Source: Mytilus trossulus (Eukaryota). Taken from it: DNA of 64,000 bases. A model generated the notes under the pieces. It was not told the origin of the DNA and made no database searches. It worked only from the letters and a program-made list of their open reading frames with translations. A program made the position numbers and the translations under genes. The stretch is taken from the NCBI RefSeq assembly GCF_036588685.1, contig NC_086374.1, forward strand, positions 17,732,001 through 17,796,000, written 5' to 3'. Positions 1 through 64,000 of the stretch are shown here, in pieces. How positions within the stretch are numbered: position 1 is the stretch's first letter; every line of letters starts with the position of its first letter.

Positions 1-852
1 CCACAATTATTATTTTTTCGCAAATTGCGAAAATGGCGACCGCCAGCGGAAACCCTGTGTATATGTAAAAACTATTTTAGTTGTGATATGCAAATTAAAA
101 TATAAAGATGCGTTTTCAACTTGCACTTCATTTACAACATGACTGACCAGTTAAACAGTTTGATTTGATGAAACAAAGAGCAAATGTGTTAGCATTATTT
201 GAATGAATTGCAATATATTAAATGCCCTCCTATGGAAGAATCAACAATTTAGAAGAATTTCAAAACATGGATGAAATAAAAATAGATGACCTAACCATCC
301 AATTTGAAGTAAACCCTCATCCTGAGTTAGAAATATAGATCTATTTTGTTTTTTGAATGTCTGGTAATTAAAGAAATATCTAGATATTTTTTTGTTAGAA
401 TGATAACAAATTACTGAGTTATCTCCCCTTAATTTTTAATTTCTAGTGCATATTATCCAAATTATATCTTGAAATACCATAACAGGAAAAGGAAACTGTG
501 AACAAAAAGTATCTGAGTGCACAATTACATTCGGAAGTTAAATTAATGTAAGAATAAACATGTTTCTGTAAAATGTTTTCACCCCTGTCTGATTCAGGGT
601 CTGTTACAGTGAAACCTATAATCCAGTGGCATTAATACTTATAAATAAATCTGTGTGTTATCTCATATATTTCAAAATTTTTGATTCTGTACACAGTATG
701 AAATGAAGTCTTACATTAGAGAATATCATAGGTATGCCATCAAAAAATTCCCAGACAAAAAAAATAACAAAAGACTTCAGGTATTGTCTTGTAAGTATTC
801 TTTTATAAACACTTTACAATTTAAATAATTAAAATCTTATTTTCCATTGTAG

Positions 853-3203
853 GTGCTTTTGCCAATGTTAACAGTTTAGTAAATGCTGTAACAGGGAGAT
901 ATGAGCACCAAGGCAAACAGAATGACCAAGATGCTACTCCATTGTTACAGGAACATAGTCAAAGTTCGGATACCCAGGTAATACCTCCTGATAAAGGAAT
1001 GTCAGTCCGTCCGTCCATCAATGCATCACACACAACCTTTTAAAAAAATGTGCAACACAGAAGTGGTTCAATTTTGCTATCCGTAAAATGTTGGCATTGT
1101 GAGTTTAATAAGAAAGAGTCCATAGCTAATTTTTCCAGTTTAACCTTAAAACAGATTTTAGCGTCCATTTGTTTTTCATTCTGAAAAAAAAAAATACCTC
1201 TTCTTTTGTGGCTGTTTAAAAGTAAGGACTTTGTCAAACTTCATGTAGAGGAGGATGAATATTTTTTAATGCATGATGCTTGAAGAGTGCCACTTGGCTG
1301 TTCTAACCCATGCTACAAAGTTGCAGCTGTTAAAGATTTTGACCAACCTGTCCCTCAATCTGTTAGTAATCCTTTCATCATAATAAAAGTCATTGATATT
1401 ATCATTAACATCCTCAGCTTCCCTTTCTAACCTATATATATCTTTCTTTTACAGAGGAGAGTGACCTCTAGTTCCAGTGTGCCAAAGTCCACCTCGTCCA
1501 TGACACTTCCTGTTTCCAGTCCTTCCACACACTCCCAGTTTGAGGAATGTCAGGGGGGACAACAGTTTATTCCAGCATCAGAGGTGTTCCAGACAGGAGG
1601 AGGACATACAAGTCCCCAGGATGTGGAAAGAAGGCTTGATGAATTGACAAGGTAAAAGCGCTCTGGATACCCTTATTTTATAGTGTTATTCTTATTTATT
1701 TTAACCAATTATTCAGCATTTAAAGTAAATCAGTATGAATATATAAAAAGAACTTATGGGTCAAACTTTTCTTCCATCTTTAATCATGAAATTTATACTG
1801 ATTTCATTTGAAAATTTTTATGCATTAGGCAAGATAAGATTTTAGCACCAGCCTTTTGTAGTACTGTTGGCATTTTTTTACTTTTTCATTTTTTTCACAG
1901 ATTAGAGATCATTGTCAGTTTAGGAAATGATTTCTATTTTTTTTTCTATTTTTATCTTAACAGACAACTGAGTCGACTAGAGAACAAGATGTGTTCAGAT
2001 ATTGCTATGATATTGGATATATTACGAACACAACTTGGTCCTGCACAAAACGTCCAGTCCGATACCCAGGAATCTCCCCCTGATGGTAACCTGCCCCCAC
2101 CCCCAGACTATAATCAGATCAGTGAGTTTGATGATGATACAATCTCAAGTCCAGGATCAACAGCCAATGACACAAGCCACCTGGTATATCAGGAGAGGCT
2201 GGTATGTAAGTGTTCTTTTATTTACTTACACTATCTTTAAAGAAATGTCAGTATAAAAAAACAGATGTTTACTATTTGATTATTATAATGTTTAAAAAAT
2301 ATATTGATTTTTACCATAATGCAACATGGGCACATTTATTTTACCAACTATAAGTATGGCAGTTTGTGTCCATTGGTTCCTTTCTCAGAACCATGCAGTC
2401 AATGATATTTAACCATTTTGTTATTATGCCAATGAGACAATTATCTACCAGAGACAATATAATTTGGCTGTAAATTATTTTAACAAAAATGCCCATGAAT
2501 AATAACTCTTGATAAATTGGATGCTATCTAAACACATGCCCTTTATTGTCATCTTCCCTGCTGAACTGAAGCTGAAGTGATTACTGATGAGAAGATTTTT
2601 TAAAGAACTTGCAAAGACTATAAATGGATTTACACTAGTAATTTTGGGGCCTTTTATAACTTGCTGTTCGGTGTGAGCCACATCTCTGTGTTGAAGCCAG
2701 TACCTTGATCTATAATGGTTTACTTTTATAAATTGTGACTTGGAGGGAGAGTTGTCTCATTGGCACTCATACCGCTTCTTCCTTTATCTATATAAAATTC
2801 AAATACATGTAGTAGTATGACATGATACATGTAATGATATAGCAGTTCATCATACATCTATTTCTAATTTTGCTGAAAAGCCTTTTTATTTTATGATTTT
2901 TTTCAGGATCACCAGTGTTTAGAATCACCATGGATACGAAGATCTGAAGAAGAACTAGAAAAAAATAAACAAAAATATACAGATTCAAAGACATATAAAG
3001 TGGAAAGTCAAAATAAGGCCATGCCAAATAAAAAATCAACACATGATCAGCCACTTACTAGTCTATCAGGAGCATGCTCAACAACTGACAATATAAACCA
3101 ATCAAATGCAGACTCTCAAAAGAGCATATCAGAAGTGTCTACCACAATCAGTGCAGACAAACCTTCTAAAACTGTTGGTTCAAAACAACATACAGATGTG
3201 TAG
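853..3203 (+). CDS. 3' coding exons of an ERG/KCNH2-6-7-like voltage-gated K+ channel: join(853..977,1455..1651,1964..2201,2907..3203); 5' part lies outside the window
   Basis: GT-AG exons with consistent phases. Spliced peptide DVERRLDELTRQLSRLENKMCSDIAMILDILRTQL resembles the C-terminal coiled coil of hERG ([35 protein letters not shown], recalled); GAFANVNSL resembles ERG GAFSGVSNI. Ends in HTDV*. Confidence 0.8.
2628..2790 (+). repeat. Dispersed short repeat; related copies at ~20810-20960, ~34278-34432 and reverse ~58055-58170
   Basis: Shared core ggggccttttatagct...gagagttgtctcattggcactcatacc recurs in the window. Confidence 0.7.
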
Positions 3204-5381
3204 TAGCGATATGGAGTGACTAGCAATATTCCAGTTTTTTGTTTGATAGTAGCCAAAGTTCTTTACAAACTAAAACAAACAGGTATCAACCAATTTACTG
3301 CAACTGGTCAGTGTAATTTGTTCTTTGATCTAAAATTAATTTAAATAGTTGTTAGAAAATATAATTAATACTGCTCTTATAAAACAACTGATGTTTGCTT
3401 TCTGTTTTTCATGTGTTCTGCCTCAGGAATTTTTGTTTCAACATACTTGTTATTTTAAAGACAACTAACTGTCTAATTGATCACTTGCAATAAAAATGGT
3501 TAACACTTGTGTGGTTTCAGTTGTAATTGTTGAAGTTTTTGTTTCTTATTTGTTTTTTGTTTATTGTTTAACATCATGTTGATTTTTGTGTAAAAATTGT
3601 ACAAATAAGTGCTTACTGACGAATTGTGATTGCTTGTATAATATTGATACTTACTATTGATACTTACTGACAGTTAGATGTTACTTATTTACTAATTACT
3701 GTTGTTCAGTGAATATACAGATAATGTTTTAAGAACTAAGTACACTGTAGTATATTAACAATAAGCCAATACCTATTTCAAAATCACATTAGAGACAATG
3801 CAGCAGAAGACAAAATAATACATTCTTAGGCTGAAATTTAAAGTTTTTGTTTAAAGGTTAAACACAGATTGATATACGACATATGTTCTTTTCAAGTAAC
3901 TGGAAAAGATTCTTCCAAAAGAGGTTTTTAAAAAAGTGAACAGAAAGTTATAGCTCTGAACCGAAGTTGACCATAAAGTAATAAAATCATAGTAAAACTA
4001 TTATAAAGGGGAGATAATCATATTTACTAACTTCATGTAATAGTTTTGTGGGGAGGGTGTATTCTTTTGTGAGTTCCCTCAAAGTTCTAGTTTTACTTTA
4101 TTATTTAGAGTTTATGTTTACATCAATATGCTATTCAGGACTGATATGTTGAATTTATATTAGTCCGCTAGTGTTGGGCCAGTAGAATTTCTAGTAGAAT
4201 TCTGGTGGTGTATTAACACATCAATTCAGTAACAAAGAATTTTCTTTTTGACCAACAGGGGTTAACTATATGGTTCTTATAGGGCAAACAGCTTTAATGT
4301 CAACTCCTGCTAGAACAATCAATTAAACTTTCTCAGACAGAAAGAAAATTGCAACTTCTATTTTGATTTTTTTTTACTCTCATTGATTTCTTAATTATCA
4401 AAGCCAAATAAAATACTGGTCTCTGCCTTCTGAAGAGGATGTGCATATATGGATCACAAAATAGATGTACATATTTCATGGATTTTTGTTTTCTGCATTC
4501 ATCAGTTACATTATTTGAACTTTCATAAACACATGAATTACAATACAAAAAATGTACATCTTTTATATAAAAAAAAATGATAAATGCATCAAGTTATGTT
4601 ATATTTGTGTTAACTTTTTAGATATAGTATTACAGATGTTTTAACATTTTACCTTGTCCATTAGTGATGTCAGCTTCTGCTTGCATCTATATTTGATTCA
4701 ATCAACAAATACAGTTATCAAATTAATTCTGTTCCTTACTGTTCTAACCATATTGGAATAGTTTAACATTCCTTGTTATTCATTTAGTTTTGTATATACA
4801 CAATTACCAATGTTTGCCTCCATTAAAATACTCCTTGTTTTTGTTATGTACATATGTATAATTATATTGTTGCAGTGTGATAGATGTTTGTTTGAATGAA
4901 TGATCCAAACCTGTATTGGATTTACATAAAATCAAATTAGCAAGTTCTTTATTTTAAAAATTAAATAGAAAAAGTTGATTGTTTTAAAATTAAGGTAGAA
5001 AAGGACAAGATATTGCTAATTTTTAGCTCAAGAAGGTCATCCTTTCAAATTTCTTTGATAACTTTATCAATGCTGGAATGGGATGAAAATTCACTAATTT
5101 GGTTTGGAAATGACTTGATTAAAACCAGAATGTCAGTTAAATGTTGTTCAAATACCAAATATTTCAAGTGGCATATTCTTAAATTTCAGCTGTTGTTAAT
5201 CAATTGTATCTGCCTTGGAAATATATCATTTTAAGGTCATGGAAATCACTAGGAATAACCAATGGGTGTAGAATATTTGATAGATGATGGTTAATAGTTC
5301 TAGGGATAGAAAATCAGGATCTCACACCTTCTTTTATGAAAATAAAAATCATTCACAGCTTTAAAATATCAAAGTACAGTA

Positions 5382-5587
5382 CTGTAAATTCAGAAATTAT
5401 TGCGTGCATTTATTATTGCGATTTTGTCATTTTACACTTGAATGCGATTTTAATTTTTACGATTTTGAGAAAAGTCATGCTTAATTCAGTTAAAATTTTA
5501 CAAAATGCGAGTTTTAATTATTGCGTTTACAACTCAGTCGCATTATTCGCAATAATAAAAACCTCGCAATAATTTCTGAATTTACAG
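5382..5587. mobile_element. MITE with TA target-site duplication (Tc1/mariner-like)
   Basis: TIRs CTGTAAATTCAGAAATTATTGCG / CGCAATAATTTCTGAATTTACAG, flanked by TA on both sides. Confidence 0.85.
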
Positions 5588-6564
5588 TATATGATTGTGC
5601 AAACTATCTAGGCATGATAAACAATACATGTTTTTACTTCTGTGAAGTTGTGTGAATCTGATGAGTTTGCTAAATCTGATGTCTCATTTTTAGAGTCTTA
5701 TGCTTGATGCATGATAAAGAACCCTTCCAACAACAATTTTTTATTGGTCCTTCAGACATCTATTGTAAGGCAAAATATATGCTCTCACCCCCTTTTTGTG
5801 ACAATTCCAGCAAGTCAATTCACTTTCAGAACCTACCTATTTGATATATTGTGTCTTTCCTTCTTGGTTTGAATATGCATGGGAATAGCTACTGAACCTT
5901 TGATAAAAAATAGTTATGAAGCCTTAACTCAATGCCATTTTATATTAATGGACAGAGGTAACAGCTGTGTGTGTAGTCCATCTTATTTTACCTAAGATCT
6001 TTAACATTTTAAAGTCATTATTTCTAAACATTCATAAGATGGCGGCCCTTTTCTCAAAACATCTCAGAACATGGTCTGTGTAGGATAAAATATTTTTTTT
6101 GCAAGTGCCATGACATTGTATACATGTGCATTATAAGACTTTTTTTGATCGGTTTTATCAGCTTAATTTCCAAACAGTTACAGACTTTGCATTGAGTTTT
6201 TTCATCCCAAATAAGTTAACAGATGTATTGGTCATGATATTCATTTACTAGTACATAAGGTCAGTTTCTATCTGATTGTCCTCATATGACTAAAATATCA
6301 TACAATTGCCTCTTCAAGCAATTTAATATTTCATAATTGTAAACATTTTGTGGAAGAGTCACACAAATTGAATTAACTTATTTTGTTGTCTTGATTATTT
6401 TTAACAGTCTTAAAAAGTCAGAATAATGAGATTAGTACTGTTATTATGTTTATCATTGTACTTAAATCATGGCAGTCATTTTGTATGTTTTGTAGAGCGA
6501 GTAAGATTTGGTTTGACAGATAAAGTTCTGTAAAAAAAAAATCTTTGTTGTTTTTCTCTGATGC

Positions 6565-7270
6565 CATTTTAAAGCTTATATGTCCCAAAAGGGCCAAGTG
6601 AGCTTTTCTCATCACTTGCCGTCTCTTGTCCTCACTAAAGTTTTACAAAAATCTTCTCTAAAACTTATTTTGCCAAAAATCACCAAACTTGGCCTATATC
6701 ATCCTTAAGGTACCTAGTTTTAAAGAAAATGTATCCCATGACTCTGGCCATCATGGCTTAACATAGAATATAAGGGTAAAATGCAGTTTTTGAGCCAATT
6801 TGACATTGGGTTTTAAGGTTCATCAGTTCAAGACCTATCCGCTCTGAAATTTTCAGATGCATCAGACAACCTGTTGTTGTGAAGCTGCCCCTGAATTGGT
6901 AATTTTAAGAACAATTTGAATTTGTTGTTACTGTCTTGCATATTATAAAAGATAGAGATAAACTTTAAACAGCAAAAGTTTTCAGCAAAGTAAGCTCTAT
7001 AAATAAGTCAACATGATCAACATTGTCTATTGCCCTTCCTGAAGTTCTCACCATTTAAAGGCAATTTTTCGTAAAGTTTTACATAAATATTTTCCTTTTA
7101 TTTAAACTACTGGGCCTATTTCATTATACATAGATAAACAGCAAGAATGTTCAGTAAAGAAAGATCTACAAACACATCAGCATTACCAAAAACAGAGAAT
7201 TTTGTCATGAATTCTGTTTTTGTCTATAATGTGTGTCCTTTGTTTAATATGCACAAAGACTAAGGTAAGG
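6565..7270 (+). mobile_element. Probable non-autonomous Helentron/HINE-like remnant
   Basis: T-rich start followed by ...aaagggccaagtgagcttttctcatcacttg and internal accaaacttggc motifs of the kind also seen at 23985-24680; boundaries approximate. Confidence 0.35.
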
Positions 7271-8200
7271 AAGTTTGCAGTTTTTGGGTTGGAACACACA
7301 ATTATATGTACATAAAAATAAATTTTGGTACACAGTGCAATTTTTTTCTATTCTTGGAAATAATTTTGAAAATCTTGAAAGAAATGCTCATTCAATGTTC
7401 CAAACGTCTTCAGTATTTTCTAATATCAGGGTCAGGTGTCCGCTTTGCCTGTCTCTATTGCTATGTAAAATCTGAGACTATAGAAGTCTCAGGTAAAATA
7501 AGGTATTCCATAACATATCAAAATGCTAAATCCAATATGATTTGTGCTTCCCTGACAATGACTTCGATGATACAACAACCATGTCAATTGATTTGTGTAG
7601 TATTTTAATATATCCTGTATGATGTAAAGGAGAAATCATCAATCTTGACAAGACAAATTTGTTAATCATCAATTGCTTTGATCAGATTTGTTGCAAATAC
7701 GACAAACTCTGTGCCATTGGTGGTTCTTAAATTATTTGGATTTAGAATTTTTAAGTATTTTGGATTGATTTAGCTTTAGATTTAAGTGAAATACAAGTGG
7801 TTTAAACAAAAGTTTCTCACATTGGAGATGTACAGTATTGAAAAAAAAAGGTTGAAGAAAATCCATTAGGGTTGCACGTGGCATAAACTTGATACATTCT
7901 ATATGCATCATTCAAAGACCAAAACGAACACAAGGAAAAAACTAGTCTGAATCTGTAATATATATTCTGCCAATGTAGGCACACCTCTTCCGAGTATTGG
8001 TTTTTCACATCATGAATAAAAATATCTTCCACCAATATCACTATACACTATTTACATTGTTCATCATATTCTTGACGATAAAATTGGACTTAATGTCAAT
8101 ATCATCAAATCATTAAATATTTTAAAATCTAAAAATATTTATCTAAAGATATCACTGTTTAAGAGTAGACAACCAATTGACACTTAGGATTCATAAAATG

Positions 8201-11200
8201 TTACTTTCTTTTCTTTTTCTTTATATCATCTAATTGCAACAGTCTATATCTTTCACAATGGAGATTGTAACATAATCGCCTACATTTTGGATCTATAATG
8301 TTCTGTATCACTTTAAAAACTTTTTCATTTCTTAACATTGTCATGTAATTAAAGGGATCTATGATCAGTTGTAAAATGTCAAAATGTTCACCTTTCATAT
8401 TAAAAGCAGCTAGTTCTTCACTACAGGAATTAATTAAATCTTCCAAAATTGGTTTTCTGATATCTTCTAAACTTTTACACGTTAATAAGAAATGTGGTAA
8501 AGTTTCTTCTGTTTCATTACACAGTTTGCATATAGACAGTTCTGTATTACTTTTAAACTTGGCTCTAACTGTTTGCAGAATGTAACTCCCAGTAGCTATT
8601 TTCAATTTTGTAGGAATTCTAATAATTTCCCTTGAATTCATAGTATTTGTATTTGCAATAGGATGACATTGTCCTGGTTTATATATCAACGATAAGTATC
8701 TTAAACTGGTATAAAGTTTTGCTTGATTCAGTATCTTCTCAATCCAGAATTTTTGAACTTTGGAAGTTATTTCCCTTTTCCATTGGTATTTACTAATTGG
8801 ATTAACTAAGTATTGTGCAGGATCATTAAGTTCATATTTCAAAAATATTTTCCTCAGTAAACTAAACCAGCTATTACTATTAATAGATTTAACATTTAAT
8901 TGCCTTTCCGCTAGTTGCCATTCAATAGAATTTTTTCCTTGTCTAGTAATATTTCCATAAAAAGTTAAAATTTTTACATCTATTTGAGCTTCTACAGGTA
9001 ACATCCCAGAAATCATATATATAGCAGGATCTGCTACTGTTTTTGGTAAAGATAACAATTGTTTCAAGAACTTCTTAAATTGGATATTTAAAGTTTCTAA
9101 ACATCTTCCTCTAGGGATTACTATTTCCAATCCATAAAACATTATCGGTATAAAATAAGTATTCATTATTGACATTGAAGTTTGTGGATCTAATCCATTT
9201 TCGCCATAAAGTCCAACCCCCATTAAACTATATAGTGTCCTTCTTGCTTTCTTTAAATTCTCATCTATTGTTGCTTTACATGAATCATCGTCTGTACGAC
9301 ATATTCCTATATGTGTTGCTTTATTAGAAGTTGGAAGAACAGAATTGCCTAAATTCCAAAAATTTTCATTTACTTTCTCATGGTGACGTGATTTAGACTG
9401 TATAACACAACTTTTTGCTGGTTGTAGTAAGTATGCCTCACGTTTACTAAAATCAAAGGCCATATCAATTAAAATTTGCGTTTCATACGGACAGTTACTA
9501 AGAATGGCTAAATCATCTGCGCAAGTAGGAGCACAACAAGAAATAGATCCAATTTTGCCTCCATATCCTGAATCAGCTAAAATGTCTAAAAGTGTATTTA
9601 TATAGATTTTGTACAAGTCTGCACTAAGAGTCCCTCCTTGTCTTACGCCTTGTTCTATTCTAAAAGTGTCCGATATTTGATTATTCCATTTAACACAAGA
9701 AACAGCATTTTTATATAGATTATCAATAATTAAAATTGATTGTTCCGGAATTTTCATTTGATATAATCTTCTGATAAGCCCAGCATGTTTAACAGCATCG
9801 AATGCAGATTTTGCATCAAGCATAGTTATTATTATTTGATCATTTAACTCGATACATTCCTTGTGATATTCTTCTATAATAAAAGAGCAGTTTAATGGTG
9901 CTGTTCTTTTAGTAAAGCCACGTTGTAATGGATTTTGATATTTTATAATGTCAGGATTAATTCTGATCTTTAAAACAGCCTCAATGAGTTTGGATAATGT
10001 TGGAGTAATTGTTATTCCACGATAATTTTTACTGTCTTTACAACTTCCTTTATTCTTAAAGAGCGGAATTACTATCCCTAATTTCTGTTCGTCTGGTATA
10101 TAACAAAGTCTAAAAGTACTATCCAAGAGTTCTTTAAGGTGATAAATAAGAGATTGTCCTCCATATAATAAGTTTTCAGTTGAAACTCCAAATATATCTG
10201 GTGATTTATTTAAATTTAATAACTTCAAAGCTTCTACTATTTCATTTTCAGTAATACTTTGGTGCTGAAACATAGCTCTACAAATGTCAATTATATCAAT
10301 ATATTCTTGTTCGATCTTTTGTTGATATTTGTTATCAAAATGTTCATGAATAGAATTTTTTGTTAAATTTTCAAAATGATGTTTCCATCCACTTAAAATG
10401 TTGTTTTCTGTACTATACACTGTGTCTCCTACAGATAGTTCATCTATATGATTACTTAATCTTCCCCTCTGTTTTTTAATAAGTCTATAAAATGAATTTT
10501 TGTTTTTGATATTTGCTTCCATTATTTTTTCTCTTTCATCGATTCTATTCATCGCAACTGCCTTGCGACAGTGTTTACGTAAATTATAAGTTGTCTCTTT
10601 TTTCTGAATATAAAGTTCATTCCTTGGATCTTCCGACCGCCCATTAATCTTCCATTGATAAAAAGCCTTTTTTTTCATTGCAATTGCGCCAGAAATATCT
10701 TCATTCATTACTTTTAATTTTGGTTTTCTATATCTTTTTCGAGGAGTTGGACAACAACTTTTTGCTGAATTGAAGAGTAAACTGTTCATATTTTGAAAAG
10801 CAATATCCACTTCATATTTATTTTCTAAAGATGATGAAAAATTATCTAATCCATTTTCAACTAAAGTTTTATATGCGTCTTTATCTATTTTTTTCCATGG
10901 AGTTTTTCCAGAGGGTAGAATATTTGAATTTGAACATTTCAATTTTTCTTTAGCATTGATGATATATTTCAATTTTGCTTTAACAGGAAAATGATCAGAC
11001 ACGTTAGTAGCTACATTGTCCATTGTTTCCATACTGATCACATTCTCTTTAAAATCTTGTTTAAAAAGTAAAAAGTCAATAGTTGAAGTTCCTTTACCAC
11101 TACAATTTACAAAAGTAATACCATTTTCTTCAGTATATAAACTATTTTCATTCAAAAAGTCTACTAAATATTTGTTTCTTCTCGTATCTATTTTACTTAA

Positions 11201-11752
11201 AATATTTTCGTTAAAATCGCCACCAATTATAATAGAGTGAGAGTCGCTATAACTTTGAACGATTTCATGTAGTTGGTCTATACAGTTATAAAATTCTAAT
11301 GAGTCAGATGGTGTTCCTTTACATGGTAAATAAACAGATACTAGGAGTAGCTTTGAAGATCCTAAAAGTTCAACACAGCAAATTCTATCGTTTCCAATAT
11401 CTAACGGATTAATAAAATTGTCAAGGTCTTTTCTCCATAAAATTCCTGTTCCCCCATAACCACGAGGTAAATTGGTTGGATTTATTGGATCTTTATCATC
11501 GACCGCTTTTCCAATTCCACAAATATTTTGATGAAGTTCATTAAGTAAATTCAGTTGAAAATTAAACAGCCAATGTTCTTGAATTAAAAATATATCTGTT
11601 GATTTAAAAAGTTCATCAAAAAACATACCGCATGTTTGTATATTTTTACAATTAAAAGTTAAAATATTAAGTTCTTTCTTTTTATCATCCTCTCTACTTT
11701 CATGATTTAATTGTTCCATTATGTCGGTTGGACACTGAGGCTTGTTTTCCAT
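8201..11752 (-). CDS. LINE ORF2: AP endonuclease + reverse transcriptase + C-terminal Cys/His zinc motif (start may be 11719 or reached by frameshift)
   Basis: APE motifs TFNC, IQEHW, GDFN, IDF, SDHFP; RT motifs LQRGF, LDAKSAFD, GVRQGG, CADD; CKLC..ETLPHFLLTC; 1183 aa without a stop. Confidence 0.95.
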   Translation of the reverse strand: MENKPQCPTDIMEQLNHESREDDKKKELNILTFNCKNIQTCGMFFDELFKSTDIFLIQEHWLFNFQLNLLNELHQNICGIGKAVDDKDPINPTNLPRGYGGTGILWRKDLDNFINPLDIGNDRICCVELLGSSKLLLVSVYLPCKGTPSDSLEFYNCIDQLHEIVQSYSDSHSIIIGGDFNENILSKIDTRRNKYLVDFLNENSLYTEENGITFVNCSGKGTSTIDFLLFKQDFKENVISMETMDNVATNVSDHFPVKAKLKYIINAKEKLKCSNSNILPSGKTPWKKIDKDAYKTLVENGLDNFSSSLENKYEVDIAFQNMNSLLFNSAKSCCPTPRKRYRKPKLKVMNEDISGAIAMKKKAFYQWKINGRSEDPRNELYIQKKETTYNLRKHCRKAVAMNRIDEREKIMEANIKNKNSFYRLIKKQRGRLSNHIDELSVGDTVYSTENNILSGWKHHFENLTKNSIHEHFDNKYQQKIEQEYIDIIDICRAMFQHQSITENEIVEALKLLNLNKSPDIFGVSTENLLYGGQSLIYHLKELLDSTFRLCYIPDEQKLGIVIPLFKNKGSCKDSKNYRGITITPTLSKLIEAVLKIRINPDIIKYQNPLQRGFTKRTAPLNCSFIIEEYHKECIELNDQIIITMLDAKSAFDAVKHAGLIRRLYQMKIPEQSILIIDNLYKNAVSCVKWNNQISDTFRIEQGVRQGGTLSADLYKIYINTLLDILADSGYGGKIGSISCCAPTCADDLAILSNCPYETQILIDMAFDFSKREAYLLQPAKSCVIQSKSRHHEKVNENFWNLGNSVLPTSNKATHIGICRTDDDSCKATIDENLKKARRTLYSLMGVGLYGENGLDPQTSMSIMNTYFIPIMFYGLEIVIPRGRCLETLNIQFKKFLKQLLSLPKTVADPAIYMISGMLPVEAQIDVKILTFYGNITRQGKNSIEWQLAERQLNVKSINSNSWFSLLRKIFLKYELNDPAQYLVNPISKYQWKREITSKVQKFWIEKILNQAKLYTSLRYLSLIYKPGQCHPIANTNTMNSREIIRIPTKLKIATGSYILQTVRAKFKSNTELSICKLCNETEETLPHFLLTCKSLEDIRKPILEDLINSCSEELAAFNMKGEHFDILQLIIDPFNYMTMLRNEKVFKVIQNIIDPKCRRLCYNLHCERYRLLQLDDIKKKKRK

Positions 11753-13800
11753 AAAAAATTATTTCCATGTAAAGTTTTGGCAATGTTATTACTTTGGAAA
11801 TATAAATTTTGTCCCAAATAGTCCCTAGGTTGATTACTTTGTGAATCACAATTTGTCCTTACTTGGTTGTCTGACGCTAATACATCAATAAGATTCGAAT
11901 GAGTAACAGTTTGAGTATTGTCCGGAGACGTATCTTGAAACCATTGATTTTCATAATCACATCTACTTTCTGAATCACTATGACTCTCATTTACAGTTCC
12001 ATAATTATTTATATAATATGAGTTGTGATGATCATAATAATATGGATATTGATGATAATAATTTTGGTAATCCCAATTATGTTGAGAATATTGATTTTCT
12101 GAGTTATCTTTCACATTTTGTTGATAAACATGATTTTGTGTATCCTTTAATTTATCATTGCTTTCAGTAATATTGTCAGATAATTTATCCAATTCATTTT
12201 CAATCTTGTCCACAATAAATTTTGTGACTTTATTCCTTACTTGTACCAGTAAATCTTCACTATTATCCCTATGACTATTTAAATTTCCAGATTCTGATTT
12301 TTCATTACGCAGGGAAGAGTTATTTTGATTTTCTTCCAATATAATAATTTTCCTATTCATTGTTTTTATGGTTTGTTCTAACTCTAAATTTCGGGCTTCA
12401 ATTTGGTGAAGATAATCAAGAAGCTTGGTTTTCTCTTTAAGTTTTTCATTCACTGACAACTCTTTTAATTTCAGACTTTCTTCTTTTTTCTTTAATTTTA
12501 GTTCTAATTGACGCAATTCTTTCTGTTTCAACACACTATTTTCATTATCCTTATCTTGATTTTCTTTAGATTTATCAGTAATGTTTTTGTCTACACAGAC
12601 TAAAGTTGGACGAGGTGAACTAACCTTCTTTACTGAAGTTTCAATATTCAAATGCAAATTTTCAGAATTTTGACTATGTGTTGCTTCACATCCTAGACAT
12701 ATTTTATTTTCTTTTCCCATACATTTTATGTGATAAGATTGATCACAGAATTCACAAATTTGTTCATCAGTATTTAACAACTCTAAACATAAGGCACAAG
12801 ACCTTGGAAATTCCTCCAATAAAAGAGATTGAGCAAAAGTTACTTTGGGTATTACTTGATCTTTATCTATATGTTTTACTGAAGTATCGGATTCTATTCC
12901 ATTTCCTTCTAAAAAAGATTCTTCATTAATCATGTTGACCAAAGGTAAGTTGATACTATCACATACTTGAGTATGAGTGGGAGAATTCACAGATAATACT
13001 TGCTTATCATCTATGGAGTCTATATCACAAATTGAACATATATAATGGTTTGTATCAGAATTATTCTCTAAAATGTTAATCATTTCACTTTTTAGTTTTT
13101 CGCAATTATAGTGTATCCAATGTTCACCCCTATTACACCAGACACTTCTAGATAAGCAATTTCTAGTACATTTAGGGCATACTTTAGGGTCCTTAATGTC
13201 ATTACTACCAGCGGCAGCATTTGTAACAGCTTTAGATTGACTAATCTTTGTATTATCCACTACAACTGACGGATTATGACCGTTATTAATTGATGATAAT
13301 AAAAAATCACATTGCTCTTTAATTTTGGTGTTGAGATGTTTATAGTCTACATCATTACTCATATGCGATGCAATTTTAGAAAATTCATCTATGAATGACA
13401 TAAATTGTTTCCCATTCACTTCAATACGACATGTTGTATTAAAAATGTTCACCCTATATAATTGCTTTGACGGATTACTAACGTCAGCAAATGAAATTGA
13501 CCTCTCAGATAATTTCTTTGATAAATCGAACCTTTCATGTACTGTTAGTTTTAAACTTTGGTTTGAGCTAAAATACTGGTCGAAGCATGTATTGAATTGC
13601 AAAAATGCAGCCGATGAAAACTGTATGATTAAATTCCCCCTTTTCAAAGTTGCTTGAATATCAATGTCTCTATTTGCAGCTTCCTTAATTTTATTCAAAG
13701 TTCTTTTCTCATTTAATACATAATTCTTAGTAGTTTGAATACTCTTGCTGGGTGTATATATTTTAGTTGGAACTAATTCTCTACTTGACCTTCTCGACAT
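11719..13800 (-). CDS. LINE ORF1 with two PHD-like fingers and a coiled coil
   Basis: CPKC..WC..HWIHYNC..CSIC and CALC..CEFC..HIKC..CLGC; K/E/L heptad region; 693 aa directly upstream of ORF2. Confidence 0.9.
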   Translation of the reverse strand: MSRRSSRELVPTKIYTPSKSIQTTKNYVLNEKRTLNKIKEAANRDIDIQATLKRGNLIIQFSSAAFLQFNTCFDQYFSSNQSLKLTVHERFDLSKKLSERSISFADVSNPSKQLYRVNIFNTTCRIEVNGKQFMSFIDEFSKIASHMSNDVDYKHLNTKIKEQCDFLLSSINNGHNPSVVVDNTKISQSKAVTNAAAGSNDIKDPKVCPKCTRNCLSRSVWCNRGEHWIHYNCEKLKSEMINILENNSDTNHYICSICDIDSIDDKQVLSVNSPTHTQVCDSINLPLVNMINEESFLEGNGIESDTSVKHIDKDQVIPKVTFAQSLLLEEFPRSCALCLELLNTDEQICEFCDQSYHIKCMGKENKICLGCEATHSQNSENLHLNIETSVKKVSSPRPTLVCVDKNITDKSKENQDKDNENSVLKQKELRQLELKLKKKEESLKLKELSVNEKLKEKTKLLDYLHQIEARNLELEQTIKTMNRKIIILEENQNNSSLRNEKSESGNLNSHRDNSEDLLVQVRNKVTKFIVDKIENELDKLSDNITESNDKLKDTQNHVYQQNVKDNSENQYSQHNWDYQNYYHQYPYYYDHHNSYYINNYGTVNESHSDSESRCDYENQWFQDTSPDNTQTVTHSNLIDVLASDNQVRTNCDSQSNQPRDYLGQNLYFQSNNIAKTLHGNNFLWKTSLSVQPT

Positions 13801-14563
13801 TTTGAATTTACTGTTGGTTGTATCTACTCAAAAACAAGTGATTTGGAAAAAATGTTTAAATAAAACAATTGTCTTTCTTAAAACTGTTCACTATATATTA
13901 AAAGTGTTCTATGTTTAAAAGGTAAAAGGACTGTTAATTAAAAACTTCTTTAAAATTTCTTCATAAAACCAAGATGGCGACTATGAATCGGCTATTTCTT
14001 TGTCTCGTGTATCTCATTTTCTTTCGAGAAATGGCAGTAAATGTATTTTCACTTTGCTAAAACATCATTCAGGGTTCTCATTGGCAATACAGGAAATAAA
14101 AGTTCACATTAAAACACTATCAAGTCTGTAAAAATCTGTAAAATCTGTAAAACTGGCTCTCAATAAATTACACAACCACCACCTTCAACCACCACACTAT
14201 AAGAATGTCAAAAGTAAATACGTGTTGACAAAAAAAAAGAAAGCACGTGTAAGTATAGTCATTCAAATTAGTCATGGGGAAATTGGCCGCCTACTCGTTT
14301 GTAAACCCACACGAAACAGTTTACAACATTAAAAACATTTAAAAACTAAAATGTTTAATGGTGATTTGTACATTATTATATACTCAACGATAATGAATAC
14401 TTAAATTTCAATTTATTTCAATTGTACTTTTGATATCGGCCGTCATGGAATGACTGATGATGGAAACCAGCTACCATATTTTAAATGTGTACTGTCTAAT
14501 TGACTTACTAATGCAATAACGTAGACAAAAAGCTACATAAAGGTCAAAGCTAAATGACTATTC

Positions 14564-15274
14564 CTAATAAGGTCTGTCTAGTGAACCTTTTAAGTTTATG
14601 AAGGGAGCAATCGGTGCCAATGCTTTAGTGACTTGATGGCTTTTTGCTTTTCCAGTTATACACCAAGTAACAAAATGTTCACAATTACTAGTGAGAATAT
14701 TATAAATAACACGCATTTCCTTCTGTAGTTTCAACAGCTTGTATGCACGATTTACCGTCTCACTTCTGTCTAATCGTCCATACCTATAACGGATCAATAT
14801 GATTTGGTCAAATTCGAAAGGCAGAATTTCCTCCTTAATTTCTGCCGGAAAGCCTGACGTTTTCTCACCAGTGAAGTGTACTACTTTATACGTCTGATTT
14901 TCTGGATACACATCTACAACTACGGCATGATGCGAATATAGCCCTCGTTTGTATTTGACATGGTCGCCCTTGTTTAGCTGGTGTATATTGTAGACTCGTT
15001 GATTGCTTGTTTTAAAGAAATGGTATGCGCCAATCAGTACTCCAGCCTGAAAAGTAGAATGAAATATTCAATCCAATACAATATATTTCACATATTATCG
15101 GCATTATGTGTTATGTTAGCAGCTGGGAATAGTATATCTAATATATATGTTCCTGGTTAGCAGCTATAAAAACATTTTAAAAAAATGGAAAATTTTATGC
15201 ATCGGTTCTACATATACAACAAAATATATTTGATGAAGAAAATAAAAACATACCCCTGTCACAACTGCTGCCAT
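14564..15274 (-). CDS. LRAT/PLAAT (permuted NlpC/P60) family protein, complement(join(14564..15046,15254..15274)), ~167 aa
   Basis: GDHV..YSHHAVV (H-box), VVHF and NCEHFVTWC (NC-box). Exon 1 MAAVVTG ends at GTATGT; acceptor TTTTCAG at 15047, phase 0; hydrophobic N-terminus. Confidence 0.85.
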
Positions 15275-18200
15275 TATCGACAGTATAAAACCTGCTAACT
15301 TTCTCTGGCATAAGGCCTATTTCTTTGGTAAATGCATGTCAGTATGATGTATACTCACGGGTAGTAACCTCGTCATATCGAGGAGCGTTTAGTACAGCCC
15401 CAGCAGGCACTCAACGTTGATTCAACGTTGAAACAAGGTTGTTTCTCAACGTTGAAACAATGTCAAATTTATGTTTGATTTTGAAAATTGGAATTAACGT
15501 TGTCATTTCAACGTTGAAGTTTCAACATCCATTCAACGTTGATTCAAGGTTGAATAGTAGTTGAAAGTATAATAATGAAATTTATAATAAAGCTACAAAC
15601 ACCACATTTTTTACCTGCTTTCCAAATGTTTGCTGTTGTTTGATGGTAAACAGGCAGTACGGGTGTACATGGTTTTTTTAATGTTTTTCCGTCTCACCAA
15701 TACACATATGAACAAAATAGATAAGTTAAATGAAAGACCTCTAAATAAATACATCAACTGTTACTTTAAACAACATTTGTTGCTTGTACAAAGTCAAAAA
15801 TCTAGACCATAAATGTCATATCTTAAAATCCTGTTGGCAGAAGGAATAGCTGAAATGATTGTGTGTGTCCAATTGTATTTAACGATAACTATAGACATAA
15901 TTATCTATTTAATTTATAAGTGAACAACTATCATTTTTGATATATTCTTACTTGTAGTTTTTCTTGTTGTGAATAGCTATAAAAAGACAAATCATTCAAT
16001 AAATTTGCACAGTTTGCATAAAAACTAAGACATGCACTTTATTCCCTGACACCACAGAAAGGAAAGAAGATGTTGAACAATTCTCACAAGTTCAAAGTAG
16101 TTTTTATTAAACGACCAACCAATGTTATTAAACTCTTCTTGAAAGTAGTATATATATCTAGGAAGAGTGAAGACATTATTAGATCCAATGTGTGTTCAGG
16201 ATGATCGCAATATTTACGAAAATAAGAAGATGCTGCATGACTGCTAACCAGACAACTACATGTATCCACAAAAAACAAAGGTCCTTGATTATATATACAT
16301 ATATGCTATATAAATTACCCTCCAATAAACCATTACATTAATACTTATTTACTCAGGAACAATAATATCAAAAATAGTAATACAATGATATTTCTTTTGA
16401 TACAAGATTTATTCTATAAATTCATTTGTTATATTTGTCTCTTTTTGTCCTAATTGCATGCCATCATTCTTCTACCACCTCGGGATCTTTCAGGGGTAGA
16501 TTTTAAGCAGGAGAGGTCTTTATCAGATATGTATTTCCAAGTGACATCTTTTTACTCTTGCAGTATATTTAAACTCTGGAAAAAATCAGATTATATATAT
16601 ATAATAAATATAAATTGTATGTCCTGAAAAGATATTTTAAATTTGAACCACTTTCAATTTGTTTCTAGAAGCATTGAAAATAAATAAAACCATACTGACG
16701 AGGCACATATTGTAATAAAATAATCATTAATAAAAATATATACATTAATGTTTACTATTAGCAGTTTTTTGTTAATGAAGAAGCTTCAACCTGAGTTTTG
16801 TAAGACTGCTGGTTTCACTGGTATGTTATTGATAACAATGAAAACACTTTACCTAAGTAAGACGTTTTTTTTTTTATTGATGACTGCACAATTCCATTAA
16901 CATAAAATAAAGGGCTTTACTAGAATAGCTTAGATATAAAGACAAACATAATATGGTATGTAAGGTAAACAAAATTAAAATAAACAAAAGAATAATCTTT
17001 GAACACAAATGGTATATAGCTATACAGACAAAAAACCTACCTTTCATGATTTTAAAGACTGAAATTCCCAAAACTGAATTCTAACTTTGCTCCACTTGAT
17101 GCCTTTTAGCCATTGATCTGTTTGACAAGCTTCTGTAAAATAAATAATACATGTTCATGATATCAGATAATGGACTACTATAACATTCAAAACCAGGTTA
17201 CATACACATTTATGTAAACATGCATTTCTCATATTACACAGTGTTAGAGATCACCTGAAGATCAGTAAAGGCTCAGACTGACTTGTTTTTGTGAAAATAA
17301 AACAATAAAAATATCAATTTTCCATGATTGTCCAGTTGAAATTCATTGTTTAATATGATCGTCAAAAAGTATGTGGTTTACCAAGCCTTCAAGTTAAATT
17401 AAAAGAATCGCATATATATAGTATAAAGTAAACATGTTGGGAAATTTACCTGAGCAAAATAATGTAAACACTTGCTTATCCCCCCTTTTTCTTTTATGAA
17501 TCTTTAAGCATAATAATTGTTACAATCTTTGCCTAAACTTTAAAATGAAACGAAAGATGCTTTCCACATTAAATGCTCTAAGAAATAGTATAGTTGGAGG
17601 AAATTATATATGATGGCCCTTCCATGTGTTCTGATCTGTTTTCAATGTTGACGTTATTATTTTCTCTAATTGTGCAATATGATACCAATATTCAGAGTTT
17701 CTAAACACAATTCATAAATATAACAAACCGTGATAGCCACATGCAAACATCTACATACCATAAATATACGTGATAAACGGGAAGTTTCTCTTTCGACTTC
17801 GTCCTTTGTTATTCTTTTTCAAATACAGGAAAGGTGCGTGTTTGAATAATGCGCATGGCCAATCTAACTTCCTGTTCAAATCCCGCGAAAATATGAATGA
17901 AAGAAATCGCGATCATTGTTGATAATCAACTATTTTAAATTTCTTTACATGTTATCTTTATGTTCAAATTAAAGTTATGTGAAATGAAATAAATAAATTA
18001 TATTTCTTATTCCCTAGAAATTTAGATTAAACGACTTACCCCCCCCCCCCTTTTTTCTCATACCGTCACGGTGACTCAAGTTGAAATAGTGACCAATAGT
18101 TAGTACTATACTGTTTTGTGAAACCCAAAACTCTTTTTCATTCTTTTCTTTATAAATATATACTTCTACAGTTATGCATATATTGCCTTCTGATAATGAT

Positions 18201-18599
18201 TTTTTTTATATAGGCTACTATATGAGTAAATACGTTAACGTTGATTCAATGTTGAACCAACGTTCCAATTACAACGTTGAAATGGTCAACGTTAATTCAC
18301 CTATCGCCGCCCCGCCCATAATAATTTATCGACCAATGAAATCGCAGATGCGCTCACGTATTTTTGTTGCTACAACAAGACTCAGACAAACAATGACGTC
18401 TGCCTGAAATTGTCTGAGTGTACAGTTTGGTCAATTATGGTAAAGCGCTGTTGTTACGGTGTTTGTAACACCGACAGTCGGTACGAGGATCGACTTCAGG
18501 ACGGTGTACGTTTTTTGCCATTTCCGAAGAAGTCAAACAACTTAGAAAAGTGTCTGAAATGGATAAAGGCCTGCGGAAGACCGCACTCACAGTTCAATG

Positions 18600-18718
18600 T
18601 AGTCCAAATAATTATGACGTCTTGAAAGGCTATTATATTTTTTTTCCTTGACGCCTTAGTCAGGCGTCATAGAAAAAAATTATAATAGCCTTTCAAGACG
18701 TCATAATTATTTGGACTA
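18600..18718. mobile_element. 119-bp palindromic MITE with 9-bp TSD (Academ- or MULE-like)
   Basis: TAGTCCAAATAATTATGACGTCTTGAAAGGCTATTATA inverted at both ends; TSD AGTTCAATG at 18591-18599 and 18719-18727. Confidence 0.92.
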
Positions 18719-21700
18719 AGTTCAATGTTGAACGGATAACGAGAGCAACTTACATTTGTTCAAAGGTATACTGAAACAAATCAAATACTTTAAATTGAAA
18801 GGATTCAACAGTATTCTTGTTTTAAATATAACCATTGATCAAAAATTGATGTCTTAGACCCCAAAACACAGCCTGTGACAGTCCATACCCCCCCCTTTTT
18901 TTGGTGTGCCTAAAGTCATAACATAAGTCATGCACAAACACGACCGACACATTAACTTTACACGAATATACATAAAAATAAATAAATTGTCAAGAGAATG
19001 GTTTCAAATATGTAAATGTAAGCATTTATTATACAGTAACAAAGTCCTTCCAACTGTCCAATGTATTTTCCAACCATGTTTAAGTTATCATCTTTGTATC
19101 TTCCTCCACTGTTTGGAAAACTTTTGTGTACACTACACATATTTAATTATGCCTTGCATACACAAGAGAGGGTAAGTCAATTAACAAAAGGAATTACTTG
19201 ATTCATGAATTTTTGAAAGCTATCTCTTTGCATAGAAGTATGTTCCTTTAGGATAAGGGGAACTGCCCTCACTTCTAGGTATACTTTCTTTCTTTTGCCC
19301 AAACTTTTGGTCTTTGTCTCGTAATATATTGAAAACCCTTTTTCTAGGAGCCGTGCTGGCGAAATTTTTCAGATATTTGGACTTAGTTTTTTTTTCTGGT
19401 GGGACAATTGGATTATTTAAGCTGGAAAGAAGTGTTCTTCGTCCTGGGGGTAGAATATTATGCATATATTTCCTGTGTTTGAGGGAGATATAAAGATTTG
19501 TTAACCCAAAAAAAATCATATTTCACGAGGGCATATGACTTTTCGAGGGTGAACTTATCTTCATATCTCCAACAGTCGAGGGAAATGAATGTTTTATTTG
19601 ACTGCCATTACTTTTTTTACTTCTGAACTTTAGATATTATATATGCACAGTTGTTTTCTTATCTGTTTTGCTTTAAAACCACATACACAATGATAATCAG
19701 TACTTAAAAGTGCACTATTTATTTACTCTTTTCTATTTGTTTTTTTTTTTAAACAAAATTACTATGTTATCTTTAAAACAAACACGATCAAAATATATTT
19801 CTATTATTGAAACATTTGCCATGGCAAACATCGCACAAGGCAATCCCAACGTTCAGTGCAGTAATAATTAGGCCATAGAAATGAAAGATATTTGTGAAAT
19901 ACACATTGTGATGAACAACTAATTGTCTAATTGGCACTTGAAGCAGTTTGACCCAAGGTTCCATGTTGAAGGTTTTACTATTACCTATAACTGTTTATGT
20001 TATATACTTTTGGTCCTTGATGGAGATTTTTCATTGATAATGAAAGAAAAATGTGTAAAAAGTCTGAACTGCATTTATGATCTGATAGAGTTCATTACAA
20101 GTTTAAATCATTAACGATTAAAAAATGTCTCATACATGTATTTTTGTATAAGTCTTTTTTTATACTGACTCATCCTACTGAATTGACAACAGGTTAATAC
20201 GGTAACTTTGTTATCAGAAAGACATAAAACCCTGTAAAAATTACATGTGTCAGAAAGACCCTCACTAGAACGCACATATTCTAGGTACACACACATTTTA
20301 TGATGTTGATTAATTGATTTAAAACAAATCTAAGCTGCTGTTTTATAATTTAACTGATAATCCTTCCAGTAAATACAGTGTACAATATTTTAGGTTCTCT
20401 ATTTCAGCATTTTGTTAACAAAAATGGGCCAACAGAAGAATATCCCGACCCGATACCATTTGATGGACGAACTCCAAAACCAGCAAGAAAAGTCCTCACC
20501 AAAAGAGTGATTGAAACCCCAAAAGCTGCACCAAACAGACAAGTGAAAAGAAAATTGATCTACAGGTAGATGCAAATTTTATGAAAATATGTCCCTTATA
20601 AATATAATAATTGGTCATAAATATGTAACCCATAAAAACCTTTTTTTTTTTCCCGTCATTCATTTTTATCAATACTGAACTATACAGTGACTTTATCCAT
20701 AAACCAAAATATAAAGCATTACAGGTTATGATTGTTTTTAAAAGGTGACATACATCTGGACTACATGTAACATCCATTTGTTTCCTTGTTTTCTTGCTTA
20801 ACATTTGTCATTTCGGGGCCTTTTACAGCTGATTATGTGGTATGAACTTTGCTTGTTGTTGATGGCTATACAGTGACCTACAGTCGTTAATTTTCTGTGT
20901 CATTTGGTTTCATGTACAGAGTTGTCTCATTGGAAATCAAACAAGATATTCCTATTTTATATCTTAAGTCTGGACAAGTCAATATTTCAAGAAACTATTA
21001 ACAGTAACAACAAACCCTAATTTATTTTAAATTAGAGCAGAAGTAAAAAGCAAATGCAGAAATATATGACACACTAGCTTTGCTTAAGAAATTACTGTAA
21101 ATAAAATAATATACAGGTACCTTTATCAATATTCATTATTTTTTTATGAAATGGCCCTCTCCTATTTCAAAGGTCTTTTACATATATCTTTCTTTTTTAA
21201 TTAGAAATCGCTTAAGATAATTTCACAAATTCGAGTTGTCTCCCTTTGACTAATTGTTTCTTGTTATTTCAGTGAAACATCAGAAATTCAAACAACAGAA
21301 ATAACACCAGATTCCAACAAAGAAAATATGTCACCAGATTTTAACAAAGAAAACACTGTTGCTATACAAACAGAAGGAGGATGTAAGTTGAAATGTGTGC
21401 CTAAGACTGATATTTGTACAGCAGAGGATGAAAATGATTACAAAAACAGTCCTTTTCAGGACTACTAAACTTTCTCAAAAAGATGTTTTCATTTGTTGAT
21501 GGTTCAATTTTTTGGTACACAAATGATAAATGACATAACACAAAGTTTGTGATCAGTACTGTTTATTAATACAGTTGTTAGTATGCAAGGTGATTCAATA
21601 ATATAAAATTGTGAGTTGAAATGGGGTATGCGTCAGAAAGACCACAATCCAACCAAGAAGCAGAAAACAGCATGTACAACAAACAAACACATTTTAATTT

Positions 21701-21841
21701 TGTTAAAAAAATCAATCTTGGTATAAAATAAGTGCTCTTTTATTGTCGACCTTGTATTAAACTTTGAAATAGTAGATTATTTTTTTTTAAAGTTTTCTCT
21801 AAATTTATTTATTGATATATCACTTTCAGAATTGAATTACT

Positions 21842-22572
21842 TTTAAGGTGGAACCTAACACTATTACTAAAATTGATTTGGCTCGTTTAATTTTCACAAA
21901 ATTTTGACAAAGTATTAACTTTGATCATCAATTGACAAAAATATAAAATTTCTAAAAATTTGAACCAACCATTTTACCAGAAATTTACACTGTTTACATA
22001 GCAGTTTGACAGACAGTAATTTTGATCATTGAGAAGCTTAATGTTTCCTTAACAATGCAAGTTAATTAAAACGTTTAGCTGATTTTACAGAGTTTTCTCC
22101 CTGCAGTGTTTGGTATGCTGAAAATTTTGATAAAGTAATAATCGTACAAATTAAAAAGAATGTTCTACATGAAGTCAGCAAGAGGAGGGATTCTTAAAAA
22201 ATGTCCAAGGCTTAAAAATAAGAAGGGGTTCTTTGACAAACCATTTATATGTACTATACATGTATATACCAAAATGACACCAATTTAGGTGTCCACCAAC
22301 ACTTGGACTTAAATTAATTTGGCTCGTTTAATTTTCATAAATTTGTTTACAAAATATTTATTTTGATCCTTTGAAAAAAATATAAAAATTTCAAAAAACT
22401 TGAACCAATCTCTTGAGAAAAAAATTGTAAGAGATATAGTAGTTTGACAAACACTATTTCTGATAATTAAAAAGCTTTATATTTCATTAACAATGCAAGG
22501 TGATTAAAACATCTAGGTGATATCACAGATTTAATCCCCTGAACTTAAATAAGTGTTAGGTACAACTTTAAC
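21842..22572. repeat. Two degenerate copies of a ~260-bp MITE-like repeat (~21842-22115, ~22300-22572)
   Basis: Both share atttggctcgtttaattttca...tgaaccaa...gtttgaca...aagctt...aacaatgcaag; ttaaggtggaacctaacac and gtgttaggtacaacttta form inverted ends. Confidence 0.6.
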
Positions 22573-23115
22573 TTCCAATATAATAATTAAAAATTATGCT
22601 TTTAACATCCTGCAAACAGTTTTTTTTTCCTTGTCAAATTTTCGAACTTCTTGCGTTTCCCCTAGCTAAGACATAGGGTTAAATATTTTGCCCCATCACA
22701 CACTTTTCTTTTTATAGAAATATTTAAATGATCATTTACAAAATATAAGCAAACTGAAGATTTCTTTTCTTACAATTTGTGACCCAAATAATACAAAAGC
22801 CAAATATATAAGGTAAAAGTCTGAAAAATCCTTTCCCTGCCATTTCCTTAACATCAAATATCTTGATAAGGAGTTCTTTGCATTAAACCTATAAAATTTT
22901 CCAATTATATATTTATTCCTAAAGTAATGCTTTTCTGATTCATTTTATCATTTATATAAGTTGTACATTTTTTTTATTTCACCTAAAACATTGTAATATA
23001 TAAATAAGAATGTGATATGAATGCCAATGACACAACTAGTATTCTTATAAATGATTTTTTTTGTCAAACATGAAATGAATTAACCTGCAAGAAACTTCTT
23101 ACACACTGAATAAAA

Positions 23116-26100
23116 TTATAAATGTACATGATCAAAATAAAAGTCTGCAAGCTTATTAAGAATGTTTTGCATTACAGCTTTGTCTGGATAAATTCTTTCA
23201 ATATGGATGTCCTTCTTTGTATAGACTACAAAATCACAAAACTGAGAACCTGTTACAAGTAATTGACCTTGTACCTGAATAAAATAATCATGACTGATTT
23301 TTAATTTCGGTCCATTTTCAGACAACTCTAAACAAAAGTCTGCACCCTGCATTGCGTCAGTGATTAGGTTATCTCTTTGGCTAAATGGACATTTAATTTC
23401 CATAATTCCAGTTACACCATTGTCACATATTTTGGCATCTGGAGTAGCACCAATAAAAGGGTACCTCGGGTTAACTACAAACCCACAATCATGAACATGA
23501 TGGCCAGAAGTTTGAACATATGAGTTTCTAGCTTTTATTTCATTGTTTCTTCCATATGATGTTGCTTTACTAGTGAAAGGCTTTGGCTTCATTATGGAAA
23601 GAATGAACTTGTCATTAATTGCAGCTTTTCTTTTGACAATTCTATGAAAGTTTGATGCTGTTATTCTCTTTTCTCTTTCCTTGAACCACTTTTCACATTG
23701 AGCTTGTTCTCTGGTCTGTTCTTCTATAATGTTTACTTCATCATTTGAAATGGTGTCTATCAAAGTGTTGTATTTTTCTGATAAAACAGATTGACCATTT
23801 TCTTTCGGAAAAACTAAATCTCCACAAACAGTTTCCACTGGAACTATCTCTCTCTGTGAATAAAAGTCTGCCTAAAAAGAAAGGGGATTGTTAAAATTTT
23901 AATATTTAAGGAAATAATTGAAATTATTTTACTGTTTATGGAGAAATAACATAAAAAAATGGTGCACACTGGTTTTTGTCTAGCCTTATGATCATAAGAT
24001 AGTATCCAGAAGTAAATTTAAAAAAAATAAAATTCCATTTTTTTCCGTATTTTACTTATAAATGGACTTAGTTTTTTCCGCAGGGAAACATTACATTCAC
24101 TCTGTGGTTAGAGTTTTTAGAATTTTAATAACATTCTTAAACTATACTTGATTTGTACCAAACTTGGACAGAAGCTTGTTTATGATCATAAAATAGTATC
24201 CAGAAGTAAATTTTGTAAAAAAATAAATCCATTTTTTCTGTATTCTACTCTTAAATGGACTTAGTTTTTCTGCGGGGAAACATTACATTCACTCTGGTTA
24301 AAGTTTTTAAAAAATTAATAACTTTCTTAAACTATCCTTGGTTTGTACCAAAATTGGCCAGAAGCTTATTTATGATCATAAGATAGTATCCAGAAGTAAA
24401 TTTTGTAAAAAGATAACTCCATTTTTTCTGTACTTTAATATTAAATGGACTTAGATTTTCTTACAGTTAACATTACATACAGTCTAGATCTGCAGTTAAA
24501 GTTTTCAAAACATTTATTAGTTTCATTAACTATCCTAGATTTTTACCAAACTTGGACAGAAGCTTCTTACAATCATAAGATAGTATCAAGAGGAATATTT
24601 TCATTGATTTTTTGCCTCATTTTTGTTGAGCCTGAGATTAATAGTAAAAATAGGCGAGACACTGGGTTCTGCGGAACCCTTACAATTTTTTTTATTTTTA
24701 AGTCTGCACCACAATATTTAATGTTATTACTAATTGACAGATAAAATATATCAGTTTTTTCTGATAATTTAATTCTAAATTCTCTTTTATACTGGAGTAA
24801 AACATGAAATAAAGTTGACGACATCAGGCTCACATCAATAAATTTTGTCTATGAACTGATAGACAAAACAACGTCATCAAATCAATTTTTTTCTGATCTG
24901 TTTGAAACTAAAAAAAATCAGATTCCAACTTTTTTTTTTTCTTTAACAAACATATATTTAAAAGTCACAAGAATCTAATGATATTTTTTATATTTCAGGG
25001 GCTGACCCAATTGATATTCTGTCTCTAACAGTGCAAAAGGAGATTTTGGAGAGAGACCTTGCAAGAAAAATATTGGATAATGAAAAGCTAACATTGAATA
25101 ATGCATCCAGGAAATCCCAGAAAATATTTCAAGTTCAACAGAGGGAAAGGTCAATTTTTTCAGCTGAAAACTTTACTAAAGATGACAAAATGTTGAGATA
25201 CTACAGTGGCTTTAACAATACTGAATTTAATGCAGTTTTTAAGTTTTTAGTGCCAGATTCATCAAATTATCCCTTAAAAATGTCAAAGAATATGAAGATA
25301 AAGATAAAAATCAAGGACCAGTTTTTTTTTACATTATGTAAATTGAGAAATAATTTGGACTTTACAGATTTGGGATACAGATTTCAAATATCTACACAAG
25401 ACTGTAGTTCACTTTTTTGTGACTGGATAAATTTCATGTACTTAAGGTTTGGAGCAGTATGTACTTGGCCGCCACGTGACATGATTATTAAAAATATGCC
25501 TGAAAATTATAAAAGGGATTTTCCTAATACTTTGGCAATAATTGATGGTACAGAAATCAAAATACAGAAGCCTTCTTCTCTGCATGCACAGTCACAGTCA
25601 TATTCAAATTACAAGTCTACAAACACTTTAAAAGCTTTGGTAGCAGTTGATCCTAGAGGGTCACTTTTATTTACTTCATGTTTATTTTCTGGTGCTATAT
25701 CAGACAAAGATATATTTGAACAATCGGGATTAAAGAAGATGTTACAAAACTTAGTACAGCATGGTCATATCAAGGAAGGTGATGGTATTATGGCAGACAA
25801 GGGTTTTAATATTCATAAAGAAGTTGAAGATTGCAAACTGAAGTTAAACATCCCACCTTTTGCTAATGCTGGATTACAAATGACTCAAGCAGATGCACTT
25901 TTAACAAAGAAGATTGCTGCACATCGCGTACATGTTGAGCGTACTATAGGTTCTGTGAAGAAGTTTAAAATAGTTGGACAAAAAGTACCTTTATCTTTGT
26001 TTGGACGTGTTAACCAGATTTGGAATGTATGTTGTTTTTTAACAACTTTTCAAAAACCAATTATTCGTCGAAAATAATTACATGTATTTAAGTACAATGA

Positions 26101-29100
26101 ACATGTGTCTGTTTTTTGTTCATATTTTCAATTAAGGGCATACAATACAGTTTTGGTCCTATATTTACAAGTTGATGAAAATATGCATCTAGGCTATTGT
26201 TTACCTGATCATAAAATCAAATATGTTATAAAAAATATACCTTCATGTGGTACTTTTTGAGTAAAATGAGGTAGAAATATTGTATACTCAAAATACAGAA
26301 TTCTAGCCGTATTTTCTTTTTCAAAAGAAAGACAAAACTTTAACATTTTTGTTTTATAAGATAAACCCAAATTGTTTTTTGTTAAATTATCGATAATTTC
26401 TGTATTTATAAGTATCCTAAAAAATTATGCAATTTTTATTCAGAAATAACTCATATTTATCAAATGTTAATGAATTGAGAAAGAAAAACACCATTTTTTG
26501 CTGTATGTTTGTCAAAATTAAAAAAAATCCACTATTTACAGTTTTATAAATCCTTGCAAAATGGAACAAATCGCCGTTTTAAAAAAAAGGGGTCCATGAA
26601 CTTGTTTTTAAGATAAATCAGTTTGAATGATAAAAATCAGTTTTTCCAGACAAGTCATAGTTTGACGTCGCAAAAATAACAATTTACATTAAAAACCTTA
26701 TTACCTCCCCTGTAACTGTATCGTATGCCCTTATCTTAGAATTTAGCTAATTCATTTACTTTAAATTCAGAACATAAGGATTTCATATTCAGGATCAGGA
26801 CCCCTCCTGTCCTCCCTCATTAGCATATTGCATTAAACATTTAAGTATAGTATGCACTAGTTCAACCAATAACTTGAAACAAAAGACATGTACAGCTTAC
26901 AAGTATTTAATACTCAGTCACAGTGGCGGATCCAGAGGGGGGTTTCTGGGGTCAGTTAGATTCAGCATATCAAAGAACCCCAGAACTTAATTTTTGTTGA
27001 AGATTAGTTTTCGACCCTAATTTGGACCAACTTGAAAACTTGATAACAATGGTTCATAATTAAAAATCTAAATACATGTTTTGATGCAGCATTTCAAATA
27101 ACTACCAAACATTTTATTTGTGTTAAAATCAAACCAAGTTTAGTTTTCCACCCTTTGGACCTTAATGTAAACCAATATGAAAATTGGACCCAAAATTATA
27201 AATCTGAATACACAGTTGGATTCAGCTTATAAAAGAACCCCAAGAATTCTATTTTTTTTTAAAATCACACCAAGTTTAGTTTTGGGCCCTTTGGACCTTA
27301 ATGTAAACCAATATGGAAATTGGACCCAAAATTAGAAATCTAAATACACAGTTAGATTTAGCATACAAAAGAACCCCAAGTATTCAATTTTTGAAGAAAT
27401 CAAACTAAGTTTAATTTTGGACCCTTTGGACCTTAATGTAGGCCAATTTGATAACAGTACCTAAATTAAACTTTTAGATACACAGTTAGATTCAGTATAA
27501 TAAAAAATACCTGGAATTCAATTTTTTTTTAAGTTTAATTTTGGACCCTTTGGGCCGTAATGTAGACCAATTCATCAATATGGTACTTATATTTAACCTT
27601 TAGGTACACAGTCAGACTCAGCATATTAAAGAACCCAAATAATAAAATTCTTAATAAAATCGAACAAGTTTATATACAAATTATTAGAAAAGTATTGTTT
27701 ATAATTTGAATTTAACTTACTTGAGTACTTAATGCACTTCCAAGTGGAAAGGGTCCATAACTTGTGTCCTGCATGACTGGTGTGTTGTGTGCTAGATAGC
27801 TGATGGGATAACCTTTTAAGCTGTTCAGATATGAAATGTCTGATTCTTTTACTTGGATCTTCCTGCAATCATAGACATTATTTTATAAATATTACTTATT
27901 GTACTTCGAACAAATAATTAAAGACATTGTTAATTAGACTTACATGTACATTTAGGAGCACATCTATGGCATTTAGAGGAGCAGTATTAAACCTACTAAA
28001 TAATAATATGATTAGACTTAAGAGAAGGTAATCAAGTTACACTGTATTTTTTTTGTTGAAAATGCAACATATATATATATATATGACCTGAAAGACAATG
28101 ATATCACATACTGTACAGTGCCATTACAGCTTTTCTATAAAAGCCTGCAAAGCAAACCTTTGATTATTTATTAATACCTTATAATTGTAAATTTCTTAAT
28201 ACACAGAAACAATATGCAGAACAAGGTAAATAAGCTATGTGCAGTATGAGAAGAACTGCATCATCGTTATGTTAAAATGTATTTACAATGCTTAGTCTTT
28301 TTGATACTTATGTTAGTAGCATATTAATGTATGGGTGTGAAATATGGGGAGTACACAAATCTCCTATGATAGAAAAGGTCCATTTGGACTTCTGCAAAAT
28401 GATATTGGGTGTCAAAAGAAAGACCTAAAACGTGATGGTTTATTTTGAATTAGGTAGATTTCCACTGCAGTATGAGCGTGACTATAGAATACTTAAATTT
28501 TGGTTCAAAATTTTGAATGGTGACAATTGTATATTATTTAGGTCTTGTTATAAAAAAGTTGTGTGAAATTGTTCAAAATGTTTGAATTGGGCAACATATG
28601 TAAAAAGATTGATATTTAGTCTTGTTATGAATAATTTGTGGAATAATCAGTGGTTTAGGAGTAATAGAGGATGAATTTCATTTTATTCTTCAATGTAGTA
28701 GATATACTGACTGGCGAAAAAAATATACGAAAAGTATTCCTGGTCTAGGCAATCAACTTTTAAATTAATAGTTTCGACTTGATCTGAGTTTTTTGATAAT
28801 GATTTGATTTTTGGTGTTTTCACACCACTTTTAAGCACCACATTTAGGCTATTTCATGGCGGCAAATTTTATTGTTGGAGGAAGCCGGAGTGACCAGAGA
28901 AAAGCACAAACCTTCAAAGTTCAATAGGAATACTGACAATCATAGTCAATTTGATTTGAGTCATGTGCACCGGTATGAGCGGGTTTCAAACTCACAACCT
29001 CAGTGTTGACTGGCTAGTGATTACAGGAGTTACTATTTAAACAACTCAGCCACTGATGCCCCTTTTGTGATAATGAGCATTGTGTATAAGTTGTACATAA

Positions 29101-31420
29101 TATTTGGTTGATGCTAACTTAAGTAAGAGAAAGGAAACGATAAAAGAGGGTGGACAAAGGTACACTTAGTTCGCCCTTTGCATAGTGGGTAGTCATTAAA
29201 ACAATATGTAAACTTCACACTACATGTACATTTCTTATTACTTTGCTCTTACCTATTGTCAATCAATGAATTTTTCAATGGCTTTCTTTTTCTGTCCATC
29301 TTTGGTTTGACAATAATCATGCTTGGAGCAGGAACAGCTTTAATCTCTTTCCCACGTGGCTTTCCCCATTGCTGTGGTAAACTAGTGCAGCATAATTCTG
29401 CAGGTGGCTCTGTAAGACCCATCATTTGCCATTGAACTAATCCTTGTATTAAGCCCACAATATGGGAACAGCATCCACTCAGACTGTAATAAAATACAGA
29501 AACATGAAATGTGTTATTTTCATGCCAAATATATAAATACATGTACAAGTATAACATGTACAAGGGGCAAGGTTGACAAAAAATAGGTCAATACTAGTAT
29601 TTACCATGCCAGTGGTAAATACCAGGAAATATTGGTGAGTACTGGTTGCAGATTTAAATTTTTTGTGGTCGATTCTATAAAAACCACTCTCTACTTAGTC
29701 AATAATTGTCAATGTCAGTAATAAAATAATGAAAGTGTTCAAGTCATTTAATGCATTTATTTTAAATTCATAATTATAAACATTGATTTAAATTGATACA
29801 TTAGTACATAATACTAAAGTAAAAGATAGTAACTGTTTCGTCCCTGCCAAGGGTACTCATCAGGTGGCTTTTTAAAGGCTACCACTACAGTTTTCTTTTC
29901 CTTTATTTTTTTTCTCTTTTATTCTTTTTTTCTTATTATATTCTCTTTTTTCTGATTCAAATATTTGTATACCAATATATTATGTATATTTAAGGGGATA
30001 TATATATACATGTATACATACATTTGTATAACATAATTAAGGGATGATCTTGGTTAAGCATGAAATTTGATTGTTTACCTTTACAAGGGTATAAGGGTCC
30101 ACATGCATGTACCCTCAACAGTCCCCACCCCCAAACAAAAAATAAAGGTTCCAAAATTTGAAATCTGGGCACCAAAACATAATTTATCTAATAAATTTTT
30201 ATAAATCTGTTCGAACCTTTCCAAAGGGGATCAAAAGATACATGTACATAACTGTTACAGGAAGTATATCATGTACATGTATATTGAGCCTACATTTTTT
30301 TTGTACATCATTATAATATATGGTATACATGTGAAGATCTTGAACAAAATATATACATATTATATTTCTTAGTGCATATTCTCGTCTGTGTATTTCCTAT
30401 TACTCTCCCTAGTTTGTAAGCTCAAAAATAGCCTACATTGTACACGTACCTACCCTAAAGTTTATTTTTTTATTTTTCAAGAGGCATTTCACACTGTTCA
30501 AGTCAAAATGTCTCTCCAATAAACACGATGGACTCAATGTTAAACGAAAAAAGATGGGGGGGGGGGGGGGGGGGGGGGGTAATCCTTCCCTGCCCTATAT
30601 TTTCCAAAGAAGTAACAGGAAACATGCATATACACATGTAACTTGGTTTTGGCCTCTCAGGATAAATTAATACAGAAAAGGGGAGCTTTATACTAATTAA
30701 AAAGATATATATATATAGCCACACACCCAACACTACCCCTAAAAAATAAATGGTATTTCCCTTACAATAGACAAAACCATTGCCATGCATACATATATAT
30801 GCAATGTTTTTGTATGGCACTGTATAAAAATCACAAAGAAGTGGGACAGTTCCCCTTATCCTAAAGGAACATACTTCTTTTGTGGAAAAAAGAGACTTGA
30901 CAGAATATTTTTGTAATGTCAGATATACAACTAACAACGGAACCGCTGTACCCTTGCTGTCAATCCAGGGGTGCGTCTATATTGGCGAAATCTCAAAGTA
31001 CATAGTTACAGACATAGCCATGTAGTAAAAAAAGGGGGGCGTTACGTTTTATGGTTGAGAGGATTACATGGATTATGATTACAACTGAATCGACATGCAG
31101 ATAAAATTAATGATTGAAAAATAAACGTACCCTGCAGTGCATGAACAGTTGGAAAGTTCTATCTGTCCTCCATTAACATCGATCTCAACACTGTGTGGTA
31201 TCTCGTTCTTTCGTTGACTTCTATGACATTTTGCGGAGATGTTTACTGTCTGCTCAACGACTTGTTTCAACATTTTCACATTATGAATATATCCCTCGCT
31301 GAAATATTTGAAACCAGTCTGCTTGCATTTCAAAGAAATTTCACAATTAAGATACCCCAACTGGAAATTGTTTGGCAGATCAGACAAACTTGCCGCACGA
31401 TAAGGCTTGGCGGTCGCCAT
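23116..31420 (-). CDS. SWIM zinc finger + YqaJ/lambda-exonuclease accessory protein, complement(join(23116..23871,27721..27862,29253..29483,31131..31420)), ~472 aa
   Basis: CSCTAG|LSGCCSH SWIM motif crosses intron 1; CTSLPQQW, GPFPLGSALSTQ; YqaJ motifs RITASNF, YG..NE, GATPD, EIKCP, YFIQVQGQ. Phases 2,2,0 are consistent and the frame is open. Confidence 0.88.
23985..24682 (+). mobile_element. Helentron/HINE-like remnant with ~190-bp internal tandem repeats
   Basis: tatgatcataagatagtatccagaagtaaattt recurs at ~23987, 24181, 24370, 24572; ends with ggcgagacact plus the hairpin gggttctgcggaaccc. Confidence 0.6.
26135..26731. mobile_element. MITE in TTAA-like context (Kolobok/piggyBac-like)
   Basis: AGGGCATACAATACAGTT / AACTGTATCGTATGCCCT inverted termini. 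Confidence 0.7.
26950..27670. repeat. Degenerate ~122-bp tandem array, about 6 units
   Basis: cagttagattcagcatat..aagaacccc..ccctttggaccttaatgta recurs at ~122-bp spacing. Confidence 0.75.
28190..28660 (+). pseudogene. Decayed C-terminal LINE (CR1/L2-like) ORF2 fragment
   Basis: Translates to YGCEIWG..IEKVHLDFCKMILGVKRKT*NVMVYFELGRFPL with stops. Confidence 0.7.
28801..29063 (-). mobile_element. tRNA-derived SINE
   Basis: Minus strand GGGGCATCAGTGGCTGAGTTG (A box) ... GTGAGTTTGAAACCCG (B box), central ctccggcttcctcc..ccgccatgaaatagc, (AAATC)n-like tail. Confidence 0.7.
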
Positions 31421-32756
31421 CTTTTTCGCTTTGTTTGTCTGAGTCTCCGTGACAATAGCTAATTAGCATAAATGGGCGGAGCATAACCCAATATGGGCGA
31501 TAGGTGAATTCAACGTTGAATGTTGGTTTATTCCTTAACGTTGAAAATGTTACGTTGTTTCAACGTTGAATATACGTTGATCACATTTCAACCTCATTTC
31601 AACGTTTATTAAACGTTGAGTGCCTGCTGGGGCGATTATGTCATAGTTTGGATAAGTTTGACATGACGGTGTATAGTGTTGTTTATGACAATCAATGCCA
31701 AAATGTAAACATTGGGATATTTGTAAAAAGAGCTTTTGACCATATTAGATTCAAGCTGGTAAGTATTTTTGTATATAGTTGAATGATATGTTAGTACATC
31801 AAAAGTTGTATCATATAGTGCCAAATCCTTTAACACAGAACAGCTTACGTATGTCAAAAAGTTGCTGTCTGGTTTCTCGTGCATAAAACATTATTATTCG
31901 CTTTCTGTCTGTCATATCACATATCTCTATATGTGATATAAAACTGACGTCAACTTTTTCGAAAAATACCTACTTTTGCGCACTATTCAAAATTACTCAA
32001 AAAACTGTGTCATGGTTTCGTTCATGATCGATCATGTTCGACATGATTCAGCCGGTTATGGGATTCTAGTCATGTATAATGGAGAATAACGACCAAAATA
32101 AACAAGTCATTTGAAACACAAAAGGACATATGAACGCACATACAATGTATTAAAGTCGATGCAATGAGACAACTATTCGCCCGAGATCAAATGACCTAGA
32201 TGTAAGCAACTATATGTCACCACAAAGCATTCAACAATGGGCAAAACCATACCTTTTAGCAAGTTATTAATTTTAAAAGGCTGCGACAAAATTAAATGTA
32301 GAAGAATTAAAATGAAAAAAGCAACAGCCTGATTTCTGTCCAAACAATACAAAACTAGAAAAAACGTTATCCTGAATATTCAAAATTAAATTTTGCTGTT
32401 TCCAGCAAAGCAAGCCAACAGTTTTGCCAAAATCAATTCTTTAAATTTCAATTCTTTATTTTTTCAATGATATTAACAATGTAGGCCTACCACTCCATAC
32501 ATAATACTAGATCTCAGGAGCTTTTTCAGATATTATCGAAACTTTATTGCATAAAAAGTAAAATATTTGAATAACACACCATGCATTTGGGTGTCGCATC
32601 GCTTGAGAAACGAAACTATATCACGCAATAAATAAATTAATAATACGCGTAAAAAGTGTACAACACAAAATTTAAAAAAAAGAAGGAAAAGGTTTTAAAA
32701 AATTTAAAAAAAAGAAGGAAAAGGTTTTAAAATTTTTTTTAAAAAGAAGGAAAAGC

Positions 32757-32851
32757 TGAAGACCTGTTGGTGACCTTCTGCTGTTGGTTTTTTTATTTGG
32801 TCGGGTTGTTGTCTCTTTGACACATTCCCCATTTCCATTCTCAATTTTATA
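32757..32851 (+). repeat. Isolated extreme 3' tip of the Naiad-type element seen at 38331 and 49401
   Basis: tgaagacctgttggtgaccttctgctg...cacattccccatttccattctcaattttat matches 39400-39490. Confidence 0.85.
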
Positions 32852-32933
32852 ACTTGTCAAATATCCTACATAAGTAACACATACACTTGTTTTTGAAATT
32901 TACAAAAATACTTATGTATACATAAACACATTC

Positions 32934-33370
32934 TGTATATAATTCGTCTAAATAACAGGACATCAATGTTAGATCTGAGAATTTGCGGAAGCACATTTTT
33001 GTACTGCCATGGCTGGGATTCAAACTCATGTTACTGAGATATCGTGGCATCGCCTTGCACTATGCCCGGCGCGCTAGACCACTCGACCATCTAGGCTCGG
33101 CAAAAATCAAGTATTCGGTAGCCTAGTGTTACCTTTCCTCGTCACTTTTTATTTAGCGTCGTAACACAGTACATGAGGTATAATGTCAACTTCCAAGCAA
33201 GGACCGAATCTCATAAAGTCGGCAATCAAATGGTAAACGCAGGACTTCGGGAAAGTTCGGAGAGCCGACAAACTTGCTTCGGAAGTTTGTATAAGGCATG
33301 TTGATGGAATATTACAGATCAGCTGAATTATCTATTATATCGTAGAGGATCTAAACAAATTAATGTCTCG
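32934..33370 (-). repeat. Diverged single copy of the tRNA-headed 442-bp repeat
   Basis: Matches the 51313 unit (cgtctaaa..caatgttagatctg..gctagaccac..tacagatcagct..ggatc..caaattaatgt) with an internal insertion. Confidence 0.75.
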
Positions 33371-33895
33371 TTCTGTTCGCAAAGAATTTAAGGCAATCAG
33401 AAAATGTTCAGCAAAATCTGGTAATGTCGAGTAATGATATATCACAGATTTATAAATATTTTAGAAAAACATACATTTAGTTATGTTTATACAAATGTGT
33501 TTTCATGCTTTTAATTAATATTATAAAGTTATAAATTATTTATTTATGAACATCTTCAATAAAAAAAAATTGACTGTACTCAGTGTATTTTTAATGCTTG
33601 ATATTGTGATAAATCATTTATAATTATATAAGCTTATTTATTCTCTACTAACATGACTAACATGACTAATCACATCAATGAACAGTTTTATTCAGTGCCG
33701 GGTAAATAGCAAATTTGCTATTTTGTCGGTGCCGGTCAAATAGCCACTACCAAAAAAGTACTTACAGTAACAGGAAGAGCGAACGCCATCGTTCTGAGCT
33801 TAGAGTGCTGCTTTCTAAAAAAAGGAGGTCGAAAAACAGTCTTGTTATCCTTGACGTCATACTAGTATCACACTGATTCGCGCTACTAATACCGC

Positions 33896-35020
33896 AGTCC
33901 CACTAGGCCACGATCGCACTGACAATCTGTGAAAAAAAATGAGAAGCGTGGCCAACTTTGAACATGTTCAAAACAATCGTGGAACGGTCGTGCCGAAATC
34001 AGGTCGTAGAAGAAGCGAAATAAAAGCGCACTAAGGTCGAAGTAAGATCGCAAAGGTCGCTGTACCATCGTAGCAAGACTTAGAGCGTAGCGAAAGCATG
34101 ATTCTATTCGGAGAGACTGCACTACGATTTCACGGCGACGTTATTACGACCTCACTACGACCATCACGCTCTCACCGCGACCCAACTACGCTTCCACTAC
34201 GACTATACCACGTTTACACCACACTGTTCAAGACCACACCATTAGAGCGTTTGTTTCACTGTTTGAATGGTTTAACACTAGTAATTTGTGGGGCTCTTTA
34301 TAGCTTGATTTTCGGTGTGAGCTAAGGCTACGTTTTAAAGGCCGTACCTTCGCCTATAATGGTTTACTTTTATAAATCGTTACTTGGATGGAGAGTTGTC
34401 TCATTGGAACTCATACCACATCTTCCTATATCTATCGACACATATGTGTCATCTCTGCTATCGTTCACTAAATATCGCCATTTGAGCTTTGTGGACCAGC
34501 AAAAGGTTGTGATTTAGGTTGGATTGGTAGGTCCGAAATATCTGCTTGATCAGGATTCGTTACTATCAGAGCTCCCTCTGCCTCTACATCAACCCCTACC
34601 ACCACGTCCGCCTGTTCTAGAAGATGTTGGTGGCATGACTGTATTGTTTCCGAGAAATTTAGTATTAATCAGAAATAAAAAAAAAACGTAGTATAATCGT
34701 GGTTAGAACGTACTATAATCGCAGTAAAAGCGGGATAAGATTATGTTGCATTCGGATAACTCGTGGTATGGTCGTAGTGAGATCGTGATGAGCCTAGAAA
34801 AATCTTGATAAGCGTAGTGAAGTCGCAGAATAAGCGCGGCGAGAACGTGGTACAATCGTTGCGGAGTCGTTGTAGAAGCGAAATGAGGACGTAACTTAGC
34901 ATCGTGAAGACAACGAAAATTTACATTTTCATGCCGATAACACCACGGCCTCACCACGATCTCAATTTATTTTAGATCGCGGTGAGCGTAGTGCGGTTGT
35001 GGTCTAGTGGATCTGGGACT
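33896..35020. mobile_element. Non-autonomous TIR element with CG-rich subterminal repeats (PIF/Harbinger-like), itself carrying a short-repeat insertion
   Basis: AGTCCCACTAGGCCACGATCGCAC vs GTGCGGTTGTGGTCTAGTGG..GGGACT; many YACGA/TCGTR motifs. Confidence 0.65.
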
Positions 35021-36179
35021 TTTAATTGTTATAGGGTGCTCTCAGATATGTAGACATTTTGCTATATATATATTTCAAATAAGATTGCGTCATTTGTCAA
35101 AAAAGCCCTGCACTGTAATCTTAGGTTCGATTTTGACCAACCTAACATAACATGTTTATTAATTATTTGGTGATTATTTTGTTCTACACAAAGTGTTCTC
35201 CGGGGTCTTTTCTGATGATGTATCAACACAAATATAAATTTTTGTCCGGTAATTAGCTTTTACTTTTATTTCATTCAAACAAAGTTGTGATAAAGATAAA
35301 CTTGTTCTTGTTTGCAGAAAACAATAACAACGGAAGACAAAAAGCTCAAACTAATATTAAGAAGAATTTTGAATACTTAAGTTGTTTATTTGCCTTTCAA
35401 CACATGGTTTGATAGGATCCAACCGTAAATGACTCAACTTTTTTTTTATAAATATTTTATATAAAAGATATAACAAAAAATGGAGGTGACACATACGTAT
35501 TGCATAGTACTGTAGTGGTCTCCGGCTCATCGCAAATGTCGCTACCATACATTGTTCATTCAAAATTGGCAGACAAGTCACGATTGAAAGATTTCTTCCC
35601 CCATATTACACACCCGCTCAGTTTCCAGTGGCAGTCCAAGTTTCCCAACCCTTCATGAAGTATATATTTTGAGTAAATGTCTTTAATGTCGACCCGATTT
35701 ATCATTAAAAGTAACACATTTCATTACATATTCAAATTTACTTGGTAAAAAATATTCATATTCAAATTTTCGTAAACAAATCACCAAGGGATCAAAACAA
35801 TTTTATGCTCTTAACTTTCATATAAAGTTGCATAAAAGAAAGGTCTGTTGATCAAGTGTATAGACTACGGGTCCATTGAAAGTAATTCGAACAAACTCAC
35901 TACGAATTTGGTAGAATTTCAAATGTTTCTTATATTTATATTGTTTTTCGGTAAAAATGGTATTGAGTATCTGGTAACACGGTTTATAATTGCCAAAAAT
36001 TGCATCAAAATATTTCACACCAACGCAGTGCGTCAAATTATAAATGATTAAATTGAAAAGCTGAAATCTTTTAGTTATCACCTTTACAATGTCCGTCAGA
36101 CGACCTTATCATATCTTCTTTGAACAGGTTGAAATCTGTGTGACAGAGATAATATAGTTCATGTCTGCATGTAAATGTA

Positions 36180-39100
36180 ATGGGAATCCGTTATAAATAT
36201 TCCGAAAGGACAACATATATTACTGTGTCTGTCTGTCTGATCCAGCTTATTGTTTTTATAGCAGTTACTGTAATTGAGAATCACAAACAGGATGTTTTAC
36301 AGACTAAGTTAGACATTAAAAAACAGAAAATAGCGAATATTTCAGCCAGATGTTTTAATTTGTCTCAGCTGAAGGTAAGTATATACTTCTACTTTCAAAT
36401 TGACAACAGACGAAATTTGTTTACGGCGAAATTGTTTTTTAATTTAATCTAATTTGGTGTTTAGAATCAAGATAAAGTGAACATGCCTGTCTAGATGCTA
36501 AAACAATAAACGCTGAGAGTTATTTAAACTATGTGTCGACGTAACATTTGGTAACTAAAATCCCTTCCCTTTTTCCCGAACGGATGACGAACCGAATCAG
36601 ACGGGAGTCCATGTGTGTCACAGTACAGCAGGATCTACTCACCCTTCCAGAGTATCTGATAACACCCAAATTGTTGGTTTGGTTCGTGTTGTTCAGTCTT
36701 TAGTTTTCTATATTGTGTTTTGTATACTATTGTTTGTATGGGTTTTTCTTCTTTTTTAACCATGTCGTTGGCAGTATATTTTCGACTCAGGCGTTTGGTA
36801 TCTTTTGCCTTTCTTTCAGTAAGGTATGTTTGTGCTTAAATCAACTTATGTAACAAGAGAAACAAAAACAAATATCGGGCGTACATTACATTCACATTTA
36901 GTTGCATTCATAAATTGAAATGAATACACGTATCAAAAAGAAAATTTGAGGAAATGTATTGACATCGTGTTGGTTTTTTCTTATATAGAAAAGCGGACTG
37001 AATCAAGAAGATGAATCCTTTGACTTAATTAGAAGACAGTTATCAAATAGTGAGAATGGTATAATACAGACACAGGTAAACATCAAGTGAATTTCAGGGG
37101 CGGATCCAGTCATTTAAAAAAGGGGAGTTCCAACCCCCGGAACCCTCCCCTGGATCCGCCACTGTATTTAGTTTACAAGAAAGGCTGTTGTGTAAATAAT
37201 TCAAGATCAAATTACAGTAAGACAATTTTGCATTAAGAGGTATAGACAGTGAACTTTGTACTGGAATAAGAATAAGAATAAGAATATTTTATTTCCAATT
37301 AAAGGGCCCTTTAAAGAGCTTTCATGTACTTGTTTGAATTTATGACTATTTTTATGTGAGCGTCACTGATGAGACTCATGTAGACGAAACGCCCGTCTGG
37401 CGTGTTAAATTATAAGCCTGGTACCTTTGATAACTATTGAATGTATCAACTTTGGTTTACATCATTTTTTCACGTAGTATTTTCTAAATGCCTTTGGCAT
37501 GTTAATAACGGTATAAATAAAAAGAAAGTGATTATGAAATACCAAAACCCTTGGAATATAGTTGGGATTTACTTTTTTTCTTATTATTATACCGAATTAT
37601 TTCTGATAACGAGTTCTGGCATGTTAACGTAAATGTCCCATGTTAGCAATCTATAGAGTGATTGCTTTTCTTTATAATTCATTCAAGATATTTAGAGATA
37701 TACACGTATACCTTCATTTGCCTGTTCAACCATTGAACTAGTTGTTTTTTAATTATATATGTTTTAAACCGGTAAAATTCTTTGATCTGCCAACAGCAAT
37801 GGTTTCATGTGTGTTTTTCTAATATTGTTAAAGACATTTAAAAAAAAGGGTATGATATAATTTATATATTTATATATTGATTTGAGAGTATAAGCCAAAA
37901 ACATTGTTTTTCAGGAACATTTACTCGAGAAGTCTTGTGCAAACGATACAAAAATATGCCTGAAAGGTAAATAAATCAATTCTTCTATTTAAATTTTTAT
38001 CTGATTTATTGGAAGACAGAAAGCATAACGTTAATGTAATGGCAATGAGAAAGTAGTACAAATCAGCAAGTGGTTAACATCATGCATGTATAGCAGTTTA
38101 ATATCGTGTCTGATATGTTACTGTTGTGTTTGTTTTCACGTAAATATTCTACATTAGCATGAAGTTAAAGATTTGCAGGCTATGTAAATAATACAACAAC
38201 CCAACAACTTCATGTTAACAGATGGTCACTATAAAATTGTCAGAATGCTGTTGTTTTCAATAAAATACGTGCCCCATATGTCCTGGTAAGTCAGTAGATT
38301 TACAGTTCTTGACTGAAGTAAACGCTTACATGACCACTGCCCTTTCCTAACGGAAAGCTGAATACTAAAATTTATGATAAAAGAGATGATTTTTCATTTC
38401 CTATCGTTAATTATCCATTTTTAGATGGTGACGTTCCCTTGTCACAATCTTACGGTGTTTATATATCTCAACTTGTACGCTCGTGTATGTAACAATGTTT
38501 TAGATTTTAACGAGAGAAATTTGTGTATTACTGAAAAATAATTACAACAGGGTTTTCTATATCACAAACTAGTCAAAACATTTACTAAATTTTATCATCG
38601 GTATAAGGACATCATTCGTAAATATAGCTCAACAAGCAGACTTCTTATACGTTCAGGTATTTCACATCCAATTTTTTATGGAAATATTCTTTATAAAGCA
38701 CAAAGGTGTCAGTATTCACCTCAGAAACTAACAAAACCTTTGAATAGACTTATTAAGAAGGGATATAGTTACGATACTGTTGTCAGGTCGTGAAAGATTG
38801 CATATGTTGGCGTTAATATTGATTCACTTATAGGGTCTTTGCATCGGAACTAAACACATTTATTCAAAAACAGTTGTTGGCATGACACGGGTTATGTACT
38901 TCTCATATATGTTATGATGGTATGATACTAAACCCCTAACGGTTAGGACTGTGCCTGATGTTCATATGATGAAGTCATAATCTTTCAGTCAGTTTAATTG
39001 AAATATGGAGCTGGCATGTCAGTTAACTGCTAGTAGTCTGTTGTTATTTATGTATTATTGTCATTTTGTTTATTTTCTTTGGTTACATCTTCTGACATCA

Positions 39101-42100
39101 GACTCGGACTTCTCTTGAACTGAATTTTATTGTGCGTATTGTTATGCGTTTACTTTTCTACATTGGCTAGAGGTATAGGGGGAGGGTTGAGATCTCACAA
39201 ACATATTTAACCCCGCCGCATTTTTGCGCCTGTCCCAAGTCAGGAGCCTCTGGCCTTTGTTAGTCTTGTATTAATTTTAATTTTAGTTTCTTGTGTACAA
39301 TTTAGAAATTAGTATGGCGTTCATTATCATTGAACTAGTATATATTTGTTTAGGGGCCAGCTGAAGGACGCCTCCGGGTGCGGGAATCTCTCGCTACATT
39401 GAAGACCTGTTGGTGACCTTCTGCTGTTGTTTTTTTCTATGGTCGGGTTGTTGTCTCTTTGACACATTCCCATTTCCATTCTCTATTTTAGCTCATACAT
39501 TAGATACACTTCTATAGCAAACGCGTAATATGCTCTGTATAATGAAACAAATAACTTGTTTTTTAACTACAGGTTTCAGCAGAATTGTGTGTATTGTGCA
39601 TGAACATGATACGATTGTAATATATGACTTTAAGGCTTCTGATTTTGTTACAGGGTTAAAAGGAGACATTGGCCTAGTCGGTGTTAAGGGTAAGATTACA
39701 CATTATCTTTGTCAAACGGACACATGTTACTTTTAAATGAGTTGTTTCGGCACTGTTCATTGTGTGGCTGTTCAAAATTATATCGGAGGAATAGACCAAT
39801 TTAAGGAGGCATTCTTTTCTATTTATGAAAATTAAGTGCCATGAACGGACTACTTCCAATTTGATAATTCTTTGGTTGGATATTGTTTTATTTGTTTCTC
39901 TGTTTATGTATGAAATGCTGATTGAGAGAATTAAGTGCGATTGTTTTTTTTAGGGTATATACAATTCCACCGTTCTGAATAAAAACGAACGAGTATTTCA
40001 AAAAATAGTTTAAAACTGTCACCTGTAAAATGTGCCTGTCCCAAATCAAGAACCTTGTAATTGTTGTTTCTTATTGTGTTTTCTTTCTTCTTTTTAAATG
40101 TTATTTTAATTATTTGTTGATTATGACATAACTTCGGTAGTCTCTGTCTAGTCTATGGGAGACTTAATGCTTGAATTATAGTATAGACACTAGTCTATAT
40201 TAATGACTTTATACGTATTGTGTGTTTTAGTAACTGTTTTAGTGATGTATATCCCACAACATTCACTCCTTTATATGTTCACAATTTTTATATCAACGGT
40301 CATTAAATATTGAGTTGTCTTATTATTTCGCATTTAATGGACTTTCATACCAATATTTTTCAACTATCTAATATAAGGTGACATCGGTAGTCAAGGAAAG
40401 CCTGGGTTGATAGGAAATATAGGAGTCATAGGTAACACTGGTCAAAAGGGGTTACCTGGAAAGCCTGGGCCTAAGGGTAGTCCGGGAGGGAAAGGTTCTA
40501 AAGGCGATGGAAGTGTCGATGGAATACGTGGTCTGAAAGGAAATATTGGAAATACAGGAGAGAACGGAAAATCCGGAATACGTGGATCGAGGGGACCAAA
40601 AGGTGTGCAAGGAACTAGTGGCAGAAAAGGACCATCAGGCCAAAAAGGTTTTCCTGGATCAAAAGGAAGTCTTGGGCATGTTGGGGATAATGGTAATCAT
40701 TTAAATTAATATAAGTGTTATTAAGAGGCTATGAATTTGCTGTTATAACAAAAAAAATTATAAGAAAAAAAGTGAAAGTTTGTTTGGAAAGATGTTTCAA
40801 TATAGTTTATATTTCATTAAATCGAAACTTTAAAAAATATTTTTCAAATATTCAGTAAACATTGATTGAATTTATTTTTAAAACGAAGATTAATAGAAAA
40901 CAAAATAGAATAATTGGCAAACCTTTAAAACGACTTTACTTCTTTGTTTTGAGGTAATATTGGAATCAAAGGTGAATTAGGAGAGACTGGTTCGAAGGGG
41001 ATTATGGCTAACATGTCTGAAACCTGTGATTGCATTCGTAAGTTTTGTATACTTCAAATGTTCGGGATATTTCAAACTTAACAATATTTTTTATCAATAT
41101 GTTTTGAATATTAAATACATTCATAGAAATATGAAATAGGAAGACAATAGGACGCGATGTAAATGACATTTTACTTGTTATTTAAAACAGGGAAAATGAA
41201 GTTTGTGGACAACACAACTGTTATAACAGCACCACTAGGAACCAATATCAAACTTAATTGTACAACAACACCACCACAAACGGTCAACTGGAAACACTCA
41301 AGTGACCAACCGTGTTATCCGTTAAATGACGGGAACGTTATCACAATCAACAAACTAAGTCCGGCAGATCTCGGTAAACACGTTTGTACAGTCAATAATG
41401 GATTCCGCAATATACAAAAAACTATATTTGTTAATTCAACAGGTGAGTTTTTATCAATATATATTATAGAGTACTACAATGCTTATTTAGAAAATATCTT
41501 CAAGTAAGCCCAGTATGTATCAAAACAGACAATAGATACCACGGCCTCTGGGTTAATTAAAAAAAGGCATATCGAAGAAATTTAAACAAACTACACATGA
41601 TCAAAATAAAAAAATAAACACTACACAACAAAAAGCCCTCTGAATAACCAAATAAAATTTAATTTGAAAATTGAATGCATCCAAAACATTGGCAAAACGA
41701 AGAGAAAATCCAATTTGCTGACAAGAATATCTTTCACCAGTAAATTGTTCTGTTTTGTTGGTCTGCTGAAATTCAGAAACGGTCACCTAGCCGGGGTATA
41801 TACTAAAAACCAAACAATTACATAAATCACCCTATCCATCATGACTTCGAATCTTTTTGTCATTTCATCCAACCGAAGTTAACTTGGATAATTCCTACTG
41901 ATTATCTGTAGTCCAACATTAATTTAATAAGTTTCTTAGGAAAAAATCACTCCCCTATCTTCTGAATAAAAATTGGAAAAACTAACTTTCTCACCGACGG
42001 TTCTGGAGGATTTTGAAGTATCCTTACTAGTATGAATAGATATATGAAAGACATAAAATCACAAAAATACCGAACTCCGAAAAATTCAAAACGGAAATTC

Positions 42101-45100
42101 TGCTGAAAATCAGATACGGTCACCTCGCTGGGGTATATACTAAAAACCAAACAATTACATAAATCACCCTATCCATCATGACTTCGAATCGTTTTGTCAT
42201 TTCATCCAATCGAAGTAAACCTGGATAATTCCTACTGATTATCTGTAGTCCAACTTTTATTTAATTAGTTATTAGGAAAAAATCACTCCCCTGTCTACTG
42301 AATAAAATTTGAAAAAAACTAACTTTTTCACTGACGGTTCTGGAGGATTTTGAAGTATCCTTACTAGTATGAATAGATATATGAAAGTTTTAAAATCACA
42401 AAAATACCGAACTCCGAAAAATTCAAAACGGAAATTCTGCAAAAAAATATCAACGGAAGATAAAACAACCTTATTTTATTTAAATTCTTTGTCATTCTAT
42501 GTTCTTAGATTCCGGTGATGGTATATCTTGCGACTTTGAAAATTCCAACTGCCATCTTAAATTGTACAAATGGCGTGTGGCTAATAATTCAGATGATCAT
42601 ACGAAGGGGTCACGTGAGTTTTATTATACAAAGAAAGTAAACATAGAAAATCATTTTAATCTGACCACTTCGACTGCCATTGATTCAATTCTGTTCATTC
42701 ATTTCGCGGTTTTTGAAAATATCCTTTCTATAAAGTCTATAAACATACTAGTGTTTGGTTGGTATTATTTTTTTGCTTTAAAAAGTGTATAACGAGATTT
42801 TAGTGAGAACATTAAAAATTCGGAAATTGTTTTGTAATTCAAGCTTAGCTGCGTCATCTATCTGATATCATTTTAATATTTGGTAAATGCTTATTTCGAT
42901 CGCTGCAAACAGATGGAAATTTTATAAGGTAAATAAATGCAAATTTTACCAGTTAAGCTAAATTTGTGATTAGAGACAAAGATAGATTCATTCATAAATT
43001 GGATATCAAGATATCAAGATGTCATTTAATTTCGAAGCAGCAGCATACATCACCCTTGATCAAAGTTTATCAATCAGTTTTGAATATCCATCCAAGAAAA
43101 AACACCTTAACTTAAAATAAGAAAAAAATATATATAAGAATTCCAGGCTAATCACAGCAATCTTTCTTTTGTTTGATGGTAGCATTGGTCACACATGTGT
43201 TTCTGAACACTTTTCTCTTTGATTATTTTCAAATCAAATGAATTTGCCGGTTTCGAAAATTAAGTTGCACAATAATTACTAAATTGACTGAATGTATTGA
43301 ATCAAATACAAACAAATTTCGACGTTTTTCGTTCTTAGGGTTTATTATTGTCTCAGTCATTTCTTATTTAAACACAGTCGGTATCATTCAGCGTAACCTT
43401 AAACAGTTTCCGTATAAGGTTCTACACCTTTGTAAATAATTAAGCTCGAAAATAAAACTGAAACTTTGACGTTCATATTTTACAGAGAAATCATATTCGA
43501 TAGTTTTGTAAGTGTTCAATACAACATGGGTTTTATAAGGGTTATCAACAGGATTAATTTGTTCTGTAGTACAAGTAATTTCAATGGATTATATGGAAAT
43601 ATCAGCAAACAGAATATTCATGGGGCTGTAGGCAAATATTTATTCACGAACCTCATATAGTTCTGTTTACCTCTTGTTACTCCAGTACATCACTAAACTT
43701 CTGGACTGAAACTAAACATTAACATCGTTGTAAATTGCAGAGAACGGTCATTTTGCTACCACGTATGATAACTCAACCTCGAGGATCGAGTCTCTATGGG
43801 TTAAAGTTGATGGTGAATCGTGCCTGACATTCTGGTATAGAAATGAGATTATTGGTAGTTCACCTGGTAGTACTATTGATATTACAACAAAAGTAAGTAA
43901 GTAGGTAGTAGTTTTCAGAATAGGAAAGTAGATACTAGTGAAAAAGTGAAACATGAATTGCAATTAATGTTAGAGTTATCCCATAACATGTCACCATCAC
44001 CGTGTCTGTGATCGATACAGTGTCTCAGGTGAAGTTACATTTTGACTCCGCAGATGTAGTTATTACCTGTTTTTTTCTCCATATAAATTATGTTGACACT
44101 ACTACTTCCTCTACTTTATTACTGGATATACCTTAAGAATCTCTATGACATAGAAAGATATGCTTTCCAATAATGTATCGTATGATTTTTATTTTTTTTT
44201 TTGGTTCGTCCATTTACATATTTATCTTATGACAACTGAACATTTGCAGATGAAATTAAAATAAATTACAAAAAAAAAACCCTGAACATTTGCGCTTAAA
44301 AAATAATGATACTTGGGTGTTTGTTAAATTTTGACAATTCTACAAACTACTTGTCTATTTAGCATATATCTTTAACTGTTATTTGTGTACAAACTACTTC
44401 TACAGGCAGTACCGACATTCCACTTAAAGATACAGAATAACTCGAAAAATTGCAATATTTTTTTTATATACAGGGAACTTCATGTCCTGGAAGGCAAACT
44501 TATGTTCACAAAACCATAAAGGATAATCAAGTAACTAATTGGACACAAGAGTTTATGCAACTACCAAATACATCTGATGTCATTCAGTTTGTATTTGACG
44601 TTCGCACTACTAATATGGTAGTTTCCATTGATGACATTAGCTTACTAAACGGAACTTGTCCTGCATGTAAGTAATCAACCTAATTAAGATAATGTAATTT
44701 ATCAACCTAATTAAGATACGTAATTTATCAACCTAATTAAGATATGTAATTTATCAACCTAATTAAGATACGTAATTTATCAACCTAATTAAGATATGTA
44801 ATTTATCAACCTAATAAAGATACGTAATTTATCAACCTAATTAAGATATGTAATTTATCAACCTACTTAAGATACGTAATTTATCAACCTAATTAAGATA
44901 CGTAATTTATCAACCTAATTAAGATACGTAAGTTATAAATCTAATTAAGATACGCAAGTTATCAACCTAATTAAGATACGCAATCTGTTGTCCTGGATTT
45001 ATATATTTTTGTATGCTCAAGTCCGGAAATATACTGGATATTTCCTGACGTTACTTTTACAATGGAAACATTAAATCAAAAAGATAATGGATCAGAGATC

Positions 45101-48100
45101 GAATATCCAACGCGGTTTGGATAACAGTTGTGTTTATCTCAACTTGATTAAAATCAGTATTACAAGTTATTGATTTAAGATCACGCTACATAATGTTAGG
45201 TAACTTATCACATATCGTCGCTGGGCTTACACAATGACTTTTTTATATATATATAAATGGTTTCACAGGCAAATCGGTCAGGCTGGAGGAAATCTTTGGT
45301 GTTCCATACAATCCTACATCTGGACAATTAAAACATAGGAAATATGTAAAAATATTTCGAAACTCAACTGTTTGTAATGTTTGCTTTCATCATGATGTAT
45401 GTACAATGAAGTGAGATTTTTATTGAAAAAAATAGCAATTTTCTGCATTTTAAAAGCCCTGCAACAATATATCAGTGCGATTCCTAAAAGACATCACTGT
45501 TTTTTTTTTTAAATCGTTCTTAATTTGACACAATCGTGTCTCAAATATCGTAGTTGTTGCATAGACAAGATTAAGTTTGACTCTGAGTCGTACCTTTGAT
45601 GGACAGATTGTCGTGCAACATAACTTTACGAAATCACTTCAATGAATAGTTTGAGTCAAAACTTAATTCGAAATATTCAATCATGAAAATTGTTACTAAT
45701 TCGAAATATTCAACCATGAAAATTGTTACTGTCAAATACTCAATTGACACTTAAATTTCGAGATAGTACTAGTATAATACAGTTTCCTTATAATTCAGTA
45801 TTCAAGTTCTACGAACCAGAAAATATAACCTTAACAATTCCACTCGATGGTCATGGCAATATCAATTGTTCGGCAGAGAAATCTGGTGATGTTCTATACA
45901 GTATGACGAAAATGGGCTCCTGTCAAAACCTTGCCAATACAGGAATACATACTATCCAAAAAGCTTCGTTCTCAGATGCAGGAACATATGTTTGCAAATT
46001 AATTAGTGATGGTGTTGTAAAGACAAAATTTGTTACTGTTGATATAACAGGTAAGAGTTCAAAATTTAATGAATTATATTAATTCTGATAGGAACAAAAA
46101 CAGCTGATTATAGAAATTTTGCTTCAAGCCACCATTGCTAAAAAGACTAGTAATATACATATACAATATACAATAGTAGTTAATCTGATCACATCGAGGA
46201 CTCCGATCCGAAATCAGCAGTTTTGGATCAGGATACTTGGTGTGCTAATGTTTACTTATATATGTTACAGTGAATTTGTATAATCAGGGATTATGTAGAA
46301 TCCCTTGATTTTTCAGGAAATATGTAGAATCACTAAAATCATTAGTAATTATATATAATCCCTGAAAATGACCAGTGATTTTACATAATCACTGAACATT
46401 TAAATAATTATTTTCTACAAATTCCCTAATATGATTTCAGGGATTATGAATAATTTAATGGTCTTTTGTTTGATAGGCATCTAAATGTAAAGAAAAACAG
46501 GCAGAACTTGAGATTGACAAATAGAACAAACTTTAAGAGGAAGCTTGCATATTCTCATAGTAATCAGACAGGATAAAAAAGAAAAGGGAAACCAAAAAGA
46601 TATAATGGCAAATTAAAAAAAAAAAGGTATAAAAATGGATATTGCCTGACCACAAAACAATGATATCTTTATCTTTCTTGCTCGAACCAGTTCAAGGTTG
46701 CAAATTCCCGTTCATTTATTTTTTCAATTTTTTTTTGTGGGGGGAGGGGGTGTACCTTCGTATGTTTTTACTGAACTTTTTATTTCTCTTAGGCATGTTG
46801 TTAAAATCTGATTCGATATGTGCAGGAAAAGGATTTTTAAAATTTGGATATTGTGGTAAAAACAGATGTGAAGCATATTATTTAGTATATTGTGTTTAAT
46901 ATTTTAATATAGTGTGCCTAACTTTAAAAAAAAATGGGTTTATCATTTTGATATGTTGTTACAATTTTTGTTACTTTATTATGATGTTTTTATGTGATTT
47001 TATAGAATAAATTATTTTTTTTTATTAACTTTCTTTATAAATACAACTTTTTCTTCATTTCAGTTATTATGTAATATCCCTGACGTTTTTTTAGCGATTA
47101 TACATAATCTCTGAAAATTTCAGGGATTCTACATATTCACTAAACTAGCTAGTGATTCTACATAATCCCTGAAAATTTCAGGGATTATACATAATCACTG
47201 ATTATACAAATTCACTGTAACATATATACCAACACATATCTATACATCCTCATGAACATCCATTTCAAATATGTGTTTATTTATATATTCGAGCTGTTAT
47301 AACACATCAAAACTTTTGTGATTTTAACTGAAAGATGTAAAAACAAAAATACTAGAAATACCAAACTTCGAGGAAAATTCAAAACGGAAAGTCCGAAATC
47401 AAAATGCATAATCAAATACTCAAACACATCAAACGAATGAATATCAACGGTCATTAAGTTAGCTAAGCCTCTCTCTTGTATGATAATCGTATAAAATTCT
47501 ATTATATTGACAACAACGTATGAACTAATAGGTAAACATGTCATAAATAGGGATAAAGCAGTCAACATAATTTGTGTTCTAATCTATTACAATAACTATA
47601 AAAACAAATATTTTTTTTCAACAAAGAAACACAAAAAAGACAAAGTGCATAAGCAAAAATGATTGACAATTCAAAATTGATCATTACACAACTTACACGA
47701 TGGTGGGATGTATACGTATTGAGCCACGTCATACGTATATAATTAATGTCAACGATGTCATCGTAGACTATTTTGTTTGTTCTATATGTTGTCTGATACT
47801 GTATAATTATACGTTATATCGGCGACATAACACTCGGTGACTACATGTTTTCCCTGTCTTATATCTTCAGATACTATAGTCGTTTGAAGTTTTAATATAT
47901 TCTATTGCTCAAATATGCAAAAGGGATGAGACAAAAGTTAATCAAACTTACATAGTCTTCTCTCAGAACTGTTATTTTACCGATCGCGTCCGATTGTAAT
48001 ATCTTAATTGAATGTGCATTTACTTAGACAGTAATACGGCGTACGATCTTGAATAACCTATACAGAAAATCAAATGTGTAGAAGCCAAATATTTAAAAAA

Positions 48101-51100
48101 AAAATGATAGCATCAAAATTAAAAAGGTCTTAATAGAGGCGTTAAAACAATCGACAATCAGTTTTTTAAATGGAGTTGCAACCATAGTTATAGTACAAGT
48201 AAATACATGTATCACAAACTGAAAATAATAGTAGAAATTATTAAATGCATCATACTTATTCCAAAGATTTCTTTCAAATAATACCACGAGAATATAATCA
48301 GTACATGATAATGTAAAAAAAATAGGGGCTTTCATCATAAATATCATGTCAGTAAAGTGCGGCTGAGGGAAATGACAGTTCGATGCCAAAGTCATGGAAT
48401 TCGTATAAATTTCATTCATAGGAATTTAATACAGACGTTTGTTGAATATGATGTATGTCAAAAGATAATATTGATGTTATTATGTATATAAAGGAAACAC
48501 AAATTGCACCTTTGAGAATGGCATATGTGACTGGACACAAGATCAGCAAGACAATCAAGACTGGGTATCAAGATCATCTACCACGCCATCTAGTGGTACC
48601 GGTCCAAATAGTGATCATACGTTTGGAGATTGTAAGTTCAATTTTGTACTCATCAAATATTCGAATATTTTAAATTGCCAATTAAGTATGCTGCAATTGA
48701 AATATTGCTTGTATTTCCTTATATTTTATTCAAGTCTAATGTATATTGTAAATGTACAATAGATCAAAAAACAATGTTATATTTACCGGATTTGTTATCA
48801 CATAAGCAACACGACGGGTGCCACATGTGGAGCAGGATCTGCTAGCCCCTTCTGGAGCACATGAGATCACCAATAATTTTTGGTAGGGGTTCGTGATGTT
48901 TAGTTTTTAGTTTTCTATGTTGTGTCATGTGTACTATTGTTTGTTTGTCTTTTTAATTTTTAGCCATGGCGTTGTCAGTTTATTTTAGATTTATGAGTTT
49001 GATTGTCCCTTTGGTATCTTTCGTCCCTCTTTTACAAATCTTTCAATTAAAGCATTTGTTGTTAATATTCTTAAAGCAGAGAAGAAACTTTATTTCTTCA
49101 TTTTGTAATGTTGATCAAGTTTTGATGATAATATGTTTGTAAACAATATTATTTGCGAATTAGTAGAGGATAAGAATATGTGTTGTTTGTTAAGTGGTTT
49201 ATAAACTAAATAATTCAATGATTTTATGACTTCTGACCAGCTGCATTAAGGGTTTTATAGTTGAAAGAAGATAACAAATCATAATTAAATACATTATAAG
49301 AGCCAGTAATAGAAACCAGAAATATTTTTGAGTACTTTATGGGATCAAATTAGAAATGTGAAAATATTTTAAAATATAATTGTACAACAATTAATAATTT
49401 ATGACAAAAGTAAGCAAATACCCATCGAAACAACATCTGATAAACAAATTCAATAATACTTTTAGAGATTTGGATGATATTTTGGCTCTCAATAATGACG
49501 ACTTCAGTATGTATACTAAAAAAAAAATTCCTGTTGAACCTACTTTAAATAAAGCTAATACTAACAATGACCACTGCCCTTTCCTCGATCTTGATATCTA
49601 TATCACAAACGGAAAGCTGAATACTAAGATTTATGTTAATTATCCGTTTTTAGATGGTGACGTTCCCTTGTCACCATCTTACGGTGTTTATATACCCAAC
49701 TTGTACGTTTCACTCGTGTATGTAACAATGTTTTAGATTTTAACGAGAGAAATTTATGCATTACTGAAAAATTATAATGAAAAGGTTTTCGATATCATAA
49801 ACTAGTCAAAACATTTACTAAATTTTATCATCGGTATAAGGACATCATTCGTAAATATAGCTCAACTCTGCTTACCCTTCCGGAGCACCTGAGATCACCC
49901 CTAGTTTTTGGTGGGGTTCGTGTTGTTTATTCTTTAGTTTTCTATGTTGTGTCATGTGTACTATTGTTTTTCTGTTTGTCTTTTTCATTTTTAGCCATGG
50001 CGTTGTCAGTTTGTTTTAGATTTACGAGTTTGACTGTCCCTTTGGTATCTTTCGTCCCTCTTTTTTCAACATGCAGACTTCTTATACGTTCAGGTATTTC
50101 ACATCCAATTTGTTATGGAAATATTCTTTATAAAGCACAAAGGTGTCAGTATTTACCTCAGAAACTAACAAAACCTTTGAATAGACTTATTAAGAAGGGA
50201 TACAGTAACGATACTGTTGTCAGGTCATTAAAGATTGCAAATTTTGGCGTTAATATTGATTCATTTATTTAGAGGGTATTTGCATCGGAACTAAACACAT
50301 TTATTCAAAAACCAGTTGTTGGCATGACACGGATTATGTTCTTCTCATATATGTTATGATGGTATGATACTAAACCCCTAACGGGAAGGATTGTGCCTGA
50401 TGTTCATATGATAAAATCATAATCTTTCAGTCAGTTTAATTGAAGTCTGGAGCTGGCATGTCAGTTAACTGCTAGTAGTCTGTTGTTATTTGTGTATTAT
50501 TGTCATTTTGTTTATTTTCTTTAGTTACATCTTCTGACATCAGACTCGGACTTCTTTTGAACTGAATTTTAATGTGCGTATTGTTATGTGTTTACTTTTC
50601 TACATTGGCTAGAGATATAGGGGGAGGGTTGGGATCTCACAAACATGTTTAACTCCGCCGCATTTTTGCGCCTGTCCCAAGTCAGGAGCCTCTGGCCTCT
50701 GTTAGTCTTGTATTTTTTTAATTTAAGTTTCTTGTGTACAATTTGGAAATTAGTATGGCGTTCATTATCACTGAACTAGTATATATTTGTTTAGGGGCCA
50801 GCTGAAGGACACCTCTGGGTGCGGGGATTTTTCGCTATACTGAAGACCTGTTGTGGACCTTCTGCTGTTGGTTTTTTTTCTATGGTCGGATTGTTGTCTC
50901 TTTGACACATTCCCCATTTCCATGCTTAATTTTATGTTACTGATGGCAATGATGATTCATTATTTTATTGAGAATATTCAACTGTGAATTCAATTTAAAG
51001 ATAAATATATTTATAAGTATAAAGTATAAATTGAAAACAACGTTCAGACCTATGATTGCGCATTGTTTATACGTGTGGATGTGAAACCACATTCGTTGTA

Positions 51101-54100
51101 GAGGGGTCTAAATACAGCACAAACAACATTTTCTAAAAGAACAAAAAAGTAAAAAAAGAATATTTTTACAAAACGCCTTTGACTAACAGGACGTAAAACT
51201 GATGTTCCTAAAACCTGTTGACTGCCATTGACTATTGTCAAAAAATTGATCACAAGATGTAACAAGATGGATCCCTATATTAGTTTAAGTTTAATATGTA
51301 TATATATATATATATATACAACTCGTCTAAACATCAACCCAACAATGTTAGATCTGTAAATTTGCTTTCGCAAATTTTTTGGTTCTTCCCTTGCCGGGAT
51401 TCGAACCCATGCTACTGTGATATCGTGACACCAAATCGCCTGCACTGCAGCCGTCCCGCTAGACCACACGACCACCTGGGCTCTCATTAAAAGAGCTTTC
51501 GGTGGCCATATGTTACCTTTCCACGTCAGTTTTAATCTAGCGGCGTACTACAGAACATGATATATAAGGCATGAAGATGTTATTTTTACAGATCAGCTAA
51601 ATTATCTATAGTAAAGGATCCTACAAATTAATGTAAGATACAGTCACAGAAAATAATTATATTCATAAGTACGTCTGAGTCAGTGACAACCCTACAACAG
51701 ATGTATCCATCGGATCGCCATCAATGATGGTGATACATGGCTGTGTACATAATGTATATACAACTCGTCTAAACATCAACCCAACAATGTTAGATCTGTA
51801 AATTTGCTTTCGCAAATTTTTTGGTTCTTCCCTTGCCGGGATTCGAACCCATGCTACTGTGATATCGTGACACCAAATCGCCTGCACTGCAGCCGTCCCG
51901 CTAGACCACACGACCACCTGGGCTCTCATTAAAAGAGCTTTCGGTGGCCATATGTTACCTTTCCACGTCAGTTTTAATCTAGCGGCGTACTACAGAACAT
52001 GATATATAAGGCATGAAGATGTTATTTTTACAGATCAGCTAAATTATCTATAGTAAAGGATCCTACAAATTAATGTAAGATACAGTCACAGAAAATAATT
52101 ATATTCATAAGTACGTCTGAGTCAGTGACAACCCTACAACAGATGTATCCATCGGATCGCCATCAATGATGGTGATACATGGCTGTGTACATAATGTATA
52201 TACAACTCGTCTAAACATCAACCCAACAATGTTAGATCTGTAAATTTGCTTTCGCAAATTTTTTGGTTCTTCCCTTGCCGGGATTCGAACCCATGCTACT
52301 GTGATATCGTGACACCAAATCGCCTGCCAGAATCCTCAGAATCATAGAATATTTTGGTAACAAGGATTAAGAGGTCTGACTCGGAGGAATAAATCAGAAT
52401 TCCGCATTTTAAAAAGAAGAGTTCATGGATTCCAAAACCTAGTAAATCTGCTACACTGGAAGATGTTATCGACAAAATCAAATTGGATGTTGTTCATCTA
52501 GCTAGCAACAAGTACTCGTCATTTTATAACACCTCTCCTGACGAGAAAAATGCCATACAATCGTTGAGAAACCGAGATGATATTGTGATAAAACCAGTAG
52601 ACAAGGGCAGTGCCGTTGTTATAATGGAAAAAGCTAACTGCATCGCGGAAGCAGTGCGTCAGCTCTCTGATGAGAGATTTTATAAGAAGCTAGACTATGA
52701 CCCTACTTCCGAGTTTAGTTCCAAAATCATCAATGCATTACAAACCATGTACGATGACGGTCACATAGATGAGGATACAATTGGTTATTTCAAACCAGAG
52801 AATGCCAAGCCTGGTCGATTGTATCTTCTCCCCCTAAACCCAAACAACCCTGCTAGACCATTTGTATCCGCAAACGGCCATCCGACTGAGAAAATTTCGG
52901 AATTCGTCGATTTTCATTTACGATCTCATGTAGAAAATCTTCCTTCCCACATTCAAAACACTACAGATTACCTTCGTAAAATGGAATCCATGAACCCTCT
53001 TCCTCCGGAAACCCTCCTTGTCACTTTAGATGTCACTTCATTGTATATCAACATACCTCATGATGACGGCTTACAATCTGGTAGGAAAATATGGGACTCT
53101 CGAAACATTTTAGAACCATCTACTGAATGTTTAGCCCAGCTGCTGACTTTGGTCCTGAAATGCAACAATTTCACCTTTAACGGTGAGCATTACCTTCAAA
53201 TAAACGTGACAGCGATGGGGACGAAAATGGCACCGTCTTACGCCAATATTTTCATGGGCAGATTCGAAAAACAAATTATTGCAGCATCTTTATCCAAACC
53301 TTTGTCTTGGTTCCGTTTCATTGATGATGTTGACATGAAATGGATTGAATCACAACAAAAACTGGATGATTTCATCAAACCTGCAAACAACGCCCACCTT
53401 TCAATTAAATTTACGTATGCAATTTCCGACTCTAAAATATCTTTCTTAGACACAACCACATCTATATAGGATGGTGTCATACCAACAGACCTCTATTGTA
53501 AACCCACAGATAAACATCAGTACCTTTCTCCTCAACGCTGTCATCCCAAACACTGTACAAAAAGTATCCCGTACAGTCAAGCTCTCAGAGTAAAGCGGAT
53601 TTGCTCCTCTGAGGAAGCTGTCACGAAACGGTTACAGGAACTTTGAGGATTTATGACAAAACGAGGTTATAAGAAATTGGACATAGATAAGGGGTTTGCG
53701 CGCGCTAAATATACCAGCCGCCATGACCTCTTACAGTACAAACGTAAGAGGCGCAGCGAAATAGTCCCGTTTGTTCGAACATACAATCCAGTCTTTACTA
53801 ACCTTTCACGTTTGATCCGTGCCAACTGTCAAACTATTGCTAAACACCCTAAATTATCCAAGATCTTTCCCAATCCTCCTGTCTTAGCTTTTCTGAGACC
53901 GGCAAGTCTGAAAGACTTATTTGTAAGAGCTGACGTCTCTTGAAATAAAAGCTGTTCAATTTCAGGATGGTGCAAGTCACGTGGTAACAGACGTTGTCTG
54001 ACTTGTCAACAAATACTAAATACTCAAACATTTACCTGCTACTCGACTGGGTCTGTGTACACTATATTTTGCAATGTAACTTGCAAAACCCAGAGTGTTG

Positions 54101-57100
54101 TATACCTCCTTCAGTGTCGATGTGGCATGCAGTATGTTGGCGAGACTGAGCAGCCATTCAACAAACGCATGAATGGTCATCGAAGTGACTACACTTGCAA
54201 CCCAGCCCTACCCATAAGTCGTCATTTGAGATCACCTAGTCACACACAAGCTGATCTCAAAAACCTTACCATCGCAATCATAGACCACAACGAGGGTTGG
54301 TCAAAGGTCGACAGAGTCACTTGGGAAGGATTTTGGATAAGAAAGTTACGGACAGTTTCCCCAGAGGGCATAACTGAAAAAACATAGAATGAGTCACTTA
54401 TTTTCCTGTTATCACTTGTTTCCAGTAACTCTGGCTTCAGTACTAACTTTACAGTTCGATTTTTTTAAATACCAGTTTAAATTACAGGGCTCCATTCATT
54501 CGGGATGGATGTATAAGTACGTAACCACGTTCAATTTTTTTCCCTCATCAGATAAAACTTATTTTTCTAATCATTATTAAACTGCTATACGTTTGGGAGG
54601 CTTACATATATAGTTTATGTTGCAATTGCCCTACCGTTGTCAAATTTGTAATATTATACCAACTTGGATCGGTAAGGACATTTTTTATTTTTTTTGTTTG
54701 AGGACTGCCCTCCATGCAGTTATAACATCTAAACTGTCACAACCTTTGGAAATTTAGAGTTGTGTCAGTTCACATCGCTAACAACTATTTTCATTTGGAA
54801 ATTTTAAAATTGTACCAGCGTCTGTGAATTGTATAAATTTCAAGATTTGGAAAAAGTTTCTTAGTTTGAATATATTGACATGATTCATTTGACATCTTGC
54901 TATTATTGAAGAAGGATATCGGTTTTCCGAAATATCTAATATTTGTTCATTTTATAGTTATTTAATGGTGATGTTGTACCCTTTTTGACTTGTTATATAT
55001 TATATTTTGTAGTGTACAGAATCATATTACATGATCCATCCCTCTGTAAGATTAATCGTTGACTATTTATTCAGTCATTTTATATTATTATATTATGTAT
55101 ATATTATTTCTTTCTTATAATGAAAACAAAAAGTAAAAAACACCGTATTTTCATAGTTTTGAAATAGCATTAAGCTGACAGATTGTAATGTTTATAAGAT
55201 TAAATGTCTAAAAATCGATCATTTAAATCGTCTTAACTGATCAACTGATCATTTTATCGGGACCTGCAAAACTTACTGATCTTCGGAAATATATGTTGAA
55301 TGAATCAAGATTTAATAGATAGAATAAAAACATTCAAATAAAGAAACAGTCTGTATGACGTCGCTAAGTGCAAACTTTATAGAACGTATGGATTTTAAGT
55401 GTAACTTCAGTGTTGATATGACTGTCTTTTATTTGTAAATTTCAGCAACAGGACATTATATGTATTTTGAGGCTTCTGGTGGAAGTCAACATGACACGTC
55501 AGTTCTCAAGTCACCCATGTTATCCACCGGACCCTACTGTCTTTCTATGGCTTACAATATGAATGGAGATAGTATAGGGGCACTTAATGTTTATACAAAG
55601 GTCAGTTCTCAAGTCACCCATGTTATCCACCGGACCCTATTGTCTTTCTATGGCTTACAATATGAATGGAGATAGTATAGGGGCACTTAACGTTTATACA
55701 AAGGTCAGTTCTCAAGTCACCCATGTTATCCACCGGACCCTATTGTCTTTCTATGGCTTACAATATGAATGGAGATAGTATAGGGGCACTTAACGTTTAA
55801 ACAAAGGTCAGTTCTCAAAGTCACCCATGTTATCCACCGGACCCTACTGTCTTTCTATGGCTTACAATATGAATGGAGATATTATAGGGGCACTTAACGT
55901 TTCTACAAAGGTAATAAAAAAATGATAAAGTTTAAGTATTATATGATTTGAATATCACTGTGATCTGAATTCATATCGCATCGGCATGTTTTTGTATTAC
56001 ATTTTAGCTATATTACCCAGTGTATAAGCGTATGCTGCCTTGCGAAAAAAGGAATATTTAACATTTGAATCTTCCGAGCATCCTTTTTGGTAAATATATT
56101 GAAAAAAATTTAAATAACACTTTTGGACAGCAAACGTCATTCTGTTTGCACTATAAGAAGAGCTCTCCAATTTAAAGTCAAATTTGTAAACGAAAATACT
56201 CATTGCTCAAAAAGTGAAATAATGTGAAAAAATCAATAAAATGTCATTTTTAGCTGCAACAATCTAAAGAAAAAAATGTTTAATTTGAAAAAGTGAAATC
56301 TAATTTAGAAAATTCCTTTAATATCTAAATAAATTGCGTCTTCTGATAAGAAAATTAAGTGAAATGTGCAAGATAGACCTTAAAATTAGAGACAGATGAA
56401 AACTTGTCGAATTGTTTTTACATAGTATTTAATCAAAACAAAATATTTCAGGAGTGTAATAGCACTGTGCGCAATAAAATCTGGTCGGTTGCAGGAAATA
56501 AAGGTGAAAACTGGTTTGATGGATGTATAAAAACACCTGTTCTGTCACAGGACTATCAAATATATATAGAGGCAGAAAGAGGCTCCACTTATGCCAGTGA
56601 TATTGCTATAGATGACGTTAACATACAAGCCGGTAATTGTATCTGTTCCAGTAAAACTGTTGGTAGGTTCCTGGAATCTGGGTCTGTATTGCACTTGTGA
56701 TGTTCTCTCTTATTGTATAATCTGATCATAGATGTAATATATCTATGATCTGACAAGAAATTGAAGTAAATATATGTCATTGCAAAACAATTCTAACCAT
56801 TGCGAAAAGGGTCGTTCCGGTACGCATCTGGCATGTAAGCAAATAAAACTTAGTAATCAAGAAATCGACTTGTTTACCACTATTTTTATGATCCATATTA
56901 ATAATAATATTCTATTTCATACGACACTATATATGATACTGATACTATACGGACTGCACGGGAATATGATACTGATGATATACATGATCCCGGCGATGTT
57001 TGTTGATGTTAACCAAACATATCTATACTATTAAACGAATAGACCTCATTTTGTGTGTCGCTTCTCTTCTTTCCACAATAGAGTAGTCATCATGCCTCTG

Positions 57101-60100
57101 TGTCCTATAGGTACAGTGCATAATCGCATTTGTCATCTATTTCTATGATTATTCAGATTGAGTTATTTTGGGAGAAAAACAAGAAAAAACGCATCCGGAT
57201 ATAGATTCCGTCATTGGGCGAAATTTTAAGTCATATTAGACTTCCGGTTTGCGTTTTTCTGTATTTCCTGGCCCATAGGGGATAATGATAGCCTTTTTAG
57301 AATTTTCAACACTTTCTAACACTGCAAAAAATTCTACATTCACAGTTAACTGAAGTACTTTCATTTTACTATTCAGAAATGAACTTGAATATGTATCATG
57401 ACCGTTTACTTTTTTTGCTATTTTTAAAAACCTAAGGCCACTAGTACTTCTAGGTCTTTTATGGTGCAGTGAATACAAAATTTTAAAAAATTCTCAAAAA
57501 TTCATTTTCATCTGTATGTAAAATTATTTCATATTTTTCTACACCTGATTTATCCCTCAGTTTGGGAAAGTATGTTCAGTTGATACTGTACTTTTTGTCC
57601 AATCACACTGTTTAGATACATTTACCTAAGTAGGGTACACAAAAGAGCAACCTAAATTCTGGAAAGCAATTCTACTGTGCCACCTTTAAACATACATATA
57701 CTACGAATAAAGTGTATTTTCTATCTGCTATCTTTTTCAAGTTTACTATCCAAGGCGTTCACAAAGTAAACTAAAAGAGAGAGAGAGTCCACCGGTGGAG
57801 ATTCTGTATAATATAGAAATGACCTCCGTGTGACGATAAGTAACCTGAGAATTGAAAGTAAAAAGCAATTACACTTTATTTATAGTGATGAGTATTCATT
57901 AAATGTAAATAGAAATTTTAAAAAAAATGGGAATTTTTCAAAAATAAAGGAGAAGCAGGGCTAGGAAAACAATTGTCCTGTACCAAACAACCTGACTTTT
58001 GATACCTTTTCTGAAATTCTCCATCAATTAAATCTTTTACAAAAATTCATTATATACAAAAGGGTGTGGTATGATTGCCAATGAGACAATCTTCCACAAG
58101 AGACCAAAATGACACAGAAATTAACAACTATAGGTCACCATACGGTCTTTAACAATGATCAAAGCCCATACCGCAAAGTCAGCTTTAAAAGAGTAAACTA
58201 AAAAGAGAGAGAGTCTGTATAATATAGAAATGATCGCCGTGGGACGATTAGTAACCTGAGAAGTAACCTGAAAGTAAAAAGCAATTACGGCAACACTTTA
58301 CATACTTTCAACCACACTCTGATTGCCCGCGATTTCGCAGGTGTTTTCTAGTATCCTTTTAAATGTATAATGCCATAAAAGTCCATTTAAGATCTTCTAC
58401 AGAAAATAATGATAAAAAAAATTAATCAAACTATATATGTTTTTTAAAAGCAAACAAAAAGCCGTAGGTCATAGCATTGGATTGAGATCACAATAACGGA
58501 ATAAATTAACACTTATCAACCGATTAAAAGACTTTAAGACTTCTAAAAGACGCGAGTATAATAACAAACTTAGGGCAACTTACCTTATATAACACACTAG
58601 TCCTATATCTTATTTTAATTAGTTCGTTCCTGTAACTTTGAACAAGGTATTTGTCAATGGCATCAGTCAAACACAGATGATTTTGACTGGACACGACTTT
58701 CAGGCCCAACTGATTCTCGGGCAACTGGACCTAATAATGACCACACAACAGCAACAGGTATGTAAGAGTAAACTATCCTCGCACTATACATTACTAGTAA
58801 TTCAAAATAAAAATGTTATGAATAAACAATGATTACAAAATATACTTTGCACTCAGTACGTAGCAAACACCGGCAAAAACACAAAACAAAAAGAACTCAA
58901 ATGAACTTGAATTACGTATCAGTCAGCGTCCAGTATACATTAACATATTTATTGAAAAAAGATTGATTATGCTTATTTTTACATGAACTTAGTGTAAGGA
59001 AATTATTGAAGCAACGTTGGTATATATCAAATAAACAACTGACAAACATTGAAATTAAAATTAAAACAAAATGCTGGCATGATCCGCCTTATTTCCAATA
59101 TATCTACCTGCCTTTTGTTTACATATGACATCACATCGATTGTTTTGATTATAATTTAGATTATAAATTCTTAGCCTTTAACAATTTCATGTGTGTTATA
59201 ACTTGAATACTTTAGCAGCTGTATGACCAAAAGAGGTCTTCAAAGAATGGTTTTATCTGTATAACAATATTAAGACCTCTAAAATGAATAATAATGCTAT
59301 ATATGTGTTTCAAAAGCAAATAAAAAGCTGGAAGGCAAAGCATTGATTTAAGATCACAATAACTGATTACATGAACTCTTATCAACTCAGTAAAAGGAAT
59401 TCAAGAACTCTAAAGACGCGTGTAGATTCTAACAAACATAGGTCAACTTACCTTATAAAACACATTAGTCCTTATATGAAAACACTGTTCCCAATCTATT
59501 ATATATAAAGGACTATATTTATGTTCTTTCTTAGCAAGGTTATGACCTTACGGTCTACTGTAATTAAATGACCATAAAGAACGTATCTTTAACTAGATGT
59601 TTCACAGTCTCAAGTAGAAATAACATTATTTTCTATATTGACGTCTGATGTAAATGACGTATAATTAAAAAGAAAAACTTCTGCTAGTGTAAGAATACAT
59701 AATGAAAGAGGGCTCTATATTATCAAAACATTGAGGTATTTGGCTATGCATGGTATATCTAATTTTGTGCTAATCCATAAATACCGTAAGATGCGCGTTC
59801 AAACTATAATTTTCTTCGAAACCATATCAAGTATTTCAGTGTGAAATGGGACAATCTTTCTACTTTCAAACAGATAGAATACCAATCTTACCAATAGAAT
59901 TGACTTGAGGTCAGTCAATTCAACTTTAATATCTTTGATTTATGTTTACGAAACACCTTGTCTTTGTAGGTGATGGTTATTACTTATACATTGAATCATC
60001 AAGTCCGAGAACGCCAGATAACAAAGCTGAACTAGAATCAACCACTTTGCCAGGTGGCAGTCAATATTGTTTAACATTTTATTATAACATGTTGGGTGCA

Positions 60101-62240
60101 ACAATGGGAGCACTTCATATATACAAGGAGGTAAATAATTTAAATTTTACATGCTTTCTGAATTTTCTGTCATTGTCCCCTTTCAAACCTTCATTCTCTG
60201 ACAACATATGATTGCACAAAAACTTAAACAAATACACAGAGATCATCTTGGATATTTTGCAAACAGTGTAAGATGAAAAGATAAAGAAATATTTTCTAAA
60301 ACTTTCCTTGATCAACAAAGGTCTCGGTACCACTTTGGGCAATATCCTTTACTATAATTCGGTCAACTCCAAAATACTGTACCCTATATCTCTTAAACAA
60401 ATTATCAAACCAATTGCATTTACTTTTCACTTACAGACACGCGTTGCAGGATCTCTATATATTTACAACTTTAAGTCCAAATCTCATGATTGCACCTGCG
60501 CGAGTTCCCCATTCATGAATAATCCGACTGGCTACGTTATAACTGGCGGCTTAAACATTGTTAATAACACTTCTTTAAGAAATCAGCCAAATAATAAGTC
60601 CATGAAGACACATGCTTGCAGGTCCTCAATGCTTTTCAACTTCGTACTTTTGGTCTTTTAAAATTTTTGATTTGATGAGTCTTTTGATTACGAAAAGCGC
60701 GTTTGGCGTACAAAATTTCAATTCTGGTATCTATGATGATTTTTTATCCCCCATGTGTGTGTTAAAACAACATTGTTTGCAATTTGTAAATCACATACAC
60801 AAATTGCTTGACAAATGAATAAGGTATAGCCAATTAACTTGGAAACTCAACATATACCCCTATAACACTTACTTTGTTTGATACATAGATTAAAAAACTT
60901 TTTTTTTGTTGGGGCTCCCCAGTTATTCACGATGACTTCTCAATTACCAATATCAAGTTTATCAGCATTTAATTCCGTTCATAACAGTTATTGTGAAACT
61001 ACCCATTTAAGGGAGGCGTGAATCAGATGTGGATACTTCAAAATTTTAGAGATCTGTTAGAGTACATCTAAATACTTTTTTATTTACAAAATTATTTAAA
61101 CATTTGACTTCACTACACTGATACCGGGTATTACCTTCACCAGAAACGATCATACAGAATATCGAAGGCAAAGGCAGTAAATTGAAAAAGTTAGAAAAGT
61201 AACTGAAAGATTGATGTTTTTTCTCGCATTGAGAGACGAAGGAAAATAATAAAAATCTGAATTTATTTCAGGTTACTCCATCGGGTAAACGAGCGTATCT
61301 GCCCCCACAGTCTAGTTTAAATTCAGGAACTGCAGCACAGGTAAAGTTTATTGAAACCATTAAAAAATGGTCTTTATTTATTTCCAAATTCATATTTTGA
61401 CTTCTATCTGCTACTGAATCAATCTGTTTTAAAAATTGCATAAGGATATTTATGGTTGATATATACGCTAGAATTCTTGCTATGAGCTTGTTGATTTAAG
61501 GCTTGCACGAAAAGTCAAATATGGCTCATTTAATGCAGCAAAATAAGTAGTTTAATACGACCATATATGAAATATCACTGAATTTAGATAGGTGCAATCA
61601 TTTTTTCTACAAGAGTAGGAACATCACACTTGTTAACAACTAAAATAAACTCACTTCTACCATACATATGTTATATCAAAGACATGACATTTTTAGTAAA
61701 AACCATTATTAGAATATCAGGAAGCCTGTCTGATCAAACCTTTTTAAGCCAACCCCCAAAAGAGGAACAAAAGGAACAAGCCATTAATAGTGCAAGAAAC
61801 GATACGGTCAATAAATTAAAATACAAGAAGCATTAACAAAATATTAAGATGTAAAATGTAAAAAAAAATTACCGAATTCCAAGACAAATTCAAAGTGGTA
61901 ATTCATAAAAATTGACAAAATCAAACGCTCTCAATAAAACGGAACAGGGTAAAAAAAATGAGAATCAACAATAACACAATATATTTGATTTCCATTAGGT
62001 TTTTCTTTCTAAAATGTACATAAAATTGTGTATATTTTTTTTTAGAGTGGCGTCAGATCTTCCACAAGAACTCTTCTCTTTACTATCGCAGACGACCATG
62101 GTGCGATGTGGCATAAACAGCAAGTCAATATTCCAGTTTCTAATTCAAACTTTAAGATAATCTTATCTGGTGTTGTTGGAACTAGCTTTTACAGTGATTT
62201 AGCCATTGATGACGTCACTATCTCAACCGGAACGTGTTAA
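36180..62240 (+). CDS. Type II membrane collagen with Ig and MAM domains, ~928 aa: join(36180..36374,36989..37075,37915..37966,39654..39689,40378..40692,40954..41037,41191..41442,42509..42613,43741..43892,44474..44666,45799..46050,48494..48631,55446..55600,56452..56662,58623..58757,59970..60130,61272..61340,62046..62240)
   Basis: All 17 introns GT-AG with matching phases; 2787 nt open. Hydrophobic anchor [20 protein letters not shown]; ~45 Gly-X-Y triplets; two 252-nt phase-1 Ig exons (D.G.[HY].C); three MAM domains (C.FE..C.W, DHT, CL.F.Y, IAIDDV); AATAAA at 62303. Confidence 0.85.
37092..37164. mobile_element. Tiny palindromic MITE (CAG...CTG termini, hAT-like)
   Basis: caggggcggatccag ... 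ctggatccgccactg; a half copy lies at ~26920-26950. Confidence 0.55.
37357..37403 (+). ncRNA. Type I hammerhead ribozyme, slightly degenerate, in a retrozyme-like repeat
   Basis: gcgtca CTGATGA gac tcatgta gac GAAA cgcccg TC tggcgt; stem I gcgtca/tggcgt; mismatches in stems II and III. More decayed relatives at ~60670-60710 and reverse ~63625-63675. Confidence 0.65.
38899..38974 (+). promoter_or_regulatory. SECIS element (type II), copy 1
   Basis: ATGA(38914)-12 nt-AAA-mini-stem-..TGAT; helix II GGTATGAT/ACTGTGCC; helix I CTTC-TCATAT/ATATGA-GAAG. Confidence 0.75.
39165..39255 (+). ncRNA. Twister ribozyme, type P5 permutation, copy 1
   Basis: GGGGAGGG ... T|AACCCCGCC, P3 CGCA/TGCG, P4 CCTG-TCCCAAGT-CAGG, closed by P5 GGCTAGAGG/CCTCTGGCC. 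Confidence 0.8.
41765..42440. repeat. Intronic tandem duplication, 2 x ~336 bp
   Basis: tgctgaaa.tcaga.acggtcacct at 41765 and 42101; near-identical through ..acggaaattctgc. Confidence 0.9.
44673..44982. repeat. 26-27-bp minisatellite, ~11-12 copies, directly after the exon 10 donor
   Basis: (TTTATCAACCTAATTAAGATA[C]GTAA)n. Confidence 0.95.
46263..47222. mobile_element. Non-autonomous foldback element with TGT...ACA ends and TATA flanks (Ginger-like)
   Basis: TGTTACAGTGAATTTGTATAATCAG / CTGATTATACAAATTCACTGTAACA with subterminal cagggattat/ataatccctg repeats. Confidence 0.75.
48783..49033 (+). repeat. Structured dispersed repeat; further copies at ~36600-36817 and 49867-50065
   Basis: Shared gagcaggatctgct.acccttccggagcacctgagatcacc..ggggttcgtg..ggtatctttcgtccctcttt. 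Confidence 0.8.
50341..50416 (+). promoter_or_regulatory. SECIS element (type II), copy 2
   Basis: ATGA(50356) TGGTATGATACT AAA CCCCTAACGGG AAGG ATTGTGCC TGAT; 8-bp helix GGTATGAT/ATTGTGCC. Confidence 0.78.
50607..50697 (+). ncRNA. Twister ribozyme, type P5, copy 2
   Basis: GGGGAGGG..T|AACTCCGCC..CCTGTCCCAAGTCAGG..CCTCTGGCC; the C-to-T change in P2 keeps a G-U pair. Confidence 0.78.
51313..52327 (-). repeat. Tandem array of 442-bp units (~2.3 copies) each with a tRNA(Leu/Ser)-like Pol III head, anchored on (TA)n
   Basis: actcgtctaaac at 51321, 51763, 52205; minus strand TGGTCGTGTGGTCTAG (A box) and GGTTCGAATCC (B box). Confidence 0.9.
52328..54990 (+). pseudogene. Decayed Penelope/Poseidon-type element: RT followed by GIY-YIG endonuclease
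   Basis: [61 protein letters not shown]; in-frame stops at 53467, 53644 and 53941; 5'-truncated. Confidence 0.92.
54901..54941 (+). ncRNA. Minimal hammerhead-like motif in the Penelope 3' end
   Basis: TATTA t TGAAGA AGGA..TTCC GAAA TA TC TAATA: stem I TATTA/TAATA, palindromic ATAT in place of stem III, U at position 3. Confidence 0.5.
55498..55910 (+). repeat. Four tandem copies of the 103-bp 3' part of exon 13
   Basis: Units start gtcagttctc at 55498, 55601, 55704, 55807; the last has one extra A. Confidence 0.95.
57022..58351 (+). mobile_element. Non-autonomous Helitron
   Basis: 5' TCTATACTATTAAA; 3' hairpin gcccgcgatttcgcaggt followed by CTAG; inserted between A and T without TSD. Confidence 0.8.
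60240..60610 (+). pseudogene. Old Naiad-like pre-RT fragment
   Basis: [28 protein letters not shown] resembles the C.C...P.GHV.TGDL region recalled upstream of such RTs. Confidence 0.5.
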
Positions 62241-64000
62241 ACCAGACTTGCTTTACTGCTAAGACACATATTACAAAACCTTTTCCATAATGTACACTAC
62301 TTAATAAACGATATAAAAATTGTCTCAACATTGCATCTTTAAAACCTTTATGAATTCTTTGTAACTAGTGTTTTATACAATTGATAAGTTTTACAGTTAT
62401 GGACTGTTTTATATAAGAAGAAAAAAGGAAACAAGACTAGTAGTCAATTGTGCATTAGGAATTTTTGTCTGATGAAAATTTTCAGGAGGTATTTCTAGTT
62501 TTTTAAGAAGACGATTACTAAAAATTACACGACTGTTTTCATAAAAAGTCTAAAGAAGTAAAAAAACAAACTCGTAAGCTTATTTTTTAAATGTTGTGAA
62601 TTATTGCAATGAAGGATATGATAAAGCACACTAGTATGGTAAGAGTTTACCTAATATGAGTTTTAAACAGACCACCCAATAACTGGAAGAAACATATCTT
62701 TACCATCACACAGGGAGAGGCACAGTGTTGCAATCACCTTATTCGTTTACCCGTTCGCCCGTTCATTCATTGAGAAAAAACAAATGTGTTCGTAACATTT
62801 ATATCAGATACTACTGCATGAGCTGAATTATTACATGTTTTATGTCGTTGTTCTCCTCTTATATTTAACGCGTTTCCCTCGGTTTTAGTTTGTTACCCCG
62901 ATTTTGATTTTTGTCCATGGATTTATGAGTTTTGAACAGTGGTATACTACTGTTGCCTTTATTTGTAACCATCTCAACCCGTGCATGTATTACGTGTGTG
63001 CCTTCTTTGGATCTGCAGATCCCTAATGTCTGTTAACTGATACTTTGAAATTTTCATTATGTTATATAAGCTGTTTTTGTCACTCCAGTACTACTGAACA
63101 CACACGAAGACTTTATCTTTGAGCTGCAGCTTAACAATAATAAGTATCATTTAATTTCGGTACTTTTGATGTTGATTATTTAATATTTTCGGTGCTTATA
63201 TGTGCATTATGTTCGATAGTTTTGATATCATGTTTAGTAGTTTTTACATTATATTCGGTTCCGTTAATTTCAGTTTGAGCCAATAAAAAACATTTGCACG
63301 TAATAAAGAAGACACATCTGATCTAAAGTGTAGAAAAAGATGATTAGAACTGATACAAGAAAGCCCATGGAAAGTTCGTTATTCGTTTTAGTTTCCAGTA
63401 CATGACAAAAACAAGAGCACTTGCAAATAAAGTGACAACGGTGCAAATCATTTGACTATCATTATTCCGTTAGGTGTCTCGTCGGAATTTTTACATTTTG
63501 TTTCGTAAAGGTATCGTTATGGTTTACTTAACATGGCAAGTTTTGTCTATTCTTATGTCCCGAGTGGTACACTGTAGATATGTACACTGTAGATATGAAT
63601 AACATTAAGGGTACCAATTTTTCAGCAGTAAACGCACATAACGACAATTAATGTCTGTACAGTAATGCCCAAGGCCTAAAATTTGAAAATCCCCAAACGT
63701 TGTAAGAGCTGATCAAAGCAAATTGGACTAAAAGTATAGCCAACTCTGGAGGAAGCTATATTTGGAAACTAACAAGATTGACGTTTAAAATTTTATTGTA
63801 AATGTATACTAATAGCTTATTGGTAGGATCTTTACTATAATGATCTATAATCACTAAATATTTACAAATATAGAAACATGATAAGGAATTATGTAATCTA
63901 CTACATATGACTAGACATGGATACCAAAAGTAAAAGACATACACTTAATTTAACGATTCTCGTTTCAATATTTATTGCGCAGCTCATAGCATTTGTTGTC

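What the first reader, a model, noticed from the sequence alone, without database searches (positions are those of the whole stretch)
11715..11762. LINE ORF1/ORF2 junction has both a -1 slippery heptamer and a UAAUG stop-start
Seen (minus strand): AAT TTT TTA TGG gives U-UUU-UUA in the ORF1 frame (11758-11752) and a -1 slip lands exactly in the ORF2 frame; a small hairpin GTGTC-CAACC-GACAT follows; the ORF1 stop TAA (11721-11719) overlaps ATG (11719-11717) of ORF2. Known: U-UUU-UUA is the HIV-1 gag-pol slip site; UAAUG coupling is used by the silkworm LINE SART1. Inference: ORF2 could be made as an ORF1-ORF2 fusion, by reinitiation, or both. Programmed frameshifting is not the usual model for LINEs.
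Basis: partly seen in the sequence, partly recalled or inferred. Interest (0 to 1): 0.72.

Follow-up and report, generated by a model that had tools for sequence, protein, structure and literature searches.

The report
Conserved frameshift site in mollusc LINEs
This mussel jumping gene and most of its distant relatives keep the same slippery U-run where their two genes overlap and usually have no start codon for the second gene, so ribosomes likely reach it by slipping back one base, possibly when they bump into a ribosome paused exactly one ribosome-length ahead.

Summary
The signals are there. The element is an intact Mytilus Proto2-clade LINE. The heptamer is the conserved signal: U_UUU_UUR in the ORF1 frame lies in the ORF1/ORF2 overlap of 63 of 73 related families (median 32% endonuclease identity) and 0 of 95 outgroup families; 49 of 66 families with a site have no ORF2-frame AUG before the endonuclease. 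So ORF2 is likely made as an ORF1-ORF2 fusion by -1 frameshifting. UAAUG occurs in 1 of 66 (2.1 expected by chance) and the hairpin is no better than shuffles: both look incidental. No conserved downstream structure or pairing with the 3' end was found. Instead, counting UUU as codon 0, ORF1 stops exactly at codon 12 in 21 of 66 and never earlier; in 24 of the other 45 a Pro-Pro-Asp/Glu sits at codons 10-12. In a separate protein set 22 of 50 ORF1s end FL+10 residues. This is the spacing of a queued ribosome pair, suggesting that a paused leading ribosome is the roadblock (about 40%). A GCCUC motif at +11 to +13 is unexplained. No wet-lab test.

The parts
11719..13800 (-). ORF1, 693 aa from the first ATG; conserved N-terminal domain, PHD-like finger, coiled-coil-like middle, disordered tail ending FL + 10 residues
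   Evidence: ORF1 family alignment; PHD matches in PDB; no Pfam hit
13027..13179 (-). PHD-like zinc finger of ORF1 (residues 208-258)
   Evidence: profile of alignment A2 matches PHD fingers, best E 8e-07; range counted
11797..11814 (-). GQNLYF, member of a GQP(L/I)YY-like ORF1 peptide motif upstream of the slip site; its distance to the site varies, used as an indel control
11759..11761 (-). TAA that closes the ORF2 frame immediately upstream of the heptamer
   Evidence: in 66 relatives the ORF2 frame opens a median 21 nt before the site
11752..11758 (-). U_UUU_UUA slippery heptamer in the ORF1 frame: the conserved signal
11750..11752 (-). In-frame ORF2 ATG overlapping the heptamer's last base; arises whenever UG follows the heptamer; not conserved
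11737..11741 (-). GCCUC motif at +11 after the heptamer; found at +11, +12 or +13 in 33 of 66 families; role unknown
11721..11735 (-).
11719..11721 (-). ORF1 stop at codon 12 counted from the UUU codon; the position is conserved in 21 of 66 families
11717..11721 (-). TAATG stop-start overlap; only this family among 66
8201..11758 (-). ORF2 frame, 1185 aa stop to stop: AP endonuclease, reverse transcriptase, C-terminal zinc-finger-like motif; a -1 fusion would be 1866 aa (683 + 1183)
   Evidence: RT identical to M.edulis_75_LINE, classed RTE/Proto2
7965..7987 (-). 3'-terminal motif and hairpin shared with relatives, marking the element's 3' end

Best explanation
The element is an intact Proto2-clade LINE whose U_UUU_UUA site is conserved across its lineage, and its ORF2 is likely made as an ORF1-ORF2 fusion by programmed -1 ribosomal frameshifting, possibly triggered by a ribosome paused 12 codons ahead rather than by an RNA structure. 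Shown: the site, its reading phase, the frequent lack of an ORF2 AUG, the lack of conserved structure, and the fixed position (codon 12) of the ORF1 stop or of a Pro-Pro-Asp/Glu motif. Inferred (about 0.85): tRNA-Phe and tRNA-Leu slip back one base on UUU UUR, so a minority of ribosomes continue into the endonuclease-RT frame. Inferred (about 0.4): a leading ribosome that did not shift dwells with codon 12 in its A site (terminating, or slow on PP[D/E]); the next ribosome queues 11 codons behind, with UUU in its P site and UUR in its A site, and slips when it tries to translocate. The TAATG overlap and the hairpin of this family are probably incidental.
For: U_UUU_UUR in the slipping phase in 63 of 73 clade-A families, 1 and 0 in the other two phases, 0 of 36, 0 of 20 and 0 of 39 in three outgroups, background 9 of 4539 windows. 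63 of 66 FL dipeptides at the junction use these codons against 6 of 140 elsewhere. Three families carry other shift-type heptamers at the same place (A_AAA_AAC, U_CCU_UUU, C_CCU_UUU). No ORF2 AUG between site and endonuclease in 49 of 66; sister Proto2-like groups have one in 37 of 37 and 39 of 40. Two clade-A families have an in-frame UAG instead, which would also give a fusion. Stop at codon 12 in 21 of 66, none earlier; 2.2 and 32 expected; the third frame has an early stop in 25 of 66. These 21 fall in five separate tree lineages, their 10-residue tails share 15% identity and neighbouring distances vary. PP[D/E] at codons 10-12 in 24 of 45, at no other start from 2 to 15, with synonymous variation. 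Separate protein set: 22 of 50 end FL+10. Queued ribosomes lie 30 or 33 nt behind a paused one (PMC5499558 passage; PMC7397865 passages).
Against: No experiment, no ribosome profiling, no peptide across the junction. 20 of 66 families have neither a stop nor PP[D/E] at codon 12. 23 of the 25 PP families are one clade from two assemblies, so PP is one or two origins, and it may be an ordinary ORF1 peptide motif. Mouse-liver disomes showed neither proline nor stop-codon signals (PMC7397865). Listed papers tie collisions to +1 shifts or to altered, not programmed, frameshifting (titles in the reference list of PMC8915115). 10 of 66 families do have a hairpin of -10 kcal/mol or better at +5 to +11, against 3 of 66 control windows. 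10 of 73 clade-A families lack U_UUU_UUR in phase. The model does not explain GCCUC. In the protein set 3 of 50 have FL closer than 12 residues to the end.
Confidence: 0.8

Rival explanations
1. -1 frameshifting occurs, but the stimulator is a factor (host RNA-binding protein, ORF1p itself, or ribosomal RNA) that binds the unstructured C-rich stretch around GCCUC at +11 to +15, as in arteriviruses; the codon-12 spacing would be secondary.
For: GCCUC at +11 to +13 in 33 of 66 against 0.3% background, in three phases (19, 6, 8), so an RNA-level motif. No pairing partner within 300 nt. Arterivirus shifts use PCBP and nsp1beta on a C-rich motif with no structure (PMC8915115 passage).
Against: GCC is missing at +11 to +13 in 20 of 66, including 10 of 21 stop-at-12 families. 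It does not explain a spike of stops at exactly codon 12. No binding factor is identified.
Confidence: 0.3
2. In this family ORF2 is made mainly by termination-reinitiation at UAAUG, as in SART1, the heptamer being a relic.
For: TAATG is present, with A at -3 and G at +4. Sister group B uses AUGs and has TAATG or TGATG in several members. Close copies keep the junction unchanged as far as listed.
Against: 1 of 66 families, 2.1 expected by chance; absent from the nearest relatives. SART1 needs RNA structure downstream of the stop (PMC10275272 passage); the stretch +30 to +90 here folds at -1.9 kcal/mol, z 0.4. The heptamer, GCCUC and the codon-12 stop are all intact here.
Confidence: 0.1
3. Frameshifting is stimulated by long-range pairing between the stretch after the site and the element's own 3' end.
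For: In the window, L081, L109 GCCUC could pair with a 3'-terminal GAGGU, and L082 shows ACCUA with UAGGU. The stretch pairs with the 3' end a little better than with ORF2 windows (median percentile 0.18).
Against: In 24 families with both ends, own pairs are no better than swapped pairs in seven window choices, p 0.12 to 0.96. The PP families keep GCCUC but lack GAGG at that place. A short pairing invariant on both sides would escape this test.
Confidence: 0.08
4. The small local hairpin stimulates the shift as the HIV-1 stem-loop does.
For: It is the predicted minimum-energy fold; 10 of 66 relatives have a stronger hairpin near the site.
Against: -6 kcal/mol, z -0.13; starts at +17 whereas the usual spacer is 5-9 nt; mean z of relatives -0.68 to 0.13; pseudoknot scores no higher than controls, 7 of 66 against 16 of 132.
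Confidence: 0.05
5. The U-run acts at another level: polymerase slippage, a splice acceptor, or a conserved Phe-Leu peptide.
For: U6-AG resembles a 3' splice site in 23 of 66; one database gene model joins ORF1 to ORF2 across the junction (P0008).
Against: 43 of 66, the window included, have no AG there. Polymerase slippage would not need one phase, yet the counts are 63, 1, 0. A peptide constraint would allow UUC and CUN, and two families read KN or PF. Contigs of two RNA runs cross the junction without a gap.
Confidence: 0.04

Closest known systems
HIV-1 gag-pol -1 frameshift site (U_UUU_UUA)
   Same: Same heptamer and phase; structural ORF fused to the RT ORF (site named in PMC5009743 passage).
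   Different: No conserved 3' stem-loop or pseudoknot at 5-9 nt; host element is a non-LTR retrotransposon; U_UUU_UUG is common (14 of 63).
SART1 UAAUG termination-reinitiation (Kojima et al. 2005, seen through PMC10275272 and PMC2699510 passages)
   Same: Same pentamer at the ORF1/ORF2 junction of a LINE.
   Different: Not conserved in this lineage (1 of 66); no downstream structure; most relatives have no AUG at all.
Arterivirus nsp1beta/PCBP-stimulated frameshift (PMC8915115 passage)
   Same: No downstream structure; a short C-rich motif downstream of the shift site.
   Different: The motif differs (GCCUC, not CCCANCUCC); no trans factor known; here the 0-frame stop or PP[D/E] is fixed at codon 12.
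SARS-CoV-2 0-frame stop codon effect (PMC8168617 passages)
   Same: [quoted passage not shown]
   Different: There the stop is five codons on and serves pseudoknot refolding, and wider ribosome spacing helps; here there is no pseudoknot, the stop is never nearer than codon 12, and the model predicts that close spacing helps.
Proto2 clade of the RTE superfamily (family M.edulis_75_LINE; PMC10294476 supplements)
   Same: RT sequence identical to that family; two ORFs, AP endonuclease and RT.
   Different: That paper's main text does not contain the word frameshift. Canonical Proto2-like relatives (group D) have a +1 overlap and an AUG; the frameshift site marks one sub-lineage with APTCADD/PTCADD in the RT.
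HeT-A (Drosophila) and Dictyostelium TRE5-A
   Different: HeT-A's shift is inside gag. The TRE5-A claim was not found in two papers searched.

Membership tests
Proto2 clade LINE | RT groups with Proto2 references in an RT phylogeny | tested here: met
   Window RT matches M.edulis_75_LINE letter for letter in the published alignment, which Table S7 classes RTE/Proto2; the placement is the authors', not re-run with references
Proto2 clade LINE | ORF1 plus ORF2 with AP endonuclease and RT | tested here: met
Programmed -1 ribosomal frameshift | X_XXY_YYZ heptamer in the 0 frame inside a -1 overlap | tested here: met
Programmed -1 ribosomal frameshift | Site conserved beyond protein constraint and in one phase only | tested here: met
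   63 of 73 against 0 of 95; 63 of 66 against 6 of 140 FL dipeptides
Programmed -1 ribosomal frameshift | Downstream ORF lacks its own conserved start | tested here: met
   49 of 66 with no AUG, 7 more with only the AUG made by the heptamer's last base; the window itself has two AUGs
Programmed -1 ribosomal frameshift | Trans-frame product demonstrated | not testable with these tools
   needs reporters, ribosome profiling or mass spectrometry
Structure-stimulated (HIV/coronavirus-type) -1 frameshift | Stable stem-loop or pseudoknot 5-9 nt after the site | tested here: not met
   no Rfam match in the element
SART1-type termination-reinitiation | UAAUG overlap | tested here: met
   (this family only)
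SART1-type termination-reinitiation | Conserved overlap and RNA structure downstream of the stop | tested here: not met
   1 of 66; fold z 0.4 for +30 to +90
Long-distance (3' end) frameshift stimulator | Co-varying pairing between the post-site stretch and the element's 3' end | tested here: not met
   own against swapped pairs, 24 families, p 0.12-0.96
Protein-stimulated (arterivirus-type) frameshift | Trans factor bound to a downstream C-rich motif | not testable with these tools
   a motif exists; binding untested

The most novel reading that the evidence does not exclude
A whole lineage of Proto2 LINEs programs -1 frameshifting with no RNA structure, using a paused leading ribosome as the roadblock: the pause (ORF1 termination, or a Pro-Pro-Asp/Glu stall) is fixed at codon 12 so that the queued ribosome sits on U_UUU_UUR. 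ORF2 output would then be set by ribosome load and by eIF5A or release-factor activity.
Probability: 0.4. Interest if true: 0.92.

Novelty: new variant of a known kind. Interest (0 to 1): 0.8.

Why it matters
How LINEs translate ORF2 is an open question; the mechanisms met in the papers read are reinitiation (SART1) and unusual initiation (mammalian L1). Here a lineage with dozens of natural variants points to retrovirus-like -1 frameshifting and an ORF1-ORF2 fusion, with sister lineages that use AUG and a neighbouring clade that appears to use UAG readthrough. If the codon-12 rule reflects ribosome queuing, it is a new kind of frameshift stimulator, testable in a 60-nt reporter cassette, and it would make ORF2 output depend on ribosome density. 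It also means that ORF2 starts and gene models in these families are mis-annotated.

Tried and rejected
No genome is held for the window and it holds no second copy. Viral contigs gave no relative. Local hairpin and pseudoknot: not supported. Pairing of GCCUC with a partner within 300 nt: no better than controls. Pairing with the 3' end: not supported. Pairing of GCCUC with host 18S rRNA: untested, no host rRNA sequence was obtained. Rfam: no match. Search for natural ORF1-ORF2 fusions among longer proteins: only a spliced gene model, weak evidence either way. The curated libraries of PMC10294476 were held with long sequences cut, so junctions of other bivalve families could not be read there; they may bear on the counts. 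Han et al. 2020 was not held. Sequencing contigs cannot show expression; a share of low-cover runs was not used. L014 and L042 were left out of the 66-site set (site 368 nt upstream; degraded copy). A first idea that the element is RTE-X was wrong: it is Proto2.
Full report
Observation. All three signals are at the stated places on the minus strand: U_UUU_UUA at 11758-11752 in the ORF1 frame, TAA 11721-11719 overlapping ATG 11719-11717, and the 5-bp hairpin at 11735-11721. The ORF2 frame opens exactly at the heptamer and has a second ATG at 11752. Taken alone the window proves little: two more in-frame TTTTTTA lie inside ORF1, a slippery heptamer is expected in such an overlap about 10% of the time, and the hairpin is matched by 84 of 200 shuffles.

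The element. ORF1 is 693 aa with a PHD-like finger; ORF2 has AP endonuclease and RT. A Mytilus edulis protein is 100% identical over the part aligned. The RT matches M.edulis_75_LINE in the alignment of PMC10294476, classed RTE superfamily, Proto2 clade, 16 members. Contigs identical to the window cross the junction in two DNA runs; contigs of two RNA runs, about 96% alike, cross it without a gap, and none of their listed differences (29 of 32, 28 of 31) falls in 11698-11805; one low-depth contig deletes 11755-11848. This does not show transcription.

Relatives. I fetched 100 more contigs chosen from that list. Of 229 sequences, 36 had no locatable endonuclease start and 1 was too short; 192 were clustered at 80% identity into 172 representatives. 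The tree gave clade A (75, with the window), B (37), C (20) and D (40). Clade A has median pairwise endonuclease identity 32%; 29 members are metagenome loci and 45 MAG loci.

The heptamer is the conserved signal. U_UUU_UUR in the slipping phase lies in the last 150 nt before the endonuclease in 63 of 73 clade-A families (two with too little upstream DNA left out), against 1 and 0 in the other phases, 0 of 36, 0 of 20 and 0 of 39 in B, C, D, and 9 of 4539 background windows. 63 of 66 junction FL dipeptides use these codons, 6 of 140 elsewhere. Of the ten without it, L021 has A_AAA_AAC (among the shiftiest sites, PMC5009743 passage), L005 and L062 have Y_CCU_UUU (a flavivirus-type site, recalled), L003 and L042 look like damaged copies, L045 and L052 have an in-frame UAG-G instead, and L014, L094, L130 have long overlaps with no clear site. 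In the 66 families with a site (63 plus those three, picked after looking), 49 have no ORF2 AUG before the endonuclease and 7 only the AUG formed by the heptamer's last base. B and D have an AUG in 37 of 37 and 39 of 40, clade A in 20 of 75. The ORF2 frame opens a median 21 nt before the site. Splicing, polymerase slippage and a peptide constraint fit poorly.

UAAUG and hairpin. TAATG occurs in 1 of 66, the window; 2.1 are expected by chance. L014, outside the 66, also has it, as do several group-B families. SART1 needs downstream structure (PMC10275272 passage); none is predicted here. Across the 66, downstream folding has mean z between -0.68 and 0.13 and pseudoknot scores are no higher than controls; 10 of 66 have a hairpin of -10 kcal/mol near the site against 3 controls, so some families may use one.

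What is conserved downstream. Counting UUU as codon 0, ORF1 stops at codon 12 in 21 of 66, at 13-16 in 5, and never before 12; from the stop frequency of that frame 2.2 and 32 are expected, and the third frame has an early stop in 25 of 66. The 21 lie in five separate lineages of the tree (deep nodes unsupported, so ancestral or convergent cannot be told), their tails share 15% identity, site-to-endonuclease distances run from 47 to 137 nt, and an upstream peptide motif lies 17-23 residues from the site: the length is kept, not the peptide. The stop is UAG-C in 13 of 21 against 1 of 45 (related families, and a weak-terminator reading is recalled); the window has UAA-U. Of the 45 with later stops, 24 have PP[D/E] at codons 10-12 and none at another start from 2 to 15; background 5 of 8933; third positions vary. 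But 23 of the 25 PP families form one clade. Twenty families have neither. A profile search of ORF1 gave a second data set: of 85 hits of 550 aa or more, 14 repeat my loci; of the other 71, 50 have FL in the last 60 residues, 22 exactly 12 from the end, 3 with PP[D/E] at 10-12, 3 nearer than 12, and 21 have no FL. GCCUC lies at +11, +12 or +13 in 33 of 66 (19, 6, 8), background 0.3%; it has no partner nearby.

Mechanism. Ribosomes queue 30 or 33 nt behind one paused at a stop (PMC5499558 passage; disome offsets in PMC7397865 passages). With codon 12 in the leader's A site the follower holds UUU and UUR in its P and A sites, or has just moved on by one. PPD is among pause motifs in PMC5499558; PPE as a pause motif is recalled. 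Against this, liver disomes lacked proline and stop signals. I put -1 frameshifting at about 0.85 and the leading-ribosome roadblock at about 0.4. An earlier unchecked note on 3'-end pairing in another LINE led to a test on the 24 families with both ends: own pairs were no better than swapped ones, p 0.12-0.96.

What is known. Searches for frameshifting in non-LTR, RTEX or Proto2 elements returned no report of this site; searches for a queued-ribosome stimulator returned none that I could recognise from the listings. These cover open-licence papers only; Repbase and Dfam texts were not searchable. Seen as passages only: PMC5009743, PMC10294476 (plus supplement hits in files 1, 5, 9, 12, 19, 23, 25; files 21, 24, 25 held cut), PMC7846101, PMC8168617, PMC11203168, PMC7397865, PMC10275272, PMC8915115, PMC5499558, PMC4402525, PMC5633606, PMC2699510, PMC7175516, PMC3159450. 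Kojima 2005 was seen only as cited. Unchecked notes of this scan describe -1 sites in other LINEs; they are leads, not support, but suggest that LINE frameshifting is wider than this clade.

Verdict. The frameshift reading is well supported by comparison; the stop-start and hairpin readings are not. It works like a retroviral gag-pol shift site but fails the structure test of that family. New variant of a known kind, with a testable chance of a new stimulator.

Noticed in passing
L191-L224 (group C, 20 families): ORF1 and ORF2 lie in one frame separated by a single UAG in 20 of 20, followed by G in 19, with G-rich bases at +10 to +12 and no ORF2 AUG in 18: looks like conserved amber readthrough. 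Their RTs resemble the RTE-X reference seen, by eye.
   Followed up: partly
L045, L052: Clade-A families, sisters of the A_AAA_AAC family L021, have an in-frame UAG-G in place of a slip site: an apparent switch from frameshift to readthrough.
   Followed up: partly
G001, G002: Bacterial species-representative MAGs hold at least 150 and 35 LINE ORF2 matches, most with intact frames: heavy animal contamination.
   Followed up: no
window 7987-7965; 3' ends of L081, L082, L086, L107, L131, L133 and others: Conserved 3'-terminal hairpin whose arms co-vary; short tandem tails follow, and in several loci (L005, L081, L086, L104, L109, L138) the tail is followed by ATGGC, hinting at a target preference or tandem copies.
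   Followed up: no
L094, L130, L014: Very long stretches open in the ORF2 frame before the endonuclease (1905, 1389, 375 nt), repetitive in L094.
   Followed up: no
window 11797-11814: GQP(L/I)YY-like peptide motif conserved in the otherwise variable ORF1 tail, 13-31 residues before the slip site.
   Followed up: partly
window 14564-15067 (-): LRAT-domain frame just upstream of the element.
   Followed up: no
window 23116-23871 (-), 24962-26077 (+), 52393-53469 (+): YqaJ-like nuclease frame, DDE_Tnp_4 transposase-like frame, and an unrelated RT fragment.
   Followed up: no
P0008: A Mytilus edulis gene model joins ORF1 to ORF2 by skipping the junction, probably an annotation artefact of the frame change.
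   Followed up: no

Follow-up and report, generated by a model that had tools for sequence, protein, structure and literature searches.

In the Mytilus trossulus contig NC_086374.1, two genes on opposite strands are interlocked: the catalytic last exon of each gene is enclosed by the last intron of its partner (Table 1). The window, i.e. the whole stretch of DNA analysed, comprises 64,000 nucleotides (contig positions 17,732,001 to 17,796,000), and all positions below are counted from its first letter. The model of the transposase gene (THAP-HTH-DDE, + strand) has four exons and encodes 515 amino acids; that of the nuclease gene (SWIM-YqaJ, - strand) has four exons as well and encodes 472 amino acids. 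Each of the six introns is GT-AG, and the two models are open down to one terminal stop. The last intron of the transposase gene (21383-24998) encloses the YqaJ exon, the last intron of the nuclease gene (27720-23872) encloses the DDE exon, and the two acceptors are 1,127 nt apart. An earlier note on this DNA had placed both catalytic exons exactly so and had seen no overlap of coding sequence, which agrees with the 0 shared coding bases in our models. The range that it gave, 18437-31420, covers both genes but stops short of the element, whose most likely ends are given in Table 1. The insertion in exon 1 of the transposase gene had been missed.

Table 1. Features of the interlocked gene pair and its surroundings (window positions).
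Feature	Position	Strand	Basis or remark
Transposase exon 1 (THAP)	18437-18765	+	PF05485 E 5.1e-5; interrupted by 119-bp insertion
Transposase exon 2 (THAP end, linker)	20408-20565	+	Gene model, homologues
Transposase exon 3 (linker)	21273-21382	+	Phase-1 donor opens YqaJ-holding intron; X7 contig
Transposase exon 4 (HTH + DDE)	24999-26077	+	PF13359 E 1e-43, PF13613 E 3.7e-13
Nuclease exon 1 (start codon, first half of SWIM-like zinc finger)	31420-31131	-	Model, homologues, X7 record 30
Nuclease exon 2 (second half of SWIM-like zinc finger)	29483-29253	-	Model, homologues, X7 record 30
Nuclease exon 3 (linker)	27862-27721	-	Phase-0 donor opens DDE-holding intron; forks at 27720-27749, 27835
Nuclease exon 4 (YqaJ / lambda-exonuclease-like catalytic domain)	23871-23116	-	PF09588 E 2.7e-19
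ISL2EU-type element, most likely extent	18297-31507		13,211 bp; perfect 12-bp inverted repeat
Left TIR TCACCTATCGCC	18297-18308	+	AT at 18295-18296 just before
Right TIR	31496-31507	-	AT at 31508-31509 just after
Surrounding separate element, left part	15399-18296		CCC...GGG ends, GC duplication, AACGTT-rich subterminal repeats
Surrounding separate element, right end	31510-31631		Same element as left part
Hairpin insertion, 119 bp	18600-18718		TAG...CTA ends; 9-bp duplication 18591-18599, 18719-18727

The transposase model aligns with Mytilus database proteins at 515 of 515 positions without gaps, with 99.8% identity to a 515-aa protein of M. trossulus and 99.0% to one of M. edulis. Full-length homologues align collinearly with the nuclease model across all junctions (46% identity to P0122). 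In the last transposase exon the catalytic residues D182, K205, D235, D266, P286, R309 and E313, spaced by 22, 29, 30, 19, 22 and 3, are invariant among 53 sequences. Both mRNAs splice across the catalytic exon of the partner gene, as seen in one contig for the transposase and in contig forks for the nuclease, and these contigs agree with the modelled splices base for base. Specifically, record 24 of run X7 joins 18293-18590 to 24999-26249 with the expected number of inner-exon letters (315 = 315). For the upstream part of the nuclease mRNA the length arithmetic of X7 record 30 is also exact (259 = 259), and contigs of X7 and X17 end at 23870, where their 30-letter overhang agrees in length with the forks at 27720-27749. 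The two spliced mRNAs are found together in libraries X7 and X17, in RNA contigs that are unstranded and without expression level; run X19 yielded short pieces only, with no junction among them. The transposase 3' UTR extends to at least 26249 (X7 record 24) and the nuclease 3' UTR to at least 22378 (X7 record 25, X17 record 11). The antisense overlap is thus at least 3.9 kb (22378-26249) by RNA contigs and not about 3 kb as had been estimated. Positions 26220-28683 are covered piecemeal by RNA contigs; such patchy cover is equally compatible with an extended transposase 3' UTR, with intron retention in the nuclease transcript and with other copies of the repeat.

The hairpin insertion, presumably Academ-like, brings in-frame stops into transposase exon 1, and the window copy is therefore unable to make full-length transposase. 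Exon 1 free of the insertion is present in runs X7, X17 and X1 and in proteins P0001, P0135 and P0138. The window copy is dead in cis for transposase, yet could be mobilised in trans because uninterrupted, transcribed copies exist.

The element most likely ends at 18297 and 31507. The 12-bp TIR sequence occurs once per end in the window, with AAT before 18297 and ATT after 31507, which conforms to the A|AT|T target rule (PMC4482050). The TIRs read TC...GA, where GG...CC is usual. A DNA contig (run X1) joins 18293 to 31507 as an empty site would, and an RNA contig departs from the window sequence directly after 31510. A microhomology deletion would yield the same joint. The surroundings are most likely a separate element of about 3 kb (~3.0 kb in total) into which the ISL2EU element inserted. 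Alternatively, the true element could be a 16.2-kb unit (15399-31631) between the CCC...GGG repeats, with the AACGTT clusters as binding sites and the 18293-31507 joint as an internal deletion derivative. Its 45-nt arms are 89% complementary and carry a GC duplication, six letters at the joint fit either side, which is typical of microhomology deletions, and the inner TIR is short and begins with TC. We nevertheless regard this larger unit as quite unlikely: the inner repeat sits in the exact AAT...ATT context of the ISL2EU target rule, one RNA contig has 77 foreign letters past 31510 while another begins at 18293, removal of the core brings the inner pair of AACGTT clusters together as one subterminal block, and in the relatives L006, L029, L047 and L048 the ends are GG or AG with AT next to them. 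The large size of the window copy (13.2 kb) is due to repeats in its introns; the compact relative L006 has about 4.7 kb. A search of 15300-31700 with Rfam gave 0 matches.

The layout of the two genes was compared among relatives, and interleaving was found in one clade and tail-to-tail order elsewhere. Among 80 related loci, the best of 160 obtained with a profile seeded with the interleaved clade, interleaving is present in 16 and tail-to-tail order in 38, the remaining 26 being uninformative; with the window, 17 interleaved loci stand against 38. All of the 16 interleaved loci (16/54 informative ones, 12 lineages) belong to a single clade, hence the order is not due to chance. In the tail-to-tail relatives (e.g. 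L010, L029, L047, L048) the genes are homologous and convergent and the ends are AT-flanked but, unlike in the window element, nothing is interleaved. In a quick tree of 97 rows the interleaved clade has an SH-aLRT of 99 and a single layout change, and none of 500 shuffles gave a number as low. The trees consist only of search hits and six bacterial IS5-like transposases, and in the tree with these outgroups the clade has support of 99/99, the outgroups falling outside. These outgroups sit on long branches. The YqaJ tree recovers the same clade with support of 97 (9 vs 32 rows). The clade is old, with DDE identity falling to 42% and 13 clusters at 80%; its named molluscs and fishes, among them Haliotis rufescens (LOC124123830, LOC125376954), Argopecten irradians, Dreissena polymorpha (LOC127853544) and Syngnathoides biaculeatus (LOC133509230), are represented by proteins alone. 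Of 13 loci with nuclease exon 3, 11 have a phase-0 donor after the same motif, and database proteins of Haliotis and Dreissena (P0155, P0159, P0147) break exactly at this intron site. The intron is absent from most tail-to-tail relatives; among the 20 tail-to-tail loci that could be tested, 16 carry SWIM and YqaJ in a single ORF. A complete interleaved element of 4.7 kb, L006, has one GG...CC TIR pair and AT flanks. The DDE profile gave 19 pattern matches on viral contigs and 231 on prokaryote genomes, 0 of them confirmed, and the YqaJ profile matched only distant viral nucleases (24-37% identity).

Published descriptions of ISL2EU give the catalytic pattern D(19-29)K(29)D(18-40)D(11-19)P(18-28)R(3)E (PMC4122938), insertion at A|AT|T with AT duplication, TIRs of 6-259 bp usually starting with GG, a nuclease whose role is stated to be unknown (PMC4482050), a mean length of about 4.8 kb, and no demonstrated activity as of 2022 (PMC9179366). 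The locus is one ISL2EU-type element encoding both proteins from convergently transcribed genes, as the earlier note had proposed. It has a THAP-HTH-DDE transposase gene and a YqaJ nuclease gene in an animal host, a transposase that fits the PHIS catalytic pattern with spacings 22/29/30/19/22/3, an AT duplication in an A|AT|T site, and a 12-bp TIR within the described length range. It differs from ISL2EU in the swapped order of the last exons, each in the intron of the other gene, in its length of 13.2 kb and in its TC...GA ends. TIR starts vary also among relatives: GG in the interleaved L006, AG in the tail-to-tail L047 and L048. The accessible passages on ISL2EU speak of "two ORFs" and there mention neither orientation nor introns nor overlap. 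No description of the interlocked layout was found in the literature, Repbase being outside that search. The interlocked pair is a structural variant of ISL2EU.

Spy (PHIS) has one ORF without THAP and inserts into AAA|TTT without duplication, whereas the window element has two genes, THAP, and flanks AAT and ATT. PIF/Harbinger has a Myb/SANT second gene and TWA duplication instead of SWIM-YqaJ and AT. KolobokE is not matched either: the window transposase is a DDE_Tnp_4 with the PHIS pattern, and the nuclease has its own gene on the other strand. In maize MuDR (mudrA/mudrB) and in ProtoRAG (RAG1L/RAG2L) two genes are transcribed inward from TIR promoters. These genes meet end to end, and neither element is known to have a catalytic exon in an intron of the partner. 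Animal host genomes contain nested or interleaved genes, in which exons of one gene lie within an intron of a gene on the opposite strand. The term for such genes occurs once in PMC5534336. Here, in contrast, the nesting goes both ways and links a pair of genes within a single mobile unit, and compact elements throughout an old clade have retained it.

We consider it probable that the window contains a copy of an ISL2EU-type cut-and-paste transposon with two genes, that the clade-wide interlock of these genes arose once by internal rearrangement, and that this interlock persists because it is hard to undo. The inner DDE-YqaJ block would have been duplicated (or a head-to-tail dimer or a self-insertion formed), after which the first copy would have lost its DDE half and the second its YqaJ half. 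This would convert THAP-DDE-YqaJ-SWIM to THAP-YqaJ-DDE-SWIM with both strands unchanged. No intermediate with the duplicated block was seen. A single inversion was ruled out as the origin, because both catalytic exons would change strand, joining THAP to YqaJ. Promoters just inside each TIR would drive two convergent transcripts, each crossing the last exon of the partner in antisense and removing it as an intron. The transposase would bind the TIRs and insert at A|AT|T sites, and the nuclease would help to process DNA ends. The claim of the earlier note that interlocking forces co-inheritance is overstated: tail-to-tail genes already travel together inside one TIR pair, and the window copy has lost its transposase by a small insertion with the nuclease intact. 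The interlock would only prevent a single crossover from cleanly exchanging one gene as a whole.

The same anatomy can be accepted with another reason for the persistence of the layout. It is possible, though we find it doubtful, that selection keeps the interlock as a means of self-control, polymerase interference or dsRNA and small RNAs coupling or damping both outputs, and that failed crossing of the partner exon gives truncated, catalytically dead products. Layout conservation down to 42% identity is consistent with this, and conservation over such a distance fits selection and irreversibility equally well. In four relatives the acceptors are back to back within 33, 85, 106 and 137 nt, and in four the transposase stop is 9-26 nt from nuclease exon 3; however, acceptor spacing varies, as the distance in the window shows. 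AWTAAA is missing from the stretch between the transposase stop and exon 3 of the nuclease gene in 7 of 11 loci, so that the 3' UTR would cover exon 3 in antisense, and RNA contigs cover 26220-28683 in pieces. On the other hand, short gaps are trivially without poly(A) signals, two of the seven loci are near-copies, and 4 of the 11 loci as well as the window (27499, 27641, 27653) have such a signal ahead of nuclease exon 3; overlap of mature mRNAs is therefore no fixed trait. Annotations of Haliotis and Dreissena include SWIM-only products terminating at the interlock intron, but the cluster members compared included no THAP-only product that stops at the last intron. Moreover, both spliced mRNAs co-occur in the same libraries, and tail-to-tail relatives thrive without the interlock.

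It seems unlikely to us that interleaving came first, or is of the same age as tail-to-tail order, and that the tail-to-tail elements arose by untangling and intron loss. The AU test does not reject a root separating the two layouts (p 0.518), which would allow it. With the root outside the interleaved clade, however, this clade is one group in 99% of bootstrap trees and the tail-to-tail rows are one group in merely 2%, and tail-to-tail elements occupy several deep lineages. It is hardly conceivable that the catalytic exons belong to separate elements nested by chance, the case that the earlier note had named as refuting its reading, as many repeats are nested in the window and several within these very introns. 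This case is excluded by the spliced RNA contigs, the gap-free full-length homologues, the same order in 16 other loci, both genes of L006 within one TIR pair, and the matching clades in both gene trees; moreover, among the 25 longest of 328 inverted-repeat pairs none brackets either exon.

One further reading we put forward only tentatively and think rather improbable: this old clade of animal transposons may use the mutual exon interlock as a built-in switch. Each catalytic exon would be reached only by crossing that of the partner, and collision, termination or read-through would give products with only a DNA-binding part (THAP or SWIM) and antisense RNA that throttle transposition. If true, the switch would be a kind of control not described so far among eukaryotic DNA transposons and would give access to the function of the ISL2EU nuclease. 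Should the layout prove neutral, it would be an evolutionary curiosity among transposons.

The interlock divides the ISL2EU group into two architectures that track phylogeny and can thus serve as a structural marker for classification. It provides a dated natural case of two genes that became mutually nested and were retained across molluscan and, by the protein tree, fish lineages. It also accounts for annotation errors, namely truncated models that start or stop at the interlock intron. Interleaved and untangled constructs would offer a clean comparison of whether convergent overlap limits a transposon.

The catalytic last exon of each of the two genes lies within the last intron of its partner on the opposite strand: transposase intron 21383-24998 encloses the YqaJ exon, and nuclease intron 27720-23872 encloses the DDE exon. 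The gene models behind this layout have GT-AG borders at all six introns and a single terminal stop each, with predicted lengths of 515 aa for the transposase and 472 aa for the nuclease. The earlier note had placed both catalytic exons exactly, and the mutual nesting and the lack of any coding overlap that it described are borne out by the exon coordinates. It overlooked a 119-bp hairpin insertion at 18600-18718, which introduces stops into the THAP exon of the window copy; the model of transposase exon 1 omits the insertion and one copy of its 9-bp duplication. The uninterrupted exon is present in contigs of runs X7 and X17 (taken as RNA) and X1 (DNA), and the nuclease reading frame of the window copy is intact. 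This MITE forms an almost perfect hairpin with TAG...CTA termini; the very deep contig coverage of it in X1 suggests that its family has many copies. When the eight exon ORFs were scanned against Pfam, three exceeded the cut-off; the matches are THAP (E 5.1e-5), HTH_Tnp_4 and DDE_Tnp_4 (E 1e-43) for the transposase and YqaJ (E 2.7e-19) for the nuclease.

Exons of the two interlocked genes in window coordinates
Feature	Position	Strand	Basis
Transposase exon 1 (THAP exon)	18437-18765	+	gene model
Transposase exon 2	20408-20565	+	gene model
Transposase exon 3	21273-21382	+	gene model
Transposase exon 4 (DDE)	24999-26077	+	gene model, Pfam
Nuclease exon 1	31420-31131	-	gene model
Nuclease exon 2	29483-29253	-	gene model
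Nuclease exon 3	27862-27721	-	gene model
Nuclease exon 4 (YqaJ)	23871-23116	-	gene model, Pfam

The transposase model aligns gap-free with two 515-aa database proteins, at 99.8% identity for that of Mytilus trossulus and 99.0% for that of M. edulis, so the host belongs to the genus Mytilus or is closely related to it. Identity of the nuclease model is 46% to Haliotis P0122 (over 470 aa) and 40% to Dreissena P0125, in full-length alignments that run through all three junctions. Four of the 24 listed sequencing runs were compared, as contigs that carry neither strand nor level, and the assignment of X7 and X17 to RNA is a guess. One X7 contig of 1,864 letters matches 18293-18590 plus 24999-26249, and its 315 intervening letters equal in number the remainder of exon 1 together with exons 2 and 3. 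With X7 presumed to be RNA, this is transposase mRNA spliced past the YqaJ exon; the junction for which stranded RNA had been proposed as a check is seen here in a strandless contig. A second X7 contig runs over 31510-31131 and continues for 259 letters, the combined length of nuclease exon 2 and 28 letters of exon 3. The splice from nuclease exon 3 to exon 4 is deduced from overhangs and forks among the joints listed: X7 and X17 contigs follow the YqaJ exon to 23870 and then carry 30 letters from another place, and further contigs fork at 27720-27749, as expected of this splice. Pieces from X1 read across exon borders unspliced. From the extents of the spliced contigs of X7 and X17 it follows that the primary transcripts overlap over at least 22378-26249, or 3.9 kb, more than the antisense overlap of about 3 kb claimed earlier.

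An outer 45-nt inverted repeat at 15399 and 31631 ends in CCC...GGG and is bordered by a GC duplication. The window has 20 TCAACGTT matches (chance mean 2.3), every one of them in one of three clusters (15411-15542, 18237-18293 and 31510-31619). Nested within the outer repeat is a 12-bp inverted repeat, perfectly matched, at 18297 and 31507. One X1 contig connects 18293 directly to 31507, and an X7 contig carries 77 letters of different sequence past 31510. It is likely that a 13.2-kb ISL2EU element was inserted into a 3.0-kb non-autonomous element. The identical joint would also result from an internal deletion in a single 16.2-kb element, and the inner ends begin with TC rather than GG, a point for this less likely alternative; against it, the inner repeat is flanked by AAT and ATT, following the ISL2EU target rule of PMC4482050. 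The non-autonomous element (about 3.0 kb, 15399-18296 and 31510-31631) has palindromic AACGTT subterminal repeats, and its interior is matched by contigs in X7 and X17; no clear ORF was found in that interior. We take it to resemble animal EnSpm.

Inverted similarity between the promoter regions 18297-18395 and 31420-31507 extends past the TIR. It takes in a stretch resembling a GC box and a 15-nt block that recurs exactly near the start codon of each gene. The related metagenome locus L006 has the same type of paired blocks, and these sequences suggest that the two promoters may be co-regulated.

A profile of 53 DDE proteins yielded 160 related loci in metagenome contigs. The comparison of layouts proposed in the earlier note gives the same interleaving in 16 of the best 80 of these 160, with 38 plain tail-to-tail and 26 uninformative by domain mapping; eight of the 16 have evidence both upstream and downstream of the DDE exon, three upstream only and five downstream only. 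A quick-search DDE tree was built with 97 rows, from 81 loci and 16 named proteins; in it the 17 interleaved rows form one side of a branch (SH-aLRT 99). Layout changes once on this tree, against a shuffled mean of 14.7, and as low in 0 of 500 shuffles, a test inflated by near-copies; the 17 rows make 13 clusters at 80% identity, with identity down to 42%. The YqaJ tree, built from 41 of 50 loci with a match (9 were excluded as too short), repeats the split (9 versus 32 rows, support 97) and recovers the two subclades again. Named proteins of bivalves, abalone and four teleost fishes fall inside the interleaved clade, as judged from protein sequence. L006 is a complete interleaved element of 4,720 bp with GG...CC ends flanked by AT. 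Since it is complete between one end pair, interleaving belongs to individual canonical elements, which counters the possibility that the terminal exons belong to separate nested elements.

Some related loci have features of their own. The tail-to-tail locus L072 carries YqaJ pieces on both strands at 4719-5719, a local inversion or duplication. The pipefish Syngnathoides has interleaved-clade elements (P0008, P0121, P0145), and its nuclease is annotated as a fusion with syntaxin-binding protein 1b. The grouping of its transposase with that of abalone (support 98) is a hint of possible horizontal transfer.

Like the window, 11 of the 13 interleaved loci with nuclease exon 3 have a phase-0 GT donor after the motif G-S/A-x-L-x-x-H/Q/Y (top choice by alignment score in four, second choice in two, located by motif in five further loci); it was not found in the other two of the 13, L012 and L017. 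Haliotis P0155 and Dreissena P0159 end just past the motif and P0147 begins there, so the named molluscs share this intron. In tail-to-tail loci SWIM and YqaJ lie within a single ORF in 16 of 20 testable cases. The signal of a shared intron is weaker for the transposase than for the nuclease: phase-1 acceptor candidates occur in most interleaved loci, none unique, and of the 28 non-interleaved loci where this could be judged, no more than 12 have THAP and DDE together in a single ORF.

Six bacterial IS5-like outgroups were used to root a smaller set, with 13 of the 17 interleaved and 22 of the 38 tail-to-tail rows. The interleaved clade stays intact (99/99), and just 2% of the bootstrap trees unite all tail-to-tail rows. 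This favours the interleaved layout as the apparently derived one; a root between both layouts is not rejected (AU p 0.518), and the bacterial outgroups are long branches. By the simplest route, the inner DDE-YqaJ block would have been duplicated, or the element dimerised; reciprocal loss would then leave the interleaved order, and new splice sites would arise at the rearrangement breakpoints.

Several repeats lie in and near the two genes. The first introns of the two genes each carry one arm of a 35-nt inverted pair, 97% complementary (19234-19268 and 30844-30878); the arms are probably copies of one dispersed repeat. Tandem-like arrays with units of about 190 bp and 136 bp (23986-24624 and 26953-27658), both high-copy in the runs, lie between the interlocked exons. 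A degenerate reading frame in nuclease intron 2 (28200-28800, +) presumably resembles the 3' end of a LINE reverse transcriptase gene. Immediately left of the outer element, an exon-like frame (14860-15050, -), LRAT/NlpC-like by eye, is probably a host gene.

While the interlocked layout is confirmed, the interpretation given to it earlier holds in part. Forced co-inheritance adds little: one TIR pair moves both genes in either layout, and the window copy shows that a single gene can be lost alone. The interlock would block exchange of one whole gene through a single crossover. As for possible self-control by interference or dsRNA, the hints point in both directions. Four compact relatives have their two acceptors separated by 33-137 nt; the distance is 413 nt in a fifth locus and 1,127 nt in the window. 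The transposase stop lies 9-26 nt from nuclease exon 3 in four loci. AWTAAA is absent ahead of that exon in 7 of 11 loci, and present in the other four and in the window. Contigs cover 26220-28683 piecewise, strandless and running through repeats. On the other hand, spliced mRNAs of both genes occur in the same two libraries (X7 and X17) and so are not mutually exclusive at the level of bulk samples.

The window element is ISL2EU by every testable defining feature, the usual GG ends excepted. MuDR, ProtoRAG, Academ and EnSpm are further comparison systems. No description of the interleaved layout was found in the open full-text literature searched. The comparison covered PMC4482050, PMC4122938, PMC9179366, PMC12730594, PMC9587614, PMC9710019 and PMC5534336; in the main text of the first, 'intron', 'overlap', 'opposite' and 'orientation' each occur 0 times. 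Novelty is at risk mainly from Repbase, whose ISL2EU/IS4EU entries may already show the layout, uncommented, in their exon coordinates. It is likely that the interlocked elements are a new structural variant of ISL2EU, an old clade of single origin. Many full-length nuclease copies of 487 aa, nearly identical to one another, occur in abalone genomes (P0122, P0146-P0154), with 475-486 of 487 residues identical among the 12 pairs listed; the interleaved clade therefore has recently active members, and these are suited to activity tests.

What the first reader, a model, noticed from the sequence alone, without database searches (positions are those of the whole stretch)
38851..39490. Penelope-like retroelement 3' UTR built as a chain of four RNA devices: SECIS, pseudoknot, twister ribozyme, unknown fold
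Seen: after the RT stop, both copies (38851-39490 and ~50290-50935) show the same order of structured modules separated by U-rich spacers. Known: Naiad-clade PLEs have a C-terminal RT, can be selenoproteins with a 3' SECIS, and PLE pseudo-LTRs normally carry hammerheads. Inference: this family uses a twister instead of a hammerhead and couples UGA recoding, self-cleavage and possibly RNA end protection in one ~600-nt cassette. I do not know of a description of this combination. This is the best candidate for an undescribed system in the window.
Basis: partly seen in the sequence, partly recalled or inferred. Interest (0 to 1): 0.88.

Follow-up and report, generated by a model that had tools for sequence, protein, structure and literature searches.

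The report
Twister and SECIS in Naiad retroelement tail
The stretch is the 3' tail of a dead copy of a very abundant Naiad-type Penelope-like retroelement. Besides a selenocysteine-insertion hairpin, the tail carries a rearranged twister self-cleaving-ribozyme fold, which matters because Naiads were described as lacking the hammerhead ribozyme found in other Penelope-like elements.

Summary
Window 38851-39490 is the last 640 nt of a 5'-truncated Naiad Penelope-like element. There are thousands of copies at 95-98% identity with a shared 3' end.

Three of the four claimed RNA modules hold up:
- **SECIS (38904-38968).** It keeps AUGA/AAA/GA and covaries across families. A relative scores 42 bits, above the Rfam cut-off. 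Longer copies have roughly 1000-codon frames interrupted only by TGA, at conserved Cys positions.
- **Type-P5 twister fold (39165-39255).** It has P2-P5, both pseudoknots and the catalytic nucleotides. It lies downstream of Naiad reverse transcriptases (RTs) that are 42-97% identical. 15 of 22 pairs show compensatory changes, including pseudoknot T1. It is below the Rfam cut-off (23 bits) and lacks P1, which is replaced by two covarying palindromes. That suggests it acts as a dimer.
- **3'-terminal hairpins (39358-39426, 39452-39464).** These covary too.

The claimed pseudoknot has no support. SECIS and twister are not obligately coupled: one lineage has the twister but no TGA or SECIS.

Self-cleavage is untested.

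Selenoprotein Naiads are published. I found no paper describing a twister in a Penelope-like element. Earlier notes of this scan had already flagged the same fold elsewhere in this genome.

The parts
38330..38853 (+). Copy 1: decayed C-terminal remnant of the Naiad reverse transcriptase, ending at stop TAA 38851-38853
   Evidence: Translation. Homology extents. An RT frame free of internal stops in longer copies. The TGA at 38791-38793 is TTA (Leu) in copy 2 and other copies, so it is decay and not a Sec codon.
38898..38975 (+). SECIS element (Rfam core 38904-38968): helix I, AUGA/GA quartet, 10-bp helix II, apical CUAAA and mini-stem
   Evidence: SECIS_1 scores 21.7 bits here. Homologous sites in other families score 22.7, 28.4, 33.0 and 42.1 bits. 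Alifold gives 24 pairs, 11 of them compensatory, with AUGA, AAA and GA invariant. MFE z is -2.08.
38976..39164 (+). U-rich spacer (the claimed 'pseudoknot' region); no supported structure
   Evidence: MFE z-score is -0.88, and 34 of 200 shuffles fold at least as well. Its length is not conserved between families.
39165..39255 (+). Type-P5-like twister fold. Elements in order: P5 39165-39174 / 39246-39255; AUA; P2 39178-39181 / 39211-39214; GAGGG 39182-39186; palindrome 1 39188-39197; palindrome 2 39199-39208 (mutated in this copy); UAA 39208-39210, with predicted cleavage between 39208 and 39209; GC 39215-39216 (T2); P3 39217-39228; P4 39229-39232 / 39241-39244; loop UCCCAAGU 39233-39240 (T1 and T2 partners).
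   Evidence: Twister-P5 RF02684 scores 23.1 bits, E 0.0038 in a 151-nt search. The core pattern has 9888 genomic matches against 0 for the reversed control. Covariation on 13 distinct sequences: 96.7% of cells paired and 15 of 22 pairs compensatory, including T1. Module table. Coordinates.
39358..39426 (+). Long bipartite hairpin of the 3' terminal domain; probably the RT recognition / priming structure (inferred)
   Evidence: Alifold and pair counts over five families: 91.3% paired against 33-48% for slid controls, and 11 pairs with compensatory change. MFE of 39259-39490 has z -2.58.
39452..39464 (+). Small conserved hairpin UGUC-N5-GACA, followed by the element's 3' end at 39490
   Evidence: All 4 pairs are kept in all families. 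Copies share a common 3' end.
49567..50934 (+). Copy 2 of the same family. RT remnant with a 204-nt foreign insertion at 49867-50065; stop at 50292-50294; SECIS about 50346-50410; twister fold 50607-50697; small hairpin 50895-50907; 3' end 50934.
32756..32850 (+). Copy 3: a 95-nt fragment holding only the extreme 3' tail, next to a short tandem repeat

Best explanation
The stretch is the 3' untranslated tail of a 5'-truncated, dead copy of a young, very abundant Naiad-type Penelope-like retroelement. Its single ORF (N-terminal GIY-YIG endonuclease, C-terminal RT) is a selenoprotein gene. The tail holds three conserved RNA structures.

1. **SECIS.** It lies about 50 nt after the stop and recodes the 4-5 in-frame UGA codons of the ORF, which sit at zinc-finger, CxC and DKA cysteine positions, as selenocysteine.

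2. **Circularly permuted (type-P5) twister fold.** It has P2, P3, P4 and P5, both pseudoknots (T1, T2) and the catalytic G-A and U-A-A nucleotides. The P1 helix next to the scissile bond is replaced by two short self-complementary tracts. The most likely working (inferred, not shown) is as follows. The RNA self-cleaves between U39208 and A39209. It does so efficiently only when two copies pair through the palindromes, either as two RNAs or as two units of a tandem transcript. This is the same logic as the dimeric minimal hammerheads of other Penelope-like elements. It would process more-than-unit transcripts while sparing monomeric templates.

3. **Terminal hairpin pair at the extreme 3' end.** It is probably the site the element's RT recognises to start target-primed reverse transcription.

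Shown: the element's identity, the SECIS and UGA pattern, the twister fold and its conservation under selection, and the terminal hairpins. Inferred: catalysis, the dependence on dimers, and the role of the hairpins.
For: **Element.**
- Constant 3' end and variable 5' ends across copies at 95-98% identity.
- GIY-YIG, CxC, DKA and RT motifs are present. They match the Naiad description in Craig et al. 2021, PMC8557442.

**Selenocysteine.**
- Frames of 1003-1012 codons are interrupted only by TGA in L083, L096 and L082. All in-frame stops are TGA and the frame ends in TAA.
- The same TGA positions occur in copies 8% apart and in a lineage with 48% RT identity.
- These positions are Cys in L112, which has no TGA.
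- A SECIS hit lies between the stop and the twister in every Sec family, up to 42.1 bits against a cut-off of 35. Helix II covaries.

**Twister.**
- Rfam Twister-P5 alignment matches GAGGG, UAA, GC and GUCCCAAG.
- The 10-bp P5 and the P3 hairpin sit exactly where the class allows them.
- The core pattern has 9888 matches against 0 for the control.
- The compensatory T1 variant GAAGG/UCCUAAG has 3752 matches against 2 for the control. The two other single compensatory variants give only 51 and 46.
- The fold lies 150-720 nt after the stop of Naiad RTs that are 42-97% identical, and it is the best-conserved block of otherwise about 60% identical UTRs.
- 96.7% of cells pair against 27-42% for slid controls. 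15 of 22 pairs are compensatory, including T1 (G-C, A-U, U-A), which was not part of the model used for alignment.

**Palindromes.**
- Both tracts stay self-complementary while changing sequence: GAGAUCUC, GGGAUCCC, GAGCGCUC and UGG(GC/AU/UA)CCA for the first; AACAUGUU, AACCGGUU, AACUAGUU and AAACGUUU for the second.
- RNAcofold favours homodimers by 8-16 kcal/mol.

**Precedents.**
- Dimeric palindrome-bearing hammerheads in PLEs, PMC4209133.
- Active twister variants in Perere-3 and residual cleavage without P1, PMC8501958.
Against: - No twister or SECIS match in the window reaches Rfam's gathering score.
- The canonical P1 is absent. A twister without P1 is reported to cleave only inefficiently.
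- Genomic copies are not enriched for 5' ends at the predicted cleavage site: 7 hits, against 10 and 6 at two control positions. Cleaved RNAs have therefore left no visible footprint as templates.
- A nested-only MFE prefers an alternative helix that sequesters GGG and UAA.
- The two-palindrome dimer does not rebuild a canonical P1 topology.
- The junction before P2 is AUA in this family rather than the usual AAA.
Confidence: 0.7

Rival explanations
1. The twister-shaped fold is conserved but not catalytic in these elements. It would serve as a structured RNA dimerisation, packaging or RT-binding signal, with the palindromes acting like a retroviral dimer-initiation site. It would descend from, or converge on, a twister scaffold.
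For: - P1 is missing, and two covarying palindromes dominate the linker.
- There is no excess of copy 5' ends at the cleavage site.
- Cleavage inside the 3' UTR would cut the ORF off from the 3' priming end, which is awkward for a template RNA.
Against: - The nucleotides needed for catalysis rather than for folding (the G-A of GAGGG and the A-A after the scissile bond) are invariant in every lineage down to 42% RT identity. Paired positions covary freely in the same sequences.
- Other PLEs carry true ribozymes in the equivalent place, also with palindromes.
Confidence: 0.2
2. The ribozyme is an active but selfish passenger, or a relic, that rides in Naiad tails without serving the element. Craig et al. 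raised this possibility for hammerheads in PLEs.
For: Craig et al. note that lacking hammerheads does not hinder Naiad proliferation. No twister was detected downstream of the more distant Naiad-like RT in L116.
Against: - The fold sits at the same relative position in lineages with 42-97% RT identity, with compensatory changes.
- It is the best-conserved block of the UTR.
- It is retained in families with thousands of recent copies.
Confidence: 0.06
3. The modules belong to an unrelated insertion (for example a SINE) in the tail, or the twister and SECIS matches are chance resemblances.
For: Rfam scores in the window are below the cut-off.
Against: - All 40 best genomic copies hold the 640 nt contiguously behind the RT.
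- The A and B tails align collinearly end to end.
- The same module order follows RTs of eight lineages.
- Reversed-pattern controls give 0-2 matches against thousands.
Confidence: 0.02

Closest known systems
Twister ribozyme, type P5 permutation (Rfam RF02684, clan CL00120; Roth et al. 2014)
   Same: - The order of elements is the same: P5, A-rich junction, P2, GAGGG, (P1 position), UAA, P2, GC, P3, P4 with loop UCCCAAG(C/U), P5.
- Both pseudoknots are present.
- The conserved nucleotides are present.
   Different: - There is no P1 helix. A 20-22-nt linker with two self-complementary tracts stands in its place.
- The Rfam score is 23 bits against a cut-off of 37.6.
- The junction is AUA in family A.
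- The T2 pair is G-U in most families.
[quoted passage not shown] 2021, PMC8501958)
   Same: A twister-class ribozyme built into an abundant retrotransposon. P1 is unconventional, and even the UUGG after GAGGG recurs.
   Different: - Those are type P1, sit at the 5' end of a LINE, and define the RNA 5' end next to the target-site duplication. They were shown to cleave.
- This one is type-P5-like, sits about 280 nt from the 3' end of a Penelope-like element, has palindromes in place of P1, and is untested.
Minimal dimeric hammerheads in the pseudo-LTRs of Penelope-like elements (Cervera & de la Pena 2014, PMC4209133; Lunse et al. 2017)
   Same: - The host is the same kind of element, and the ribozyme sits in the same region, the repeated tail.
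- The helix next to the cleavage site is reduced and replaced by palindromic sequence. This implies activity as a dimer in tandem transcripts.
   Different: - It is a different ribozyme class (twister, not hammerhead).
- There are two separate palindromes rather than one.
- Naiads were reported to lack canonical hammerheads.
Selenoprotein-encoding Naiads of clams and spiders (Craig et al. 2021, PMC8557442)
   Same: - There are 3-5 in-frame UGA codons at the CCHH and CX2-5CxxC zinc-finger cysteines and at the DKA-motif cysteine.
- The SECIS lies just downstream of the stop.
   Different: - This case is in a mussel-like genome, spread over several families, with an extra UGA at the CxC motif in some.
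- That paper reports no ribozyme.

Membership tests
Twister ribozyme (CL00120) | Helices P2 and P4 plus pseudoknots T1 and T2 | tested here: met
   All are paired in every lineage. T1 shows G-C, A-U and U-A; T2 shows G-U, A-U and G-C.
Twister ribozyme (CL00120) | Conserved nucleotides: U-A-A at the cleavage site, GC, GUCCCAAG loop, GAGGG | tested here: met
   See the Rfam alignment and alignment A6. Variation occurs only at covarying T1/T2 positions and at N-1, which is C in L112 and L121.
Twister ribozyme (CL00120) | P1 helix flanking the scissile bond | tested here: not met
   No complementarity exists between the tract after GAGGG and the tract before UAA. Two palindromes stand there instead.
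Twister ribozyme (CL00120) | Score at or above the Rfam gathering threshold | tested here: not met
   23.1 bits against 37.6 for RF02684. There is no match at gathering score in the window.
Twister ribozyme (CL00120) | Site-specific self-cleavage giving 2',3'-cyclic phosphate and 5'-OH ends | not testable with these tools
The indirect test on copy 5' ends was negative.
Eukaryotic SECIS (RF00031) | AUGA ... AA ... GA core with helix I, a helix II of about 10 bp and an apical loop | tested here: met
   AUGA, CUAAA and GA are invariant, and 8 of 10 helix II pairs covary.
Eukaryotic SECIS (RF00031) | Location in the 3' UTR of an mRNA with in-frame UGA at Cys-equivalent positions | tested here: met
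Eukaryotic SECIS (RF00031) | Score at or above the Rfam gathering threshold | tested here: inconclusive
   The window copy scores 21.7 bits, below the cut-off of 35. Homologous sites in other lineages score 28.4, 33.0 and 42.1 bits; the last is over the cut-off.
Naiad clade of Penelope-like elements | N-terminal GIY-YIG endonuclease with CX2-5CxxC and CCHH fingers, a CxC linker motif, DKA instead of DKG, and a C-terminal RT | tested here: met
   Motifs were read in L034, L083, L108 and L112 and compared with the description in PMC8557442. Pfam gives only a weak RVT_1 match, E 0.014.
Naiad clade of Penelope-like elements | Partial tandem / pseudo-LTR arrangement and 5'-truncated copies | tested here: met
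   Copies are 5'-truncated. L108 and L110 hold tandem units 3838 nt apart. No tandem arrangement is seen in the window itself.
Naiad clade of Penelope-like elements | Phylogenetic placement of the RT within Naiads | not tested
   No reference Naiad sequences were available, because the paper's supplements are not held.

The most novel reading that the evidence does not exclude
Naiad Penelope-like elements, described as having no ribozyme, in fact carry a twister in the place of the hammerhead. This twister would be the first of its class gated by dimerisation: P1 is replaced by two self-complementary tracts, so cleavage happens only when two units pair. That would process tandem transcripts into unit-length, possibly circular, templates. 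Hammerhead-bearing and twister-bearing PLEs would then have converged on the same regulatory trick.
Probability: 0.4. Interest if true: 0.88.

Novelty: new variant of a known kind. Interest (0 to 1): 0.78.

Why it matters
- **An open point in the Naiad paper.** Craig et al. (2021) left open how Naiads, the dominant retroelements of bivalve genomes, do without the hammerhead that all other endonuclease-bearing PLEs carry. A conserved twister fold in the same part of the element offers a direct, testable answer.
- **Reach of the twister class.** It would extend twister ribozymes to a second retrotransposon class, after Perere-3 LINEs.
- **A new natural design.** P1 replaced by covarying palindromes points to dimer-dependent cleavage. 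That is of interest both for ribozyme mechanism and for circular-RNA models of PLE replication.
- **Selenoprotein-encoding transposons.** The finding adds several mussel-type families to the few selenoprotein-encoding transposons known. It also shows that Sec coding and the ribozyme are separable.
- **Annotation.** Thousands of these SECIS- and ribozyme-bearing tails lie scattered in and near genes.

Tried and rejected
**Searches that gave nothing or little**
- Rfam at gathering score over the whole window: nothing.
- Rfam Twister-P5 over the whole genome: only 79 of 26,711 candidates were scored, with a best score of 24.9 bits. This was uninformative.
- 'Pseudoknot' module: the spacer folds like shuffles, so I dropped it.
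- T1 compensatory variants GAGGA/UUCCAAG and GAGAG/UCUCAAG: 51 and 46 matches, mostly decayed copies rather than families.
- Pfam on ORF pieces: nothing at E 0.01, and only RVT_1 at E 0.014.
- PDB sequence search: nothing.
- Protein homologue search: more than 3400 relatives, almost all unnamed.
- Supplements of Craig et al. are not held, so I could not search the published Naiad consensus sequences for the motif.
- Literature searches for twister together with Naiad, PLE or selenocysteine found no report.

**Footprint of cleaved templates**
- I counted copies whose 5' end falls exactly at U^AA. There were 7, against 10 and 6 at two control positions. There is no enrichment, and some of these hits look like internal deletions.

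Flanks of family C therefore came from metagenome contigs instead.

**Other points**
- The MAFFT alignment A2 misplaced family C by one column and was not used for counts.
- The chance or foreign-insertion explanation was rejected.


Full report
**What is at the coordinates.** The window is AT-rich (about 32% G+C) and comes from a 1.30-Gb assembly. Positions 38330-39490 and about 49567-50934 are two copies of one repeat, 92-94% identical and collinear. Copy 2 carries a 204-nt foreign insertion. A third 95-nt fragment of the extreme tail lies at 32756-32850. Translation shows the decayed C-terminus of a reverse transcriptase (RT) ending at TAA 38851-38853, so the finding starts exactly at the stop codon.

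In the whole genome the 640-nt stretch has more than 3450 candidate places. The 40 scored are 95-96% identical over the full length. Copies share the same 3' end and differ in where they start. That is the signature of target-primed reverse transcription with 5' truncation. The 640 nt are therefore the true tail of the element and not a local composite.

**Which element.** Longer copies show one frame with these features:
- an N-terminal GIY-YIG region with CX4CxxC and CCHH-type fingers;
- a CxC motif;
- a PADKAANN motif;
- a C-terminal RT with WLPKLHK and YLDD.

This is the architecture, including DKA in place of DKG, that Craig et al. 2021 (PMC8557442) define for Naiad Penelope-like elements. 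Pfam sees only a weak RVT_1 match. More than 3400 mostly unnamed relatives exist in public data.

**Selenocysteine and the SECIS.**
- In L034, and in L043 which is 8% diverged, the frame is interrupted at identical places by TGA.
- Metagenome-derived copies have frames of 1003-1012 codons free of TAA and TAG. They hold four (family A) or five (family C) TGA codons and end in TAA.
- A lineage with only 48% RT identity (L108-L110) has TGA at the same motifs.
- In L112, which has no TGA at all, those positions are cysteine.
- Rfam's SECIS_1 model matches 38904-38968 at 21.7 bits, below the cut-off of 35.
- The homologous sites score 22.7 (family B), 28.4 (C), 33.0 (D) and 42.1 bits (L108, over the cut-off). 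Each lies between the RT stop and the twister.
- Across families AUGA, CUAAA and GA are invariant, while 11 of 24 pairs show compensatory change.

I take the SECIS as real. Selenoprotein Naiads with a SECIS just after the stop are published for two clams and two spiders, so this part is a new member of a known kind. The TGA at 38791-38793 in copy 1 is TTA in other copies, so it is decay.

**The twister fold.** In a narrow search Rfam's Twister-P5 model matches 39178-39244 at 23.1 bits (cut-off 37.6; E 0.0038). It aligns GAGGG, UAA, GC and GUCCCAAG. Two features that the model does not score fit the class as well:
- a 10-bp P5 (39165-39174 with 39246-39255);
- a P3 hairpin (39217-39228).

An exact pattern of the core occurs 9888 times in the genome, against 0 for the reversed control.

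Earlier notes of this scan spoke of compensatory pseudoknot changes, so I tested the three single compensatory variants of T1. GAAGG with UCCUAAG gives 3752 matches against 2 for the control, a third family. The other two variants give 51 and 46, mostly decayed copies.

A pattern scan of metagenome contigs and a protein-guided scan of genome assemblies brought in further lineages. In the second scan, Naiad contigs turn up as contaminants in bacterial bins. In every case the fold lies 150-720 nt after the stop of a Naiad RT, and these RTs are 42-97% identical to family A. The A and B tails are only about 60% identical overall, and the 86-nt core is their best-conserved block.

I aligned the lineages with a covariance model that knew only the nested helices. 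On that alignment:
- 96.7% of cells pair, against 27-42% when partners are slid;
- 15 of 22 pairs show compensatory change, against 2-6 in slid controls;
- T1 shows G-C, A-U and U-A; T2 shows G-U, A-U and G-C.

The G-A of GAGGG and the A-A after the scissile bond never vary. The fold is therefore a twister relative kept by selection.

**The missing P1 and the palindromes.** No lineage has complementarity between the tract after GAGGG and the tract before UAA. The 20-22-nt linker instead holds two self-complementary tracts whose sequences change while staying palindromic:

| Lineage | Palindrome 1 | Palindrome 2 |
|---|---|---|
| A | UGAGAUCUCA | AAACAUGUUU |
| B | GGGAUCCC | AACAUGUU |
| C | UGG(GC/AU/UA)CCA | AAACGUUU |
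| D | UGAGCGCUCA | AACCGGUU |
| E | UGGGAUCCCA | AAACUAGUUU |
| L108 | GGGCCC | AACCGGUU |

The central four bases also remain self-complementary. A hairpin would not require that, and the second tract could not form a hairpin at all. Pairing between two copies is therefore the simplest reading. RNAcofold favours homodimers by 8-16 kcal/mol.

The parallel is the minimal hammerhead of other PLEs. Its helix next to the cleavage site is reduced to a palindrome, and it cleaves only as a dimer in tandem transcripts (PMC4209133). Twister variants with unconventional P1 are active in Perere-3 LINEs, and cleavage without P1 is reported as inefficient (PMC8501958).

**What is not shown.** Cleavage itself is untested. 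I looked for a genomic footprint instead. Copies whose 5' end falls exactly at the predicted bond number 7, against 10 and 6 at two control positions, so there is no enrichment. This neither supports cleavage nor excludes it, because cleaved 3' fragments need not serve as templates. A cut inside the 3' UTR would separate the ORF from the priming end. That argues for regulated, for example dimer-dependent, cleavage, or for the circular-template model proposed for PLEs. A non-catalytic dimerisation or packaging role remains a serious rival.

**The other modules.**
- The spacer 38969-39165 folds no better than shuffles (z -0.88). Its length varies between families. I found nothing to support a pseudoknot there.
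- The terminal domain is structured (z -2.58) and homologous across families. It has a long bipartite hairpin (39358-39426) and a small UGUC-N5-GACA hairpin (39452-39464). On these, 91.3% of cells pair against 33-48% when slid, and 11 pairs are compensatory.
- Their position at the invariant 3' end suggests the RT recognition and priming site. That is an inference.

**Coupling.** SECIS and twister co-occur in families A, B, C and D and in L108. L112 has the twister 150 nt after the stop of a frame with no TGA and no SECIS hit. The two devices are independent tenants of the tail and not one cassette. No twister was detected after the more distant RT of L116, but weak folds would have been missed.

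**Novelty.** Craig et al. state that Naiads lack canonical hammerheads, and they mention no twister. Full-text searches combining twister with Naiad, Penelope-like, PLEs or selenocysteine found no report. The library is incomplete, so this is absence of evidence only. Earlier AI notes of this scan had already flagged the same fold in other windows of this genome. I re-tested their claims here rather than relying on them. I file the finding as a new variant of a known kind: a twister-class fold with P1 replaced by palindromes, in a new host element.

**Limits.**
- The organisms behind the metagenome and contaminant contigs are not known.

Noticed in passing
L038:1483-1542 (minus strand; G000:C7 about 26314545-26314595): A near-canonical type-P1 twister with P1 present scores 55.5 bits against RF03160 (cut-off 67.2, E 1.4e-10). 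It has no Naiad RT within 1.5 kb and is followed by a roughly 20-nt tandem repeat. A weaker one (30.5 bits) sits in L037 next to a truncated family-C tail. The genome therefore holds twisters in at least one other context.
   Followed up: partly
L108-L121 (genome contigs): Naiad retroelement contigs are filed inside bacterial or archaeal assemblies. Examples are a 2-kb contig under Paenibacillus tengchongensis (L111), and bins of SUP05 and Thiodubiliella mussel symbionts (L112, L118, L121). These are eukaryotic host or sample contamination.
   Followed up: partly
L112:169-3228 and 3379-3491: This Naiad has a 1019-codon frame without any TGA and with Cys at the positions that are Sec elsewhere. 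It has no SECIS hit, yet it carries the twister fold 150 nt after the stop, with T1 changed to GGU/ACC and C instead of U before the scissile bond.
   Followed up: yes
L108:624-686 and 4462-4524; 910-1046 and 4748-4884: SECIS-plus-twister units lie 3838 nt apart, in the head-to-tail (pseudo-LTR) arrangement typical of PLEs. The SECIS scores 42.1 bits and appears to overlap the end of the frame.
   Followed up: partly
window 49867-50065, 36634-36782, 48872-49033: A short T-rich repeat of about 150-200 nt is inserted in the RT remnant of copy 2 and is present twice more in the window. It may be the tail of another retroelement family.
   Followed up: no
window 44640-45036; 55498-55922; 51310-52327: Three tandem arrays with units of 26 nt (about 15 copies), 103 nt (4 copies) and 442 nt (3 copies, 99-100% identical).
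   Followed up: no
window 46248-46367 and 47118-47237: A 120-nt inverted repeat, 83% complementary, with arms 750 nt apart. It may be a foldback or MITE-like element.
   Followed up: no
window 38791-38793: The in-frame TGA near the end of the RT remnant of copy 1 is TTA (Leu) in copy 2 and in other copies. It is a decay mutation, not one of the family's Sec codons.
   Followed up: yes

Follow-up and report, generated by a model that had tools for sequence, protein, structure and literature searches.

A predicted P5-type twister ribozyme with palindromes beside its cleavage site in a Naiad Penelope-like retrotransposon of Mytilus trossulus

The Naiad element and its copies in the window

The window analysed here (64,000 nucleotides of contig NC_086374.1) carries two 5'-truncated copies of a retrotransposon which, judged by its sequence, is a Naiad Penelope-like element (PLE) with a twister-like motif near the 3' end (Table 1). 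Longer copies of the element contain an ORF of ~1,000 residues with an N-terminal GIY-YIG domain accompanied by zinc-finger motifs, CxC, DKA and a C-terminal reverse transcriptase (RT); GIY-YIG, CxC, DKA and the C-terminal RT are diagnostic of Naiads (PMC8557442). These domains were read by motif, and published Naiads were compared through their description in the text. The element protein has 3,174 protein homologues, and Pfam gave no curated match to it. 5' truncation, partial tandems and a unit length fitting 3.4-4.4 kb were all found, as in Naiads. Each of the best 30 loci of a DNA search contains one motif. The 3' end is fixed, with all 29 other best loci stopping within 39487-39493, and the 5' ends are ragged. 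Both window copies are dead, being truncated and frameshifted. They are two independent insertions 11,442 bp apart, which rules out tandem pairing between them.

Four in-frame TGA codons are located at conserved cysteines of the ORF, and a SECIS-like hairpin lies 3' of the stop. TGA is present at three of these sites in 24/26, 27/27 and 33/34 matches (overlapping loci counted); the fourth site was read from individual units and is missing in one of them. The four TGA codons and the SECIS-like hairpin occur at host-family loci L195-L200 and L031 on contigs C14, C12, C8 and C1. In L163, a related family that also bears the twister, the codon at DKA+8 is TGT, so that the twister spans cysteine and selenocysteine forms; selenocysteine use may have arisen or been lost in Naiads on a further occasion. 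The selenoprotein Naiads of clams and spiders (PMC8557442) share the domain order, CxC, DKA, TGA at conserved cysteines including DKA+8, the post-stop SECIS, partial tandems and a size of ~4 kb. In the accessible part of that paper no ribozyme is reported for them, hammerheads alone having been sought. Short DNA words found no twister core among the matches listed from its consensus file, in which the 70-letter lines and sequence divergence may hide one. The last 130 nt of the element (39353-39490 and 32757-32849, + strand) hold short motifs common to the families (z-score of -2.4 for copy 1) and are a candidate RT start signal; a search of this region for a second ribozyme gave no consistent fold or shared structure across nine sequences.

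Table 1. Features of the two Naiad copies and of the predicted ribozyme (window coordinates).
Feature	Position	Strand	Remarks
5'-truncated Naiad copy 1 (RT ORF end, 3' UTR, fixed 3' end)	38347..39490	+	
Broken C-terminal RT ORF fragment	38347..38853	+	TAA stop 38851-38853
SECIS-like hairpin, copy 1	38904..38968	+	Homology to 50346-50410
Twister motif, copy 1	39165..39255	+	Predicted cut U|A 39208|39209
P5, 5' strand	39165..39173	+	Partner 39247-39255; 9 bp including one U.G
P2 3' strand (39178-81), predicted general-base G (39182), A, T1 strand GGG (39184-86)	39178..39186	+	From sequence and Rfam twister-P1 consensus
Palindrome X, GAGATCTC	39189..39196	+	10 nt with flanks, 39188-39197
Palindrome Y, mostly AACATGTT in family A, AACATATT in copy 1	39200..39207	+	Directly 5' of scissile U
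Predicted U|A cleavage site, A39209 (predicted general acid), P2 5' strand CCCC, T2 strand GC	39208..39217	+	
P3 hairpin	39218..39227	+	First pair G-C or A-U depending on family
P4 stem and L4 loop UCCCAAGU holding T1 and T2 partners	39229..39244	+	
P5, 3' strand	39247..39255	+	Partner 39165-39173
Degenerate third motif of same type	39961..40069	+	28 bits; GAGGG and GCC damaged; 700 bp 3' of copy 1
Naiad copy 2, 5'-truncated	49608..50934	+	Other repeat inserted at ~49867-50065
SECIS-like hairpin, copy 2	50346..50410	+	32.3 bits, gathering score 35
Twister motif, copy 2	50607..50697	+	Predicted cut 50650|50651

Relation to twister and PLE ribozymes

The twister core that had been recognized initially is confirmed in the letters of copy 1, with TAACCCCGCC at 39208, GTCCCAAG at 39232 and GGAGGG at 39181, and the predicted cuts agree with the sequences of both copies. 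U|AA at L1 is followed by P2 and GCC; copy 2 has the variant core TAACTCCGCC, which places a G.U pair within P2. P4 with L4 UCCCAAG(C/U) is present and the T1 (CCC:GGG) and T2 contacts are possible, the paired cells amounting to 97.8% for T1, 100% for T2 and 93.3% for P4, where part of the letters had been fixed beforehand by the search pattern. The 5' and 3' ends lie within P5, and P3 is closed as a hairpin. Of the predicted catalytic bases, the G that precedes AGGG and the A that follows the scissile U are both present, and we take these two bases to have the catalytic roles. Catalytic base roles are stated in part in the accessible text of PMC8501958. The fold z-score is -3.3 for copy 1 and only -0.8 for copy 2.

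The P1 hairpin is absent: the 21-nt linker that joins GAGGG to U|A has a folding energy of 0 to -1.6 kcal/mol, and its two ends do not pair with each other. Covariance search of the window with Rfam gave no twister match at E<=1, and the twister-P1 model scores 23 and 21.4 bits in two of eight relatives (best E 0.79). Since the P1 hairpin and an adequate Rfam score are missing, we regard the motif as a variant and not as a standard P5 member; as a predicted P5-type twister, it resembles and is likely to work like a twister. Structure-based searches miss such a P1-less twister. The earlier proposal that two palindromes replace P1 holds in that no intramolecular P1 was found, and needs correction in that each window copy contains one perfect and one imperfect palindrome. 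The flanked form of X is the perfect TGAGATCTCA (39188-39197) in copy 1 and the imperfect TGGGATCTCA in copy 2, and the form AAACATGTTT of Y is perfect in copy 2 only, copy 1 having AAACATATTT with one mismatch that abolishes the predicted duplex (from -8.2 to +0.4 kcal/mol).

Type-P5 twisters (a permutation named in the accessible part of PMC10085705; Rfam clan CL00120) share with the Naiad motif the strand order, the ends in P5, U|AA, P2, P3, P4, L4 UCCCAAG, T1, T2 and GAGGG; besides lacking the P1 hairpin and a window match in Rfam, the Naiad motif differs in having a linker of fixed 21-nt length with two covarying palindromes. The twister T-variants of Schistosoma Perere-3 likewise combine an altered P1 with a retrotransposon, as far as the available text of PMC8501958 describes them. 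They are located at the 5' end, upstream of the APE/RT ORF, and the cut coincides with the insertion boundary, whereas the Naiad motif is downstream of the GIY-YIG/RT ORF and copies do not begin at the cut. Truncated twisters also sit at the 5' ends of RTE elements (PMC7761336, accessible part). P1 was dispensable in tested twisters according to the accessible part of PMC11662667, and cleavage without P1 is cited in that of PMC8501958. On balance, the RNA very likely cleaves at U|A in some form.

For PLEs, dimeric hammerheads and a circle model have been described (PMC4209133 and PMC6765202, in their accessible parts). The dimeric minimal hammerheads of PLE pseudo-LTRs (PMC4209133, same part) occupy the same place in the element and also have a palindrome beside the cut, and the job proposed for them, cutting of tandem precursors into circles, is also proposed here for the Naiad twister. 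The Naiad motif belongs to another ribozyme class and has two serial palindromes in contrast to one helix III. Naiads were reported without hammerheads in the accessible part of PMC8557442, a finding that prompted the suggestion that hammerheads are mere passengers; the word 'twister' does not occur there. A literature search, with most subscription papers outside its coverage, returned no description of a twister in Naiads, and the accessible parts of PMC10085705 and bioRxiv 10.64898/2026.07.22.740005 do not describe the palindrome-P1 motif. A predicted ribozyme is present here in an element group thought to lack ribozymes. That a predicted twister, from an unrelated class and again with palindromes next to the cut, occupies the hammerhead place in a Naiad argues for a genuine ribozyme requirement in PLEs, one that an RNA of 90 nt can put to the test.

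In the 1.3-Gb genome the core pattern is matched 8,295 times on the forward strand (start double-counted) and 4,528 times on the reverse strand, compared with none on either strand for a reversed control pattern, so that the ~9,000 core copies are not due to chance. In metagenomes, a pattern with an unconstrained linker yielded 70 loci, 30 of the Naiad-twister type and 40 that are chance matches or ordinary twisters. The 30 comprise eight loci with a Naiad RT upstream, two of family A without RT and 20 of an old family, all in a single assembly and without RT. None of the pattern matches in the prokaryote (21) and viral (two) collections fits the motif model at E<=0.01. Searches of the element's own genome contributed families B to E. 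Family B (L061, L052) has half a hammerhead core, CTGATGAG, ~70 nt upstream of the twister, where the GAAA partner was not seen; this half core is absent upstream of the twister in families A and F. A dispersed subfamily of ~20 copies (L065-L094) is missing part of palindrome Y; provided that it spread through retrotransposition, mobilization does not require Y in cis.

Covariation of the palindromes

Two 8-mers that are both palindromic at fixed places have a chance of ~(1/4)^8 by simple arithmetic. Palindrome X is GAGATCTC in family A, GGGATCCC in B, G and H, GAGCGCTC in D and F, GAGTACTC in E and GGCGCC in C. Y is AACATGTT in families A, B, D and E, AACTAGTT in C and G and AACCGGTT in F and H, with the RT-bearing family C copy itself reading AACGAGTT. 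The spacing UU+8+3+8+U|A is kept in families A, B and D-H, and family C has a 6-nt X. On an RT tree of 11 fragments (47-93% identity across families), the minimal changes are three at the Y centre, three at the X centre and two at the outer X pair. All of these changes, at least eight in number, are double and keep complementarity. Five of them fall in families found with an unconstrained linker, for which crude arithmetic gives ~(3/15)^5 = 3e-4 if the other dinucleotides are equally likely; the patterns behind families C, D and E required a change of both central letters, under which one third are palindromic by chance, and families E and G are represented by one locus each.

Among 15 chosen rows, X has AU as its central pair in nine, CG in five and UA in one; Y has AU in seven, CG in four, UA in three and UG in one, and neither centre includes an unpaired cell. 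The palindrome cells are 96.1% paired, a level reached by 0/500 shuffles and compared with 26-50% in slid controls, the shuffle count being no probability because the 15 rows are related. Genomic copies in which both central letters have changed are palindromic in 21/36 cases for Y and 9/17 for X, whereas one third is expected by chance, and the non-palindromic remainder is mostly one step from a palindromic form.

Because adjacent bases cannot pair within one hairpin, the partner of each palindrome is most likely another copy, and on this covariation X and Y quite probably pair between RNA copies. Inter-copy pairing had been suggested at the outset; it gains from the compensatory changes at both centres across families and from tandem arrays elsewhere in the genome. 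The palindromes might instead act in one molecule or on DNA, as two 3-bp tetraloop mini-hairpins or as symmetric protein-binding sites. The outer X change from A-U to G-C fits a hairpin equally well, and weak 3-bp hairpins appear in some folds. Such a role needs no complementary adjacent centre, yet complementarity is kept there in every family-level change, and the excess of palindromes among centre-changed genomic copies likewise speaks against it; we consider it very improbable.

Tandem arrays and the proposed gate

A head-to-tail array on contig C14 has twister spacings of 4,021, 4,021 and 4,019 nt, and arrays on contigs C5, C9, C10 and C12 have spacings of 4,015-4,023 nt. The end-to-start junction has 190 genomic matches (107 + 83), without a mismatch among the 100 matches listed. 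At 30 loci with the element 5' end, some of which belong to one array, 3'-end sequence is joined upstream in 26, a proportion favoured by the 64 bases of 3' end held in the query; in 16/26 it extends past the motif. Units diverge mostly by 0.1-0.5% within an array and by 0.5-2.6% between whole units of different arrays. A partial C10 unit differs by ~2% from its neighbours, and of 13 variable columns in the C14 array eight are confined to a single unit and five are common to subsets of units. As evidence of rolling-circle copying the arrays are thus not conclusive.

Free folding places a GGGUU/AACCC helix over the predicted catalytic A with a probability of at least 0.94 in 6/10 sequences; in families B and G, P2 is favoured already as a monomer (P 0.61-0.68). 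Calculated duplex energies are -12 to -18 kcal/mol for X and -7 to -11 kcal/mol for intact Y, compared with 0 to -1.6 kcal/mol for the linker alone. In 8/11 natural copies the twister-compatible fold starts at 2.1-8.8 kcal/mol over the free minimum and comes within 0-0.5 kcal/mol of it when the linker is blocked, whereas blocking does not close the gap in window copy 2, the D copy and the C copy. This estimate is only suggestive, since pseudoknots were not counted (T1 stacking alone contributes ~-6.6 kcal/mol). With two closed loops, it should be topologically demanding to form the two 8-bp helices together.

On these sequence and folding data, we propose that a paired head-to-tail precursor would undergo cleavage at its two U|A sites and a lone copy would be left mostly uncut, gated by palindrome pairing; we hold this to be evenly poised between right and wrong. 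The lone motif would tend to misfold, with GGGUU pairing over the catalytic AACCC. In a transcript through a partial or full tandem, X:X' and/or Y:Y' pairing would free the core, and the Y:Y' helix may stack at the normal P1 position. Cuts ~4,020 nt apart would release a unit-length RNA retaining the ORF and SECIS, which would probably be ligated to a circle whose single motif has fallen silent; reverse transcription, starting at the fixed 3' end and passing the junction, would rebuild the pseudo-LTRs. A circular intermediate falls somewhat short of an even chance. Equally tentative is the fuller reading that pairing of two copies switches the twister on, so that it would count copies, cut only tandem precursors and leave a stable unit circle, having replaced the hammerhead convergently in one Naiad lineage. 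A dimer-gated twister, if true, would be a new regulatory architecture for the class.

Copy ends bear on whether a lone copy is cut. All copies examined run ~280 nt beyond the predicted cut, which means that the last motif of the template is either uncut or religated. The cut as a 5' boundary of copies was considered and rejected, with nine pattern matches (eight true truncations) compared with eight (six true) at a control site; one of 26 upstream segments starts near the predicted cut. No RNA dataset was listed as containing the sequence. RNA reads were taken from ~6% of each of three runs from one study, together with one contig set. They show no pile of beginnings or ends at the cut (9/10 places listed; three runs, one study). 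The reads cover the whole unit, with the presumed sense strand favoured over the ORF in one run, and the depth at the site is mostly both-strand read-through of truncated copies. The presumed sense:antisense depth ratio across the site (7771 to 7883) changes from 0.66 to 0.99, from 0.75 to 0.87 and from 0.68 to 0.99, and drops in the next bin to 0.54-0.69.

Since P1 is dispensable in tested twisters (PMC11662667, accessible part), a monomer may cut. A P1-less twister could then work singly, the palindromes pairing RNAs for ligation, template dimerizing or template jumping. The cleavage without P1 cited in PMC8501958 (accessible part) agrees with this, pseudoknots could outweigh the off-helix, and the rise in strand ratio across the site in 3/3 runs is what partial cutting of lone copies might give. 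A monomer cutter would, on the other hand, lose the ~280 nt beyond the site from linear templates and would reopen circles; 5' ends are not in excess at the cut, and the ratio falls in the next bin, in runs from one study for which an end pile was not listed. We regard it as rather unlikely.

The fold might also be kept as a non-cutting structure, such as an RT-binding site, a nuclease block or a 3' UTR element, with the palindromes serving RNA dimerization only. The RNA reads are without sign of cleavage, Rfam does not score the motif (best values as above) and the arrays could stem from duplication at a later time or from multimers left uncut. Conservation of U|AA, T1, T2 and the predicted catalytic G and A nevertheless extends down to 47% RT identity, some positions being fixed by the search patterns, and a ribozyme at the same place is the norm in other PLEs (as described in the accessible parts of the papers cited above), which makes a purely structural role improbable. 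The reading on which paired tandem copies are cut is the one that we prefer.

Elsewhere in the window, a hammerhead with type III strand order (29830-29893, - strand) scores 28.9 bits in Rfam, below gathering, and has 29 related genomic places with 82-100% identity; this topology is described as mostly plant or prokaryotic. A histone 3' stem-loop-like match is located at 21443-21489 (+ strand; 33.3 bits, gathering score 34), and tandem repeats occupy 51313-52327 (period 442 bp, 100% match), 44667-44984 (period 26) and 55498-55912 (period 103).
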